Source: Candidatus Thorarchaeota archaeon (GTDB taxonomy: Archaea; Asgardarchaeota; Thorarchaeia; Thorarchaeales; Thorarchaeaceae). From it: a stretch of 64,000 nucleotides of DNA. Below the pieces are notes generated by a model. It was not told the DNA's origin, made no database searches, and was given only the letters and a program-made list of their open reading frames with translations. A program made the translations under genes and the position numbers. Below, piece by piece: positions 1 to 64,000 of this stretch. Each line of letters begins with the position of its first letter. The stretch's first letter is position 1. The stretch spans positions 128,001 through 192,000 of the forward strand of contig DXJO01000010.1 in the NCBI GenBank assembly GCA_019057475.1, in the 5' to 3' direction.

Positions 1-198
<198 letters not shown>

Positions 199-534
199 TT
201 ACATTCTATTAATCCTTTCAGTGTGTAACACACTCTGAAGATAACAACTGTGGCTTGCCTAAGCTACCTCTCTTCAGTATTCACAGATCACTGGACGAAT
301 TCAACTGGAACTGTAATGGTGATTGGTGTCCACGGGGATTGTTGAGAGCTCCGGATGCATGACGTAACAATCGAAAACGAGTCTAGGGTTACTGAACGCG
401 GACTATTATTTCTCATTCGCCTCCAGGATGCGGTCCTTACGGCGTGCGAGAGTTTCTGACTGCTTGTTTCATTGAATCTGTTACATGTGTTAATTGACCC
501 GGAAACCCAAGTATGGTGCAATCACCGCACGAGA

Positions 535-1785
535 TCAGCCATCATTCCCCTCGTTTCTCTCAGAGGACAACCATGAACATCTGGAGCCCGCCAATAGCAC
601 CGCGATGTAGCCAAGAGTGATGATGAGCGCTTGGACAATCCTCATGTCCGTTTCAGACAGCACACCCCTGACGGTAGTGAAGACGTAGACTGAAACCGCC
701 CAATTGCCCACGCTGTCTTGGGCGTACACATGAAGCAGATGTGGGCCGTTCTCCGAAGGTAGGGTGAGGTTGTAAGGCGCTACAAGGGTTATGTTCGTTC
801 TCATATCCCACCGACATACTACCCGAAATAATCCACTGACATCGACGATCGACAAGTTAACCATTGTATCCGGATCGTGAGTTGTACCGTTGGCTGGGCT
901 GTTCAGTGTGATGCTTGGCCCTGTGTCATCCACAGTGAATGTATAGGTCACGTGAGCTTGGTTCCCTGCCATATCCCATGCATAGACATCGATTGTGTGA
1001 AGACCGTCGCCCGCTGGCAAGGCCGTATCATATGGGCTGAGGAGGGTTGTATTGGTGTTTCCATCCCAACTTGATATGACTTCTGCAAGACCTAGCTGGT
1101 CCTCCACATTCAGATTTACTATGGTGCCAGACCTGTGAGCTGTGCTGCTTTGGGGGTTCGACAGGAATACTGTGGGACTGGTGTCATCTGTAACAAATCC
1201 GAATCTTTGGCCAGACCAATTTCCAGAGCCACCTTGGGCGTAGATGAAAAGCTCGTGTGGTCCATCGCCCACAGTCAGTTCGACATCGTAGGGGGCTGCG
1301 AGAGTATGAACTCCCCCAGTATCCCAATTGAATATGACTTGAACTACACCAGAAGCGTCGCTGACCTCAAGATCAATCATAATGCCCGAATGATGCATAC
1401 TGCCATTCTCTGGATAGACCAGCACGATGCTTGGGCCAGTTTCACTGGCAGAAACCGAGGATGTTTCTTCGCCACTGCCTATGGATTGATTCTGTTGGTT
1501 GGAGGTGGAAACATGGTCTTCAATGGGAGATGAGATACGGAAATCCCCTGCCTTTAAATCAGCATTCCTTCCGATTTGTGGGGGTGCTATCACCTGCAAT
1601 GCCATAGGTTCCTGGTGGATTGCACGCGTGTTTGAAGCTGGTGATTCCGAAGAAATACCACTCTCGTGCATTGTGGGAACCACGGAGTATGGAAGGGTAT
1701 AGGCGGAAGACAACGGGCAAAGAACCAAAGGCAATAGCAGAACAAGCATCCCAATCCCGGCGATTACTCTGGCGTTTGATGTCAA
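535..1785 (-). CDS. Secreted/cell-surface protein with three tandem Ig-like repeats and C-terminal membrane anchor
   Basis: Signal-like N-terminus, Ser-rich linker, three ~85-aa repeats (P.i.l..P.ng..h.sg..v.l.v.D.sG...V...WD....tL.aPY...Lp..dG.H.l.vYA.D..GN), C-terminal hydrophobic helix. Confidence 0.75.
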   Translation of the reverse strand: MTSNARVIAGIGMLVLLLPLVLCPLSSAYTLPYSVVPTMHESGISSESPASNTRAIHQEPMALQVIAPPQIGRNADLKAGDFRISSPIEDHVSTSNQQNQSIGSGEETSSVSASETGPSIVLVYPENGSMHHSGIMIDLEVSDASGVVQVIFNWDTGGVHTLAAPYDVELTVGDGPHELFIYAQGGSGNWSGQRFGFVTDDTSPTVFLSNPQSSTAHRSGTIVNLNVEDQLGLAEVISSWDGNTNTTLLSPYDTALPAGDGLHTIDVYAWDMAGNQAHVTYTFTVDDTGPSITLNSPANGTTHDPDTMVNLSIVDVSGLFRVVCRWDMRTNITLVAPYNLTLPSENGPHLLHVYAQDSVGNWAVSVYVFTTVRGVLSETDMRIVQALIITLGYIAVLLAGSRCSWLSSERNEGNDG

Positions 1786-2086
1786 GCAGGCTTTACCTCC
1801 CGATTTGCCTTAAAAAAGGACTGCACAACTAAGAATCTTTCTGTATGCTGATTCGGGGAAGGCTGCTGGATTTGCCCGCAGCGCGGGTGTGGTCATGATT
1901 TCTTTTGTTCTGATGTGGGTTCGTGTAATCCTCTCTCGGACTGATGCGATTTCGTTCGGGTTTCCGATGGTCTTCCTCCACACTGACAATTAGGCCCAGT
2001 CATGCTTATATCTGGGTAAACTTCAGAAATGGACCGTACAAACGACACAGACTATGAGGACATAATCCCTTACTGAGGCGAATGGA

Positions 2087-3415
2087 ATGAAGGTCATGAT
2101 AATCGGAGCTGGTTATGTGGGACTTACGATGGGCGTGGTCCTTTCAGCCACACACGAAGTTACGCTCTTGGATGTCGATGAAGACAAGGTGAAAGCCATT
2201 AACGAAATGAAATCACCAATCCATGAAAAAGGCATGTCTGATCTACTCACCCGGGGCATTTCAGAAGGACGCCTGAGGGCAATGACGCCGGATGAGGTTC
2301 TGGGTCGTCATGATATTGTGCTCATATGCGTCGGGACACCATCATCCTCAGATGGATCAGTTGACCTGAGCTACGTTGAGAGTGCCGCCACCATGGTTTT
2401 AGAAAGAGCCAATGAAATCTTCTCCAAGTACTGCGTCATTGGAATCAAGAGTACAGTTCCTCCTGGGACCACAAGAAGACTTGTGCTTGAACCTCTGGAC
2501 CGGGATGGATTCACCCATAGGGCTGGAGCTGCTTTCAACCCCGAGTTTCTGAGAGAAGGGTCCGCGATTGAGGACGCACAAAAACCCGACCGCATTGTGA
2601 TAGGTGCAAGTGATGCGAAGGCGTCAGAACTGGTGAAGCGCATGTACGAGGAATGCTTGACTAGAAACAGTACGGCATTCGTAGAAACATCTCTGGAATC
2701 AGCTGAACTATGCAAGTATGTAAGCAACAGTTTTCTTGCCTTGAAAATCTCTTTTGCAAACGAGATTGCTAACATTGTGGAGAGAATCCCTAGCGCAAAC
2801 TTCGCAGAGGTAATGATGGGGGTTGGATTGGACAGCAGGATTGCGCCTAGTTTCTTTGGTGCCGGCGCTGGCTACGGCGGTTCATGTTTGCCAAAGGATC
2901 TATCCGAGCTAATCCACCTGGCTCAGCATGACTTGAGCGTCGAAACTCCAATTCTGAAGGCGACACAACGAATCAATTCAGAAAGACCCCGGAAACTTGT
3001 TGACATGCTATTGAGATGTATCCCTGATGTTCATGGTGTAAAGATTTCTGTGCTAGGCTTGGCTTTCAAGCCCGAAACAGACGACATCCGCGAGTCGCCC
3101 AGTCTGAGCGTGATAGAAATACTCCAGACTCTTGGGGCAAAGGTCTGGGTTCATGACCCACTTCTCAACGAGATGCAACTAGATGACGAATTCATGAACT
3201 CCGTTACAGCAGTTGATGATCTTGACATTTGTCTGATAAACGCCTCTGGGTGCATTTTGATGACGAACTGGGAGAATTATGCGAATACAGGATTGGACGG
3301 CTTGACAAGACTTATGAAGAAGAAGATTTTTATCGATGGTCGAAGAGCATTCGTGAACGACAGCATGCCATCTGATGTTGTCTACATTGCTGTGGGGAAA
3401 CATCCTGGTTCGTGA
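2087..3415 (+). CDS. ugd: UDP-glucose/GDP-mannose 6-dehydrogenase
   Basis: GAGYVG, CVGTP, KSTVPPGTT, NPEFLREG, GYGGSCLPKD, LGLAFKPETDDIRESP motifs. Confidence 0.93.
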   Translation: MKVMIIGAGYVGLTMGVVLSATHEVTLLDVDEDKVKAINEMKSPIHEKGMSDLLTRGISEGRLRAMTPDEVLGRHDIVLICVGTPSSSDGSVDLSYVESAATMVLERANEIFSKYCVIGIKSTVPPGTTRRLVLEPLDRDGFTHRAGAAFNPEFLREGSAIEDAQKPDRIVIGASDAKASELVKRMYEECLTRNSTAFVETSLESAELCKYVSNSFLALKISFANEIANIVERIPSANFAEVMMGVGLDSRIAPSFFGAGAGYGGSCLPKDLSELIHLAQHDLSVETPILKATQRINSERPRKLVDMLLRCIPDVHGVKISVLGLAFKPETDDIRESPSLSVIEILQTLGAKVWVHDPLLNEMQLDDEFMNSVTAVDDLDICLINASGCILMTNWENYANTGLDGLTRLMKKKIFIDGRRAFVNDSMPSDVVYIAVGKHPGS

Positions 3416-3444
3416 AATGACTTCAGAACCTCTTTACGTAGGAA

Positions 3445-4413
3445 GTGCAAACACTGAGGGCAATAATACCAGTCGCCGGGAATGGATTACGCTTACGTCC
3501 GATTACTGAGTTGAAACCGAAGGTCCTCATCGAGGTTGCAGGCCGACCTGTTCTGGACCATATCCTCCGGAATCTTGCGGAGAGTAAGATCGACGAACTG
3601 GTGCTTATTGTGGGGCCCATGAAGAAGTTGGTAAAGGAATGGGCTGAGAAACTGTACGGTGACAGGTTCGCCCTGCGATACGTGAAGCAGGATAAGCAGT
3701 TGGGCTTGGGGCATGCGATCTACTGTGCGAAGGACTTCCTCGAAGGCAATGTACTGATTACTCTGGGAGATGAGATATTCTCCAGAAGCTATTCCTCGAT
3801 AATTGTATCAATGGGCTCTAACAACGCCGACGCAGCAATAGGAATTAAGGAAGTTGATGACCACCGTCACTATGGTATGATTAGAGTTGACAAAGACAAC
3901 ATTGTCACTGAGATGGTGGAGAAGCCACTGGAGTTTGATGGACGACTGGCTATTGCCGGCGTCTACTACCTGAGTGAAGCGTCACAGTTGAAGAAGGCTC
4001 TGGAGCAGACAATGAAGAAACGTGGCGTCGGAGGCGAGTATCAGCTCACTGATGCCCTTCAACTCATGGTTGAAGGTGGTATTCGCTTTTCGACTATCTC
4101 GGTAGGAGAATGGTATGACTGTGGCCGCCTTGAAACTTTGATGTCTAGCAATCGTCGTCTTCTAGAGAGAAGCCATTACGTGGATGAATCCGCGTACATT
4201 CTGAACTCTGAGATAATCGAACCCTGTTACATTGGTCCGAACACGAGAGTAGTCAACTCAAAGATAGGCCCCAATGTGTCCATGGGTGCAGGGGCATCGC
4301 TCGAAAGCTGTACACTTCGGGATTCGGTGGTCGAAAGCGGCACAATTGGAGCTGGCTATAACATTCGACAGTGCATTTTGTCCGGTAGTAAACTCCTTGG
4401 GTCAAACAGCTAA
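3445..4413 (+). CDS. Sugar-phosphate nucleotidyltransferase (glucose-1-phosphate thymidylyltransferase-like)
   Basis: AIIPVAGNGLRLRPIT...PK, QLGLGHA, EKP, GEYQLTDAL, WYDCG, and a C-terminal beta-helix-like tail. Confidence 0.88.
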   Translation: MQTLRAIIPVAGNGLRLRPITELKPKVLIEVAGRPVLDHILRNLAESKIDELVLIVGPMKKLVKEWAEKLYGDRFALRYVKQDKQLGLGHAIYCAKDFLEGNVLITLGDEIFSRSYSSIIVSMGSNNADAAIGIKEVDDHRHYGMIRVDKDNIVTEMVEKPLEFDGRLAIAGVYYLSEASQLKKALEQTMKKRGVGGEYQLTDALQLMVEGGIRFSTISVGEWYDCGRLETLMSSNRRLLERSHYVDESAYILNSEIIEPCYIGPNTRVVNSKIGPNVSMGAGASLESCTLRDSVVESGTIGAGYNIRQCILSGSKLLGSNS

Positions 4414-4423
4414 CGAGTGTTCC

Positions 4424-4486
4424 TCATAGCAGGTCGCTGACATGGAACACACCCACAATGTTTGTTTTTCCTTTTACATTCAATGT
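4424..4486 (-). repeat. Displaced remnant of pyruvate kinase 3' end (left island boundary)
   Basis: Reverse strand encodes TLNVKGKTNIVGVFHVSDLL*, versus pyk C-terminus TRNIEGKTNIVGVFHVRDLVE*. Confidence 0.85.
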
Positions 4487-4657
4487 CTATCCTTTTCATA
4501 CAATGAATTTCCTCACAAAGAAATGGAATTGACATCATCGTGAAATTCATGGGATATCTATCAATAAAGAAACTGGGAGCGGTAGAAAAGGCAGTTCATT
4601 CATGTTTTCGAAGAAGTCCCTAAGAGTTCAATTGCATGCATTTGCCATGAGATACGG

Positions 4658-5469
4658 GTGGTTGAACACATCCATCTTACAGCTGAACGGATAGCCAAGT
4701 ATGCCGCAGTCATTAGAAAGCACAAGCCACGTATTGTGGTATGCTATGCTTCATGTCTATACTTGTCTGCTGAATTCCTAAGAACTGAAAGCATAGAGAT
4801 TCCATGCCCACAGGGTGTTCAAAGCAGTGCTGAGATGCTTCATGACTGGCAACTGTCTGCAATAAGTGCACAGTTCGAGTGTCCGGTTATGACAGGTACG
4901 GATGTAGAGAGGTAGGCGACATTGTCCACGAGTGTTCAGCTCATGATGGACTACATATTTCGCAAGAACTGATGCACGTAGAAGTACTGAAGGATGGTGA
5001 ATCCACAGCCTATGGGGAAGAGGGTGATATAGTAATTACATCCTTCGCGAACTACGCTTTTCCATTCATTAGATGCCATATCGGAGATTTCGGTGTGCTC
5101 CTTGATCCCGATGATTCATGCACATGTGGAAGAAGTTTCATTAAGATGTCACCTAAGGTTGGACGAAGCACCGACATTTTTCACTTCGAAAACGGACTTA
5201 TTGTTCATGGTAAATTTTTCACCCATCTATTCTACGACGCTCTCTCAGTTCGTCAGTTTCAAGTAGTTCAGAAATCGTATTCTAAAATTGAAATTAGGAT
5301 TGTACCCTCAAACTCCCTAGATGATGTCTCAGTTGGTCCGATTACTGAGGTGACACGTCAGAGTGTAGGATTACCAATCGATGTGGACTTTGTATTCACT
5401 GACAGAATCAAACCATCTCCTACTGGGATGCATCGCTTTGCAGTTTCCGAAGTTAAGCCATTGTTATGA
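4658..5469 (+). pseudogene. Phenylacetate-CoA ligase/CapK-like adenylate-forming enzyme, 5'-truncated and frameshifted
   Basis: Two overlapping ORFs (..YASCLY..SSAEML.. and YDRYGCREVG..EC..H..G...ITSFANYAFPFIRC.IGD..GRSTD) form one CapK-type protein; the N-terminus is missing. Confidence 0.75.
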
Positions 5470-5562
5470 TCCCATTCGGGCGGCGAGTAGATAGTCATCT
5501 TTGGACATACAAATGCGGGGTCGTGCAGTATCACTCCAAATCGCCAATACTGGTTGCCAGAC

Positions 5563-7197
5563 TTAATGATTCTGTTGCAGGGGTTCATCACTTCCGGCGC
5601 TAGAATTCACAAGCGATAATACCATCCTCTCGTATTTCAAAATGGGGCCTATAGCGAGGTTTATCCCTCTCATGGCTCCTAACGCACCATCAAGAATTCT
5701 AATGTCCTGATCTCTCACTGCTCGAGTTAATGGCAACAGGGTCAAGTAGAAAAGAATGAACAATGAAAAACCTGCAATCACCGTTGCCACGTAGTGCATC
5801 TCAACCAGTTGGTTGAGCAGGAGTATCATCACTGCCGCGATGCCTGAGCTCAGATAGATTCTGCCCAAGCTCAGGAAATCATATTTCAAATGTAACTGCT
5901 GCTTGCCTTTCCAGAGTCCAACAATGCAGGCTAAGAGTGTGGATACAAAATGCGCGGCGATGAGACCTTGCCCTCCAGCTAGTGCCGTAGAAATGAATCC
6001 AAGAGGCAAGAAAGCTACCACGTAGACGACATAGAATAGCAATGTTAGGGTATTCTTCCCAACGCCGCTGAAGAAACTAGTCAAGACACCATTCCCAAGT
6101 CCTACAAGTAGGAACACGCTGGAGAAAAGGGTCAAATACATTGATGCTGTAGCATATTCGCTTCCGTACAGAAGAAGTATGATCTCTTGGGACATAATCA
6201 TGAATATGGTTGCTGCAGGAACGATTACTAACGCGACATAGCGATGAGCCATTGCGAAGGCGCGACTGATGTCGGAATCTCCTGACAATGTACTGACTCT
6301 CGAGAAAGCTGGGAGCAACGCAATAAAGAGAGGAGCGGAAACAGCTCGTAGCAAAGTGGAGATGTTTACTGCAACACTGAAGTTTCCCACATCAACATCA
6401 GAGCTGAATGCTGCCAGAAGTACAAGCCTATATTGAATGGCAAAAGCTGCGATAATGGTTACGGCGTAAAGCGGAAGACCAAAGATCATAATCAATTTCG
6501 TATAGTATGTCTTGTTTCGCCCTTTGAAATTCACTTCTCCGTATTTCTGGAGTTCCTTCGCAAGCAAAGCTATAGAAATCACTCCTGTGACAACATAGGA
6601 AAGAACGAATCCAGATATGGCTCCAAACATCTCTAGACCAATAAGTATTAAGAAAACGGACATGCCTGCTTTCATGGATGCTTGGAAGATTCTGATGAAC
6701 CCACTCCATGAGGGTTTGTCCAGGCTCTGGAGTGCAAAGAACGCCACCCAGAATAAACCCTCGAATGCAACAGCAATGCATGAGAATGCTATGTATGGAG
6801 CTAGTGATGGCCTACCAAGTACAGCTTCTGCAAACAGGCCAGACAGTAGGAATCCTGTGATAGAAACAAAGGCAACGATAAGCAGCCTTAGAAGGAGTCC
6901 CACTCTGAGGGTCCTTAGCGCTTCCTTGTCATTTCCTTCTGCACGCATCTTTGGAACATATCTGACTAGTGCGATATCTATTCCAAAGATCGAGAACGAG
7001 AATAATAGTGAGGGCAGGACAAGTGCCAGACTATACTGAGCATATAGAACTGGGCCAAGCAGTCTTCCAACTAGTATTGTGCCTATCCCGTTGACAATGG
7101 TAGCCGTAACCATACCAAGCACAAGGGAAGTTGCGCCTCTAATCGAATCCTCTGCAAGGTCGGTTAGATTCTCGTTCGTTGGATTTACCGCACTCAC
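5563..7197 (-). CDS. Polysaccharide flippase (Wzx/MOP family)
   Basis: About 14 hydrophobic segments; RLLGP..Y..YSL, G...ALVRY and LLPAFS motifs. Confidence 0.88.
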   Translation of the reverse strand: MSAVNPTNENLTDLAEDSIRGATSLVLGMVTATIVNGIGTILVGRLLGPVLYAQYSLALVLPSLLFSFSIFGIDIALVRYVPKMRAEGNDKEALRTLRVGLLLRLLIVAFVSITGFLLSGLFAEAVLGRPSLAPYIAFSCIAVAFEGLFWVAFFALQSLDKPSWSGFIRIFQASMKAGMSVFLILIGLEMFGAISGFVLSYVVTGVISIALLAKELQKYGEVNFKGRNKTYYTKLIMIFGLPLYAVTIIAAFAIQYRLVLLAAFSSDVDVGNFSVAVNISTLLRAVSAPLFIALLPAFSRVSTLSGDSDISRAFAMAHRYVALVIVPAATIFMIMSQEIILLLYGSEYATASMYLTLFSSVFLLVGLGNGVLTSFFSGVGKNTLTLLFYVVYVVAFLPLGFISTALAGGQGLIAAHFVSTLLACIVGLWKGKQQLHLKYDFLSLGRIYLSSGIAAVMILLLNQLVEMHYVATVIAGFSLFILFYLTLLPLTRAVRDQDIRILDGALGAMRGINLAIGPILKYERMVLSLVNSSAGSDEPLQQNH

Positions 7198-7420
7198 ATC
7201 TCCATTTCTAGTCTTAAGCCGCAGCTCGGTTTCTTGCTGGTTCAGCTCTCCTCCTTATTATGATTACCTCGCAAGTCAATCTAATGCTACCGAAACATAC
7301 TTCTGACAAGGAGGTGCGGAACCTGAAATGCCACTGTTCAACGGGCATGTGCAATCCTACTGAACACTCTCCATCCTCCACACAACTCAGGTTCTGTGCA
7401 AACATGACCCTGGAAAAGGG

Positions 7421-7561
7421 CTTCTGCTTCCTGAGCTACAAATTAGGGAGTATGTGATAGTGCATTTGGCCTATGCCATCGAGAAGATGAAGTCAATGGA
7501 AGCCAAGAAGACACTAGCACTCTTTGAAGAGATGGCGAAGTTCGCAGAAGAAACTGAATAG
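7421..7561 (+). pseudogene. hypC: Remnant of hydrogenase maturation chaperone HypC (C-terminal half)
   Basis: Manual translation LLLPELQIREYVIVHLAYAIEKMKSMEAKKTLALFEEM resembles HypC GDYVLVHxGxAI.K..EEEA..TL; no MCLAIP N-terminus in frame. Confidence 0.55.
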
Positions 7562-7618
7562 ACCTGGAGTTTGATTGTAGAAAATGGGCAGATGGATCTT
7601 TGGAGAATAATTCATTAG

Positions 7619-8119
7619 ATGAAGCCAATGGTGGAGGTCATGCGACGATTTCGTCCAGAGCTGCTCAAAGGACTCACTGTACTTTGCATCTTCTTTACCG
7701 TGATAGTTTCCACAGAACTACTCCTGCCTTATCCAATTGAACATGCCCGATACACGTCTATTGACATCAGGAAAATCATCCAGAATCCCATTCCCTTTGA
7801 AGGACATGAGATATCGTCGGCTGCAACAGTTTCTACAGTTATCACCAATGAGTCATTTTCTATAGCTGAGGTCGCGGAAGGAGTCATACTAGTTTTCTCT
7901 TCTTCAGTTGGTCATCCAAGAGAAGGCGACAGAGTCATGTTCCGCGGCACTTCCTGGATTCATTTGAACAACTCAATTCTGGTACACGAGTTCTACACGC
8001 TAGACTACAACAGCTCGTTAATTCGCTCCATTCCTGGAATCCTCTTGTTCTTGGTGATGTTTTTCACAGTCTTCACGATAGACCTCAATCGTCTGGCATT
8101 TGTGACCCGGAGGCGCTGA
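7619..8119 (+). CDS. Membrane-anchored hypothetical protein (possible OB-fold)
   Basis: N- and C-terminal TM helices flanking a beta-rich domain (P.EGDRV.FRG). Confidence 0.6.
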   Translation: MKPMVEVMRRFRPELLKGLTVLCIFFTVIVSTELLLPYPIEHARYTSIDIRKIIQNPIPFEGHEISSAATVSTVITNESFSIAEVAEGVILVFSSSVGHPREGDRVMFRGTSWIHLNNSILVHEFYTLDYNSSLIRSIPGILLFLVMFFTVFTIDLNRLAFVTRRR

Positions 8120-8120
8120 A

Positions 8121-8621
8121 ATGCCGGACGTGTTTACGCACTTCCTAGTCGGTGTGTCAATTGCACTACTTGTGCGCAAAGACGGCAGCAGGGCAGAACG
8201 GATGCTGATAATCTTAGGTGCGGTCTTGATAGATATTGAACGCCCATTCTCATGGTTACTCGCAAGTACTGAGTTCTATTGGATTGGACTGACCCCAGCG
8301 TTTCACTCCATATTAGGGGCTGTTTTCCTCTCCTACTCTGCAGCTGCCTGTTTCGATTTGGAGCACACCACTTTCAGGGAGCGGGTCAAGCTGATTCTCA
8401 TTGGTTGCACAGTTCATCTCCTACTGGACATGACAATGTATCCCTGGGAGGAGCGTGGCCTCTATCTTCTTTATCCTCTCAAAATCACGTTTTCATTCAA
8501 TCTTCTTTGGCCAGACTTCTGGTGGCTTCCTGTGTTTGGTATAGCGAGTCTTCTTGTTGCCTTGGGCATTAGATACCTGATGACTCTCACTCAGTCAAGT
8601 AAGGCAGAACGCGATTCGTAG
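8121..8621 (+). CDS. Membrane-bound metal-dependent hydrolase (YdjM-like)
   Basis: MPD.FTH, GA.L.DI, FHSI, HLLLD and G..LLYP motifs. Confidence 0.8.
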   Translation: MPDVFTHFLVGVSIALLVRKDGSRAERMLIILGAVLIDIERPFSWLLASTEFYWIGLTPAFHSILGAVFLSYSAAACFDLEHTTFRERVKLILIGCTVHLLLDMTMYPWEERGLYLLYPLKITFSFNLLWPDFWWLPVFGIASLLVALGIRYLMTLTQSSKAERDS

Positions 8622-9214
8622 ACACTTTCTGTTTGTTAGAGGCACGGAGTCTGAAGAGGTATGGCATGATTCCAAGGGCGACCTTTCACGAAACCTCGTC
8701 ATTTGGCCTTCTGTTCTCAATGATTCTCGACTTGCCAGACCGAGATTGACCTGACAATGATGGATTCACCAGAACTCCCTTCGATAGCTATCCGGAATTC
8801 CCCATAGTAACCTCACCTATGATTATTCTGTTGATGCGGCAGTATCATACACTGTCACCAGCCGACAATGTCCGGAAACCTGTGCCCTAGTTACTGAAGA
8901 CTTCTGACTCCCATACTAACATTGCCTGAAACAGGTGTTGATGTGAAAGCAATACTCAGGCAAAAGGAGTGGGGTGGTGCGAATCTCCTTGTGCATCTCA
9001 ATGGCCCTAATCCGCTCGTCAGCTTTTCTTGCAAACATTGGCGGGCAGGGGATTCCCGAAACATGTATCCGAGCGGGCATATCAACGAACGCGCTACATG
9101 TTTGCTCCATTCCTCGTTTCTCCCACGAAGACTTAAGAGATGTGGGCATACGTAATGGGGATGCGCAAGGCCCCAGTTTCAATGAAAAATGGGGGTACCA
9201 CGGAGGTTCGTTGA

Positions 9215-10348
9215 ATGAGGGTTGCCCATATTTGTCCCTTTGTAGGAGAGCAGATGGGTGGCAGCGAAAGATATGCATGGACTCTCGCGAAGAAACAGGC
9301 GAAAGAATATGACGTTCATGTATACACGACCACTCAAAACGCTAGACGTACAGGAACCATCGAGTCAAATGGTGTGACAATCCACCGATTCTACAGCCCA
9401 ATTGTTGTGTGGAACATCAACCCAATCAGTCTGATGCTTAGGTCACTTGTAAACTCAGATATCGACCTATTTCACATTCATTCGTACCTCTACACACCCT
9501 CGAACCAAGCCGTGTTCGCCAAGATAGTCAAAAAGAAGAAGGCCCTTCTGCAGTTACACGGTGGCATTGGGCTGCCACCGTACAAGACATGCTGGGTCAA
9601 GCTTGCTGCGAAGAAGTTCTATGACGTATCTCTTGGCAAGTTCATGATGAATCATAGCGATATAATCGCATCAGTGTCCAAGTCCGACCTAGATGCAGTC
9701 GAATCCCAGTTCTCTATTCCAAAGGGCCGGCTGCGTTACGTGCCGAATGTCGTAGACACCTCTGTTTTCAAACCCGAAACGAAGCAGCACTCGAATGGAA
9801 GAACACTGCTGTATGTAGGTGATTTGGAGCCCTGGAAAGGCGTTTGTTCACTGATGGAGTGGATGCGTGCTCAGAGTCGGTGGGATGGAGGCAATATCAC
9901 AGTGCGTTTTGTGGGTCAAGGCTCGTTGCTCAGTCGCCTTCGAAAGATGCAGCGTGAGTTTCAGAAAGACAGGCAAGATGTTCGCATTGAGGTCCTGGGC
10001 CCGAAAGACCACAGTGAAATACCTACGCTCATGAGGGACGCTGATGCATTGATACTCCCCTCCTATTGGGAAGGAATGCCAACTGTTGTTCTCGAGGCCA
10101 TGGCGTCTGGAACGCTTGTAATATCGACTCGTGTCGGTAACATACCTAGAATGATTGAACATCTTGGCACGGGCTTGTTGATTGATAGATCAGCTGCCAG
10201 TTTTCAAGAAGCAGTATCCACGGTTCTCTTTGATGTGAAAGCTGTGAGGCGCATCACTGAGAATGCAAGGAAACTGGTTGAGCGGGAGTTCAGTCTTGAC
10301 AAGGCCAACCTGATTCTACATGGTCTATACTCGGAGATGCTGGAGTGA
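9215..10348 (+). CDS. Glycosyltransferase family 4
   Basis: GGSE, VPNVVD, LPSYWEGMPTVVLEAMASG. Confidence 0.92.
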   Translation: MRVAHICPFVGEQMGGSERYAWTLAKKQAKEYDVHVYTTTQNARRTGTIESNGVTIHRFYSPIVVWNINPISLMLRSLVNSDIDLFHIHSYLYTPSNQAVFAKIVKKKKALLQLHGGIGLPPYKTCWVKLAAKKFYDVSLGKFMMNHSDIIASVSKSDLDAVESQFSIPKGRLRYVPNVVDTSVFKPETKQHSNGRTLLYVGDLEPWKGVCSLMEWMRAQSRWDGGNITVRFVGQGSLLSRLRKMQREFQKDRQDVRIEVLGPKDHSEIPTLMRDADALILPSYWEGMPTVVLEAMASGTLVISTRVGNIPRMIEHLGTGLLIDRSAASFQEAVSTVLFDVKAVRRITENARKLVEREFSLDKANLILHGLYSEMLE

Positions 10349-10446
10349 GCTGCCAACCGAACGTAGTGTGAATGAACACTTGCCGTTCCAGAGTTCTCTT
10401 TCCGAATGCGCAGGGGTTGGGCATCAAGCCGTAGATTATGATGAAT

Positions 10447-11484
10447 CTAGTGAGGATGTTTACTGCTGGCTCGTTTACGGCATTTCCCTGCTATAACTCC
10501 CGTGTCCCTAACCCATTGAATTGTCAGTTTAAGACCGGCGTTGATGTCAGTCTTAGGAATGTAGCCCAAGTCCTTTTTCGCCTTCTCAATACTTGCGAGG
10601 CTATCCCGCACATCACCTAGACGAGGTTCTCGAAACGTTTTCGTGGATTTGGATTCGGTTTCCTTGATAATCCTGTCAGCAAGGCTCTCAATGGTGGTTT
10701 GTGCCCCTCCACCAACATTGTATACATTTCCTTTTGACTGACTACTCTGGGCAGCCAAAAGATTGCACTCCACTATGTCATCAATGTACGTGAAATCTCT
10801 GGTTTGCTGACCATCGCCATCAATGAACAAGGGGCGATATCTCAACGCTTGAGAGATGAAGATGGCCATTACGCCTGCGTAGCTTCCGCCTCTTTGCCTT
10901 GGGCCATACACATTGAAATATCTCAGAGCACTGATGTTCATGTCATAGGTGGCACTGAAAACGAGCGCGATGCTCTCTTCTGCCAGCTTTGATGCGGCGT
11001 ACGGTGACATCGGATTCGTGTGCATATCCTCCGTCTTTGGTAAGGTAGTCGTGTCACCATAAACGGATGACGACGATGCCACTACTACTCTATCAACGTC
11101 TGCCTTACGACATTCATCCAAAACTACAGTAGTGCCCATCACATTCACATCAGTCACCAAGTGTGGATTATCGATGGAGAATGGTACACTTACTTTTGAT
11201 GCTTGATGGAAGACTAGTGACACGTCTCGAAGCGACTTCGCTACGTCGTTTCTGTTTCTGATGTCCCCTACGATTAGCTCGAACTCCCTCTTGTTCACCC
11301 ACTGAGCTATGTTCGACATGTCACCATTGCTCAAGTCATCCAGAACGCGCACAGAGGCTCCATTGCGCATGAGGAAGTCAACAATGTGAGACCCAATGAA
11401 TCCTGCGCCTCCAGTTACAAGGATGTGTGTTTCCTCAAAGCAACTAGCATCTATTACTACATTTGTCGGTTTCAAGCCAATCAA
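10447..11484 (-). CDS. NAD-dependent epimerase/dehydratase (GalE-like)
   Basis: VTGGAGFIGSH, ASSSSVYG, YAASK, LRYFNVYGPRQ, GDGQQTRDF. Confidence 0.92.
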   Translation of the reverse strand: MIGLKPTNVVIDASCFEETHILVTGGAGFIGSHIVDFLMRNGASVRVLDDLSNGDMSNIAQWVNKREFELIVGDIRNRNDVAKSLRDVSLVFHQASKVSVPFSIDNPHLVTDVNVMGTTVVLDECRKADVDRVVVASSSSVYGDTTTLPKTEDMHTNPMSPYAASKLAEESIALVFSATYDMNISALRYFNVYGPRQRGGSYAGVMAIFISQALRYRPLFIDGDGQQTRDFTYIDDIVECNLLAAQSSQSKGNVYNVGGGAQTTIESLADRIIKETESKSTKTFREPRLGDVRDSLASIEKAKKDLGYIPKTDINAGLKLTIQWVRDTGVIAGKCRKRASSKHPH

Positions 11485-11705
11485 TCCCCGTATCTAGCTC
11501 CTCCATTGACTTGGTCTTTATCCCTGACAGAAACCTAGTCGAATTCCCCATCTTTACTCACAGGCAAATCGTTATACATAGGTAACTTGAAGGATATCCC
11601 AAATGGGAGCAGATACTTAGGTCGAGGTCGATGACCCGCTTGCTAATAACGGTGTCTGGTCTACAATATCTTTCATCAAGGGAATAGTAGGTTTCAAGGA
11701 TAATT

Positions 11706-12858
11706 GTGTTGAGGGACATGTTCATGAAGGTCCTAATCACCCCACAGTGCTTCCCTCCTGATATGGGGGACGGGGCAACAAGAGCACACAGTGTCGCAGT
11801 GGGTCTTGTCAGGGCTGGATGTGAAGTCACCGTAGTTTCTGCAGCTCCACACTATCCAAGTGGAAACATTCCCATGAAGTATCGTTGGAATCCCTTGCGT
11901 ATCGAGTACGATAGTGAGATGAAAATCATCAGGGCTTTCGTCCCGCCAGTGGAATCAAGAGGATTCGCAAAGCGGGCAGTACTCTTCCTGTCATTTGTCC
12001 TCTCTTCGCTCTTTGCCATTCCCTTGGTCGGAACGGCTGATGTGGTCTTCGCAGCGAATCCTAACATCACAGTCATGTTTGCAGGATTGATCTACAGGAA
12101 TCTCAGCCGTTGTCCGCTTGTGCAGAATGTTGACAATCTCTGGCCTGAGGTTCTGTATGACTTGGGTGTAAGGCGAGGTTCGTTCATAGGTAGATTGGAC
12201 TAGTTGATGGCTAGGCTCGCGTATGGTTTGGCCTATGCCATAACATCGATTAGTCCCGCTTATGTTCATGTAATCAGAAGCAAATACGATATTGATTCGG
12301 GCAAAATACTCGTTGTGAAGGCTGGAGTATCTCATTCATGGGTTCTCGATGTTGAGAGAAACGGGAATCTCTGTCAATCTTGCTGTTGTTGGCTCACCTT
12401 CGCTGAATCAAATGGACTGTACGAAACGTATTCAGAAGCCTGTCATAGAACTTGACGTCGAGAATGACATGATTTTCACTGGACGAGTTGAGAACTCTTT
12501 GCTCCCCGGAGTTCTTAGTCAATTCGATGTGTTTGTGCATCCATCCAAGAGCGAAGGCACTCCAGTGAGCATTCTTGAGGCTATGGCCATGGAACTGCCG
12601 GTCGTGGCGACCGATGTGGGCGGGATTTCGGAACTCGTGGTGGATGGTGAAACTGGAATCATTGTTGAACCGATGAACTCTCCCTCAATCGCTTCAGCAA
12701 TCGCCTTTCTCTTGCAGAACCCTGCAGAGCGCACGAGAATGGGGCGGAGCGGCAGACAGAGAGTACTGGATTTATTCACCCGTGACAAGACAGTGACCGG
12801 ATACACTGAGGTCTATCACGAAACTGTGCGGAAACACCAGCACAGCAATCAAAACTAA
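11706..12858 (+). pseudogene. Disrupted GT4: WbuB-like N-terminus with in-frame TAG at 12201-12203, then frameshift/deletion into a GT4 C-terminus
   Basis: FPPDMG.GA.R, P.YP.G, LWPE in 11706-12203; the frame continues after the stop; PSKSEGTPVSILEAMA in 12349-12858. Confidence 0.78.
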
Positions 12859-12991
12859 TACTATACATCAATTTAAGGCGTTATGATAGGAATTAGGCTA
12901 AGGATGTGAGCCGAAATTTCAAAGGCACACCAGAGATATCGGGCTGTACATTCACTCAAGGTTTGTTAGCCCTTCATGAGAATAGAAGGAG

Positions 12992-14152
12992 ATGTTCCAC
13001 ACGCAGCGCAGGATTCGTATCTGTATTGTCGCCTTGTGTCCTGGACTCACTCCGATATCGGACCTCATTATGATCATGTCTAGGATTGCCCATGAGGTAT
13101 ACTTGGTCATTCCTGGGCTCCCGCGCAACATATTGCCGAATCTTTCCAACGTCAAGCATTTGACCGTTCCTCACAGAGTATCCTCTGGGCTCGTTTCGAG
13201 ACTGATGAATAGCATAATCACGCAATTTAGGGTGCTTCTTCAGGTCATGAAGATATCCAAGTCTGTAGACCTATACCTCTTCTCAATCAGTGGAGAAACA
13301 TTTCTTCTACCCTTGCTGGGTTTGAAATTCATGAGGCAATTAACGGCCTTCATGCCCGGGGGGAATGCAATAAGAGTTTCCAAGATTAATAACGATTTGC
13401 TTTCACTTCTTATCCCCTCTGTGGTTTATGCCGCTCTTGAATTGACACACCGTATCATTCTCTATTCATCGCATATGGCAAAGGAAGCGGTTTTCGCGAA
13501 ACACAAGAATAAGACGATATTCGCTCACAAGCACTTCATCAATTTCACTCGCTTTATGAGAGAGTATGACCTTTCCGAGAGACCAGAAACAGTTGGATTC
13601 ATCGGGCGCCTAAGCAGAGAGAAGGGAGTACTGAGCTTTGTTGACGCCATACCACAGGTACTTGACATAAGAGAATCTGTGAAGTTCCTGATTTGTGGCG
13701 ACGGATTATTGCTTGAGGAGGCTAAGATGCGCGTTGCGAAACGAGGGCTTGAATCATCTGTCAGGTTCACCGGGTGGGTATTTCGTCAACAGATTCCAGA
13801 CTTATTGAATTCTATGAAGTTGATGGTTCAACCGAGCCTAACCGAAGGGTTACCCAATAGCATCCTTGAGGCGATGGCCTGCGGAACGCCTGTTCTCGCT
13901 ACACCCGTCGGTGGCATTCCTGATCTGATTGTGGAGTCTGAAACCGGATTTTTCCTTCGTTCCAGGAATCCCGACCATATCGCGGAGAGAATCTGTTCGC
14001 TTCTTGGCAACACGGAACTGCTGGAGAATGTGAGCAATCGCGCCATGGACTTCGTTAATCAAGGCTTCTGCTTCTCGTATGTAGTTCAGAGTTGGCACAA
14101 CGTCCTTGCTCAGCTGGGTTTGAGAAACACTAAATCCCAAGGTGCTGAATAG
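12992..14152 (+). CDS. Glycosyltransferase family 4
   Basis: GFIGRLSREKG, PSLTEGLPNSILEAMACG. Confidence 0.9.
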   Translation: MFHTQRRIRICIVALCPGLTPISDLIMIMSRIAHEVYLVIPGLPRNILPNLSNVKHLTVPHRVSSGLVSRLMNSIITQFRVLLQVMKISKSVDLYLFSISGETFLLPLLGLKFMRQLTAFMPGGNAIRVSKINNDLLSLLIPSVVYAALELTHRIILYSSHMAKEAVFAKHKNKTIFAHKHFINFTRFMREYDLSERPETVGFIGRLSREKGVLSFVDAIPQVLDIRESVKFLICGDGLLLEEAKMRVAKRGLESSVRFTGWVFRQQIPDLLNSMKLMVQPSLTEGLPNSILEAMACGTPVLATPVGGIPDLIVESETGFFLRSRNPDHIAERICSLLGNTELLENVSNRAMDFVNQGFCFSYVVQSWHNVLAQLGLRNTKSQGAE

Positions 14153-14235
14153 CCTACTCAGCTCTGGATGTTCCTACCCTTTTCAACACTACGATTCTGC
14201 TCGCCAAACACAACTCTGGAGATCGGCCCGAGAAT

Positions 14236-14577
14236 GTCGGAAAACTCCTTGCGGCCAAGAATGCTCAGAAGGATCCAGACTTCATGGTGATTGCTAGAGT
14301 AGAAGCCCTCATCGCAGGATGAGGCATGGATGAAGATCTCACTAGGTTTCGCGAGTATGAACGAGCTGGGGCTGACACAATACTAATCCACCACAAGGAC
14401 TCAGACCCTTCCCCCATTCCGAAACTCATCAAGAAATGGAATGGTGGAGAGCCGCTTGTTCTTGTGCCAACCAAGTATCCATCATTCAACGAGAATCAGA
14501 TGAAATGGTCAGGAAGGGTGGGGATGGTAATCTATGCTAACCGTAGCATCAATCATTCCAGTTCCAGGCGGAATTGA
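14236..14577 (+). pseudogene. pepM: Phosphoenolpyruvate mutase remnant (phosphonate biosynthesis)
   Basis: In frame: VGKLLAAKNAQKDPDFMVIARVEALIAG*GMDE.L.R..EY..AGADTILIH...W....PLVLVPTKY...VGMVIYAN, matching the PEP mutase C-terminal half; TGA at 14320-14322 replaces the usual Trp. Confidence 0.8.
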
Positions 14578-14649
14578 AAACAGCATGCAAATATGAGCCA
14601 CAAGTAGATGGTATCCAAGTGGATATGTCAGTGCAGTTGAATCATATGG

Positions 14650-14880
14650 TTAGTAATCAGTCGGAAGTCTTTGATGTTCTATAATTGTTGAGATGTAGCG
14701 ACCATGATACTGCTTCACAAAGAGGTCCGTGTTGTCAGGCACCGTTTGCACCCGTGCCCAACCATACTCCTGCCTGAATATGCCTGAAACAGGATCATTC
14801 ACTTCTATCTTGAAGCCGTGAATGTCATAGTACTCCATTTTTCGGCACTGTTCCAAAAGCGAAGAGAACTTGGAGGTCAT
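14650..14880 (-). pseudogene. Short hypothetical ORF, probably a gene fragment
   Basis: Protein-like stretch MEYYDIHGFKIEV..; no family recognised. Confidence 0.3.
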
Positions 14881-14956
14881 TTTACTCTATCGCATGGCAA
14901 AAATGATTTGCTTTGATGAGTGTTTTAAAACTCATCTCAAATACAACTTCGATTCA

Positions 14957-16183
14957 TCAATTCCCCAGCACGCTGCGGTAGACGCCTAGCGTGATTCCAG
15001 CGACCTTGTTGATTGAATACCTCTGTTCAACGACTTGTTTCGCTCTGCGCCCCATTTTCTCAGCGGAATCCGGAGAGGATAAGACCTGATTCAGCAGATC
15101 CGTTAGGTCTTGAACTGCCCCTGCTGGAAACACTAGGCCAGTCGAGCCGGTTTCTATCAAGTCGGGGATGACTCCTACATCCGAGCCAATAACGGGAAGG
15201 GAGCAAGCATAGGCTTCAAGGATTGTCAGTGGAAACGTTTCATACCATGATGGCAAAACGAACACATTGGCATCCACAAAAGCTGCCTTCTTGTCCATTC
15301 CGTATAGCGGACCGGTGAATGTAACATGTTCCTGCACACCATTGGAAACTGCCAAGGACCGCAGATAATCTTGAAAGCCATAGTCCGGACCTGCAATCAC
15401 AAGGTGTGAACTGAGCCCGGATTTAATTGAACGCGAGTACGCCAGCAAAAGGGTGTCAAGTCCTTTTATTTCATGGATGCGCCCCAAGAAAAGCACAATA
15501 CTCGTTTCAGTATCAATGCCATACTTGGACCGGAATGTTCCTCGAGTGGGCATGATTTCGAAGTCTGCTAGATCAATACCATTTGGAACTACTTCAACTC
15601 GATTTGGCAGAAGTTCGAATCGTTGACACTGTTTCACTTCCTCATCGCAAAGGGCAAGCACCCGAGCCGCGTCACGTAGCATTGATGTTCCAAGAAGGTT
15701 GTCATATACAAGTTTCAAATTCTGGTGCCCGGCAATTCTTGGAAGGGAACCATGGGGTTGAACTACGAATGGAACACCATAATTGCGTGCAAGCCTATGA
15801 ACTACTACGTTCTGAAATGACCTATACCCATGAAGGTGTATTATGTCGAAATTCCGTAGATTTCGCGTGGCATGTGAAACCAACCCCGGTGTAATAAAGA
15901 GCCCAAGAATAGGCTGATGCAAGTGGTTCCTGAAATAGTGAACTTGCATGCTGCCTAGGTTGATATTGTTTCTCTGTTTCGGTATTCCCGCATCTGTAGT
16001 GTAGATCTCGACATCGTGGCTCTTACTTTGCTCCCTCGCCATCAAGTATGCGGCCATGGGAACTCCCCCATAACACAAAGCGGGAGGGAAATACGATACA
16101 ACATGCAGTATCTTCATCTTGTCCTCAAGGTGGGCGTTGGGCATCGCCCCTTTTCCATGTTCTGATGATGAGGGTCCAGCCAA
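14957..16183 (-). CDS. Glycosyltransferase family 4
   Basis: MKILHVVSYFPP..GG, FLGRIHEIKG, LPSWYETFPLTILEA. Confidence 0.92.
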   Translation of the reverse strand: MAGPSSSEHGKGAMPNAHLEDKMKILHVVSYFPPALCYGGVPMAAYLMAREQSKSHDVEIYTTDAGIPKQRNNINLGSMQVHYFRNHLHQPILGLFITPGLVSHATRNLRNFDIIHLHGYRSFQNVVVHRLARNYGVPFVVQPHGSLPRIAGHQNLKLVYDNLLGTSMLRDAARVLALCDEEVKQCQRFELLPNRVEVVPNGIDLADFEIMPTRGTFRSKYGIDTETSIVLFLGRIHEIKGLDTLLLAYSRSIKSGLSSHLVIAGPDYGFQDYLRSLAVSNGVQEHVTFTGPLYGMDKKAAFVDANVFVLPSWYETFPLTILEAYACSLPVIGSDVGVIPDLIETGSTGLVFPAGAVQDLTDLLNQVLSSPDSAEKMGRRAKQVVEQRYSINKVAGITLGVYRSVLGN

Positions 16184-16318
16184 ACTTCAACTGAGAACAC
16201 TCTAGATCTGATTAGCCAGTAACAGTATCTAGATTCTGAAGTAGTGGAAATATCACTCAATGAATCTCCTTAGTCACAAGCCTCGTGCATTGGAACAAGT
16301 GTATGAAGGAATGTATCT

Positions 16319-17344
16319 CTACACAACATAGGATCTCAGGTCTGTTTTTTCCTCTGGAGTTCTAATGACACTAACAGCTTCTCGGATTGCACTTGTGAAT
16401 GGCGATTGAAAGATGATTCTGGCTAGCAGGCCTGAGTGGAATGGTATCAGTGAGAGGTAATCCAGAACAGTTCTTGTAAAGCGGAATGAGTGACGAAACA
16501 ATCTCCAGTCGACGTTCATGGTCACCGCGTCAAGGTTCGTAGTACCAAGACCCACATCCTCGGCCTTTCTGATGTGGCCGATACTTCGTGGTTTGAAACC
16601 CATAATGCTCGTCCCTAGGGTGTCGGCAACCACAGAGTTGTTCGCGACAAGTAACAGATTCATCTTCACAGGTGTTCCAAACATCGGGCCATGGCCATCA
16701 AGAGCATATGTTCCGTCCACAACACAGATTGATGGCTTCCAGAGTTTCGTCAGGAGCGCAAGTTTTTCGTCAAGGTTATTATGGTACAAACATCTCATCG
16801 GGTCAGGGTAACAACCCCAAAGGTTCTTGATGCTGATGGTTACAGAGGTCATTGCATGGACCTTGAGAACCGGAACGTTCACGAAGCAATCGACTTGGCT
16901 CTGAAGTAGCTTGGGTATTTCCACTTTGACTCTCTTGGAACCCACCTTTTCTGAGATGAACTTGGTTGGCTCATTGGAGAGGTTAACAAGTTCTACTCCT
17001 AGATCCTTACAGATGGCATCCATCCCATGACCGCTGAACGCCTCCTCAGCTGTGAAGACGTTATTACCCCCATTCGATTCCACAACTGTTACTCCAGACG
17101 CTCTATTACACAATCTCGTCAAGAGCTGCTCCAGCAGAGCGGGGGTTGTTGTAACTCCTTCCTTGTAGCAGGGAAACGTGAAGTTGGGTTTCACAAAGAC
17201 GTGGTCATCACGTCCTACGATGTCTTTCCATCTGATATAATCGAGTCCGTTGGGGACGTTCCTATACACGTTCTCTGACTGAGCGATGTACGCCTTGAGT
17301 TCGGAACCTTCATGTGGGGTCATTATGAAGTAGCCTCTATCCAT
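16319..17344 (-). CDS. DUF362-family Fe-S protein
   Basis: VFVKPN, TTTP, NVPVLKVH..T.VT.SIKNLWG, H, VVDG...GP..G. Confidence 0.85.
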   Translation of the reverse strand: MDRGYFIMTPHEGSELKAYIAQSENVYRNVPNGLDYIRWKDIVGRDDHVFVKPNFTFPCYKEGVTTTPALLEQLLTRLCNRASGVTVVESNGGNNVFTAEEAFSGHGMDAICKDLGVELVNLSNEPTKFISEKVGSKRVKVEIPKLLQSQVDCFVNVPVLKVHAMTSVTISIKNLWGCYPDPMRCLYHNNLDEKLALLTKLWKPSICVVDGTYALDGHGPMFGTPVKMNLLLVANNSVVADTLGTSIMGFKPRSIGHIRKAEDVGLGTTNLDAVTMNVDWRLFRHSFRFTRTVLDYLSLIPFHSGLLARIIFQSPFTSAIREAVSVIRTPEEKTDLRSYVV

Positions 17345-17492
17345 TCTTGTCTGGGCCGTGTTTTAAGCTTCCTGAATGATGGCAGGTTCTTATGCTGGTT
17401 CGGTGTTTTTCGATACTAGCGCCTGAAGTACGCCGAAGAACATACCGGTAATCTCATCCTATTCCAGTGATTCTGAGAACCTCAGTGCTGCA

Positions 17493-17663
17493 TCAGAGAG
17501 TTCTTGGAACTGTTTCCGAGTCACCATAGACTGTTCCACCTGAAGACGCAAACATGACACTATTAATGCTACTCTTGCGCATTGATTCTAAGAAAGTCAT
17601 CCCACCAACCGTGTTGATCTCGAAATCGAACTTGGGCTTCTTCGTGCTCAGTTTCGCATCCGG
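17493..17663 (-). pseudogene. Internal fragment of NAD-dependent epimerase
   Basis: Manual translation PDAKLSTKKPKFDFEINTVGGMTFLESMRKSSINSVMFASSGGTVYGD. Confidence 0.75.
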
Positions 17664-17780
17664 CTCCCTGCGAGCTTGTAGTTCCGGTGCCCTATGATCT
17701 TGGAAAAGATCTACAACTCAGCTTCTATGCCTGATGAGCCTAGAAAGAATAGATTCCAACTTGGGGCCGATACACTTGAG
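17652..17780. repeat. Direct repeat copy 1 (3' end of the 27289-28548 GT plus downstream DNA)
   Basis: Colinear, high-identity match to 27223-27351. Confidence 0.92.
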
Positions 17781-18032
17781 GTGACGTACCACTCTTGATG
17801 GTATTCCTCCTCGGACCTTGTTGATTTGAGGGAGTGATTACTAACTACGAGAGCGAGTGCTCTCCCAACCATTCAGTCGCGAAGACTATAACCTATCAGG
17901 ATTTGATGCACAGAAGATACAATGCTTCGGAGATTCAGATCGCAGACGATGGTGTGTATTCCATCCTGAAACTGGAGCTTGGAGTTCCAGCTCTGCACGA
18001 CCACTGCAAGAGTCATACACGCTTTTGCTGTA

Positions 18033-19535
18033 CTAGTCTCCGAACATGAGGTTGAGAGCTGGGCTGGCATAAGCGTAGAATCTTCCAACAGTTTCCTCTG
18101 ACAGGATTGAACGGGCTATCTCATCGATGTCATTCCTAGTGATGATTCCCAGTCGCCCATAGCCCCCAACGGTCGCAAGAAGAAGCACCGGCACGCCAAC
18201 AAGCCAATGGATGTTGAACATAACCAGTATCATTGCAATAGACCCAGGAACCAATATCGTCTTGACGTACATACCCCAATCCAACCGATATCCGGTTCTG
18301 CGGCTGGATACAACCACAGCCAGGATCGCTATTGCAGGACCTAGTGAGTAGGAAATCGAGGCTCCTAATCCGGATATTGCGACAACTAGAGGGAAGTACA
18401 GGATAATTCGTCCAAGGTTCAACGAAACCCCTATTCCTGTCACATGTTGGTATTTGCCGGTTGCGTAGACATAGCTATTGTATCCCACCACGATAGGCGT
18501 AAGTAGGGCACCAAGCACCAGGATTTGCAGCATGAGTGACGCTGGTAAGTAATCCGGACCAAGCAGTAAGAATGGAAGGTATGAATAAACAGCTAATGTG
18601 CATGCCAGAGGTGCTGTTGCAACAAGCGAAAGCCGAATAGCTTGAGATATGGCTTGCTTTCGCCCGTGTTGCATACCACTAAGCAACGGGAACATCAACG
18701 CAAGCCCTCTTGTGGGCAAGACGTAGACGATTTGTCCTACCGCGAAAGCAAGATAGTATAACCCCGTTTCGCCGCTCCCGATAATGCTGAATACGATGAG
18801 AACGCCTACGGAGTTCCCGAGGGTTGCCAGAAGGCGCGGAATCCATGCCGCATATCCAGTCAGTACCAGATTCTTGAGACTGTCTAGGGTGGGCTTGAAC
18901 ATTGCCTTGGACGAGAAGACCCGTGTGCTGTAGAATAGGAAGACTGCATCAACAGTAATAAATCCCATAATGAAACCGGAAATTGCACCCCAGAACCCTA
19001 GCCCAAGATTGAGAAGCATAAGGCCTATAACGATTTTTAGTGTAGATGATGCTATCAATGACTTGGCAATTACCTCAGTTCTCATCGTAGCGATGAACAG
19101 AGAGTGAAAGAGAGGGCTCCATGATGTTAAGATGAGGATTAGTGCAATCAGGATAAGCTCAATTGCACTCAAACCCAAGAATCCTGTGCTTGTCAAGGAT
19201 CCCACAAGAATCGTGATGCTCACCAGAATATGGATAACAACCAGGTAGACTAGTCCGGTGCCGAAGTATGTGCTAATACTCTCTTCGTCACCTTTAGCAT
19301 AGATCATCCCTATGAAACGTTGTAGACCGGCAGGAATTCCTATTGAGAACAGCATTACCAATACACTTTGCAATGCCAGAATAACTGCAATGGATCCAAT
19401 AACGCTAGGTGACACGTATGCCGATACGACTATCCAGTACACATACCCCGCTGCATTTGAAACTATCGTCCCGATCAACAGCCAAAGACTGCTTCTGAAT
19501 ACCTCACCCAACTTCAGTTCATCTGTCACCTCCAA
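18033..19535 (-). CDS. Polysaccharide flippase (Wzx/MOP family)
   Basis: Multi-TM protein; GIPAGLQRF and MFPLLS motifs. Confidence 0.87.
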   Translation of the reverse strand: MEVTDELKLGEVFRSSLWLLIGTIVSNAAGYVYWIVVSAYVSPSVIGSIAVILALQSVLVMLFSIGIPAGLQRFIGMIYAKGDEESISTYFGTGLVYLVVIHILVSITILVGSLTSTGFLGLSAIELILIALILILTSWSPLFHSLFIATMRTEVIAKSLIASSTLKIVIGLMLLNLGLGFWGAISGFIMGFITVDAVFLFYSTRVFSSKAMFKPTLDSLKNLVLTGYAAWIPRLLATLGNSVGVLIVFSIIGSGETGLYYLAFAVGQIVYVLPTRGLALMFPLLSGMQHGRKQAISQAIRLSLVATAPLACTLAVYSYLPFLLLGPDYLPASLMLQILVLGALLTPIVVGYNSYVYATGKYQHVTGIGVSLNLGRIILYFPLVVAISGLGASISYSLGPAIAILAVVVSSRRTGYRLDWGMYVKTILVPGSIAMILVMFNIHWLVGVPVLLLATVGGYGRLGIITRNDIDEIARSILSEETVGRFYAYASPALNLMFGD

Positions 19536-19658
19536 TGACTTCTGGGATAATCGAGTGGCTGATGAATCGCGGTTGATTCAATAGCAAATCCCGCTGAAGA
19601 TGGGTCAGACTGCCAGGCCTATCAGGCATTGTCGGTGCTATGCCTTGAATGGATCTGA

Positions 19659-20972
19659 CTATTTCAGGAACCTCCTGAAAAAGGAAATTATGCGCTTTGA
19701 AACGAGAAACATCTTCAAAAATATCCAGAGCGCCCCCCTAGATGCAAGAGCTCTACCAACATAGAGATCGATCGCCAATAGGTAGGATTCTATGCCGGGG
19801 AGAGGAAATGCCTGTTTCTGTTCGACTATCGGGAACTTTTTCTGGAAGATACGGGAAATTCTCTTCCGACTAATGACTTTCTCAGGTTTCTTCGCTAAAC
19901 CCGGCTGCAAACTTCCTATGATGTCTTTCGCTAAAGGAGTTGCGTGGATTCTGTACGCTCTTTTTGCGTCCCTCACTAGGGACTCACCAAGAGCCGTTCG
20001 TGTAATCATAAGCGAATTGCCCATTCCGACAAGTTGTTGCGATGACCACATATCACCACACGAAACATCCGAGAACTCGTTGAACCCCTGTGTACAGATT
20101 GTGCATCTGAAAGGGAAGAAGTACTCAGTAACTCCTTGCCAATATTGGGGGTAAGATCGGGTCATTCGCCTTCTATTCTCTTGATTCCTTCTTTCGAGAA
20201 GTAAACGACCTGGCCACCCTCCTCCTCTATATTCGATTCTGGACAACGATTCAAGATCAAAGCCATAAAGGTGGAGGAGATAACGAGTGCCGAGGTATGT
20301 TGGAGCTCCTCCACAAAGTAATCCGATAATAAAAACAAGGCCTTTCTTATAGACTGGATTAATTTCTGTGAGCCTTCTGATGGCATATGCTTGACAAGGA
20401 AGAGCTACAACTCCAAATCGATTATTGGGGCCAAGCCGTTTCAGACCTTCTGCGAATGACACAGGACAGTACTTCGAGCCGGCAGCCAATGACACCTCCT
20501 TGGACGTGCGGGCCAAGAATGTTCTAGCATATGGCAGCCTATCGACCTCCAGTCGTGTTAGGACTGCCGAATCGATTATCCCTTTCTCGAATGCGAATTG
20601 CACCAGAGCAGTGACTATACCACCTGAGGATGATGAGTTGGCAATTGACTTATTCGTCGTGCTACCAGAATACGCATTGATGTGGTTGCCTAGCAGACCT
20701 GCGTTTTCTGAAACCAATCGCCCACTTGATTCCTGTTGGGCTACACCATAGCCGAAACAAACTTGGAGACACTTTTGACACAGTAGGCATGAATCCCTAT
20801 CTACTGACGGTATTGGAAGTCCCTTTGCAGAGTTGTATGTCATTCTTATCGAGTGGTTTGGGCAGGCTACTTCACATACTCCACAGCCCATGCAGAGGTT
20901 GTGATAGACTACATACTCGATGTTTCTCATCTCAACCATTTTGGATCCCACCGGCAGATCACCGTGATACAC
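19659..20972 (-). CDS. Coenzyme F420 hydrogenase/dehydrogenase beta-subunit (FrhB) family protein with N-terminal ferredoxin
   Basis: CMGCGVCEVACP and CLLCQKCLQVC; SSSGGIVT, GSKYCP, LPCQ, GLLCG, YRGGGWPG, RCTIC, SDVSCGDMW. Confidence 0.88.
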   Translation of the reverse strand: MYHGDLPVGSKMVEMRNIEYVVYHNLCMGCGVCEVACPNHSIRMTYNSAKGLPIPSVDRDSCLLCQKCLQVCFGYGVAQQESSGRLVSENAGLLGNHINAYSGSTTNKSIANSSSSGGIVTALVQFAFEKGIIDSAVLTRLEVDRLPYARTFLARTSKEVSLAAGSKYCPVSFAEGLKRLGPNNRFGVVALPCQAYAIRRLTEINPVYKKGLVFIIGLLCGGAPTYLGTRYLLHLYGFDLESLSRIEYRGGGWPGRLLLERRNQENRRRMTRSYPQYWQGVTEYFFPFRCTICTQGFNEFSDVSCGDMWSSQQLVGMGNSLMITRTALGESLVRDAKRAYRIHATPLAKDIIGSLQPGLAKKPEKVISRKRISRIFQKKFPIVEQKQAFPLPGIESYLLAIDLYVGRALASRGALWIFLKMFLVSKRIISFFRRFLK

Positions 20973-20981
20973 GTTTCAAAC

Positions 20982-22307
20982 TCACAGAATAGGTAATTGT
21001 GATTCAAGTACCTTTTTCAGCAAAGCTCCGTTCAAAAGTGCCCCCTTCTTGGCAGACATTACTATCGGAACTAGGCAACTGCTTATGTTTTCTCTCTCTG
21101 ACGCCATTCTTTGGACTAGATTAACGAGTTCTTGATTCTTATGATGCTCAACGTAATATATCCATTTTCCTTGTTTCAGCATACTCCCTACAAGGCCTAC
21201 TGACCTAACATCCGATTGATATGAGAGGGTACATGAAGGTGTACCCATTGATAGCGCACCTATAACTGAGTGTATCCTCGCTCCTATCATCAAATCCGAT
21301 TTGCCCATTAAGGCCTTCAATTCTGCAGTGGAGTACTCCTTTCGAAAGACGTGTACATTCTGGTGGTTTGTCATCACACTAGCGATATCCTCCCCCACAA
21401 CTCTATCATCGCGACCTTCATGTGATTCGATACAGTGCGGTAAGAAAAGTATTTCCCCATCAAGACTGTCTATTATCATGTCAAACGATTTGGCTAATTC
21501 CCTAACCGCCATGTCATACCTGAGGTTTTTTTCTGAAACAGAAGGATAGAATTTCAGAAGGAGACTTCTGGTTACTGTTACACTCACCAGTAACCTATCC
21601 TTGGGTATTTTCTCGTTCGTAAGTATCTGATCTGCCGTGCTCGAATCCGCTGCAGGGGCCAGAATCGCTGGGTCTCCTGTGAGAATCACGCGTGGAGATC
21701 CACCAGATAGCATCTTGAGGTATCGGTAAGAGTATTTGTCCCTCACTGTAACCAAAGCGGCACTCTTAAGAACGTAGCCCGCCAGTGACTCCCATATCTT
21801 CCTTTTGTATCCAGACGTACCATTGCCATAAACCACAATAGGCTTCTTGAGCACCCGGGCCACAAGAGTGATGTAGACTGGACTGTACGTGAGGAGGAAT
21901 CCTCCAGCACAACCCACACCATTATGACAGATTACGTAGAGGTCGGAATAAAAATACAGACTCCAGATCCGCTTTTTCATCACCTTTAGGACATTATTCC
22001 CAATGAGAATGTACAGCATGATAAAAAGGAAGTGCTGGATGAAACCAAAGAGCGCTGTTTTTAGGCTATTTAGTAGAGAATTATCATGAAGCACATCTCC
22101 AAGATGCAGGTCGCTTCGGATATCGACAGTACCAACACCGGATGGATATCGCGCCGCATCAATGAACGGCTGAAATGAGAAAACGTTGGCCTCGTAGTCG
22201 CCAAGAACGTCGAAAGTCTTGAGCATTCCATTGAGAATCGCCAGTTCGCCTTTGTTTAAACTGGGAATCCATTCTGCTATCAGAATTCGCACCTTGGACC
22301 CATTCAT
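20982..22307 (-). CDS. Polysaccharide pyruvyl transferase (WcaK-like)
   Basis: NKGELAI, VTVRD..S, TGDPA, IGARIHSVIGA, LSY. Confidence 0.87.
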   Translation of the reverse strand: MNGSKVRILIAEWIPSLNKGELAILNGMLKTFDVLGDYEANVFSFQPFIDAARYPSGVGTVDIRSDLHLGDVLHDNSLLNSLKTALFGFIQHFLFIMLYILIGNNVLKVMKKRIWSLYFYSDLYVICHNGVGCAGGFLLTYSPVYITLVARVLKKPIVVYGNGTSGYKRKIWESLAGYVLKSAALVTVRDKYSYRYLKMLSGGSPRVILTGDPAILAPAADSSTADQILTNEKIPKDRLLVSVTVTRSLLLKFYPSVSEKNLRYDMAVRELAKSFDMIIDSLDGEILFLPHCIESHEGRDDRVVGEDIASVMTNHQNVHVFRKEYSTAELKALMGKSDLMIGARIHSVIGALSMGTPSCTLSYQSDVRSVGLVGSMLKQGKWIYYVEHHKNQELVNLVQRMASERENISSCLVPIVMSAKKGALLNGALLKKVLESQLPIL

Positions 22308-22330
22308 TAGATTTGTTCCTCCGGATTAGT

Positions 22331-25300
22331 TCACCGCCCGAATAGCAATGCCAGTTTCCGTACCCGATCCGCTTTGCGCAGCTTTTTTTGTGTCTTGGAT
22401 AGAACACACCAAAGAGTACCCACGATTACGGACCATACAGTAAGCTGCAGAATACTCTCCACTTCGTTCCATTGAAACTTTATTGCAGTCGAAGTCTTCG
22501 TCCCTGTCAACGTGAATTCCGAGATGAATGTATAAGTGTCTGAGGCCATCAGCTTAAAACCGACATTACCTTCAAGCAGGATATCATCACCATCAACTGG
22601 CAGTTGCAGATGTGCATCATAAAGCGTGTACAGTGTTTTGAACTCAGACATCCCGGAGTTGTCAACCAGCAGGGGCGTTCTGGCAACTATCTCGAAATCC
22701 CCGAACAATGTCAATTCACTTAATTCGACATTGAATATCTGGGTTATATTCTCTGACACAACAGTAAGACTCACTTCCCCTTCCAGAAACCTAACAACGG
22801 GATTTCTCATGCGTAAGTTCACGTAGAAACCTTTCCCGGGAATAATTTCAAGCGTATCGCACGCGACGCTATTTAGATTTCTGCATGCAAAGTGAACGCC
22901 CTCTATCCCGGTGATAGTCCTCGTTTCATTCATTAGATGAATAATCCCCCGGGCAACATCAATAGCTGTAAATGAGGCGAGGGCACTGAATCTGGTTGTG
23001 CACTCACCTTGCAATTTCGCTGATTGGAAGAACGCGGTGCTGCCTCCGTACGCCCAAGTGTGTGTGCTCTCGGCCAGACTAATGTCGATGTCGACGATGT
23101 CGTACAAGCTTCCTAGAACCTGAACTAACGGCCTCCATTCTCTGATGCTGGCGACTGCATGAGTGTATGATTGGTTTATCTGCTGAGGCGTCAGGACGCT
23201 GTTATGGATTGCAACTGAATTCATGGAACCATTCAATAACCAGTTATCATCATGTCGTTTTCCAATGATTAGTGAAAGATTGTCAGGCGCAATCATCTCG
23301 CTGAATTCGCGATTCGCTATCCTCGAGCCGTCAACGTAGAAATTGACTTCTCCCGACCCTACTGTAACAGCCACATGATAATACCGACCCGGTTCCAGCT
23401 CCCTGAATCCAGCAGACACCGTGCTGTAAGTTGTTCCGTTGCCACTGTTGAAAAGGAAGTTGGTGCCATCAAACATGTAGCCATATCCGGTAGATACCTT
23501 GTATCCCTCTATCTTGCTGATTATTGTGAACCCATCATCGGGGCGTTCTGGACTAATCCATGCCTCAATTGATAGCTCGGTTGTTTCATTTAGCTCTTCA
23601 GCATTTGTTATCTCTACATAATCATCCACGCCATCGAAGCTCAAAGAGAACCCCAATGAATCAATGATTCTACTTGGTCCGAAAAGAGTTCCAGTGTTTG
23701 AATTACCTGAATAATCTGAAATCGACCCGCCAGTGGATTCATCGAAACGGAACTCAAGTATGCTTTTCGAGTAATTGAGTGTTTCGATGCTGAGGAGTTC
23801 CTTTATTATCGGAAAGATGTTCATATACACTAGGTGGACATTCCCGACAACTAATTTAGCAGCCAAAGCTGTACGGTTTTGATTGTTTGCGTACCACGCT
23901 ATGATTGTAGCATTGTCCTCTACGAAAGACAACTGCTCACATTCTACTGGCGAAGGAAGCAGAAGTGTGGAGTTATGATTCTCAATCCAGTATGCTACCA
24001 TTGTATCAGTTGTGTTCCTGTCGAAAAGCGCATTTGAAATGGGTCCAAACCCATTTTGATTAATAATAACAACCTGCGTCGAGCTCGGCTCGTTTTCGGC
24101 GTTGAGAGCAATGCTATTGAGTAAATCGAGAGTCGTGTTAGTATCTTCGGATAACACTACAATTTGAGAACCAAGAATCGTTTCTACATCGCTTGGAAGG
24201 CTCACTGTGTAGTTGTAACCACCAAGATACAGCATTTCATATGCGTAGAAGCCAGCTACACCTACTTCCTCACTGGTCACCAAAGTCAAGTCACTTGTGT
24301 ATGACGGGGGAACCCCAGCCAAAATCTCAAAGCACTCGACATCTTCGTTTGAGAAGACTTCTTTGAAAATGCTGGACATATGTGAGGCTAAGTAGCTCGT
24401 AAAGTAGGATTCTTGGATGTACTGCTGATCATCCTGTGTCAGATAGACGTAAGGCGAGGGGTATCCACTGCTCTGCAGAAGTATCAAGGGGATATCAGGA
24501 TACAAAGACCCCCAAACTGGCATTCGGTATCGGTTGATGCGGTAAGGCGACGGGACAAAATCCATGGTTCGTCGAGACGAATCTGAAACAGTCAGGATTG
24601 GAGTTCTTGCATCCCTGACTGTTGGTGATGAAAGGAACTCGATTGCTTCAAGGGTTCGCTCGTCGAGAGGCGGTGTCATTCTTGAGCTCCTGTACTCGAT
24701 AGTAATGAGAGTGGACATTAATCCACTGAACACAACAATCAGGATTACGCAGAATGCAAGTGACTTATTATTACTATCCAGTTTCTGAACTTTCTTCATG
24801 AAGGGCACCGAGGCGACAACCGAAACCATTGCTAGAACAAGCGGCAGGAATCGCCGCTCACCATAGCCGAAGTCAATAACAAATGCGTTCAGGATACTTA
24901 TTGACTTTCCAACGATGACTGTAGTAACAAGTATCACAATCGCAACTTTAAGACCCATCTTGAACCTCGGATTAGACAGCCATGGTAGACTTGCGGGGAG
25001 CATCATCCCCGCAACTCCCATGATTAGTGGGTATAGAATTATTGGTACGAAGTATGTACTCGAAACCGATGCTGCAGAGAAGCCATTCGGTATGCTAAGC
25101 CAGGAAAGCAGACCCGCGATAAGGATAATTAGCAAAATCGCCGCAATATGATTATGATTGATTGCTTTCAATGGATTTTCATACGTGGGGAACTGACTGA
25201 ATGATAATAGTGCCGTAGCGACGGCAATTCCCATAAGAATTAGCTGCTCAATGAGCGAGAATGGCTGAATAAACCCGCCAAATGACCCCGAAAGCCCGAC

Positions 25301-26593
25301 ACACAGCAGGAATACAATCACTCCCAGTAACGAAGAAACTGTGACCGGTCTGATGGAATCACGAAACGATTTGCCTGCGAACATAACGACCATGAACAAG
25401 ATGACTTGGAAAAGCAAGAGTTCTGGAAGGTGCACTAGACCTAGTATCAGGACTAGAAGAGCCACCAATATCATCTTCTTGAATCTCTGCATTTCGTTGT
25501 TAAGCATGATGTGAACAAGTACAAAAATTAGAACTAGTGAAACAGTCATAGGACGGAACCACAACCAGAGCCAAGGCCCATTGGCAGATCCAATGTCCCA
25601 ATAGGTCATGTCACGAAGAGTACGGAAAACAGTCCCCAGAGGGCCGTCAGGAAGCCACGGGGAGAATAGAGCAATCCAGCCGAACCCTGCGAAGAACGAG
25701 AAGAAGAGAGTCGAAAGCACAGCCATACGACTGTCATTCAGAAGCATCCTGGCCATAACATAGAATGCTGCAATGAAAATGATCCCAAGGAAGCTCAACC
25801 CAGTCAGAAGCACCTCAAAGGAGGGATTCAACATCGTGATGATAGTTGCCCAAGGCATGTGGAACCAAGGATAGACTGATTGATACACATCAGGCACTTG
25901 TACTAGCAGTGTTGCCTCAGAGAAATGCCGAACTATGTCCAGACCCTTTTGATGTGCCATTTGGGGGTATACACAGGCAATGACTGAAAGGAAGCCAAGA
26001 GATATCGAAAGCAGCATCGCTGATTCTGCGATACCAAGAGTGAATTTGACTTGACCAAAGCCTTGATGGTCCAGGACCCTTGATGTCGTCGAACGGAGGA
26101 CGAGGAGGGCTGACAAGACTGCATATGTTGCCAGAATCAACCATCGTGCATTGACGCCGACTGATACACACCCAGAATAGATAATTGAGGTCAAACCCAT
26201 ACTCAGCGCGAAAGAGAGGACAGGCCATTCAATCCAGCTTTTCATATGACGATATTGGAGGAATCTGAGAAGTGCGTAGCCTGGCAGGAAAAAAGCGATT
26301 GTGATTGCAATCATCGTCACTGCCAAGTCATTTAATTTCTGAATCGTGGCCCAAGTCAATACCACAATAGCGAGTAATATCATCACATTGATGGTGGCCT
26401 CGAGTTTCGTCGTGTCGAAGGTTATCGTGGTATGTTTCTGCTCTTCCCGAATTAGCAAATAGACAAGTGGGGGCATGGTAACTTGGATTGCAAAGAGGAC
26501 ATATTTCACTGGAGATACAAAATGGATGAGTATTCCGATTGCCATCAAAGCCGAAAAAATAGCCATAGCGGCGGCCATTGATTTCAAGTTCAT
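22331..26593 (-). CDS. Large polytopic membrane protein with extracellular LamG/concanavalin-like domain
   Basis: Many TM helices in the first ~630 aa; FRFDE..G..I.DYSGN.N.G..G....FDGVDDYV...WI.P....Y.HVAVT...FYVDG....IG LamG signature; C-terminal TM. Confidence 0.8.
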   Translation of the reverse strand: MNLKSMAAAMAIFSALMAIGILIHFVSPVKYVLFAIQVTMPPLVYLLIREEQKHTTITFDTTKLEATINVMILLAIVVLTWATIQKLNDLAVTMIAITIAFFLPGYALLRFLQYRHMKSWIEWPVLSFALSMGLTSIIYSGCVSVGVNARWLILATYAVLSALLVLRSTTSRVLDHQGFGQVKFTLGIAESAMLLSISLGFLSVIACVYPQMAHQKGLDIVRHFSEATLLVQVPDVYQSVYPWFHMPWATIITMLNPSFEVLLTGLSFLGIIFIAAFYVMARMLLNDSRMAVLSTLFFSFFAGFGWIALFSPWLPDGPLGTVFRTLRDMTYWDIGSANGPWLWLWFRPMTVSLVLIFVLVHIMLNNEMQRFKKMILVALLVLILGLVHLPELLLFQVILFMVVMFAGKSFRDSIRPVTVSSLLGVIVFLLCVGLSGSFGGFIQPFSLIEQLILMGIAVATALLSFSQFPTYENPLKAINHNHIAAILLIILIAGLLSWLSIPNGFSAASVSSTYFVPIILYPLIMGVAGMMLPASLPWLSNPRFKMGLKVAIVILVTTVIVGKSISILNAFVIDFGYGERRFLPLVLAMVSVVASVPFMKKVQKLDSNNKSLAFCVILIVVFSGLMSTLITIEYRSSRMTPPLDERTLEAIEFLSSPTVRDARTPILTVSDSSRRTMDFVPSPYRINRYRMPVWGSLYPDIPLILLQSSGYPSPYVYLTQDDQQYIQESYFTSYLASHMSSIFKEVFSNEDVECFEILAGVPPSYTSDLTLVTSEEVGVAGFYAYEMLYLGGYNYTVSLPSDVETILGSQIVVLSEDTNTTLDLLNSIALNAENEPSSTQVVIINQNGFGPISNALFDRNTTDTMVAYWIENHNSTLLLPSPVECEQLSFVEDNATIIAWYANNQNRTALAAKLVVGNVHLVYMNIFPIIKELLSIETLNYSKSILEFRFDESTGGSISDYSGNSNTGTLFGPSRIIDSLGFSLSFDGVDDYVEITNAEELNETTELSIEAWISPERPDDGFTIISKIEGYKVSTGYGYMFDGTNFLFNSGNGTTYSTVSAGFRELEPGRYYHVAVTVGSGEVNFYVDGSRIANREFSEMIAPDNLSLIIGKRHDDNWLLNGSMNSVAIHNSVLTPQQINQSYTHAVASIREWRPLVQVLGSLYDIVDIDISLAESTHTWAYGGSTAFFQSAKLQGECTTRFSALASFTAIDVARGIIHLMNETRTITGIEGVHFACRNLNSVACDTLEIIPGKGFYVNLRMRNPVVRFLEGEVSLTVVSENITQIFNVELSELTLFGDFEIVARTPLLVDNSGMSEFKTLYTLYDAHLQLPVDGDDILLEGNVGFKLMASDTYTFISEFTLTGTKTSTAIKFQWNEVESILQLTVWSVIVGTLWCVLSKTQKKLRKADRVRKLALLFGR

Positions 26594-26749
26594 TAGCTAT
26601 TTCAACCAATGTTTTCTCAAGACAATGGCCAGCTTATGCAGCCCTTCAGAGTCAGTCCCAGTTACAGAATCCATCAGTCTTGGCAATATGACTACGTGGC
26701 TTTTCCCCAGGTTATTAAGATTCTGTTTCCAAGCTGCAACTATACGATT

Positions 26750-27156
26750 CTAACAGTCTAGAAGTCGCACCAATAACTCAATCCAGATTACTAGTACCTT
26801 TGCAAAGTCAAAGCAGCTGGCCACATATTGGAGTGCATTGCCTGCAATTCGTTTCAGGGAATGGGGATCATCCAGTAGTTGGATGATACGATTGGAGCGC
26901 ATCGGAGGATCATTCGATTCAAGGATGAGCCCATTATGGCTGTTCTCAATGATTTCAGTCACTGACCCGACACCTGATATCAAGACACGTGTGCCGCACG
27001 CCATTGCTTCAAGCATTACATCAGGCAGTCCTTCAGTATAGGAGGGGAGTACAAATAGTCTTCCTCGTCGTAAAGACTCTCGCGCAGGTTTTTGATTACC
27101 TTACCCCGCACCCTTTTTTCATTGTACGCTGGGATTGCGACAATCAACCTGGACAA
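26750..27156 (-). pseudogene. Chimeric scar: GT2 N-terminal fragment fused to GT4 C-terminal fragment
   Basis: From 27156 downward encodes LSRLIVAIPAYNEKR (GT2 start); ~27060-26750 encodes LFVLPSYTEGLPDVMLEAMACG (GT4 end) in another frame. Confidence 0.75.
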
Positions 27157-27222
27157 GGGGACTCCACACTCTCCTTTCTTGATGAGCAGTGGATACTATG
27201 GCACATAAATGTGCTTGGTCTG

Positions 27223-27351
27223 CTTTGCGTCGGGTTCCCTGCGAGCTTGTAGTTCCGGTGTCCTATAATCTTGGATAGGCTCTACAACTCAGCTTCTATG
27301 CCTGATGAGCCTAGAAAGAATAGTTTCCAACTTGTCGCCGATACACTTGAG
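27223..27351. repeat. Direct repeat copy 2
   Basis: Matches 17652-17780. Confidence 0.92.
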
Positions 27352-28548
27352 TGAAAGGTGACTTTCCACATATCTTTTCCCCTTCATTCCCATAAGCTTG
27401 CCAACTGACGGGGTTTGCTCTAGTCCATCAATGAAATCAAACGCCCGTTCAATCCGGTTTTGACTAACCGAAAGTCCACACTCTGCTATTTCAACCAGCT
27501 GCGCAGGCTGACCTTTTCCAAGAACAAGAACTGGTCGTTCGAAGGCCATGAAATCGAGTAATTTGGAAGGTATTGCGGTAGTGGAGATGAAATTGTCTTT
27601 CATAGGTAGTATGAACACTGTTGCTGTTTTCATGAAACTTGCGTATTCCTCATTAGTCATGTGCTTTCGGAGCACCTGTACATTGGAGAGGTTCCTAGCC
27701 TTAATCCCTCTTCTAAGAAGATTTGTCGTCATGCCAAGCCCTTTCACTATGAATGTCCAGTTCTTGTTTCTTTCTTGTGCCAGCTTTGCAATGTTCAGAA
27801 TCAGGTTGAAGTCGTATGCAGGTCCAAGTGCACCAGCATAGATGATTCGGATTGTATCATTGGTTGGAATTGCTACCTCATCATCAAATCTACGAAACCT
27901 GCTATAGTCGAAGCCTACCTCGATTGTCTTAATTCGATCTTGAGGAATCCCATTTCTTATCAAGTATCGCGTGATTGCACCAGCTATGGGAATAACGTAA
28001 TCTGACATCTTCAGCATCGCGTTCCTTACAGCGGCCAACCCGCGAAGCATCAGATTATTCTGCACTATTCCTAGATCAGCAAGAGCTTCTGGCCAGAGGT
28101 CATCCACATTCATTATCAACGGAGTCCTCTTGCACATCTTATAGAGGAGTCCCAAAGGATACACAAAGAAGTTTGGGCTCATGGCCATGACCAAGTCGCT
28201 CTCCCCCACCAATGGGAGGACTAGTAGGCTCGCGAGCATGAAATAGAGATAGTTTGCCATCCTACCGGCAGTGCTGTGATGGCTCATAGGCGGCATCCAC
28301 AATCTGATGACAGTAAGTCTTCCCTTGGTCTGGAACTGATACATTTTTCGATTGCACAAGGCTCTATTATTCCCATCTGGATAATGTGGCACGCCTGTCA
28401 CTAGTACAACTTCATAACCACGACTCAGCATATCTTTCACGATGTGAAACGTTCTCATTCCAGAACCTGCTATATCTGGTGGGAAATACTGTGATATGAG
28501 GCAGACTCTTTTGATGCCCTTTGACTCGTTATTAACCATCACAATCAC
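27289..28548 (-). CDS. Glycosyltransferase family 4 (WbuB-like)
   Basis: SQYFPPD, VPHYPDG, DLWPE, YAGALG, PSKLLDFMA. Confidence 0.9.
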   Translation of the reverse strand: MIVMVNNESKGIKRVCLISQYFPPDIAGSGMRTFHIVKDMLSRGYEVVLVTGVPHYPDGNNRALCNRKMYQFQTKGRLTVIRLWMPPMSHHSTAGRMANYLYFMLASLLVLPLVGESDLVMAMSPNFFVYPLGLLYKMCKRTPLIMNVDDLWPEALADLGIVQNNLMLRGLAAVRNAMLKMSDYVIPIAGAITRYLIRNGIPQDRIKTIEVGFDYSRFRRFDDEVAIPTNDTIRIIYAGALGPAYDFNLILNIAKLAQERNKNWTFIVKGLGMTTNLLRRGIKARNLSNVQVLRKHMTNEEYASFMKTATVFILPMKDNFISTTAIPSKLLDFMAFERPVLVLGKGQPAQLVEIAECGLSVSQNRIERAFDFIDGLEQTPSVGKLMGMKGKRYVESHLSLKCIGDKLETILSRLIRHRS

Positions 28549-28590
28549 CGAAACTCCTACCAGTTCCCATCGGCATGCCTCTTGTGATTT

Positions 28591-30333
28591 CTACCCCTTT
28601 TTCGTTAATAGATAATCTCCTATTGCGAGATGGTCCAGTTCACTCTCCAAAAACGTTTCAACCGCTACTTCTGGTGATCCAACAATCGGATAGCCGTGAA
28701 GGTTGAAAGATGTGTTCAAAACGACAGGGACACCAGTGATTTCAGCGAACTTCTGGATCATTGAATACCACCCAGAGTTATGGCTTCTGGCAACAGATTG
28801 AGGACGCCCAGTGTAGTCATATGGGTGCAGTGCAGCAGGGATTTCTACACCTCTTTCTGTCGTTGGAAATGCTTCTATCATATATCTTGCAGGTCGTGCG
28901 TTCACAAAGTACTCTGCCATTCTATCTTCAAGTATTGATGGTGCAAAGGGCATCCAGAAGTCCCTGTACTTTATCGCGAAGTTTATCCTCCTGACCACTC
29001 TCAAATCCCTCGGATCCGCGACTATGCTGCGATTTCCCAGAGATCTGGGTCCAAACTCTTCTCGCCCTGAGAATCTCGCAACAATCATGCCATCTGCCGC
29101 TTTTTCAGCAATGCATGTTTCGAGATCATCGCGGAATTCATATTCGAGTTTTTCGTCATACTTCGCGATTACAGACATGACTCTGTCATTGTCGAATTGC
29201 CGACCTAGGTACAGGTCCTCTAGAGGAACCCGCTTGGGTTTCACTCCGTCAAGCTTGCAGAGATGATAGTATCCCATCAATGCACCTCCGATTGGAGTCC
29301 CGCCATCATCACAAGCAGGATGGAAGAAAACATCTTCAACCTCGGGAAGGTTTCTGATGAGACTGTTCGCTTTTACATTCAGGAAACTGCCTCCAGCTGT
29401 CACAATTTTGTTTATTCCCGTTTCTTCTATTGCGTTTTTCACCCACTGAATCACTAGTTCTTCGAACCGTTCTTGACATGCAGCCGTAATATTGTCAAAC
29501 CTCTCACCTGCAAACATCTTACGCAGTTTTCCTTGTGAGTTCTTCCCGTAGGGACCGAGTATGTTCCTGAATCTAAGCGGATGTTCTGAATCCAAAGTGC
29601 AGATTCGTCGCATCTTGTCAATGCAGTATTGAGATCGTCCATAAGGAGCCATCCCCATAACCTTGTACTCATGCTCCCACCGTTTGAGTCCGAGGAATCC
29701 AGTTATCTCGCTATACATGTTGTTGCTTATGCTATCATAATATGTTGACCAATCTACTCGCTCGATATCATACCCTGTCCCAATGCTCACAGTCGAGCTG
29801 ACACCATCTCCTGCACCATCCAGAGTGAGAATAAGTGTGTCCTGATCCCAAGGTCTTTGATAGTAAGCTGTGGCGGCATGTGCTAAATGATGTTCTATGA
29901 ACGTACACTCAACATCGCTTATACCCATCTCTGCAAGGCATCTATCAATCTCTTTCAGAGTGCGGAAGCGATGAAGTATCCTCACATATGTTCTGGCGAA
30001 CCACCTTGAATGAAGAATCCTAGACACAGATCTGAACATCTTCACTCTGAGGCTGTCTTCTTCCACAAGTGGTGCTGTTGATCGCACAAGGCCCACAATC
30101 GAAACTAAGTTAGTGTCGACTGGATTAATCCCTGCGATTCTGTACACCTCTCCAATTGCCAGTACAGGTGGACCGCTGAAATTCTTGATGTTTCGCATCC
30201 GTTCCTCACTGACAGCTGCGACAATTCTTCCGTCGCGAAGCAACGCAGCCCCAGCCCCATGCCCATCATGAATTCCTAGAATAACATACCTTTTTGCCAT
30301 CGTTTCCTTCCACAATGCGAGCATTTTGTCCAT
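28591..30333 (-). CDS. Carbamoyltransferase (NodU/CmcH family)
   Basis: ILGIHDGH, EER, EHHLAHA, DGAGD, EYKVMGMAPYG, GG..LNVKAN, EFGPRSLGNRSI, NTSFNLHG.PIV. Confidence 0.93.
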   Translation of the reverse strand: MDKMLALWKETMAKRYVILGIHDGHGAGAALLRDGRIVAAVSEERMRNIKNFSGPPVLAIGEVYRIAGINPVDTNLVSIVGLVRSTAPLVEEDSLRVKMFRSVSRILHSRWFARTYVRILHRFRTLKEIDRCLAEMGISDVECTFIEHHLAHAATAYYQRPWDQDTLILTLDGAGDGVSSTVSIGTGYDIERVDWSTYYDSISNNMYSEITGFLGLKRWEHEYKVMGMAPYGRSQYCIDKMRRICTLDSEHPLRFRNILGPYGKNSQGKLRKMFAGERFDNITAACQERFEELVIQWVKNAIEETGINKIVTAGGSFLNVKANSLIRNLPEVEDVFFHPACDDGGTPIGGALMGYYHLCKLDGVKPKRVPLEDLYLGRQFDNDRVMSVIAKYDEKLEYEFRDDLETCIAEKAADGMIVARFSGREEFGPRSLGNRSIVADPRDLRVVRRINFAIKYRDFWMPFAPSILEDRMAEYFVNARPARYMIEAFPTTERGVEIPAALHPYDYTGRPQSVARSHNSGWYSMIQKFAEITGVPVVLNTSFNLHGYPIVGSPEVAVETFLESELDHLAIGDYLLTKKG

Positions 30334-30590
30334 CTCATAAGCTTTGCGTCATCCGTGGCTCTGCTGCAGGACTCGTAGATTGACTCATAGGAAGATATGG
30401 ACTCTTCATGCATAAGAGAACTCCGAGGCCCATTTGTTTACATGTCTTGCTGAGCACTGATTCCCGCTGAGAGTTTATTATAAGGAGCGAATACAAAGAG
30501 TGACATTGAATACAGCACTCAATTCGGATCATATGCGGTGCCGAAAGAAACATCTGGGGGGAAACATCTGGATTGAACGGGGCTAAGCGG

Positions 30591-31682
30591 ATGACCAAAG
30601 TTGCATTAATTACAGGGATTACCGGGCAAGATGGATCGTATTTGGCAGAATGTCTCTTGAGCCTAGGCTATGAGGTCCATGGAATGATACGCAAGGCAAG
30701 TACATTCAACACAGCTAGAATCGACCATCTGTACAAGGATCCTCACGATCCAGAGGCGAAACTTTTTCTTCACTATGGCGACATCACGGATTCCGCTAGC
30801 GTCACTCGAATTCTTGAAGATGTCGAGCCAGATGAAGCGTATAACTTGGCAGCTCAGAGCCATGTTAGGGTGAGCTTTGACATGCCGGTCTATACGGGAC
30901 AGGTCTCCGGAATCGGCACAGCCTGCATGCTAGAGTCGATACGAAAGAGCGACATAAACACAAGATTCTATCAGGCGTCGTCCTCCGAGATGTTTGGTTT
31001 CTCTCCCCCTCCTCAGAATGAGCAAACACGCTTTCACCCGCGAAGTCCATATGCCGCAGCGAAGATCTATGCCTACTGGATTACGGTGAACTACAGAGAA
31101 GCCTATGGATTACATGCTTCCAATGGAATACTGTTCAACCATGAATCTCCTCGACGTGGAGAAACTTTCGTCACTCGGAAGATAACTCGTGCGGTAGCGC
31201 GTATAGTGGCTGGCACTCAGGACAAGCTCTACCTCGGGAACTTGAAAGCCAAGCGTGACTGGGGCTACGCTCCAGAGTACGTGGTCGGAATGGTTCACAT
31301 TCTGAAGCATAATACGCCTGACGACTTCGTCTTGGGCACAGGAACTAGCAATTCCGTTGAAGAGTTCTTACGTTTCTCCTTTGAATATGTTGGACTAGAC
31401 TGGAACGATTATGTTGAAATCGATTCTAGATACCTGCGACCTGCTGAAGTCGAGAATCTTCAAGCTGACCCATCGAAAGCACGTAGCACAATTGGATGGA
31501 ACCCCAAGGTTCTTGCTCCAGAACTAGCGAAGGTGATGATTGATTGCGATATGTTCAGGTGCGGCCTCAAACCACCTGATGAAGGACGCGAGATCTTGAC
31601 TCGCTGTGGTTTGGATTGGGTCGTTGAGCCTATCAAGGAATTCACTGGACAGGAAGTTACAACATGGAGAAATCCGACCTGA
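30591..31682 (+). CDS. gmd: GDP-mannose 4,6-dehydratase
   Basis: [46 protein letters not shown]. Confidence 0.96.
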
Positions 31683-32608
31683 TTTATGTTGCAGGGCATG
31701 CTGGACTTGTGGGGTCCGCTATTGTCAGGAGTTTGAATCAGAGTGGGTTTCATAACCTACTCCTTAGAACGCATGCGGAGCTTGACCTCACTTGTCAACA
31801 TGCCGTTGAGAAGCTATTCCAGGAGTACAGACCAGACTATGTTTTTTTGGCTGCTGCAAAGGTGGGTGGCATCCTTGCCAATTGGGAACGTTCTGCGGAA
31901 TTTATCTATGAGAATCTGATGATTCAGAACAACGTGATTCACCAAAGCTATGTTTCTGGAGTCAAGAAACTTCTTTTCCTTGGAAGCTCGTGCATCTATC
32001 CGAAGTTCGCAAATCAACCAATATCTGAGGATGAGCTTCTTTCAGGGAAACTCGAACCGACGAATGAACCGTATGCAATTGCCAAGATCGCAGGAATCAA
32101 GCTTTGCGATAGCTACCGGCGGCAGTATCAGGCCAACTTCATATCTGCCATGCCAACCAACTTGTATGGACCTAACGACAATTTCGATTTGGAAACGTCG
32201 CATGTGCTTCCGGCCCTCATGCGCAAGATTCACGACGCAAAGGTCAATGAAGACGACACGGTAGTAGTATGGGGCTCAGGACAGCCAAGAAGAGAGTTCC
32301 TATACATCGACGACTTAGCAGACGCTCTGCTATTCCTAATGGGGAACTACTCATCTGAGGGTCCTATAAACGTCGGCTGTGGCTTAGATATCTCAATACT
32401 TGAGCTGACTCATCTTCTTATGGAGGTGATTAGCTATCAGGGATTGATTGAGTTCGACCAATCGAAGCCAGATGGCACACCTAGAAAGATGCTCGACACC
32501 ACAAAGCTCGATAAGATTGGATGGCGACCGAAAGTGTCACTGAAAGAGGGGATTGAGCTGACATACAACTGGTTCCTAGACAACGTAGCAAAACACTTTG
32601 GCCAATGA
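31664..32608 (+). CDS. fcl: GDP-L-fucose synthase
   Basis: [47 protein letters not shown]. Confidence 0.96.
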
Positions 32609-32647
32609 ATGCACTTCAGGCGGCGATAGCCCATCCCTTTTCTTCAG

Positions 32648-32731
32648 TCAATGGTGGCTGTGTTCTGGTAGGATGTTTCGCGTGTGGAACACACCTACAA
32701 TGTTCGTTATTCCTTTAATGTTCCTAGTGCC
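32648..32731 (-). repeat. Second displaced remnant of pyruvate kinase 3' end (right island boundary)
   Basis: Encodes GTRNIKGITNIVGVFHTRNILPEHSHH*, versus pyk GTRNIEGKTNIVGVFHVRDLVE*. Confidence 0.85.
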
Positions 32732-32763
32732 AAAAAAGCGATATCCCTAACTGCCTGTCACCC

Positions 32764-34191
32764 TTACTCTACCAAGTCCCGAACATGGAATACGCCCACG
32801 ATGTTTGTCTTCCCCTCGATATTTCTAGTGCCGGACGTGAAGACGATGTCCTTGTCCTTTGATATCAATCCCTGAGCATAAACCGCACGGACCGATTCCC
32901 GCACCTGATCGTCCACGTACTCAATGTGCTTTCCATAGTGAACCGGATGAACTCCCCACAGAAGCCGAAGCCGCCTCATGACCCTTGGATCCAGTGTCAC
33001 CGCGTAGATATGGACTGGTGGACGGAACTTCGAAACCCACCTTGCTGTGAATCCCGACCTCGTCGCAGTGATGACGCCATCCACTTGGTCCGGAATCAAC
33101 GATACCGCGTTGTAGACAAGATTGCCAATGATTTCAACAATCATTCTCTTAGGCGACGTAATCTCAGCGGGATTCACGAGGGGCAATCGCGGTTCCACCC
33201 GCTTGATGATTCGGTTCATCATCTCCACGGCCGCGACCGGGTCAACACCGACGGCGGTTTCCCCGCTTAGCATGACTGCATCCGCCCAATCGAACACCGC
33301 ATTGGCCACATCGCTGACCTCCGCCCGCGTAGGCACTCTCTCGTGGGTCATCGACTCAAGCATATGAGTGGCGACAATCGCCGGTTTCGCCCAAGTATTC
33401 GCCTCACGTATCAGGTCCCTCTGGAGAATGGGTACGTCCTCGATTGGCACCTCAATGCCGAGGTCACCGCGAGCAATCATCACCCCATCCGAGTGCTCCA
33501 GAATTGCATGGTAGTTCTCGACCGCCAACTTGTGCTCTATCTTGCTTATCAACCCCGCATCGCTCGGACCATTGGACTTCAGGATGTTTCTTACGTTGAT
33601 AACGTCCCTGTGGTCAATGACAAAGGATAGAGCCACGAAATCCGGCTCAAGTTTCGCAGCCAAGTCAAGGTCCCTGCAGTCCTGTTCGGTCGGCACTCTA
33701 CAGGACAGCTCAATTCCCGGGATGTTCACGCCCTTTCGAGTTGATATCACTCCTCCGTGAATGACCTCCGTGACCACCTCGTCGCCCTGAATATACTTCA
33801 CCTGCAGTCTAACGATTCCATCATTGATTGCAATCATATCGCCTGGTTGAACGTCGTTGGGCAGCTCCTTGTGCGAGATTGAGACGCGCTTCTCATCTCC
33901 GATGAAGTCCTCGATTGATATGGTGAATTCCTGGCCACTCTCCAATTCCACCGGGGTTCTTAGTTCACCAATCCTAATCTTCGGGCCTTGAATATCAAAC
34001 ATGATTGGGATGGAGTCGTCCACAGAACGAATGGTCTTGAACGTCTTCTTAGCGGACGGATGGTCTTCGTGCGAGAGGTTGATTCTCGCGACATCCATTC
34101 CTGCTTCTACCATCTTGGCCAGCGTTTTTTTCGACCTAGACGCAGGGCCGATTGTGCAGACGATCTTGGTTCGAGTCTTATCGAATATCAA
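32764..34191 (-). CDS. pyk: Pyruvate kinase
   Basis: TKIVCTIGPAS, GPKIR, SKIE, MIARGDLG, PTRAEVSDVANA, MLSGETA; probable TTG start at 34191 after GGAG. Confidence 0.96.
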   Translation of the reverse strand: MIFDKTRTKIVCTIGPASRSKKTLAKMVEAGMDVARINLSHEDHPSAKKTFKTIRSVDDSIPIMFDIQGPKIRIGELRTPVELESGQEFTISIEDFIGDEKRVSISHKELPNDVQPGDMIAINDGIVRLQVKYIQGDEVVTEVIHGGVISTRKGVNIPGIELSCRVPTEQDCRDLDLAAKLEPDFVALSFVIDHRDVINVRNILKSNGPSDAGLISKIEHKLAVENYHAILEHSDGVMIARGDLGIEVPIEDVPILQRDLIREANTWAKPAIVATHMLESMTHERVPTRAEVSDVANAVFDWADAVMLSGETAVGVDPVAAVEMMNRIIKRVEPRLPLVNPAEITSPKRMIVEIIGNLVYNAVSLIPDQVDGVITATRSGFTARWVSKFRPPVHIYAVTLDPRVMRRLRLLWGVHPVHYGKHIEYVDDQVRESVRAVYAQGLISKDKDIVFTSGTRNIEGKTNIVGVFHVRDLVE

Positions 34192-34381
34192 GGCTGAGCA
34201 CTCCGCTTGGGGCACTTCTTCGAGATAACGTTCTTCGGTCCTTATAACAAAAAGGTTTGCCAACCAGCGGACCAGACTGAGCCGATACAGATTCAGTTAT
34301 TTGGCACGTTTACATTGACTAAGACATAGCTCAGACGAAACACCATAAACCAGAACACCGGAATGGTTTCTGAAGGGTGGC

Positions 34382-35689
34382 GTGGCAATCATGGTTGAGA
34401 TTAAGCAGATTAGGGCTACTGAGATACTGGATTCACGCGGTAACCCCACACTGATGACTAGGGTGACTCTATCCGATGGCACGATCGGTATCGCCAAGGT
34501 TCCCAGTGGCGCCTCCACAGGTGAACACGAGGCTGTGGAGCTCCGAGATGGGGGCAAGAGGTTCGGCGGCAAAGGCGTTCAGAAGGCAGTTGGAAATGTT
34601 AATGATGTGATTGCAACGGAATTGGCCTCGGCTGACCCGCTATCCCAGAGTGATATTGATGCCACACTCCTCAAGTTGGACCCAAGCACTGGGAAGAGTC
34701 AGTTGGGTGCTAACGCAATCCTTTCCGTATCCATGGCTACGGCAGTCGCCGCTTCTGCACACTTGGGTCTTGAACTCTTCCAGTACTTGAGCACTCGCGT
34801 TCTAGGTCGTAAACTCAAGTATCTTCAACCAGTCCCAATGTCCAATGTCATTAATGGAGGCACTCACGCAGGAAATGACCTGGCGATACAGGAGTTCATG
34901 ATCTTGCCAATAGGCGCTTCTGATATTCTTGAGAGCATCCGCTGCCTGAGCGAGGTCTACCAGACGCTTGGAAAGAGGATGATTAAGAAGTATGGTCGGA
35001 TGGCAAAGCATGTGGGTGATGAGGGAGGCTTCTGTGGCTTCGGACTCAAGAATACGCGGGTAGCATTCGAAGAGATTCTGGGTGCCATAGAGGCGGCTGG
35101 ATACTCCCCCGGCAGTGATGTGGTCCTAGGAATGGATGCCGCTGCCAGTGAGTTCTATCACGATGGCAGCTACACCATTGACGGCAAATCGGTGAATGCA
35201 GGCGAGCTACTGGACTTCTACATAGACTTGGAGAAGACATTCCCATTGGAAACAGTAGAAGATCCATTTGATGAGAATGCCTTCGATGACTTTGCTGAGT
35301 ACACGAAGAAGACCAAGATACAGGTTGTGACCGACGACCTAACTGTTTCAAATCCTGAGATTGTTAGCAGGGCAATAGCGGAGGGTGCTGGAAACGCTCT
35401 ACTATTGAAAGTGAACCAAATTGGAAGCGTTACTGAAGCCATTGAAGCCGCAATGGTTGCGAACAAAGCCGAGTGGCCCGTTGTTGTGAGTCATAGAAGC
35501 GGAGAAACTAGTGACACGTTCATTGCAGACCTTGCAGTTGCTCTCTCAACCGGTCAGCTAAAAACCGGTGGCCCGGCACGCAGTGATCGCGTTGCGAAGT
35601 ATAACAGACTCATTGAAATACACCACCTTTTGAATGGCGAATGCAGCTACCCAGGAAAGGATTTCATGACCGCCTGGAGGAGATTCTAG
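34382..35689 (+). CDS. eno: Enolase
   Basis: EILDSRGNPT, VPSGASTG, GDEGGF, LLKVNQIGS, SHRSGET. Confidence 0.97.
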   Translation: MAIMVEIKQIRATEILDSRGNPTLMTRVTLSDGTIGIAKVPSGASTGEHEAVELRDGGKRFGGKGVQKAVGNVNDVIATELASADPLSQSDIDATLLKLDPSTGKSQLGANAILSVSMATAVAASAHLGLELFQYLSTRVLGRKLKYLQPVPMSNVINGGTHAGNDLAIQEFMILPIGASDILESIRCLSEVYQTLGKRMIKKYGRMAKHVGDEGGFCGFGLKNTRVAFEEILGAIEAAGYSPGSDVVLGMDAAASEFYHDGSYTIDGKSVNAGELLDFYIDLEKTFPLETVEDPFDENAFDDFAEYTKKTKIQVVTDDLTVSNPEIVSRAIAEGAGNALLLKVNQIGSVTEAIEAAMVANKAEWPVVVSHRSGETSDTFIADLAVALSTGQLKTGGPARSDRVAKYNRLIEIHHLLNGECSYPGKDFMTAWRRF

Positions 35690-35692
35690 CTA

Positions 35693-36934
35693 ATGGATCA
35701 GAAGCGCACAGCAATTCTGGTAGTGCTCGATGGACTTGGAGACCGCCCAGTGATTGAACTAGGAGGTCTCACACCGCTTCAAGCGGCAAAGACCCCGAAC
35801 TTGGACCAGCTTGCAGCTGAAGGGCAGACCGGTCTGATGTATGTGATATCACCCGGCGTCACTCCAGGAAGTGATGTAGCCCATCTGTTTCTGTTTGGAT
35901 ATGATCCTTTAACGCACTATCCGGGTAGAGGTGCCCTGGAAGTTCTCGGAACCGAGCTCCCATTCAAACCCGGTGACATTGGGTTTCGGGCGAACTTCGC
36001 CACAGTCGACTCGGACCTTACAGTCACGGACCGCCGAGCGGGCCGGAACATCACTCCTGAGGAAGGTCGCATTTTACAGAAGGCAATAGACGGTCTTGTG
36101 ATTGACGGAATTAAAGTGCATTTCACCCATACCGTACAACATCGTGGTGCTCTTGTTCTAGAGGGGAACGGTCTCTCTGACAAGATAACGTCTGTTGACC
36201 CCCGAGAAACTGGGCTCAAAATCCTTGAATCAAAGCCGCTTGAACCCAAAGCGAAGAAGACCGCAAAAGTCGTGAACAAGCTTGTTCAGATTGCTCATGA
36301 AAGACTTCGTGATTTGGAAGTGAACAAGAAGCGGGAGAAGAAGGGATTACTGCCAGCTAATGCACTTCTGCTGAGGGGTCCCGGTCAGCTCGATGTTGTG
36401 AAGACGCTGAAAGATCTTTGGGGTGTCAAGTCTGCCGTAATTGCTGGAGGTGCTCTCTACATTGGCACAGCCAAATACGTCGGAATGGAACATGTTCCGG
36501 TCGAGGGTCAGACTGGCACGATAGACACTAACTTCGATAACATCGCCGAGAAAGCAATCGAGTGCGTTGATTCGGGGTACGATTTCATCTTCGTCCACAT
36601 CAAAGCGACAGACAATGCGAGTCATGATCAGGATGCTAAGAAGAAGGTCCTCGCAATCGAGAGATCAGACGCGATGATTGGCAAGATTGTCGATGCGCTT
36701 CATGAAAGAGTCGTATTGATTGTCACTGCAGATCATTCCACGCCTATCGCTGTCGGAGAGCACACCTGTGACCCTGTCCCTGTGCTTCTCTGGAGTAGCT
36801 TCATCAGAGCGGACTCGGTACAGGCGTTCTCAGAGCTAGACGCCGCTAAGGGAGCGCTTCATAACTTTCGAGGTCTGAGTCTGCTACCACTCATGTTTGG
36901 TTACGCTGGCCTACTCGAGAAGGTTGGTGCGTAA
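35693..36934 (+). CDS. apgM: 2,3-BPG-independent phosphoglycerate mutase, archaeal type
   Basis: LDGLGDRP, TPNLD, PGSDVAH, GRG.LE, AGR, HIKATD..SHD, TADHSTP. Confidence 0.94.
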   Translation: MDQKRTAILVVLDGLGDRPVIELGGLTPLQAAKTPNLDQLAAEGQTGLMYVISPGVTPGSDVAHLFLFGYDPLTHYPGRGALEVLGTELPFKPGDIGFRANFATVDSDLTVTDRRAGRNITPEEGRILQKAIDGLVIDGIKVHFTHTVQHRGALVLEGNGLSDKITSVDPRETGLKILESKPLEPKAKKTAKVVNKLVQIAHERLRDLEVNKKREKKGLLPANALLLRGPGQLDVVKTLKDLWGVKSAVIAGGALYIGTAKYVGMEHVPVEGQTGTIDTNFDNIAEKAIECVDSGYDFIFVHIKATDNASHDQDAKKKVLAIERSDAMIGKIVDALHERVVLIVTADHSTPIAVGEHTCDPVPVLLWSSFIRADSVQAFSELDAAKGALHNFRGLSLLPLMFGYAGLLEKVGA

Positions 36935-36956
36935 GCGCTTATTAGACCGAGGCTTT

Positions 36957-38306
36957 TCAGGAGGTCTTCTGAACTCCTCGTTTGCCCACACATCTATACT
37001 CGAAGCCCTTGGAGGTAACAATTTCCTCATCGAACACATTCCGCCCATCAACGATGATTGGTGTTCGCATTATTTTCTTGACCTTATCCAAGTCCAAGGA
37101 GAAGTATTCAGCATGCTTGGTAACAAGCACGAGGCAGTCTGAATCCTTGGCTGCTTTCATGATGTCCCTCTCAATCTCAAGTGGTCCGAAATCCCACTCC
37201 CTCACAAAGGGGTCGTGGAGTCGCACCTCTGCTCCCTTCGCCTGTAATGAGGCAATCAGAGGAGCGGCAGGTGTGTTCCTCGTGTCATCTGAGTCCTCCA
37301 GATATGCGCCGCCCAAGACTGTTATTGTAGCACCACGAAAGGCCACCCCTTTGGCGTACAGCGCATTCTCAACAAGGTTCGCCATGTGTACTGGCATGTG
37401 ATCATTGATTCTCCGGGCCAGCGATATGAATTCAGGCTCTAGCTTCCAAGTCCCGTACTCGTATAGCCCATAACGCAAGAGCCACGGGTCCTTTGGAAGA
37501 CAATGTCCTCCAACACCTGCACCGGGGGTGTGCATCATCCTATCGTGCCGTTTGTTAATTGCATTGATTATCTTGTAGATATCAACACCCAGACTCTCGC
37601 ACACGAGCGCCATCTCATTTGCGAATGCAATATTCACGTCGCGATAGGCGTTTTCTATGGTCTTGGAAAGCTCCGCACTGAGAGTATCTAGGGTGGTGAT
37701 GTCCTCCTTGACTATCTTGGAATAGAGCTCTACTGCTCTCTCGGTGCTCCGGGGGGTGATTCCACCCACTACTCGAGGCATGTTAACAATGAACTCTATC
37801 AGTTTGCCAGGCATGACTCTCTCGTATGAGAAGGCTAGGTCGAAGTCCTTGCCACCCTTGAAGCCTGACTCCTTCTCGATAATTTCTTGCACAACATTCT
37901 CAGTGGTCCCCGGCGCAACTGTAGATTCCACAACCACAAGAGCTCCTTTCTTGAGGCGCATACCGATGTTCTTGCTAACTTCCCGGAGGGACACGTACTG
38001 AGGCATGTTCTGCTGGTCAGTGGGTGTCTGCACGTCGATTAGGATGATGTCTGCATCTTTGAGCACTTCGATGTCATCAGTGACCTTGAAGGTTCCCTTG
38101 GCCACAACTTTGGCAATCAGCTCATCCAGTCCCGGCTCATCACCCTCGAATGGGGACTTTCCACTATTCAGTACGTCTATTTTCCAGCCGGACCTCTTCG
38201 ATTTTCGCTGAAGTCCTGTGACTTGAATTCCCTCAACGTCAGCCAGTAGGGCCGCGCAGGGGATGCCAACATATCCCATCCCGACAACTACGATGTTCGT
38301 GACCAT
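36957..38306 (-). CDS. Nucleotide-sugar dehydrogenase (UDP-ManNAc/GlcNAc 6-dehydrogenase, WecC-like), paralog 1
   Basis: GMGYVG, ESTVAPGTT, ERVMPG, ENAYRDVNIAFANE, PGAGVGGHCLPKDP. Confidence 0.9.
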   Translation of the reverse strand: MVTNIVVVGMGYVGIPCAALLADVEGIQVTGLQRKSKRSGWKIDVLNSGKSPFEGDEPGLDELIAKVVAKGTFKVTDDIEVLKDADIILIDVQTPTDQQNMPQYVSLREVSKNIGMRLKKGALVVVESTVAPGTTENVVQEIIEKESGFKGGKDFDLAFSYERVMPGKLIEFIVNMPRVVGGITPRSTERAVELYSKIVKEDITTLDTLSAELSKTIENAYRDVNIAFANEMALVCESLGVDIYKIINAINKRHDRMMHTPGAGVGGHCLPKDPWLLRYGLYEYGTWKLEPEFISLARRINDHMPVHMANLVENALYAKGVAFRGATITVLGGAYLEDSDDTRNTPAAPLIASLQAKGAEVRLHDPFVREWDFGPLEIERDIMKAAKDSDCLVLVTKHAEYFSLDLDKVKKIMRTPIIVDGRNVFDEEIVTSKGFEYRCVGKRGVQKTS

Positions 38307-38461
38307 TAGAAGCTACCTTCCTCAATGTGAACCTAATGTCGTTCTTTCCGTGACAGAGGCCCCTTCTAGTTTGTTAAAAGGCTTGCTTTGAACCCGGAGT
38401 TGCACTGCGATTCATACAAGGCTATGCATCATCTGTAATGCCGGTCTAGGTGAGAGCGTGC

Positions 38462-39814
38462 TCATATGACGTGCTTGGCGCCAGACTTCCCGACGCAACG
38501 ATACTCGAATCCCTTGGACTCGACCTTCTCTCGGTCGAATACGTTTCGGCCGTCAACAATCGTCGGAGTTCTCATCGTGTTCTCCATCTTGTCAAGGTCA
38601 AGCGAGTAGTATTCCTTGTGTTTCGTGACTAGTACAAGACAGTCCGAACCTTCAGCAGCCTTCATAATGTCTCTCTCAATCTCCAAGCTATCAAAGTCCC
38701 ACTCCCTCACATGTGGATCATGCAGGCGCACTGTTGCTCCTTTGGCCTGAAGTGACGCAATTAGGGGCGCTGCTGGTGTGTTTCTTGTATCATCTGAGTT
38801 CTCGAGATACGCTGCACCCAAGACGGTGATTACTGAGCCGTGAAGCCGAACTCCTCTTGCGAGCAGTGCATTCTCCACCAAGTGTGACATGTGGATTGGC
38901 ATATGGTCGTTGATTCGCCTAGCCAAGGAGATAAATTCTGGCTCGACTTTGCTGGAGCCATACTCATGGAGTCCATGTCTCAGCAGCCATGTATCTTTTG
39001 GCAGACAATGTCCTCCAACTCCTGCGCCCGGAATGTGCATGTTTCTGCTGGCAAGCACATTAACCAGTTCAATAATTTCGTAGACATTCACTCCGAGGCT
39101 CTCGCAAACAAGCGCCATCTCATTTGCAAATGCAATGTTCACGTCGCGATAGGCGTTTTCTATGGTCTTGGAGAGTTCAGCCGTTAATACAGTTGTTTTG
39201 AAGATCTTCTTCTTTACAATCTTCGAATATATCTTAACGGCTCTATCAGTGCTTCGCGGAGTGATTCCACCCACTACTCGAGGCAGGTTAACGATGTTGT
39301 GGATGAGCTTTCCAGGCATCACTCGCTCATAGGAGAATGCCAGATCGAAGTCCTCGCCCGCCTTTAGACCTGACTTGTCTTCAATGATGACTTGAACTAT
39401 GTTCTGTGTCGTACCCGGTGCCACAGTCGATTCAACGACAACAAGAGTGCCCTTTTTCATGTGTTTGCCAATATTCTCGCTCACTTCACGCAAGGAGCGG
39501 TATTGGGGAGTATGTTTAGCATCAGTCGGAGTCTGAACATCAACCAGAATGACCTCTGCAGTTGAAAGCACATTGATGTCATCAGTCACTCTGAACGTTC
39601 CCTTTTTGACAACCTTTGCTACGAGCTCATCAAGGCCCGGCTCATCCCCTTCAAAAGGCGATTTTCCGCTGTTCAGTACATCTATTTTCCAGCCGGACCG
39701 CTTGGACTTCCTCTGCAGTCCCGTCACGTCAAACCCGTCAACATCAGCCAGTAGGGCCGCACAGGGTATTCCTACGTAACCCATTCCAATTACGACGATC
39801 TTTGTTGTCATCAA
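38462..39814 (-). CDS. Nucleotide-sugar dehydrogenase (WecC-like), paralog 2
   Basis: Same motifs; closely similar to 36957-38306. Confidence 0.9.
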   Translation of the reverse strand: MMTTKIVVIGMGYVGIPCAALLADVDGFDVTGLQRKSKRSGWKIDVLNSGKSPFEGDEPGLDELVAKVVKKGTFRVTDDINVLSTAEVILVDVQTPTDAKHTPQYRSLREVSENIGKHMKKGTLVVVESTVAPGTTQNIVQVIIEDKSGLKAGEDFDLAFSYERVMPGKLIHNIVNLPRVVGGITPRSTDRAVKIYSKIVKKKIFKTTVLTAELSKTIENAYRDVNIAFANEMALVCESLGVNVYEIIELVNVLASRNMHIPGAGVGGHCLPKDTWLLRHGLHEYGSSKVEPEFISLARRINDHMPIHMSHLVENALLARGVRLHGSVITVLGAAYLENSDDTRNTPAAPLIASLQAKGATVRLHDPHVREWDFDSLEIERDIMKAAEGSDCLVLVTKHKEYYSLDLDKMENTMRTPTIVDGRNVFDREKVESKGFEYRCVGKSGAKHVI

Positions 39815-39952
39815 TCAACGCCTCTCGCTTGAGTAATACACTGCCGAGTGCGTCTGCGCATTTAATTCACTAAAAAGGTTGTCTTCTTTTACGTGTCTTC
39901 TCTCCTTGTCGATAGTGCAGTTTCAGGGAGATGCCAGTCACGAATGGTGGAA

Positions 39953-40780
39953 TCATTCTACGTCTACCAGAGAAGCAATCCTCTCTATGGTTTCTTCGTA
40001 GATTGCATCGCTCTCGATTGTCAATTTGATTGCTCCCTCAGGACACTCTTCAACGCAGCGGCCACACCCTCTACATTCATCACTAATGACCGCCCTACCA
40101 TTTACAAGGGTGATGGCATCCACAAAGCACACATCATCCGTGCAGGTGCCACAGCCAGTGCACCCATCAGTCACACGCACGTTCACACCATCCATTCTGG
40201 CAATCTTGCGAGCTATCTGCGGGTTGAAATCAGGCAGTGCATTCCACAGGCAACAACACGGGCAGCAGTTACAAACCGTCAGGAGCTTACTCCCGGGTCC
40301 AATATTGAGCCACATAGTATCTAGCTTGTTCCTGCCTATCATCTGAACCAAGCCAGCGTCTTGGCATTTCCTCAAATGCTCGAACGCTTCTTCCTTTGTT
40401 ACCTCACGCCCCAGTTGGGGATTGATTCCCAGCACTGCTTCCCCAAGAAAGAGGCATCCAAGATCTATTGGATAGTCCTTGCATTGGTCGGAGTCGCGGC
40501 AAATGCACTTATTCATGATCCAGCAATGGCTGGCTTTTTCGATGAAGTGCTCCACAATCGTCGACGGCAGGATGGTATCTGTAGGTCGCTCAATGGACTT
40601 CCCCACATGGATAGACATCTTGACAACATTGTCCTTTGGAAGGTAGACGACACCATCCTCCTTGAACATCATGTTGTAGACTATTTTCCCCACACCCGGA
40701 ATACGGGTCACTTTTGCAATGATGCGTTTGTAGGCATATGCTTGCTTGAGCAATTCCACAAACCAAAGAGGATTAGCCAT
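39953..40780 (-). CDS. 4Fe-4S binding protein
   Basis: [34 protein letters not shown]; probable start MANPLW. Confidence 0.88.
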
Positions 40781-40906
40781 ACTGCTTGACCGACGTAGAG
40801 CAACTGATAATGGTTCCGAAAGCGAAAGGTATAATCTTGGTGTAACCGCACAAGACGATACTATCATATGGCTCCACGGTTATCATGCAGCAGTTGACGC
40901 GCTTGA

Positions 40907-43900
40907 TTGGTGGACCAAATGAAGCATGCTAAGATCCTATTCATTTTCATCATACTCACCCTGATTGCCATTACGGTCGCTAGCACCGCATACGGTTGGT
41001 TCCTCGGACAGAACATCTACCAGAGTACATACTCAGCCAAGGCCGGAGTCAACTTCTGGGACACTTGGACCTTGGAGAACAACATCTTCACGGCCTCATT
41101 GCTACTAACACTTCTGAGTGTCATAACCCTGCCGCAGCGATCAACATTTCTCTCTTTCATGTCAGCAATCTCGCAATCCGGGCCTGTAACCAAGCGCCTT
41201 GATATGACATCTGCGGTGATTTGGAGGCTGCTTGAGTTTGGCGGGTTTTTCGTATTCTACGTGTCGACAGGCGGCTATTCGTTGACCGGCCAGAATGTAG
41301 CATTTCTAATGATGTTGTTGGGCCATGGATCCATCTCAATCACATCCGCTGATGTAGGAACGCTCTTTTCACTACCCTTCGCGCCGGGAACCAGCTCTGA
41401 GTCGATAGTGAGTCTAGTTCCAGCGATGGAGGCATATCAGCTCTATCTTGGGCTCTTTGCTACTTTCTTGGTTCTCACCGGAGTCCGGCTTGTTCTGTCC
41501 GCCCTTACTAACATGATGAGCCACAATCGCGACATGTTTGTTGTGATTCCCAAGATTCTGCTAGCAGTTTCCATTGCGATCAGCCTTGAGATTCTGGGTG
41601 TACCCATGTGGACAGTAAACGCCGGAACATGGATGAGCTATATGGCCCTGATAGTATCGCTCTTCGCTAGCATAGCAGGCGCTGTGCTATTCTTGTTCCT
41701 CCGAGTTCATATGGGCGATGCACAGCAGCGCACAAGAAGCAAAATATCACAGCTGGAGGAAGATTTCGCCCGTTTTCAGGGAGAGTTGGTATCTCTTCGT
41801 AACGAATACGAGAGTGGCGACGTCACTCCCATTGATTATCGCAGGAGGGTCACCCTCCTAATGGAGGACCGAGCCCACATTGCCAAAGAGTTGGGTCATC
41901 TCAAGCTCGAGAGTCTAATTCCAATTAGGGACTCCCCTCGGAAATTCGGTTTCCTTGCAGTCATTCTTATTGCGATGGTCATTATCCTGCCTCTCACACA
42001 AGGTTTCTACTATGGTATTCAAATGGAAGGCGACAAGTACATCGATTGGAAATTCAACTACGAAACCCACAAGGAAATTACCATAACGAATTGGGCTGCA
42101 GGATTGGATGACATGGAATCGCTGACGCTAGACGATCTCACATTGAACGCAACGCCAGAGGGAGAGGTCGAGTTTCTCACGACAGTCCGACAATGGGATC
42201 AGGCTGCCAGCTTCCTACGTATGAAGAACCAGATTGGGACGAATTGGATGGAGCTGGCAGATTCTGACATCGTCTATCTCAGGGGGCATGAGTACTGGAT
42301 AGCACCCTTGACATTTGATTACAGCGCAACCAGGACTAGCTTCATCAATCAACACCTCATCTACACGCATACTGAGGGTCTTATCGTACTCGATGCTTAC
42401 AGTGGTGACGTAATCGAACAGGATTCCCTAGTCGCTCTATTGAACCGAAGCGAGTCCATCGACATCTACTACGGTGAGGGGCGCGGTTTCGGAGATGTCG
42501 TCTTCACAGATGTTTCCGGCTTTGAGGAGATAAACAATGCCACCTTTCAGGGAACGCCTGACTACAATCTTGCAGGTTTCGAGTCCACCTTCTACATGCT
42601 AGCCATGGGTCCGGATGCGTGGTCTTTCATGGGCCGAAACATGAGTATGTTGGTCCAGCGTGATGTACTCTCAAGAGTGCGGACCATTCTGTTGCAGGGG
42701 TTGACTGCTGATAGAGACCCCTACATTGTTGTTGACACAGCTGGGAATCTCCATTATGCGGTATCAATCTACATTGACTATCAACTTGCCACAGGTTATG
42801 CCAAGGAGAACTACATGCGGTTTCTGGGCGTTGTCCTTGTAGACATAGGCACAGGCGAGCTGGAGTTCTACAAGTCACCCACTGCAGAGGAATCATTCTT
42901 CATTGACAGAACATACATGGACTACTACGACTGGCAGGAAGCACCCCATTGGCTTCAGAGCCAGATGAAATGGCCAGAGGACCTTTATGAACGCCAGCTT
43001 GATGTGGCATATATCTATCACGTTGATGATGGTCTTGTCTGGCAAGCGGGTCAGGATTTCCACGAATCACCGGATAACTCTGACACACGATACATCATAA
43101 TGCGAATAGGTGGCGAAGACCGATTCGTCGCCATGCACAACAGTGAGTTTCTCGACTCTGCGGGACGGAACTTGGCTGGCATCTATGTGATGGGATGCGG
43201 TGACACTGACTTTGGCAAGCTGACTTTCTATAGTGCGGGAGAGCCAGGGTTCTCCACGCTGCTTGGTCCAACCGCGGCAGTTCAAGCGTTTGAAACGAAT
43301 GACGAGGTTCGGACTCAGCTGCAACTCTGGGGCAAGCACAGGTATGGCAATCGACTCCTCTATCATCTAGGCGGGGATCTATTCTTCGTAATCCCCGTGT
43401 TTCTCGAAGTGGAGTCATCCACAAACATTGTCATTGAGAAGTTGGGAGGGGTTGGCCTTGTGGACGCTGAGAGCGGTGAACAAGTAGAGTTGGGCAGTAG
43501 TGTAGTAGAGGCATACTACAAGATGTTTGGGCTTCTCAATCAGACCGCTGTGGAAGCAGGAGCCGTTGGCGTAGAGAGCGCAATCTTTGACCCCCTTACG
43601 ATAGATTCAGGCGCTTTCTCACAACTAGTATTGGGTCTTAGAAACAATGACAATGTGAGCAACGATCTATGGGTTGACATTGTGATTGTAGCCGGCAACT
43701 TCTCGGTTTCGTGGCATGGAAGCGAAGTCGCTCCAACAGTATATCCCTCGAATACCACATTCACATTGAGCATAGGTACAGTGGGTGCAGGTGATATCTA
43801 TGGCACCTCACCGTCGGTTACAGTCTATCTGCCTACCGGCTTGGTGCTTGGCCAGTATCTGGTTTATGTGATTCTGAGGACAGAGGAAGGAGTCGCTGAT

Positions 43901-43930
43901 CAGGTCAGCCTAATCCTGACAGTGACATGA
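40907..43930 (+). CDS. UPF0182-family membrane protein
   Basis: N-terminal TM bundle, then VRQWD, HLIYTH..G, IYYGE, DPYIV, NYMR, WPEDL..Q, GN.L, IPVF motifs of the family. Confidence 0.78.
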   Translation: MVDQMKHAKILFIFIILTLIAITVASTAYGWFLGQNIYQSTYSAKAGVNFWDTWTLENNIFTASLLLTLLSVITLPQRSTFLSFMSAISQSGPVTKRLDMTSAVIWRLLEFGGFFVFYVSTGGYSLTGQNVAFLMMLLGHGSISITSADVGTLFSLPFAPGTSSESIVSLVPAMEAYQLYLGLFATFLVLTGVRLVLSALTNMMSHNRDMFVVIPKILLAVSIAISLEILGVPMWTVNAGTWMSYMALIVSLFASIAGAVLFLFLRVHMGDAQQRTRSKISQLEEDFARFQGELVSLRNEYESGDVTPIDYRRRVTLLMEDRAHIAKELGHLKLESLIPIRDSPRKFGFLAVILIAMVIILPLTQGFYYGIQMEGDKYIDWKFNYETHKEITITNWAAGLDDMESLTLDDLTLNATPEGEVEFLTTVRQWDQAASFLRMKNQIGTNWMELADSDIVYLRGHEYWIAPLTFDYSATRTSFINQHLIYTHTEGLIVLDAYSGDVIEQDSLVALLNRSESIDIYYGEGRGFGDVVFTDVSGFEEINNATFQGTPDYNLAGFESTFYMLAMGPDAWSFMGRNMSMLVQRDVLSRVRTILLQGLTADRDPYIVVDTAGNLHYAVSIYIDYQLATGYAKENYMRFLGVVLVDIGTGELEFYKSPTAEESFFIDRTYMDYYDWQEAPHWLQSQMKWPEDLYERQLDVAYIYHVDDGLVWQAGQDFHESPDNSDTRYIIMRIGGEDRFVAMHNSEFLDSAGRNLAGIYVMGCGDTDFGKLTFYSAGEPGFSTLLGPTAAVQAFETNDEVRTQLQLWGKHRYGNRLLYHLGGDLFFVIPVFLEVESSTNIVIEKLGGVGLVDAESGEQVELGSSVVEAYYKMFGLLNQTAVEAGAVGVESAIFDPLTIDSGAFSQLVLGLRNNDNVSNDLWVDIVIVAGNFSVSWHGSEVAPTVYPSNTTFTLSIGTVGAGDIYGTSPSVTVYLPTGLVLGQYLVYVILRTEEGVADQVSLILTVT

Positions 43931-43942
43931 CTCAGTCCAAGA

Positions 43943-44905
43943 CTACTGCATATGGTTTCGATACCAGTTGATAGTATGCTCCAGACCGGTTTCAAAGGGT
44001 ATCTCTGGTGTGAATCCAAGAACACTCTGGGCCCTTTCCATCGACCCTATGCTATGTCTGACATCACCTATCCTCGGGTCAACATGAATAATCTTCGATC
44101 CCTCGGAGGATGCCGCCTGATTGATTTTGTTTGCAATATCTAGTATTCGAATCAAGTCCAAACCGGACACATTGATGACTTCGCCATTCGCCTGTGGTGT
44201 TTTCCCTGCAAGGAATGTCCCCCTGGCTACATCGGTCACATAGACAAAACTTCGGGTCTGCTCACCATCCCCCTCCACAGCAATCGGTTCACTCCTGATT
44301 GCATGGTTTATGAAGATGGAAATCACTCCACTGTACTCGGAGTACGCCTGCCTGGGACCATAGACATTGAAGTACCTGAGGATGGTGGTTTCGATTCCGT
44401 ACGTTTCGCGAAACGCTTTCATATACTCCTCACCGGCAATCTTGGAAGCTGCATAGGGGCTAAGCGGATTTACGGGGGTTTCCTCTACTATCGGCATCTT
44501 CTCCGGATTTCCATACACGGCAGCACTAGAGCTAAACACGGCGCGACTGACATCCAATGCTCTCGCAATATCCAAAATGTTAACGATACCAGTCACGTTG
44601 TTTCTGTTGACCAGAATTGGATCTTCAATGGAGGCAGTCACGGAGGAGATGGCTGCAAGATGAAAAACTAGGCTGATGTCCGATGACAACTTCGACTTCA
44701 GGCTAGGACTGCAAACATCCGCCTCAATGAAACGGAATTCGGGATGTGATGAGAATGAAACCATATTGCCTTGGTTACCAGTTCTCATGTTGTCGATGCC
44801 AATGACACCACGTCCCTCTTCCAAGAGACACTCAACCAAATGGCTACCTATGAAGCCCGCACACCCAGTCACAAGTACTTTACCATCCATCTCGGCAACC
44901 ACCAA
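43943..44905 (-). CDS. NAD-dependent epimerase/dehydratase
   Basis: VTGCAGFIGSH, SSSAAVYG, YAASK, LRYFNVYGPRQ. Confidence 0.92.
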   Translation of the reverse strand: MVVAEMDGKVLVTGCAGFIGSHLVECLLEEGRGVIGIDNMRTGNQGNMVSFSSHPEFRFIEADVCSPSLKSKLSSDISLVFHLAAISSVTASIEDPILVNRNNVTGIVNILDIARALDVSRAVFSSSAAVYGNPEKMPIVEETPVNPLSPYAASKIAGEEYMKAFRETYGIETTILRYFNVYGPRQAYSEYSGVISIFINHAIRSEPIAVEGDGEQTRSFVYVTDVARGTFLAGKTPQANGEVINVSGLDLIRILDIANKINQAASSEGSKIIHVDPRIGDVRHSIGSMERAQSVLGFTPEIPFETGLEHTINWYRNHMQ

Positions 44906-45034
44906 TGAAGCGATAACGCTACCGTCTTATCTCTTGCGTGTCACGCCGTCAGACTTATGAACCAAGCTCATTGCCTCGTATCAATCAACCGATTAACTGC
45001 TAGACGCGGGCAGGGATGTCTGATGATTTCACAA

Positions 45035-45222
45035 CCGTTCATTGTAAGTTGGACAAACTTTGACAGGGAGTCTTTGTCCTCCCAAGAGCGGCACTGGGAA
45101 TATACTCCTTGAGGTCATTTTCCTGTCATTCAACCTCAAGAAACAGTGTCATGATTTGAGCATATAAGGTCGTATTCGAAAATGTCCAATATCATCCAAG
45201 TTTTGAGCAGCTGTCTGCAACC
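45035..45222 (-). mobile_element. Miniature non-autonomous element B sharing both ends with the tnpB element
   Basis: rc 45183-45222 aligns ungapped with tnpB-element left end 57588-57627; rc 45035-45097 matches tnpB-element right end 59860-59919; GG at both junctions. Confidence 0.85.
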
Positions 45223-45505
45223 CTTTGAGTTTATTCAGCTAATAGTCCTAATCCTGACCGTAGTCTTTTTTCTCTTGGCAATCGAGTACCGAAAGCTCTC
45301 ATTTGCAGTGATCGCATTCGCAATTGGCAATGGTTTCCTGAGCCTTACCTTCTTCGCCCTCGGTGCCCCCTTTGTGGCTGTCTTCAACTTCAGCATGTTC
45401 TCAGGCGCCATCGCAATCCTGTTTCTTGCTGCTATGAGTCTTGAGGCGCCAGCAGAGGAGGAATGTCCGGAGGATGATGATTATTGTGAGGTGAGTACCC
45501 AATGA
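45182..45505 (+). CDS. NuoJ-like (N-terminal part)/MnhB-related membrane subunit
   Basis: Three TM helices with L.APFVA...FSGAIAILFL; first gene of the nuoK-L-M-N-like operon. Confidence 0.75.
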   Translation: MSNIIQVLSSCLQPFEFIQLIVLILTVVFFLLAIEYRKLSFAVIAFAIGNGFLSLTFFALGAPFVAVFNFSMFSGAIAILFLAAMSLEAPAEEECPEDDDYCEVSTQ

Positions 45506-45768
45506 AACACAAGATTGCAGCAATCATGCTGTCAGTCATCATGGTACTCTTGATTGGCGTGCAACTCATGGACTTCACCGTTTTTTCCTTGAGCGCACCC
45601 ACAGAACCGCTTCTGAATCCCGCAGATTGGGATATCATAGGTCAAAGGGTTGGTGAGCTGATGTGGTCATACCGCGTGGTTGATGTGTTGATTCAGGTCA
45701 CATTGCTTCTTGCAGCAGTGATTGGTGCCTCAGCAATGTTTCGTTCAATGCGGAAGGAGGAGAACTAA
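45502..45768 (+). CDS. NuoJ-like C-terminal half
   Basis: IG..LM.Y...V.....LLLAAVIGA motif of the NuoJ C-terminus; overlaps upstream stop (ATGA). Confidence 0.7.
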   Translation: MKHKIAAIMLSVIMVLLIGVQLMDFTVFSLSAPTEPLLNPADWDIIGQRVGELMWSYRVVDVLIQVTLLLAAVIGASAMFRSMRKEEN

Positions 45769-45769
45769 G

Positions 45770-46099
45770 ATGTTCGACATGCTTCAAATCTATCTCATCT
45801 TTGCTCTCATCCTCTACGTCTTGGGCATCTATACATTAGCCAGCGCTAGAAATATGGTCAAGCTCGTTATTGGCATCGAGATCTTGGTCGCGGCGGCAAA
45901 CTTGAACTTCCTTGCTCTGGCCGCGTTCACTGCGGGGCCGAATATTCTTGGACCAATCGACCCCACTGTACAGACCTTCGTTATTCTTTCTATCATAGTC
46001 GGTGGAGTAGTAGCAGCAGTGGCCATGAGCCTTATTGTCAACGCTTACCGCCACTACGGGACACTTGACATCCGTGAACTCAGGAGGTTGAGGGAATGA
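45770..46099 (+). CDS. nuoK: NADH-quinone oxidoreductase subunit K / MnhC-like
   Basis: GIY....RNMVKLVIGIEILV.AANLNF, TLDI.ELR.L. Confidence 0.85.
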   Translation: MFDMLQIYLIFALILYVLGIYTLASARNMVKLVIGIEILVAAANLNFLALAAFTAGPNILGPIDPTVQTFVILSIIVGGVVAAVAMSLIVNAYRHYGTLDIRELRRLRE

Positions 46100-48096
46100 T
46101 TCTGCCTCTAGAATTGTTAGGCTGGCTTGTGTTTGTAGTGCCAATAGCTGGTGCCCTCTTCACGCCTGTCTTCGGCAAGATTCACCCCACTCTAAGAGAA
46201 GTCATGGCAGTCCTTGTTGGTTTCATCACCGCCTTTCTTGCTCTTGATATGGTTCTGGACATGCTAATTAGCCCCACCTCAATCGATAACAACCTAATCA
46301 CTTGGGTGATAACGGCTGGAATTGAGGTGGAGTTTGGTGTCCTAATCGACCCTCTCAGTGTCCTGTTGGCCTGCATTGCAGGAGGCATTGGTTCACTAAT
46401 CATCCTCTTCAGCGTGGGATACATGACTGGCCATGATGCCGAAGGAAATGTAGTCAAGGACCCAAGCCTGACCCGGTACTACTTCTTCATGCAATTCTTC
46501 GTTGCAGGAATGATCCTCCTAGTAATGGCGAACAACATGCTCATGACCTTCATTGGCTGGGAAATCGTTGGAATGTGCAGCTACGCGCTCATAGGTTTCT
46601 GGCACAACCTAAAGGAACCCAGTCCGGTGCCGGAGTACAAGACGGAGGGCGAGTACAACGCCGCGAGCGGCATGAAGGCATTCATGGTCACGAGGGTTGG
46701 CGACATCGGCCTGCTTGCAGGAATTCTGCTTCTCTTCTTCATCACGGGCACTTTCAACTACACTGAGATGCTCCAAACCGACGCTTGGGCTGTGGGTCTA
46801 TTCCATCTGTTGCCCATTGTGGCGATACTGATCTTTGCCGGCCCAATTGGCAAGAGTGCGCAGTTCCCCCTTCATATATGGCTGCCAGAGGCGATGGCTG
46901 GACCTACGACGGTCAGTGCGCTCATTCATGCAGCAGCGATGGTTAAAGCGGGGGTCTATCTTGTCGCGAGAATCATCCCCATCTTCCTAGAGGTCATGCA
47001 GACCGTGCCAGAAATGATTGTGTTCTTCCAGACGGTCGCGGCCATTGGTGCGTTCACTGCATTCATGGCGGCCACGATGGCCCTCGTACAGGACGAAATC
47101 AAGAAGGTCCTAGCGTATTCCACGGTTTCACAACTAGGATACATGTTCATGGCGCTCGGTGCGACTGGTCTTGTAGCAGAGAGCGTTTCTGCATATGCCG
47201 CCGGAACTTTTCATCTACTTGCTCACGCTTTGTTCAAGGCTCTACTATTTCTCGCCGCTGGGTCCGTCTTACACGCAGTCCAGAGTAAGAAAATGAGCGA
47301 CATGGGCGGAATCAGAAAGGACATGAAGGTCACTTTTGCAGCATTTACGGTCGGAGCACTCTCATTGGCCGGGGTATTCCCGTTCGTTGGCTTCTGGTCG
47401 AAAGAGCTGATTTTCGAGGCGTTATGGCTTGGTGGGCAGTACATCATCTTCCTCATTGCCTTCATAACGGCCATCCTGACGGCGTTTTACACATTCAGAA
47501 TGGTTGGTATCACGTTCTTTGGCGAGAAGTCCGAGCATATCAAGAGTCTGGAGTCACATGGGCATCATATTCACGAAGCACCTCCAACAATGACGATACC
47601 CCTCATCATACTGGCGGTGCTTGCCGCAACTGGTGGCATCCTTGAGATTGTATTCTTCGGATACTTCTCAGGGCTTGAAACCGGCGCACTCACACACTTC
47701 GATTGGGCACATCTTGCACCGTTTGCTCTGGGGATAACTACGATATTCACAATCGCTGTGTGGCTTGTGGGTATCACTCCAGCATATCTCATCTATTGGA
47801 GGAACAAGTACGACCTGAGCAGGTTCAAAGATGGGTTCCTCTACAAGTTCCTGTGGAATCGATGGTACATCAACGCACTCTGGTACAGAATCTTCGTTGA
47901 TGGTTACCTATGGCTGAGCAATGCAATCCATGCTCGCGTGGAATCCGCGCTGTTGGCGTTCAGTGGCGCCTTGAGCGGTGGCATGGATGGCGTATCGCGT
48001 GGTTGGAGACGTACCATGACTGGTGTGCTCAATACCAATGTATTGGGCATGATGGTTGGTATCATCGCGTTTCTATTGATTCTGATATTCTTGTAG
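46096..48096 (+). CDS. nuoL: Proton-translocating subunit NuoL
   Basis: FIGWEIVG.CSYALIGFW, KAF.VTRVGD, GKSAQFPLH.WLPEAMAGPTTVSALIHAA.MVKAG, HALFKALLFL. Confidence 0.92.
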   Translation: MILPLELLGWLVFVVPIAGALFTPVFGKIHPTLREVMAVLVGFITAFLALDMVLDMLISPTSIDNNLITWVITAGIEVEFGVLIDPLSVLLACIAGGIGSLIILFSVGYMTGHDAEGNVVKDPSLTRYYFFMQFFVAGMILLVMANNMLMTFIGWEIVGMCSYALIGFWHNLKEPSPVPEYKTEGEYNAASGMKAFMVTRVGDIGLLAGILLLFFITGTFNYTEMLQTDAWAVGLFHLLPIVAILIFAGPIGKSAQFPLHIWLPEAMAGPTTVSALIHAAAMVKAGVYLVARIIPIFLEVMQTVPEMIVFFQTVAAIGAFTAFMAATMALVQDEIKKVLAYSTVSQLGYMFMALGATGLVAESVSAYAAGTFHLLAHALFKALLFLAAGSVLHAVQSKKMSDMGGIRKDMKVTFAAFTVGALSLAGVFPFVGFWSKELIFEALWLGGQYIIFLIAFITAILTAFYTFRMVGITFFGEKSEHIKSLESHGHHIHEAPPTMTIPLIILAVLAATGGILEIVFFGYFSGLETGALTHFDWAHLAPFALGITTIFTIAVWLVGITPAYLIYWRNKYDLSRFKDGFLYKFLWNRWYINALWYRIFVDGYLWLSNAIHARVESALLAFSGALSGGMDGVSRGWRRTMTGVLNTNVLGMMVGIIAFLLILIFL

Positions 48097-48108
48097 GAGG
48101 TTGGTGAG

Positions 48109-49644
48109 ATGCAAGGAATAATCGATATCCCCATCCCCTCACACGACCTGATGATTCTCACACTGCTCGGCCTCATCTTCGGTGGACTTCTTGTCATGCT
48201 TGCAGGAAAGTGGTCTGAGAAGGGCGCACAGGCACTTGCAAGTCTTGTTCTACTTGGTGGCCTTGCACTGAACGTATTTCTCCTACTCGGTCCTGAGGTG
48301 TGGAGTGGGGGCGAGGTTCTCTATGAGGTAGTCTGGCTTGGGTCCGCAGATTCCCCAATAATGAACATGGGTTTCAGAGGCGACGGTCTCAGTACACCTA
48401 TTGCCATTCTGGTTCTTGGCTTGGGCCTTTTCTCAATCCTCTTCTCGACGGTCTACATGAAGAATCTGAAGCAGCCTGGTCTGTACTACTCCTTAATGGT
48501 CTGGTTCGTCGCCGCCATGGTGGGGGTAATCTACGCAACGGACCTCATGCAGTTCTTCGTGTTCTACGAGCTGATGCTCATACCTGCTTTCGTCTTGGTA
48601 TACGTCTATGGAGTTTCAGAAGATCCTGTCAAGCGGTCGAAGAACGCCCTTCAGTTCTGGATATGGACTGCCGCAGGCGGGATTGTATCTCTCTTTGCGG
48701 TGTTCATGCTGTTCGGTTACGCTGGCACAATGAGCATCTCGACACTGACGTCAGCATCGATTCCTGTCGAGATTGCAAAGTTCATTGGAATCATCTTTCT
48801 CTTGGGATTCGGCATGAAGCTCGGGCTCGTGCCTTTGCACGTGTGGGCGCCTCCTGTCTATGGTGAAGCGCCCATCCCGGTGCTTATTCTCCTCAGTGGA
48901 GCCATGACCAAGACTGCTGCCTATGGTGTGATTAGAATCGTCATCCCCATTCTATCTGAGGGACTCCGCGGTTACGCCTCTGGTCTGATGGTGATATCTC
49001 TCATCACAATGTTCTACGGCGCAATGATGGCAATCTCCCAAAAGGATCTCAAGATGATGCTTGCTTACTCCAGCATAAGCCAGCTTGGATACTTGATGTT
49101 TGGATACTCGACCATGACCTCCATCGGTGTCAATGGTGCAGCATTCCAGCTGATCAATCACGGGATTCTGGCCAGTCTGACATTCTTCTGTGCGGGTGCC
49201 TTGAAGATGAAGACTGGAACAATGAAATTCGACAAGCTGGGGGGTCTTGCTCCCAAGATGCCCGTACTTGCCACAGTCTACATTATTGGCGCACTCGCTC
49301 TTGCTGGCACTCCACCGATGTCAGCATTCGTGGGCGAGTGGATGATATTCGCCGGTGCAGCTGAACGTACTGCATTGGCCGGAGTTGGCCAGCCATTTTA
49401 CTTGGTCATGACTGTTCTTGCTGTAGTGGCTACGGGTCTTACTGCAGCCTACTACCTCTGGTCCATTAGGCGTATTTTCTTCGGACAAGTTCCGGAAGGT
49501 ATGGAGGACGCCAGGGATTCACCGCGGTTAATCTTGGTAATCACAGGACTGATGGCATTCGTCGTTGTGATTCTAGGCGTTTGGCCATGGATGCTTTGGA
49601 GATTCATAGGTCCGGTTCTGACCGGAGTTGTAGGAGGCGGCTGA
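48109..49644 (+). CDS. nuoM: Proton-translocating subunit NuoM
   Basis: FFVFYELMLIP, KLGLVPLHVW.P, KT.AYG, AYSSISQLG, GEW. Confidence 0.88.
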   Translation: MQGIIDIPIPSHDLMILTLLGLIFGGLLVMLAGKWSEKGAQALASLVLLGGLALNVFLLLGPEVWSGGEVLYEVVWLGSADSPIMNMGFRGDGLSTPIAILVLGLGLFSILFSTVYMKNLKQPGLYYSLMVWFVAAMVGVIYATDLMQFFVFYELMLIPAFVLVYVYGVSEDPVKRSKNALQFWIWTAAGGIVSLFAVFMLFGYAGTMSISTLTSASIPVEIAKFIGIIFLLGFGMKLGLVPLHVWAPPVYGEAPIPVLILLSGAMTKTAAYGVIRIVIPILSEGLRGYASGLMVISLITMFYGAMMAISQKDLKMMLAYSSISQLGYLMFGYSTMTSIGVNGAAFQLINHGILASLTFFCAGALKMKTGTMKFDKLGGLAPKMPVLATVYIIGALALAGTPPMSAFVGEWMIFAGAAERTALAGVGQPFYLVMTVLAVVATGLTAAYYLWSIRRIFFGQVPEGMEDARDSPRLILVITGLMAFVVVILGVWPWMLWRFIGPVLTGVVGGG

Positions 49645-49649
49645 GCTAG

Positions 49650-51209
49650 ATGCAGCTGGATTTCCTGTTCTCTCCTGAGTTTGCGACTGTGATGCCAGTA
49701 CTGATCCCAATCGTCTTTGCGATCTTGGTTGCAGTACTCTCCGAGGGGGTCCGCGTCGCCGTAAAGCGAGTCCCCAAAGGTCTCCCAGACGCTATTGCAG
49801 TCATAGGCTTCGCATTAGCCCTCGTGTACACGTACATGCTTGGAACCGAGGTTTGGGGCAACGGAGTGCACACATTCGTTTTCTCTTGGAGCGGCGGTAA
49901 TTACGTGATGGCCGCAGACGAGTTTTCCGTCTTGATGATGGGACTCTTCACATTCATGGGTCTTGTTGTTGCCTTGTACTCCGTGGGCTACATGAAAAAA
50001 GACACCGGCCTAGCTCAGTACTACATCCTGCTTCTGATCATGGTGGGCGCAATGAACGGAGTCGTGATTTCCACGGACCTGTTCACACTCTACATGTTCT
50101 ACGAGACCATGGGTGTTTGCAGTTTCATCCTTGTGGCTTTCAGAAGGACCTGGGAGGGTATCGAAGCCGCTATCAAGTACCTCATGATGTCTGCGATTGG
50201 GTCGACTCTAGTGCTTATGTCTGCTAGCTACCTTTACGGTCTAACTGGCACGCTCAACCTAGCTCTGATGTCACAGGCATTACAAGCACACCCCGAGAAT
50301 CCTCTTATTCCAATCCTCATTGCCCTACTCACTGCTGGGTTCGCTGTGAAGGGTGCTGTGGTTCCATTTGCAGCATGGCTTGCAGACGCTCATCCAGCGG
50401 CACCAAGTGGCATCAGCGCCATGTTGTCTGCTGTTGTGATCAAGGTTGGCATCTACGGTATCATTCGCATTAACACACTGTTGTTCCCAATTCACACCAT
50501 CTACTTCGACTGGCCGCTATTAATCTCAATCCTAGCCTTAGTGACAATGACCGCCGGCAACTTCTGGGCACTCACACAGAAGGACCTCAAGCGAATGCTG
50601 GCATACAGTTCGATAACTCAGATAGGCTTCATTCTCTTTGCATTCGGAACGGCCACACCATTTGGATATCAGTCCGGAACATTCTACATCGTCGTTCATG
50701 CTCTAACTAAGGGACTCCTATTCCTCTGCGCAGGAGCGTTCCTGCATGCAGTCGGCAGTCGTGATTTGGATGACCTCAAAGGAGTTGGCAAGATGATGCC
50801 TGTGACAGGTGCGTTCTTCGCAATTGGTGTGCTATCTCTCATGGGCATGCCGCCCTTGGCTGGCTTCTACGCGAAGTTCCTGATCCTCGCCGCTGGTGTC
50901 GATGCGGGAATCAACTTCACGGGCTATTACCTGTTGTTCACAGTCGTCGCCCTGTTCAATGCTCTGCTTGGCCTTGGCTACTACCTGAGGATGATAAAGA
51001 CAGTCTGGTTCGAGTCCATGTCCGAGAATGTCAGAAATGCCCATCGTGCTAGTTCTTCAGTCATCTTGGGGATGGGGATTCTTGCAGTCGCCCTTCTGGT
51101 CATAGGTGTGTATCCAGCTCCAATCTACAGTATCGCTGAGGCAGCAGGAACTGCCTTGTTGGACGTCGGTGGTTTCGTCACAGAGATTTTGAGCGCTGGA
51201 ACACCATGA
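49650..51209 (+). CDS. Proton-translocating subunit NuoN/MrpD-like
   Basis: EAAIKY, K...VPF..WL.DAHPAAPS..SA.LS, KRMLAYSSI, PPLAGF.AKF. Confidence 0.88.
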   Translation: MQLDFLFSPEFATVMPVLIPIVFAILVAVLSEGVRVAVKRVPKGLPDAIAVIGFALALVYTYMLGTEVWGNGVHTFVFSWSGGNYVMAADEFSVLMMGLFTFMGLVVALYSVGYMKKDTGLAQYYILLLIMVGAMNGVVISTDLFTLYMFYETMGVCSFILVAFRRTWEGIEAAIKYLMMSAIGSTLVLMSASYLYGLTGTLNLALMSQALQAHPENPLIPILIALLTAGFAVKGAVVPFAAWLADAHPAAPSGISAMLSAVVIKVGIYGIIRINTLLFPIHTIYFDWPLLISILALVTMTAGNFWALTQKDLKRMLAYSSITQIGFILFAFGTATPFGYQSGTFYIVVHALTKGLLFLCAGAFLHAVGSRDLDDLKGVGKMMPVTGAFFAIGVLSLMGMPPLAGFYAKFLILAAGVDAGINFTGYYLLFTVVALFNALLGLGYYLRMIKTVWFESMSENVRNAHRASSSVILGMGILAVALLVIGVYPAPIYSIAEAAGTALLDVGGFVTEILSAGTP

Positions 51210-51234
51210 ACTACTCTTTGAGTCGCAGCCATAG

Positions 51235-51858
51235 TCATCCTATCAATAACACAATGATTGACCTAATTACGAACGTGTAGACAAGATGCAAAATCGTAAC
51301 GAGGAACGAGGCAGCGATGAAGAGCAGTGCATTTGTTCGGGGCTCAGCATCTCTCTTCTTGATAGTCAGGAAGAAGAGCAAGAACAGGAATGATGCCCCA
51401 CCCCAACCGAATGGAACTATTGGCGGCATCTCGTACCAAACAGGTATTGCCTCAGGCGGCCATACCCACCAGCCGGTTTCAGGAGCCCCTGCTGCTATTT
51501 CTACGGGCAACGAGATGAACGCAGTGATGACTGCGGCAGTTAGCAGGATTGCCCAGAGATTATCTTTCCATTTTGGAGCAAATGCTTCAAGGATTCTGTT
51601 TCCAACCACCCAGCTTGCATAGAATGACACAGACCATCCAAACCACATCACCATCGGCGCCGCTCCAATGTAGAACGCATGATCTGGGTAGGAATACATG
51701 CCAGGCATTAGAGCAACAATGTTCTCGCGCACTACTCCAAAGATGAATCCTCCAATGAAGAAAGCGGCCGTTAGCCAATGTTCTCTATGCATCCAGCCAT
51801 GAATGAAGCACAGCAAAGATCCAATCATCACTGCAGCCGTCACTATCTCAGCTAGCAC
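51235..51858 (-). CDS. Membrane protein (carotenoid biosynthesis/CruF-like, tentative)
   Basis: Six TM helices; E...Y.Y, P....GW, E.......WW.W, P.....GW pattern. Confidence 0.6.
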   Translation of the reverse strand: MLAEIVTAAVMIGSLLCFIHGWMHREHWLTAAFFIGGFIFGVVRENIVALMPGMYSYPDHAFYIGAAPMVMWFGWSVSFYASWVVGNRILEAFAPKWKDNLWAILLTAAVITAFISLPVEIAAGAPETGWWVWPPEAIPVWYEMPPIVPFGWGGASFLFLLFFLTIKKRDAEPRTNALLFIAASFLVTILHLVYTFVIRSIIVLLIG

Positions 51859-52033
51859 TCTCTGACCTCCTTAGCTTCAAGACTGCAACAAGCCAAAGCA
51901 CTAACACCAGTGAGAGTGGCACTGCTGAAAGGGCCCGCATCGGGTCTCCAATTATGAACAGATTGACTCCCGTCATTGACAATATCACGCCCAATATCGC
52001 CAAGACTGGGAGAATGTCTTCATGAATCTCCAT
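51848..52033 (-). CDS. Small two-TM membrane protein
   Basis: MEIHEDILPVLAILG...; overlaps the start of the next gene. Confidence 0.55.
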   Translation of the reverse strand: MEIHEDILPVLAILGVILSMTGVNLFIIGDPMRALSAVPLSLVLVLWLVAVLKLRRSESAS

Positions 52034-52066
52034 GTGCAAGACACACCAGTTCTCCATTGATTGGGG

Positions 52067-52346
52067 GGCATGCAACAGCTGCCAAGAACTTGTACAATCC
52101 TGGACATTTTGTAGGTGTTTAAAACATACTGTTCAGGATTGAGTGGTGTGGATGTTCAATGCAGATTGCTAGGACCTCCATGCGATTTGGTCGCCGCCAG
52201 TTGGACGGAGACAGAAAACGCCTGTGGAGAGGACGTGAGACTTGTCGCAGATCCAGTAGGATCTGCAGAGCAGACCTCAATGAATCAGGAACCGAACATC
52301 AGTCAAGGACATTGCTGTCCAAGATTGTGCAAGTTTCGGGCAACGG
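52067..52346 (+). mobile_element. Miniature non-autonomous element C with the same end architecture
   Basis: Left end 52067-52106 and right end 52316-52346 align ungapped with the ends of elements A and B and are imperfect inverted repeats of each other; GG at both junctions. Confidence 0.78.
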
Positions 52347-52351
52347 CGAGT

Positions 52352-53449
52352 CTAAAGGTTTCCTGCTTCCTGGTTTCGTCGAGATTGGGCCGGTCTAATT
52401 AGCTCCCGAATCGTTATCGACATGAATAGCAGGAAACCAATCACGAAGAACGACAGATAACCAAGAACGCTTATGATAGCCGTGATGTCGGGGATGACTG
52501 CCCAGACTAGTATCAAGAGGATAAGCAAACCATACCATCGCTTCAAATCTTTCATTCCTAACAGCTTGGAGTCGGCGCTCGGAATGGACTTGGATTCATC
52601 GACTGGAGGACTTGCATAGATGAGCAATATCACAAAGGCGTAGATGAAGAGAGTAGCGATGATTGTTTCAATACCTGGAATGCGCTCAGGTAGGAGAGTC
52701 GGGAATGTGATTGCGTACAGGAGGACAACGTACGTGCCAGTCAGAGCCAGACCTTTCCTTCCCAATCTCAGTGATTGAATCGAGAACGACCCTCCTCCGC
52801 GCCTTTTGATAAGATAGTACGGGATTAGAATCAGGATAAGGCTGCCAAGCGCTGTAACCCCCGCCACGATGAAATTGTATCCTGAACTAACTGTCATAAA
52901 CAAGGACCCTATGATAAAGGCGTACAGGTATAACACTGAATTCCTTCGACTTCTCTGAAGGAATGAGGTGTGAGTCGGGAAGGTGGTTTCCATTCCCTCA
53001 TTAGACGTGTTGCCAGCTTGAGCTATAATCTGGAATACCAGAATCGGTAGGACGAATGCCATTACTGGGTGCCAGAACATGAGCAGCACGATGTTCTCAG
53101 CAACTGCAAACCCAAAGACCGTGCCAAGAAGAGGTGGATCAGTGAGGTATCCCACCCAGAGAACCTTTGTGACCCACGACTCATAGAGTCCGAATAATAT
53201 TCCCCAGAGATACAGTTGACCCACTGACGTTCTCTTGGATCTCATAGCAAGGTTTAGGAAGAGCAGAGTGTGTGACCAGTAGAGGGGCAGCGTGACAAAC
53301 CAGGCCCACTCGGTGATGAACCAAAGAATGGATGAGCCCGAGAACGCCTCGGCGAACACCATCGACAGGAAGCCGATAAGCACCAACTGAGCCCACCTTG
53401 AATCTGCTGGTTTCTCTGATTCTTGCATGCCCATCCAGATAATTGCCAC
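52352..53449 (-). CDS. Polytopic membrane protein, unknown function
   Basis: About 10 TM helices; FAE..SGS, YE....KVLW, WHP. Confidence 0.75.
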   Translation of the reverse strand: MAIIWMGMQESEKPADSRWAQLVLIGFLSMVFAEAFSGSSILWFITEWAWFVTLPLYWSHTLLFLNLAMRSKRTSVGQLYLWGILFGLYESWVTKVLWVGYLTDPPLLGTVFGFAVAENIVLLMFWHPVMAFVLPILVFQIIAQAGNTSNEGMETTFPTHTSFLQRSRRNSVLYLYAFIIGSLFMTVSSGYNFIVAGVTALGSLILILIPYYLIKRRGGGSFSIQSLRLGRKGLALTGTYVVLLYAITFPTLLPERIPGIETIIATLFIYAFVILLIYASPPVDESKSIPSADSKLLGMKDLKRWYGLLILLILVWAVIPDITAIISVLGYLSFFVIGFLLFMSITIRELIRPAQSRRNQEAGNL

Positions 53450-53524
53450 GCGAATATCTCTTCCTAGAACGAGATGTATTCCAAAGAACTATATCACGTA
53501 CTGGGCGCTCCCGTGTGACCGGAG

Positions 53525-53812
53525 ATGCCTTACTACGTCTACATAATCGAAACAGGGACTGGCACTTACTACACTGGTCAGACTAATGATCTAAAACGAC
53601 GACTGAACGAGCATATGTCCGGGAATTCAAAGTCCGCAGCATACTTTCACATGCATCAGCCCAAGTACCTTGTATACGTGGAAGAATGCAACACCAGAGG
53701 TGATGCTCTTCGTCGTGAGCGTCAGATTAAACGAAATCGACGACTTAAGCTGTTCTTGGTCGGTGACCGACGAGATCTCCAAGGACTCGTGAATTCAGAG
53801 ACCATCTCCTAG
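53525..53812 (+). CDS. GIY-YIG nuclease (UPF0213/YhbQ-like)
   Basis: YYVYI....GTYYTGQTNDLKRRL.EH..G, A.RRE.QIK. Confidence 0.9.
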   Translation: MPYYVYIIETGTGTYYTGQTNDLKRRLNEHMSGNSKSAAYFHMHQPKYLVYVEECNTRGDALRRERQIKRNRRLKLFLVGDRRDLQGLVNSETIS

Positions 53813-53861
53813 GACCGATTAGTTTTCATATCCGGGACATGTTGTTAATGACTGGTGCGCA

Positions 53862-55385
53862 GTGATGACTGAAATAATCTTGGCGTTGGATGTCGGAACC
53901 ACCGGAGTGCGCTCTTTGGTCTTTGACACAGAGGGTGCAGTTCTCGCGCGAGCCTACAAAGAGTTCGAGAGTTCCTATCCCAAGCCCTCCTGGGTGGAGC
54001 AGAATGCGCAAACCTGGTGGGACACTGCCTGCGTAACAACCAAGCAATGCCTCAAAAACCCGGGTGTCAGCGCTGAGAGTATCTGTGGGTTGAGCGTGAC
54101 TAACCAACGTGAAACGGTCGTTCCAATCGACGATGCTGGTAATCCACTACGTAGTGCCATTGTGTGGCAGGACCGTCGAACTGTGCCCCAATGTAACTGG
54201 ATTCGAAATGTCATGTCGCCGGCTGATGTCTATTCAATCACTGGGCTCACCATTGATCCGTACTTCACCGCTCCCAAGATTCTCTGGATAAAGGAGAACG
54301 AGCCTGAGGTCTTCAGAAAGGCTTGGAAGTTTCTCTTGGTTCACGATTTCATGGTCTTCAAGCTCACTGGTAAAACAATTACTGACCATTCCAATGCAAG
54401 CAGAACGATGCTTTTCGACATCAAGAACGCAGGGTGGTCTGAAAAGATGCTCAACGCATTTGACATCCCGCGTGAGAAGCTCCCTGACCCTCTGCAGTCT
54501 GGTACCCCCGCAGGAGAAGTAACTGCGAAGGCAGCCAACGATTGTGGGCTTAAGGAAGGCACTCCTGTGGTTGCGGGAGGCGGAGACCAGCAGTGTGCGG
54601 CGCTAGGAGTGGGTGTGGTTCGCGAGGGCTCAATCAAGTCAACTACAGGAACAGGTACTTTCCTGCTTGCCTACTCTGACACTCCCAGATTCGATAGCAG
54701 AATACGCGTGCTCTGCAGCCGCCATGTTGTCCCGGGCGCCTTTGTTGTGGAGGCAAGCATGTTCACCACGGGCTCAGCTCTCAGGTGGTTTCGCGATAAC
54801 CTTGGTGCGGAGGAGTGCAATCTTGCCAAAGAGCGGGGCGTTGATCCCTATGAGGTCATGTCGGAAGGGGCGGGCGCGATTCCAGCTGGTTCTGAAGGTG
54901 TCATCCACCTGCCGCATTTCGCAGGGGCTGGTGCACCCTACTGGAATCCACACGCGCGTGGTGTGTTTGCCGGTCTTGCCCTTGGCCACACTAGAAAGCA
55001 TCTCATGCGATCTATCTTGGAGGGCGTTTCTTATGAGATTAGAACCAACCTCGAGATCATGAACGATATTGGGATTCCTGCCTCAGAGGTTCGCGTGACT
55101 GGAGGCGCTGCCAGAAGTCAAGTGTGGATGCAGATACAGGCAGATGTGCTTGGAATGCCAGTAATCCGAACCGAGATGGAAGAGGCTACCGCTCTAGGAG
55201 CCGCAATCCTTGCCTGCAAAGGGGTGGGTTTGTTTGACTCGATGGTAGCAGCCGCTGACAGCATGGTGAAACCATTGGATCCACTTAAACCGCAAGAAAC
55301 GAATCGCAACGTCTACGCCGAAGGATTTGCGCGGTTCAAGCAGCTCTATGCTTCAATATCCAACATCGAGTGGCCTAGCCATTAG
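53862..55385 (+). CDS. xylB: FGGY-family carbohydrate kinase (xylulokinase-like)
   Basis: ALDVGTT, WVEQ, NQRET, WQD.R, ASRTML, GGGDQQ, GTG, LEG, GGAARS. Confidence 0.88.
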   Translation: MMTEIILALDVGTTGVRSLVFDTEGAVLARAYKEFESSYPKPSWVEQNAQTWWDTACVTTKQCLKNPGVSAESICGLSVTNQRETVVPIDDAGNPLRSAIVWQDRRTVPQCNWIRNVMSPADVYSITGLTIDPYFTAPKILWIKENEPEVFRKAWKFLLVHDFMVFKLTGKTITDHSNASRTMLFDIKNAGWSEKMLNAFDIPREKLPDPLQSGTPAGEVTAKAANDCGLKEGTPVVAGGGDQQCAALGVGVVREGSIKSTTGTGTFLLAYSDTPRFDSRIRVLCSRHVVPGAFVVEASMFTTGSALRWFRDNLGAEECNLAKERGVDPYEVMSEGAGAIPAGSEGVIHLPHFAGAGAPYWNPHARGVFAGLALGHTRKHLMRSILEGVSYEIRTNLEIMNDIGIPASEVRVTGGAARSQVWMQIQADVLGMPVIRTEMEEATALGAAILACKGVGLFDSMVAAADSMVKPLDPLKPQETNRNVYAEGFARFKQLYASISNIEWPSH

Positions 55386-55594
55386 GTCGAGTAGATAGCT
55401 AGCTTGTTACCCTTGTCCAAGACAAGTATCTTCACGTCTGGATCATTGGATATCCACTCGTCGACTGCAGCTTGTGGGTCCTCCGCCTTGTCCATGTGCG
55501 CTTTTTCTACGGTATCTATGTCGAGATTTGTGAACATCTGAATGCCTCAAAGGACTTCTAAGAGATCAGCGAATTTGTGCGCTTTGTGCTCGTA
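55382..55594 (-). pseudogene. Diverged duplicate of the larA 3' end with an in-frame stop
   Basis: Colinear 212-bp match to 56261-56472; encodes YEHKAHKFADLLEVL*GIQMFT...DKGNKLAIYST*. Confidence 0.9.
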
Positions 55595-55633
55595 GGTCAA
55601 AGGTAGTTCCCTACGTATAGTTATATCGCAGAA

Positions 55634-56167
55634 TTGGTAAATAGACAATGCTTTCCTCAGATGCTTGATACAGAAGGTTATAGAATGAGAGTTTCTGTCT
55701 TGGTTGGATCTCTGGTCATGTTATCCTTGCTAGCTCCCATGACCATTGTTGGTATTGAAAGTCTTGTAGGGATTGGACCACAAACCATGATGGAAGTTTA
55801 CTGGGTCTTCGTCTATGGTACCTATAATTATTCCAATCAGCAGTTTCATTTTCTTGAATTCTACGTATCAGTTTATGTGCTCATGTCACTACTCTGGGTC
55901 TGTATTGGATTGATAATCTCACATGCATTACTCTTTGACAAGTTTCCACAGTCATCAACGAAGGAAGCATGGGTCCTAGGTATGATAGCTCTGGGGGTTC
56001 AATTGACCTCTGCATTTATAGCTCCTCTGTTCCATTTGCAGCCCCCAACCATTCGGACTTTAGCATACTCCATTCCAATCCCCCTTCAGTCCATTTTGTT
56101 GCTTGTCTTTCTAGCATATGATTGGCGTAGTAGACGCCACAGACTACCCAACAATGATCGTTTCTGA
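55634..56167 (+). CDS. Hypothetical membrane protein (islet cargo)
   Basis: Four hydrophobic segments; lies between the two larA 3' ends. Confidence 0.6.
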   Translation: MVNRQCFPQMLDTEGYRMRVSVLVGSLVMLSLLAPMTIVGIESLVGIGPQTMMEVYWVFVYGTYNYSNQQFHFLEFYVSVYVLMSLLWVCIGLIISHALLFDKFPQSSTKEAWVLGMIALGVQLTSAFIAPLFHLQPPTIRTLAYSIPIPLQSILLLVFLAYDWRSRRHRLPNNDRF

Positions 56168-56259
56168 CACGACGTACAACGGTGGTTGGTGGAATGCATT
56201 CATCTTTGCCGCAAATATCGGGGAGCCGACTCCTTTGACTATCAAACGCCCAAGAAATC

Positions 56260-57546
56260 CTAGGTCGAGTAGATAGCTAGCTTGTTGCCCTTGTCCAAAA
56301 CAAGTATCTTCACGTCTGGGTCATTTGATATCCACTCATCGACCACAGCTTGTGGATTCTCCGTCTTGTCTAGGTGAGCCGATTCTACGGTTTCTCTATC
56401 GAGCTCTGTGAACATCTGAATGCTTGAGAGGTTTTTCAGAAGCTCAGCGAACTTGTACGCCTTGTGCTCGTACAGATGATATTTCCCGCTTATCGACTCT
56501 ATCACAGTGTCAAGTGGAGCAGTCAACTTGTTGTAGAAATTCTCCATTGCACTCTCAGGTGCTACACCATCTCTGCACTCAGCAAGAAACAGAATCTCTC
56601 CTCCTTCTGACACTGCATTCTTAGTGAGTTCAAGTGCTCTCTGGGCATGATACAGGCTCTTGTCTTGGGGGTAACCTCCTGGGGACACCACAATGCGTGG
56701 TCTGGCGGTTACAGTGAAGCTTGCCGTTTCATCGAGCACCTTAATGCCATCAGATATCACTGGCTCCATGCGGCCGGCGCCAGCCCACACTACTTTGTCG
56801 CCATTCGATACGGTTGAGAGAGTGAAGATCGTAGCACCCTTGGTTATCATCTCAGCCGCTTCTCTCATGTCATCCGCGAGTGGGTTGGTTCGCCTTGCTG
56901 GGTCTGGGTGGTATGGATGCGTTCCGAAGGTCGACTTGGGGTCAAGTGCCATTGAATGATTGGCTTCGATTGATGCAAACCCGCACACTCCTGGCAAGAA
57001 GTCCTTGAGAGCATTGGAGTATCCACTGAAGTAATGGGCCTTCATATCAGCAAGAGGAACGTACACATTGTGACCGACGGCAGCGGCGTTAACAATGACT
57101 GGCGTACCTCTGCTTGTTTTCCCCAAGTCAGCCATGTCCGGTTCTTGGCAATCATGAATCTTCACTTTGTAGTTCTCAAGCCCGGCATCAGCAGACGCTC
57201 GTTTGATCATGTCCACGATTTCTAGGTTCCCGGGGTGTTCTACTTCGTGTGACCCGGTTGTGACTATGTACTGGATTCTGTGTGCATACTTCAGTTTTGG
57301 GGCAACCGAGCTGAGGAGTGCCCAATGAGGCTCGTCTCTAGTATGGTCCTCCACCAAAACGCAGACACTCCTGCCCTTGACGATATCCGTCAGAGCGGGT
57401 CCGTATGGGTTCGCAAGGACCCTGTTGAGTTCCTCTAGACTATTTTCTGCAGTCCTGGCTTTCTTCGGCGCGACTGTTCCAGCGAGGTTCTTTTCAGGAA
57501 TCTGCAAGTCAACAGTTCCTTCGCCGTAATTTAGAGTCACTTTCAT
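56260..57546 (-). CDS. larA: Nickel-pincer-dependent lactate racemase (LarA) family
   Basis: D.TR, TGSH, G.TSRGTPV, H.FSGYS..K..LPG, NH, SPGGYP.D..LY, AEC.DG. Confidence 0.88.
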   Translation of the reverse strand: MKVTLNYGEGTVDLQIPEKNLAGTVAPKKARTAENSLEELNRVLANPYGPALTDIVKGRSVCVLVEDHTRDEPHWALLSSVAPKLKYAHRIQYIVTTGSHEVEHPGNLEIVDMIKRASADAGLENYKVKIHDCQEPDMADLGKTSRGTPVIVNAAAVGHNVYVPLADMKAHYFSGYSNALKDFLPGVCGFASIEANHSMALDPKSTFGTHPYHPDPARRTNPLADDMREAAEMITKGATIFTLSTVSNGDKVVWAGAGRMEPVISDGIKVLDETASFTVTARPRIVVSPGGYPQDKSLYHAQRALELTKNAVSEGGEILFLAECRDGVAPESAMENFYNKLTAPLDTVIESISGKYHLYEHKAYKFAELLKNLSSIQMFTELDRETVESAHLDKTENPQAVVDEWISNDPDVKILVLDKGNKLAIYST

Positions 57547-57587
57547 CCTGGTTGCCTCAACAACTGGATGGAACAGTCTTTGAAAAG

Positions 57588-59919
57588 GGTTGCCAATAGC
57601 TCCAAGAATCTTGGACAGACTTGGACACTTATTAGATAGTCGTCTGATGAAACACTTTTTGTGGAGTTTGAATTCTATTGCTGTTAGCTATTATAGCCCT
57701 AATTCTGTATGAGTTAATATTCTTCATCTAGGACCACGTTTTGAGGTAGTGGTTGATGAAGTCAGAAAAGCGGCGTCGTCCCCGCTCGTGCAAGACACCC
57801 GAGGCATCGAAACAGAAGACAATGGACGCCAACTATTATGGCTCTTCATCAACTACTTACCTTGTAGAGTCCTTTGCCCTGAACTCCTGTCAACGCGAAG
57901 TAGCACGAAAGGGAAGGGGCAGAGAACCCGACCCCGCGTACAGACGAGACAGGGATAGTTGGACACAGCAGCTAGTCAGTGTAGCAAGAAAGTGTGGGAG
58001 AAAGGTCGACGACATAGACCTAGCGACTCTCACTCTACATTTTGATAACTATGTCAAGGTTGTCAATCTCATCCTCTCACGGATATACCGGACGGATGGC
58101 CGCGCACAGACACTTGGGGAATCACTCTCGAAGTATAGAGGCAGAGCTTACACTCTGCTAAGAGAGCAGAGAGACCTTTGCTATCAACACAATGATGAAT
58201 ACAAAGAACTAGTGTATGAACGACTTCATCGAAATGCGCTTGAGCATGCCGGCAGAACACTGTTGGCTGATTGGACGCGGAGGCAACTCTTCAATGCTGC
58301 GATCAATCTGCTTCACGGGTCACATGATGATGCTCTACGACTTCTGAGAAGAAAGAATATTCCCTCGGACTTGATTCGAAGATTGCGGGACAGTTGCAAT
58401 GCAGTGAAGAAGAATGGTTCCGGATATCATTACGCTCTTAGTGTTCTAAGGCAGATTCGTCTTACTCTTGATAGTCATATTCTAGATACTCTCAGTATCA
58501 AGATCAGTTGGCGTGGAAGACAGAGGAAGAAGGTGTCTTCCTTACTTGCAAAGGGGTCTCCAGACTTTCAGTATGTCGAGAACCTTGTAGAGAACGAGCT
58601 CCGGAGCTGGGCAAAGAATGGATACTCTTTCACCGTCCCGCAACTAAGAAGCCTCAGTCTTGATTTCAGCGCAAGCACTGAGAACTCCATAGGTCAGGGA
58701 TACTGGTTCACTATTGATTCAGAGAGAGAGAATGAGATCATGCTGCACCTTAAGCTTCCTCCGGGGATAGATGGAAGAGAACACAGTGATTCCCCCTACA
58801 AGTCAAAGACCCTGACCTTCAGATTCCTTGACTGGTTGCCAAGAGCTGCGGCAAAAGATGCTGATAAGGCAAACAGAGCTGAGGAGACCGGTGACTATCA
58901 TCGAGGTGACCAGTTGAGGTTCAGAGCTGCAAAGTTCTCAGACATGCATGAACAACTCATGAACACCATTCAGTTCCAGCAGGTGGTTCATAGACTATCA
59001 AGGCTGAAACAAAGGAAGAGGAGTGATTCTACAGAGATTGCAGACCTAGAAGCAAACGCCCAGAGACTCAAGAGCTCCCGACGGAGTGCTCCTCCAAGAC
59101 TTCTCTTGAGAGGGCAGAGGGTCATCCTCCAGATTCCCTTTCTCTCGCCCAACGGTACAGTGAGCTCCAGAGTCCTAGGAGAGAGAGAATACACGACCAA
59201 GGCAGGAGCTGATAGGGGATTAAGAGTACCAGTTGCCCTCTCGGTTGAGAAAGACACCGAGTATGTAGACCTGTACATATCAGTAGAGTCCCTCATTGCG
59301 AAGAGGATGACACTGAGGAAGAATGCGTCGGTCCTACAGTCAGAGGTGGACAGGAGAAGAAACAACTGGGAGCGAAAGCGGCCCGGACAGACTTATCCCC
59401 GGTTCCTCTTCAAGAAGATGAGGCATCTGGAAGCCACATGGAAGAAGGTACGTCGTCTCGACCGCGAGATTGCTCGCATTATTGCATCAAAGACAGTGTG
59501 GTTCTGTGAAGGCCATCGGGTGAAGAAGGTGTTCTTCGAGGACCTGCGGAGCTTCCAAGCTAAAGGTGGTCTTAGGGACCTGTCGTGGTCGCTGAATACG
59601 AACCTGTGGGGAAAGATCATCGACACGGTCAGATACATGCGAGAGTCTCTTGGTCACTCACCCTATAGTGTGTGGACTGTGAACCCGCGGTACACTAGCC
59701 AGACATGCCATGTCTGTGGCGAGAGAGGTGTCAGGGTTGAGAATGAAACCTCGAAGACAAAGAAGAAGGGAGGAGAGTACTTCTATTGCGAAAAGTGTGG
59801 TTCTCATTTTCACGCTGATATAAACGCAGCAAGAAACATAATTCATGTTCAACCAAGATCCAGTGCCGTTCCTGGACGGACAGCTTGATGTCCAAGTTTG
59901 TCCAAATTACAATGAACGA
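57588..59919 (+). mobile_element. Element A: IS607-like, transposase-less element carrying a giant TnpB-like nuclease
   Basis: Inverted TTGGACA-N3-TTGGACA ends (57611-57627 / 59889-59905, 16/17 match); ends shared with elements B and C. Confidence 0.82.
57753..59888 (+). CDS. tnpB: RNA-guided RuvC nuclease, TnpB/Cas12f-like, 711 aa
   Basis: RuvC-I GADRG, RuvC-II FFEDL, VNPRYTSQTCHVCG...CEKCG zinc ribbon, RuvC-III HADINAARNI. Confidence 0.9.
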   Translation: MMKSEKRRRPRSCKTPEASKQKTMDANYYGSSSTTYLVESFALNSCQREVARKGRGREPDPAYRRDRDSWTQQLVSVARKCGRKVDDIDLATLTLHFDNYVKVVNLILSRIYRTDGRAQTLGESLSKYRGRAYTLLREQRDLCYQHNDEYKELVYERLHRNALEHAGRTLLADWTRRQLFNAAINLLHGSHDDALRLLRRKNIPSDLIRRLRDSCNAVKKNGSGYHYALSVLRQIRLTLDSHILDTLSIKISWRGRQRKKVSSLLAKGSPDFQYVENLVENELRSWAKNGYSFTVPQLRSLSLDFSASTENSIGQGYWFTIDSERENEIMLHLKLPPGIDGREHSDSPYKSKTLTFRFLDWLPRAAAKDADKANRAEETGDYHRGDQLRFRAAKFSDMHEQLMNTIQFQQVVHRLSRLKQRKRSDSTEIADLEANAQRLKSSRRSAPPRLLLRGQRVILQIPFLSPNGTVSSRVLGEREYTTKAGADRGLRVPVALSVEKDTEYVDLYISVESLIAKRMTLRKNASVLQSEVDRRRNNWERKRPGQTYPRFLFKKMRHLEATWKKVRRLDREIARIIASKTVWFCEGHRVKKVFFEDLRSFQAKGGLRDLSWSLNTNLWGKIIDTVRYMRESLGHSPYSVWTVNPRYTSQTCHVCGERGVRVENETSKTKKKGGEYFYCEKCGSHFHADINAARNIIHVQPRSSAVPGRTA

Positions 59920-59940
59920 TATCAGTTTTGGTGTATCACT
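59859..59940 (+). ncRNA. Predicted omega-RNA 3' scaffold (to ~59919) plus flank-derived guide
   Basis: Block conserved in element B; hairpins TCCAG/CTGGA and GGACA/TGTCC; loop CGTTC complementary to terminal GAACG. The 5' start is not determinable. Confidence 0.6.
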
Positions 59941-59981
59941 TGTGCAGAATGCTTATCCGTTCTTGATGTTACAGCAGAAGC

Positions 59982-60305
59982 ATGAGTGACCGCTATAGGG
60001 ATGGCACCTTCGCAGAAGCTGGGCGATGGTGTGCAGTCGCATCCGAACTCCCTTGTTCAGTCATAATCATGGTATTTATTGGACATCTTCTAGGTCAGAC
60101 CTGGTGGGGACTGCAGGGTGCAATGACCGGTGCTATGATTGGAGCGATTGTTGGCTTACTACTGGGCATGTACAGTGTCTACATCACGATTCAATACTAC
60201 GACAAGCTGGAAAAAGAGCGTCCAGTCATGCGGCCTTATCAGCCTCCACAGGAGGAGATTTACGAGGACGTTGAATTTCCCGACTACGAGAAACGTACTG
60301 AGTAG
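59982..60305 (+). CDS. AtpZ/AtpI-like small membrane protein
   Basis: Two TM helices with EL...V.....IG..LG......GA.IG..VG...G.Y pattern; next to ATP synthase genes. Confidence 0.6.
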   Translation: MSDRYRDGTFAEAGRWCAVASELPCSVIIMVFIGHLLGQTWWGLQGAMTGAMIGAIVGLLLGMYSVYITIQYYDKLEKERPVMRPYQPPQEEIYEDVEFPDYEKRTE

Positions 60306-60884
60306 CTATTTCACGAAATCAGAGTCATCTGCGTCCAGTACTTCAACTATCAATCTGGTGGAAGTTCGTCCTATCAGTGCTACAATGATCTGAACTAGAA
60401 GAGAAATGAAGAACGCTCCTAGCGCATATCCGAATATTCGAAGAGAAATGGAAGTATGAGATGCAGCCCATGGTTCTAGGAACCACAGATCAACTAGATA
60501 CCAGGTGTAGACACCTGTGGCGAACATGGTCAATACAAGGAGTCCATAGATGAAGATGACTGCCTTGACCCTTGGTGCGTTCATTTTAACTTGCTCGAGG
60601 CCATGTCCAACCACTGCATTGCTAAGCCTCCTAGAAAACCTGAGAAAGACGCTAAAGGCAGCTAGAAAGACAATGAGTGTGATGATAGATAGAATCAACA
60701 ATAGCAAAATCTGAATTTCGGGAGCAATTATGTCTAGGAAGCCTCCAATGTACCAGGCTAAGACAGAACCCACCATCACAATTATCGATAGAATCTCCAC
60801 CACGAAAGTGATAGTCGCAGAACTCCTAAACATTCCTCCAATGTCGAATTGACCATTGTTAGCTTCATCCGTCATATGAACCAC
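60306..60884 (-). CDS. Four-TM hypothetical membrane protein
   Basis: ORF with four hydrophobic helices. Confidence 0.65.
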   Translation of the reverse strand: MVHMTDEANNGQFDIGGMFRSSATITFVVEILSIIVMVGSVLAWYIGGFLDIIAPEIQILLLLILSIITLIVFLAAFSVFLRFSRRLSNAVVGHGLEQVKMNAPRVKAVIFIYGLLVLTMFATGVYTWYLVDLWFLEPWAASHTSISLRIFGYALGAFFISLLVQIIVALIGRTSTRLIVEVLDADDSDFVK

Positions 60885-61071
60885 ACCTGATAGCTGCTAT
60901 CTTCTGGTTTTGAATCCTTCTAATACATCTCATCTGGTACTAGACACGGCGCGATATTCAAACACTCACCATAGGGAGTTTTAACTCGCTGAGATAGCTC
61001 GTCAGCTTTATATCAATCGCGTGGGGGAAGTCAAATAATCCCCTTAAGGCTAATAGTGGGGCGGGTTTGTC

Positions 61072-62139
61072 ATGAAGGCCTACAAGGCTGCGAAAGAATT
61101 CGGATTCGTCAATGCAAGAGTGAGAGGACAGCTGGCACGATCCCTCAATATTGCTGACTACGAACGACTCTTGCGCTCCAAAGACTACAAGAAGTTCATC
61201 GGAGCATTGAGAGGAACCCGCTACGGCCCAGTCATTAGCGCTGCTACCCCTGTGGAGCAGCCGAGTCCTGAGGAGTTGGCGCTGGTTTTGGCCGTTGACT
61301 ACGCTGATGTCAGTCATAGGCTCACCCGGTCTTTGTCTGGGAAGGTACGCCGCTTCGCTAATGCATATTCTTTGGTCTTCTTGACAGAAGGCCTGAAAAC
61401 TGTGATTCGCGGGAAGCATGTGGGGCTTGAGAAGAGCGAGATACTCTCCTTTGTGGTACCAACTTCCACTGCACAGTCAAAAATGTTTGCGCGGTTACTC
61501 AGGAAGGAGAATGTGGAGAAACTCATTGAAGACATCCCGATTCTGGATCTGAAGGTCGCACTTCTCACCAAACTCCCCGCTTACGAAGAGTTCGATTCCC
61601 CAGTACCGCTTGATGTGGCTCTTGAGGAGTGGTACCTGCGAAAGATTATGGACTCACTAGAAGAATTCTCTAGTGACGACAAGCAGAGGATAGTTCAGCT
61701 TCTTGAAGCACGTGTGGACTTGCGTAACACTATCATGATGTTGCGCGCATTGATTCTGGGTTTCAACCGACGTATGATCAATGCTTCAATAGTACGATTC
61801 ACCGAAGACTCGCAGGCATTCGGGGACTCGATAAGCCAACTTGACTCTTGGAGCGGAGTGTTGATGCAGCTCAGGAAAACCAAACATGCCGAGATGGCTA
61901 CTAGGCTCAGGCGGATATATACCAATACCCAAGACTTAGCAGAGATCGAGATGGTTGTGGAAGACTACCTTGCACAACAGATTAAAAAGCAACTTACTGG
62001 TTTCCCATTCCATCTTGGTACTGTGATTGGATTCTTCAACCTCAAATACCTTGAGATGCGAAACTTGATATCCATCGCAGTAGGACTCGAGAAAGGAGAG
62101 CCTGCCTCAATAATAAGACAGATGATTACTATATGGTGA
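61072..62139 (+). CDS. atpC: A/V-type ATP synthase subunit C (d)
   Basis: FVNARVRG, L.GT.Y, K..IRGK, D.RN, K..E.RNL..I..G. Confidence 0.88.
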   Translation: MKAYKAAKEFGFVNARVRGQLARSLNIADYERLLRSKDYKKFIGALRGTRYGPVISAATPVEQPSPEELALVLAVDYADVSHRLTRSLSGKVRRFANAYSLVFLTEGLKTVIRGKHVGLEKSEILSFVVPTSTAQSKMFARLLRKENVEKLIEDIPILDLKVALLTKLPAYEEFDSPVPLDVALEEWYLRKIMDSLEEFSSDDKQRIVQLLEARVDLRNTIMMLRALILGFNRRMINASIVRFTEDSQAFGDSISQLDSWSGVLMQLRKTKHAEMATRLRRIYTNTQDLAEIEMVVEDYLAQQIKKQLTGFPFHLGTVIGFFNLKYLEMRNLISIAVGLEKGEPASIIRQMITIW

Positions 62140-62158
62140 TAATTGGAGGAAGCTAACA

Positions 62159-62560
62159 ATGAAAATCCACACCCTAAAAACCAGTCTTGCCTTACTAGTT
62201 GCCAGTGCACTAATCCTGTTTCTATCTTTGTCAGTACTTGCGTTTCTTGTTAAGGAGATGTACGCTGTCAGCGCATTGAGTATCATGCCGGGCCGTGACA
62301 TCAGGTTGCTGCAAACAACGGATAATACTCTGGCAATTATTGGTCTTGCGTTTGCTGCGGCAATCACCATGGGTACTGCTGGGGTTGGCGCAGCGCTGGG
62401 GATGGCGACGACTGGTGCAGCAGCTCTTGGAGCAATCACTGAGCGGCCGGAGCTTTTTGGCAAGACTGTACTGTATGTGGTGTTCATCGAGGCAGTCGCA
62501 ATCTACGGTTTCGTCATCGCATTCATGCTGGTCGGCTACATTCCATTACTGGTTGGATGA
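62159..62560 (+). CDS. atpK: A/V-type ATP synthase proteolipid subunit K (c)
   Basis: G.G.A.G....AA.GAITERPELFG, FIEAVAIYG. Confidence 0.92.
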   Translation: MKIHTLKTSLALLVASALILFLSLSVLAFLVKEMYAVSALSIMPGRDIRLLQTTDNTLAIIGLAFAAAITMGTAGVGAALGMATTGAAALGAITERPELFGKTVLYVVFIEAVAIYGFVIAFMLVGYIPLLVG

Positions 62561-62615
62561 GGTTCCCCTGAAGATGCATCATCAGCCTCCAGTCACACAC
62601 ACACATTCACGGATA

Positions 62616-63245
62616 TTAGACTGACGTGCTAATGTTTTTGAAAAGAATAGATGAAATTAACTTCCTTATCTCGCTCATCATTCGATCTCTGCGACCCTCG
62701 AGAGTATTGTCCACCCATTTTGTACCATCTTTGTTTTTCACCATGACTCCTCCAGCGGAGCGGATTTTTTCCTTTGACAGTGAAACTCCGGTCTTGATTC
62801 CTGTACGCTTCGTAATTTCCCGGCTTATCTTTGTGAGGTCCAGCTGTGGGCTTTGACCCCAGGGCAGTATTAGCTCAACTTCTTCAACAGCAAGGGCTGA
62901 GCCGCCTTCAATGGCAAGACTAACCAACATGTTAGCATAGCCCTTTGTCTTGTGTTTTTCCGACAGAGATTCAATCGCCAGTTCTAGGACCTCAGTAATC
63001 AGAGCCTCTTTTGCCGCGAGGATTGTGTGCCTCACCGCCAATCTTGCGTTGGCATCTCGCTTCACAATATCTGCTCGAGATTGTATCTCAGCTTCAACCA
63101 TCATTGCAGCTCTGTTGGCCTTGCCTTTCTTCCTTGCGTCCAGAAGCTTTGTTTCACTCAGTTTCCTTGCATCTCTAACTATCTTGTCTTCTTTCTCGGT
63201 CGCCTTTGCCTCAATCATCTTGATGATAGATTGAACACCGCTCAT
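62616..63245 (-). CDS. atpE: A/V-type ATP synthase subunit E
   Basis: MSGV..II..I, helical N-terminus, GGV.V...DG...VDNTLE.R, ILF. Confidence 0.9.
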   Translation of the reverse strand: MSGVQSIIKMIEAKATEKEDKIVRDARKLSETKLLDARKKGKANRAAMMVEAEIQSRADIVKRDANARLAVRHTILAAKEALITEVLELAIESLSEKHKTKGYANMLVSLAIEGGSALAVEEVELILPWGQSPQLDLTKISREITKRTGIKTGVSLSKEKIRSAGGVMVKNKDGTKWVDNTLEGRRDRMMSEIRKLISSILFKNISTSV

Positions 63246-63249
63246 ATCT

Positions 63250-63570
63250 TTACTCCCCTCCAAGTATCATCTCTACCACCGCACGCACTGCAACAGGCTT
63301 TCTATCTATTGAGGCCTCCTGCATCTGAGCGATTATTTTATCAACCTTCTTCTGGAACTTGCGTTCCCTGGCAGCTCTCTTTTCCTCGTTTTCGTCTAAC
63401 CGGGCTTCAGCCGCCTTCTTCCCCTTGGCGTCACTGTTCTTCATTATCTTCTTGATACTACTCTCAGTCTGCTTCCGAATCTCTCTTGCATTGTCCTCCG
63501 CGGCGCGAATTCTGTCCTCTGCTGTTTCTTCTGCCTTACGAATCAAATCGATGTCTTGAGCCTTGGGCAT
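63250..63570 (-). CDS. atpH: A/V-type ATP synthase subunit H/G
   Basis: IRKAEETAEDRIRAAE..A coiled coil, AV..VVE.IL C-terminus; start MPKAQD. Confidence 0.75.
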   Translation of the reverse strand: MPKAQDIDLIRKAEETAEDRIRAAEDNAREIRKQTESSIKKIMKNSDAKGKKAAEARLDENEEKRAARERKFQKKVDKIIAQMQEASIDRKPVAVRAVVEMILGGE

Positions 63571-63808
63571 AAAGTCTTTCCTCGCAACGTACTGTATCAG
63601 AAGTCCATAACTGGAATTCAAGATAAACATTAGCCTGCGCCGGCATGAATGATGTATTCGGTTCATTCGCGTGGTCATGGATAGTGAGTGGTTTACCCTT
63701 GATGTGGTTTCATAAGTCACAACGTTTATTTCTGGAGGACAAGCTTTGAGCCTTAAGGTGTCTGAACTGTTTGTTCTTCTATGACCCTCACTGACGGTGA
63801 TGTTGAAT

Positions 63809-64000
63809 ATGCGCCCCGAGAGTACGCTAGTTGCCAAGGTTGTTTCCCATCGCGACCTTGAGAGACAGGTCATTCTAGCTTTGGGGCAGTTCAGTCAGTT
63901 CGAATTCATCGATGTGCGGCTTCAAGCTGAGTTCATTGAAGTAAAAAAATCAGAAATAGAAGAAGACGTTCTTGATGCTCTTGAAAGGCTCTCCAAAGTA
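63809..64000 (+). CDS. atpI: A/V-type ATP synthase subunit I (a), N-terminus (runs off window)
   Basis: Manual translation MRPESTLVAKVVSHRDLERQVILALGQFSQFEFIDV; GGTGA RBS upstream. Confidence 0.7.
   Translation, partial: MRPESTLVAKVVSHRDLERQVILALGQFSQFEFIDVRLQAEFIEVKKSEIEEDVLDALERLSKV

Follow-up and report, generated by a model that had tools for sequence, protein, structure and literature searches.

In ISDra2, cryo-EM analysis of the omega-RNA showed a guide-adjacent pseudoknot in which the stem 1 loop pairs with bases -6 to -2; this pseudoknot is conserved in Cas12 guides (PMC10097598). The TnpB protein of this element comprises 408 aa and its scaffold 116 nt (PMC10097598). TnpBs of the IS607 type have G-rich TAMs (AGGAG, GAGGG), and the reRNA of ISFba1 (RAGATH-18) has a 187-nt scaffold that lies wholly outside the ORF and contains essential pseudoknots (PMC11061315). 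Among Asgard archaea, the TnpBs of Cas1H-Asgard-1 and -2 occur in an unusual transposase context, and their tnpB is accompanied by a conserved downstream region as well as a variable stretch resembling a guide (PMC10691335).

Here we analyze element A, a small mobile element of a Thorarchaeota (Asgard) archaeon. With a probability of about 0.85, its terminal segment 59857-59919 has two roles, as the 3′ omega-RNA scaffold of a nuclease of the TnpB family and as the right end of a transposon resembling IS607. In a preliminary description of this DNA, the right end had been proposed to be omega-RNA-like and to have a terminal pseudoknot just before a flank-derived guide; the nuclease, the covariation, the element boundary and the ISDra2 topology all agree with this proposal. 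Systems of this kind are already well known, and the picture of TnpB function is unchanged; the present analysis documents a very abundant Thorarchaeota TnpB family without an Rfam model and defines its ends, its RGG|GT target motif and an alignment fit for a covariance model.

As in ISDra2, a guide RNA is predicted to be read through the 3′ end of tnpB and over the right boundary of the element, with a flank-derived guide, and a stem located further upstream would have its loop paired with the scaffold bases just 5′ of the guide, as judged here from sequence evidence alone; the RuvC D-E-D triad and the zinc finger are also shared. In contrast to ISDra2, the protein is larger (710 aa), the constrained scaffold is shorter (approximately 62 nt) and a search of this genome for Y1 TnpA was negative. 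Furthermore, ISDra2 inserts 3′ of a TTGAT-type TAM and has hairpin ends, whereas element A inserts at RGG|GT and has double-stranded-type ends with sub-terminal inverted repeats. Features shared with IS607 and ISFba1 are (i) a serine recombinase (MerR-HTH plus resolvase) partner, in this case a putative one within a related element on contig C53, (ii) a G-rich sequence (RGG) 5′ of the left end, (iii) the lack of target duplication and (iv) pseudoknots in the scaffold. Unlike that of ISFba1, the scaffold has no RAGATH-18 match even at E<=10, extends into the last nine codons and is considerably shorter. In addition, element A is hosted by an Asgard archaeon and encodes a protein of almost double the size. 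The locus also resembles the aCas1-associated TnpBs of Asgard archaea, being an Asgard TnpB homologue in an unusual transposase context with a conserved downstream region and a variable guide-like stretch. It differs from Cas1H-Asgard-1/-2 in that no Cas1 (PF01867) was matched in this genome, the downstream motif GTTCACTCA following the hypervariable stretch is absent, and the sole linked transposase found is a serine recombinase.

Extent of element A and its nuclease gene

Element A spans 2.3 kb (57590-59919 of the window, i.e. of the whole 64,000-nt stretch of DNA analyzed; Table 1). Its sole gene encodes a TnpB-like nuclease, and there is no transposase gene inside the element. The ORF call begins at TTG 57753, immediately ahead of the ATG. 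The encoded protein matched Pfam PF07282 (TNB; E 1e-15) and, since its NCBIfam guided_TnpB score (60.7 bits) is below the cutoff of 100, it was considered a divergent member of that family. The RuvC-I/II/III triad (D487, E596, D689) is intact and, together with a zinc finger composed of two CxxC pairs (C652/C655/C679/C682), invariant in 16 homologues; the triad and the CxxC pairs are also kept in paralogues. Approximately 480 aa precede RuvC-I. The top Foldseek matches of an AlphaFold2 model were Cas12f, TnpB and Fanzor2 (E down to 3e-10). More than 200 homologues were found, and all the named ones originate from Thorarchaeota or Promethearchaeota. The predicted product is a TnpB/Cas12-fold nuclease with intact catalytic residues.

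Table 1. Positions of the features of element A, its flanks and the related copies within the window.
Feature	Positions	Strand	Remarks
Left junction GG	57588-57589	+	End of RGG target motif; candidate TAM or crossover core
Left end of element A, TTGCCAATAGCTCC..CTTGGACAGACTTGGACAC..	57590-57660	+	Tandem TTGGACA motif
TnpB-like RNA-guided nuclease gene (predicted)	57756-59888	+	710 aa from ATG at 57756
Hairpin 1, TCCAG/CTGGA, loop TGCCGTTC	59859-59876	+	Overlaps last codons (SSAVPG)
Pseudoknot 5′ strand CCGTTC, in hairpin-1 loop	59866-59871	+	Partner 59914-59919
Hairpin 2, GGACAGCTTG / CAAG-U-UUGUCC	59878-59903	+	RNAfold; outer stem with distal TGTCC
Conserved single-stranded linker AAATTACAAT	59904-59913	+	AAT invariant in 58 right ends
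Pseudoknot 3′ strand GAACGA	59914-59919	+	Last six scaffold bases
Putative guide segment TATCAGTTTTGGTGTATCAC	59920-59939	+	First non-conserved sequence after scaffold; flank-derived
Inverted flank segment, 36 bp	59920-59955	.	Orientation opposite to that at the empty site of five same-genus genomes
Copy B, gene-less mini-element, ~188 bp	45035-45222	-	Covariance model E 1e-18
Copy C, different gene-less family	52063-52346	+	Boundaries approximate

The tandem TTGGACA of the left end is an inverted repeat of the right-end TGTCCAAGTTTGTCCAA, and an exact 17-nt match links the two ends (57611-57627, plus strand; 59889-59905, minus strand). The left-end module was also found on its own in congeners (query 687-759). 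At the right terminus, GAAC ends at 59917, and the next two bases, GA (59918-59919), form the junction dinucleotide. This boundary was deduced from empty sites; conservation among the copies halts exactly at it, and the flanks differ from copy to copy. Two occurrences of the 25-nt tail were counted in the window, compared to 0 expected.

A search of the genome (96% complete) for Y1 TnpA (PF01797) gave no match, while six control genomes were positive. Assignment to IS200/IS605 is disfavoured because of this result: neither the Y1 HUH TnpA nor the single-strand hairpin ends of that group were found, and the ends of element A are inverted tandem repeats. The resemblance of element A is thus to IS607 and not to IS200/IS605. 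On contig C53, a related element contains an ORF for a 177-aa protein with MerR/HTH_17 and Resolvase domains immediately inward of its left end; a TnpB-like gene occupies the right end, and an 1822-aa ORF is located in between. Its sequence suggests that this recombinase is an IS607-type serine recombinase, which may form a single mobile unit with the TnpB-like gene of the same element.

Fold, covariation and codon constraint of the right end

Alignment of 58 right ends revealed that hairpin 1, hairpin 2 and a six-base helix between the hairpin-1 loop and the tail all covary. In total, 89% of the cells pair and 14 pairs change on both sides; these values, assessed by shuffle and slide controls that ignore kinship among the rows, were matched in 0 of 500 shuffles, and pairing fell to 29-51% when the partners were slid by one to three columns. 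Covariation among homologues, which the preliminary description had named as a check, was repeated for the three helices in a second set of 31 right ends from other genomes. Within the window, the covariance model matched element A (E 3e-22) and copy B, with no other match.

In hairpin 1, 99% of the cells are paired. The arms of element A (TCCAG, 59859-59863; CTGGA, 59872-59876) enclose the loop at 59864-59871. Copy B (minus strand) reads TCCCAG-TGCCGCTC-TTGGGA, with one extra C-G pair and G-U replacing G-C; that its stem is kept despite substitutions and that its loop is 7/8 identical, as initially reported, can be read directly from the sequences. The closing pair is U-A in 41, C-G in 16 and G-C in 1 of the 58 right ends. 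The loop-proximal pair was seen as G-C, C-G, G-U and A-U, a result repeated in the second set. This hairpin is retained in the gene-less copies.

The perfect complementarity noted earlier between the loop bases CGTTC (59867-59871) and GAACG (59914-59918) of element A is present. A compensated pseudoknot had also been claimed from elements A and B, but comparison of these two copies is insufficient by itself, because the loop/tail pairing of B has a C.A mismatch; it is in other genomes that the helix covaries. The complete helix (columns 10-15/65-70) is 93.4% paired in the 58 rows and 95.6% paired in the 31 rows. Pair 15-65 was observed as C-G (33), U-G (10), G-C (7), U-A (5) and A-U (2), and was unpaired once, while pair 10-70 was C-G (41), U-A (6) or U-G (4). 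The mismatched cells (approximately 6%) are mostly C.A at pair 13-67, including those of B and the closest orthologues.

The GGACA..TGTCC motifs previously described for elements A (59878-59903), B and C are indeed present, but the short hairpin of GGACA with the proximal TGTCC was rejected, since the covarying partner is the distal TGTCC (59899-59903). GGACA/TGTCC is the base of the longer hairpin 2, which has the inner stem GCTTG/CAAG, and individual rows contain GTAC../..GTAC, GCACA/TGTGC or GGGCA/TGCCC. Double-sided changes were found at 8 of the 10 pairs of this hairpin (e.g. pair 24-53: G-C 45, U-A 7, C-G 3). Its interior varies in length and is always self-complementary, as in the inner-stem variants GCCTG/CAGG, CAGAGT/ACTCTG and CTTAGAC/GTCTAAG. 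Copy C, thought to share the same hairpin, contains the motifs (GGACA, 52307-52311; TGTCC, 52316-52320), but represents a different mini-element family, with ends of the style ..GCAACAGCTGCC..TTGTACAATCCTGGACA (left) and GGACATTGCTGTCC..GCAACGG (right); it gave no match with the right-end covariance model R1.

Synonymous codons are frozen solely in the last nine codons of the tnpB-like gene, and therefore the constrained scaffold was estimated at approximately 62 nt. In codons 252-256, one codon is used at each position, with Ser, Ala and Pro each represented by a single codon, and the C-terminal peptide shifts as the stem covaries (e.g. SSAVPG to PTAVGG). At the level of the alignment, this shows that RNA constraint overrides codon choice in the last nine codons. 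Essential scaffold parts beyond these 62 nt may lie elsewhere or have been missed. A longer scaffold within the ORF, involving the stem GAGGT..ACCTC (~59735-59765), was rejected for element A: among the full-length copies this stem, which is the source of the 5′ hairpin of the mini-elements, shows no consistent compensation and no synonymous constraint. Within the ORF, the full-length copies show no conserved promoter. On the tnpB strand, G.U cells outnumber A.C cells (77 vs 45 and 36 vs 21), an asymmetry that is only moderately pronounced. An Rfam scan of the window at the gathering score matched no family, and a scan of 59600-59980 at E<=10 yielded two chance lncRNA matches only, with no RAGATH-18.

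The hairpins and the loop/tail complementarity might act at the DNA level only, as sites for an IS607-type serine recombinase with no role in a guide RNA. The inverted tandem TTGGACA common to both ends, the fact that CCGTTC..GAACGG is formally an inverted repeat, the MerR-HTH and resolvase gene inside the C53 element, and a 36-bp inversion next to the right end with bracketing sequences that make the terminus look like a recombination site (see below) are all in line with such a role. However, a protein-binding repeat does not predict the occurrence of all Watson-Crick types together with G.U intermediates (five types at the key pair), nor a hairpin 2 interior that varies in length yet stays self-complementary, and this nuclease family, wherever tested, uses an RNA ending in such a pseudoknot (PMC10097598). 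We regard an exclusively DNA-level function as improbable. The two roles are not exclusive, as the right end must serve both; since the recombinase, too, has to use these bases, part of the conservation is at the DNA level.

Copies, insertion sites and the putative guide

The right-end module is present in 22 copies in this genome (84-97% identity), mostly gene-less mini-elements such as B; at least 17 gene-less copies retain it. More than 700 right-end modules were found in related Thorarchaeota, in 30 of the 41 genomes searched. A simple search with the left-end motif failed at most foreign loci, since the left ends, which are modular, diverge more rapidly than the right ends. Copy B consists of a left end, a TATA-like box (CCTTATATG), a 5′ hairpin (CTTGAGGT/ACCTCAAG), hairpins 1 and 2, and the tail GAAC-GG, after which a guide would begin at 45034.

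Empty sites were identified for element A in five congeners (..TTGAAAAGGATTAAC..) and for B in four (..CGAATGGTTGTGAAATC..), demonstrating recent mobility. In 14 empty/occupied comparisons, comprising element A, copy B and 12 further empty sites, the insertion site was ..RGG|GT.. with no target duplication, i.e. a G-containing insertion core without target-site duplication, as in the IS607 family. The left flanks end in GG in 12 of 13 mini-element copies. From the flanks only, we infer that RGG is a candidate TAM.

Examination of 18 own copies and 47 foreign right ends showed that the sequences following the tail are unrelated to one another; at 12 empty sites they proved collinear with the host DNA. 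The start of the guide at 59920, as originally placed, is consistent with the junctions deduced from the empty sites. The guide was also said to target the empty donor site; it does match the empty site of the five congeners, but on the opposite strand only, because the 36 bp beside the right end are inverted. Accordingly oriented small matches, on the strand opposite to both flank matches, were detected in G001, G003, G004, G005 and G006. The inverted segment is bracketed by GAAC-GA and TC-CGTTC (59956-59962). Such an inversion was absent in 12 other empty/occupied pairs (three more were uninformative), and it was rejected as a general feature. Repetition of the left-end start in the right-end flank, seen over 12 nt on contig C53, is not general either.

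It is conceivable, though unlikely, that the recombinase inverts the DNA between GAAC-GA and TC-CGTTC, flipping the guide and so creating a new one without movement of the element, and that the large TnpB with its 62-nt scaffold is an intermediate between TnpB and Cas12. If true, such an inversion would amount to guide switching, a mechanism that has not been described for TnpB elements.

The RNA of element A could also have been co-opted as a fixed-guide regulator or host factor, rather than serving as a homing guide. In three genomes, paralogous copies next to tRNA-Lys(CTT) have in common a conserved stretch of 16 nt where the guide would lie, the pattern expected of immobilised TnpB derivatives. 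In contrast, element A is a recent polymorphic insertion (its site is empty in the five congeners), its catalytic triad is intact and its flank is unique, with copies 93% identical to it occupying other loci in congeners, making co-option of this copy very improbable.

Finally, conservation due to protein coding (the tail SSAVPGRTA) and an ordinary terminator hairpin would account for the location of hairpin 1 within the last nine codons, the conserved tail in the consensus of 16 homologues and the position of hairpin 2 downstream of the stop codon, but it is barely credible given the frozen synonymous sites, the peptide that changes when the stem covaries, the gene-less copies with the module, whose 84-97% identity sets them apart from unconserved pseudogene debris, the pairing of the loop with the last bases of the element, which serves no terminator role, and the lack of a T-run after hairpin 2.

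Proposed activity and gene-less derivatives

In the omega-RNA reading, a transcript would pass through the end of tnpB and then across the element boundary. Hairpins 1 and 2 would form and the last six scaffold bases would pair with the hairpin-1 loop, placing an H-type pseudoknot directly 5′ of a guide copied from flanking DNA from 59920 onward. The TnpB-like protein would bind this scaffold, and the RNP would cut sites carrying the left-flank motif (~RGG) and a guide match, i.e. the vacated or empty site, after which recombinational repair would restore the element. Expression, processing, RNP formation, the TAM, the guide length and homing are the parts of this scheme that we infer. The combination of a large TnpB with a scaffold of this size may be of interest in mining for compact guide designs, and is relevant to the question of Cas12-sized proteins trading RNA for protein.

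Gene-less copies such as B still have this scaffold behind their TATA-like box and would borrow the protein in trans. In this respect they resemble stand-alone omega-RNA/PATE-like derivatives, which would likewise depend on TnpB in trans: B and a 13-copy family ("T2") keep both ends and the scaffold without the gene. Unlike those derivatives, they contain the TATA-like box and the 5′ hairpin. Since this hairpin derives from the part of the ORF between the CxxC pairs, the mini-elements arose by internal deletions in this archaeal lineage.

Fold and covariation of the right end

The right end of element A, which carries a TnpB-like gene, had been described as omega-RNA-like, with a compensated hairpin and a terminal pseudoknot. 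This call was correct: A is a divergent TnpB element with a putative guide-RNA scaffold. Direct reading of the sequence recovered hairpin 1, its counterpart in the gene-less copy B (one extra pair and a G-U; loops of A and B 7/8 identical) and the complementarity of the loop CGTTC to GAACG at 59914–59918 in A. Two occurrences of the 25-nt tail lie in the window, where none would be expected.

The genome containing the window (3.34 Mb, 56 contigs) holds 22 copies of the right end. Four adjoin TnpB-like genes (mutually 50–60% identical), 13 are gene-less elements of about 215 bp, three are of B type (roughly 188 bp) and two are others. Of 41 same-family genomes, 30 contain matches to a covariance model built from the right end; the matches number more than 700 and often lie at contig ends.

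In an alignment of 58 distinct right ends, 42 of them from other MAGs and the rest own copies, pairs were counted in both hairpins and in the loop-to-tail helix. This revealed that 89% of cells are paired and that 14 pairs show changes on both sides. None of 500 shuffles equalled any observed pairing measure, and pairing fell to 29–51% when the partners were offset by one to three columns (slide control). Pairing reaches 93% in the pseudoknot helix, where the distal pair is C-G (33), U-G (10), G-C (7), U-A (5) or A-U (2), with one cell unpaired, and right-end locus L066 contains two compensated changes (CGCTA/TAGCG). Covariation with the loop extends to the base 3′ of GAACG (C-G 41, U-A 6, U-G 4), so the scaffold includes the junction dinucleotide. 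The same was found in a second set, 31 right ends of other genomes aligned to the model. The shuffle controls take no account of phylogeny; nevertheless, relatedness alone is an unlikely source of the signal, given the slide control and the range of pair types.

The 5′ arm of the proposed GGACA..TGTC(C) hairpin does covary, but its partner is the distal TGTCC. The arms of this hairpin 2 occur as GTAC/GTAC (215-bp family), GCACA/TGTGC, GGGCA/TGCCC and GGGTT/AACTCC, and its interior is variable in length but always self-complementary. The same hairpin had been reported in copy C; GGACA-TTGC-TGTCC is indeed present there, but C represents another mini-element family. Its internal RNA has a strong hairpin, GCAGATCC-AGTA-GGATCTGC, and the tail ..GCAACGG, and it was not matched by the right-end covariance model.

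Features of the window and of related loci
Feature	Coordinates	Strand	Remarks
Tandem duplication	36982–39805		roughly 1.5 kb, 69–85% identical; unrelated to the right end
Copy C, second gene-less mini-element family	52063–52346	+	ends of same style, different internal RNA
Direct repeats	55383–55594 / 56261–56472		212 nt, 84% identical; unrelated to the right end
LarA-like gene	56260–57546		3′ end overlapped by one 212-nt repeat, the other just upstream
17-nt tandem, left end	57611–57627	+	TTGGACAnnnTTGGACA
TnpB-like ORF	57753/57756–59888	+	710–711 aa; right end at its 3′ end
Hairpin 1	59859–59876		
17-nt tandem, right end	59889–59905	-	exact inverted copy; includes 3′ arm of hairpin 2
Inverted flank and empty site	59920–59962; L070:2180–2235		five same-genus genomes compared
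C53 relative	L078:683–9291		candidate autonomous or composite element; own contig C53
MerR-HTH + resolvase gene (C53)	742–1275		177 aa
Uncharacterised ORF (C53)	1344–6812	opposite	1822 aa
TnpB-like gene (C53)	6995–9286		763 aa
Paralogous TnpB elements	L010:1590–1712; L034:3671–3793; L032:3674–3740		three genomes; L010 on own contig C54
Hairpin-1-like CATCCAGTGCCATTCCTGGAGG	L026:1464–1533		just 5′ of, and running into, the start of another TnpB-like ORF

The TnpB-like gene and constraint on its 3′ end

The sole Pfam match of the TnpB-like ORF is the Cas12f1-like TNB domain (E 1e-15); guided_TnpB and Cas12f2 are sub-threshold NCBIfam matches at residues 480–697. An alignment of 16 homologues showed that the RuvC residues D487 (GADRG), E596 (FFEDL) and D689 (HADINAARN), as well as two CxxC pairs, are invariant. 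Whole-length matches of an AlphaFold2 model (pLDDT 71.7) were Cas12f, the ISFba1 and ISDra2 TnpBs, Fanzor2 and other Cas12 structures. More than 200 homologues, each of about 700–720 aa, were identified, and all those with a named source belong to MAGs of Candidatus Thorarchaeota or Promethearchaeota; the window is therefore of Asgard archaeal origin.

Hairpin 1 encodes the C-terminal SSAVPG. In 32 codon-aligned homologues the last 250 codons display normal synonymous variation, but codons 252–256 display none, with a single codon per residue. Stem covariation in hairpin 1 is accompanied by an altered peptide, and gene-less copies retain the right-end module. This evidence places the start of the constrained scaffold of full-length copies at about 59857 (about 62 nt). 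On the tnpB strand there are more G.U than A.C cells (77 vs 45, and 36 vs 21), which gives moderate support to an RNA with the orientation of tnpB.

In the gene-less mini-elements a TATA-like box (TTTATATAG or CCTTATATG) precedes a 5′ hairpin by about 25 nt. The stem of this hairpin shows compensatory differences between types (TGAGGAA/TTCCTCA, CTTGAGGT/ACCTCAAG, GAGGTT/AATCTC). Its sequence comes from the part of the ORF that separates the two zinc-finger halves, a part on which no constraint was found in full-length ORFs.

Insertion sites and the predicted guide

The empty site of A was identified in five same-genus genomes and that of B in four, and the own genome contains 12 further empty sites matching insertions carried by congeners. 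Taken together, these comparisons give the junction flank..RGG / GT..flank, without duplication: AAAAG-GG-TTGCC ... GAAC-GA-TATCAG for A and AAAG-GG-TTGCAG ... GAAC-GG-TTGTGAAATC for B. Element A therefore spans 57590–59917 plus the junction dinucleotide, in agreement with the predicted guide start at 59920 proposed in the preliminary description.

The 36 bp 3′ of the right end (59920–59955) lie in the opposite orientation in 5/5 congeners, with the outer flanks unchanged. In the own genome they are bracketed by GAAC-GA, the right-end terminus, and TC-CGTTC, an inverted near-copy of it. Insertion at AAAAG-GA-TTAAC, followed by an inversion with the right-end junction as one end point and the inverted GAGCG-GA site of the other strand as the second, would reproduce this arrangement exactly, as judged from one case; 12 other insertions lack flank inversion. 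The event resembles a site-specific inversion in which the terminus recombined with an inverted pseudo-site, changing the predicted guide. The guide, said to target the empty donor site, does match the empty allele, but on the other strand, where ..GAGCGGA precedes it in place of the left flank of element A.

Left ends are modular: 93%-identical orthologues of A in two congeners (G005:C17 and G006:C107; loci L019/L020) match only from 57655 onward (57586–57658 compared), and the 70-nt left-end module of A stands alone elsewhere in these genomes. The inverted 17-nt tandems may be read as putative sub-terminal recombinase sites.

Comparison with known systems and related loci

The right end and its gene belong to an element of a familiar type: its TnpB is archaeal, large and divergent, and comes with a guide-RNA scaffold and many gene-less derivatives. 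The ISDra2 omega-RNA forms a pseudoknot, common to Cas12 guide RNAs, in which bases -102 to -106, within the loop that stem 1 closes, pair with bases -6 to -2 (PMC10097598). The arrangement read here from sequence is the same, whereas the transposon type differs. Searches of the own genome detected no Y1 TnpA and no Cas1. The element ends bear inverted tandem TTGGACA motifs, insertion occurs at a G-rich site without duplication, and a related element on contig C53 has, immediately within its left end, a MerR-HTH + resolvase gene; at the sequence level, this is an IS607-like pattern. IS607 TnpBs have G-rich TAMs (PMC11061315). Asgard TnpBs have been linked to Cas1 homologues by Altae-Tran et al. 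(PMC10691335), in whose scheme no place was found for this family. RAGATH-18 was ruled out as the identity of the RNA (no Rfam match).

In the C53 relative, the left end is followed by the resolvase gene, the 1822-aa ORF, the TnpB-like gene and the right end; the 12 nt 3′ of the latter (GTTCCGTAACTG) are the same as those with which the left end begins. The paralogous elements L010 and L034 stop 46 nt from an opposite-strand tRNA-Lys(CTT) gene; at that place in L032 there is no called tRNA, only a truncated tRNA-like remnant. All three share a 16-nt sequence, AGTGGCTTAGCnAG, in the guide position, which resembles the 5′ part of tRNA-Lys(CTT), while the remainder of the spacer differs. At another locus, L036, the tRNA-5′-like GCCGGTGGCTAAGTCAGG lies immediately 3′ of the right end. 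The D-E-D triad is intact in all of these paralogues. The hairpin-1-like sequence at L026 may be a remnant of the 3′ end of a neighbouring element.
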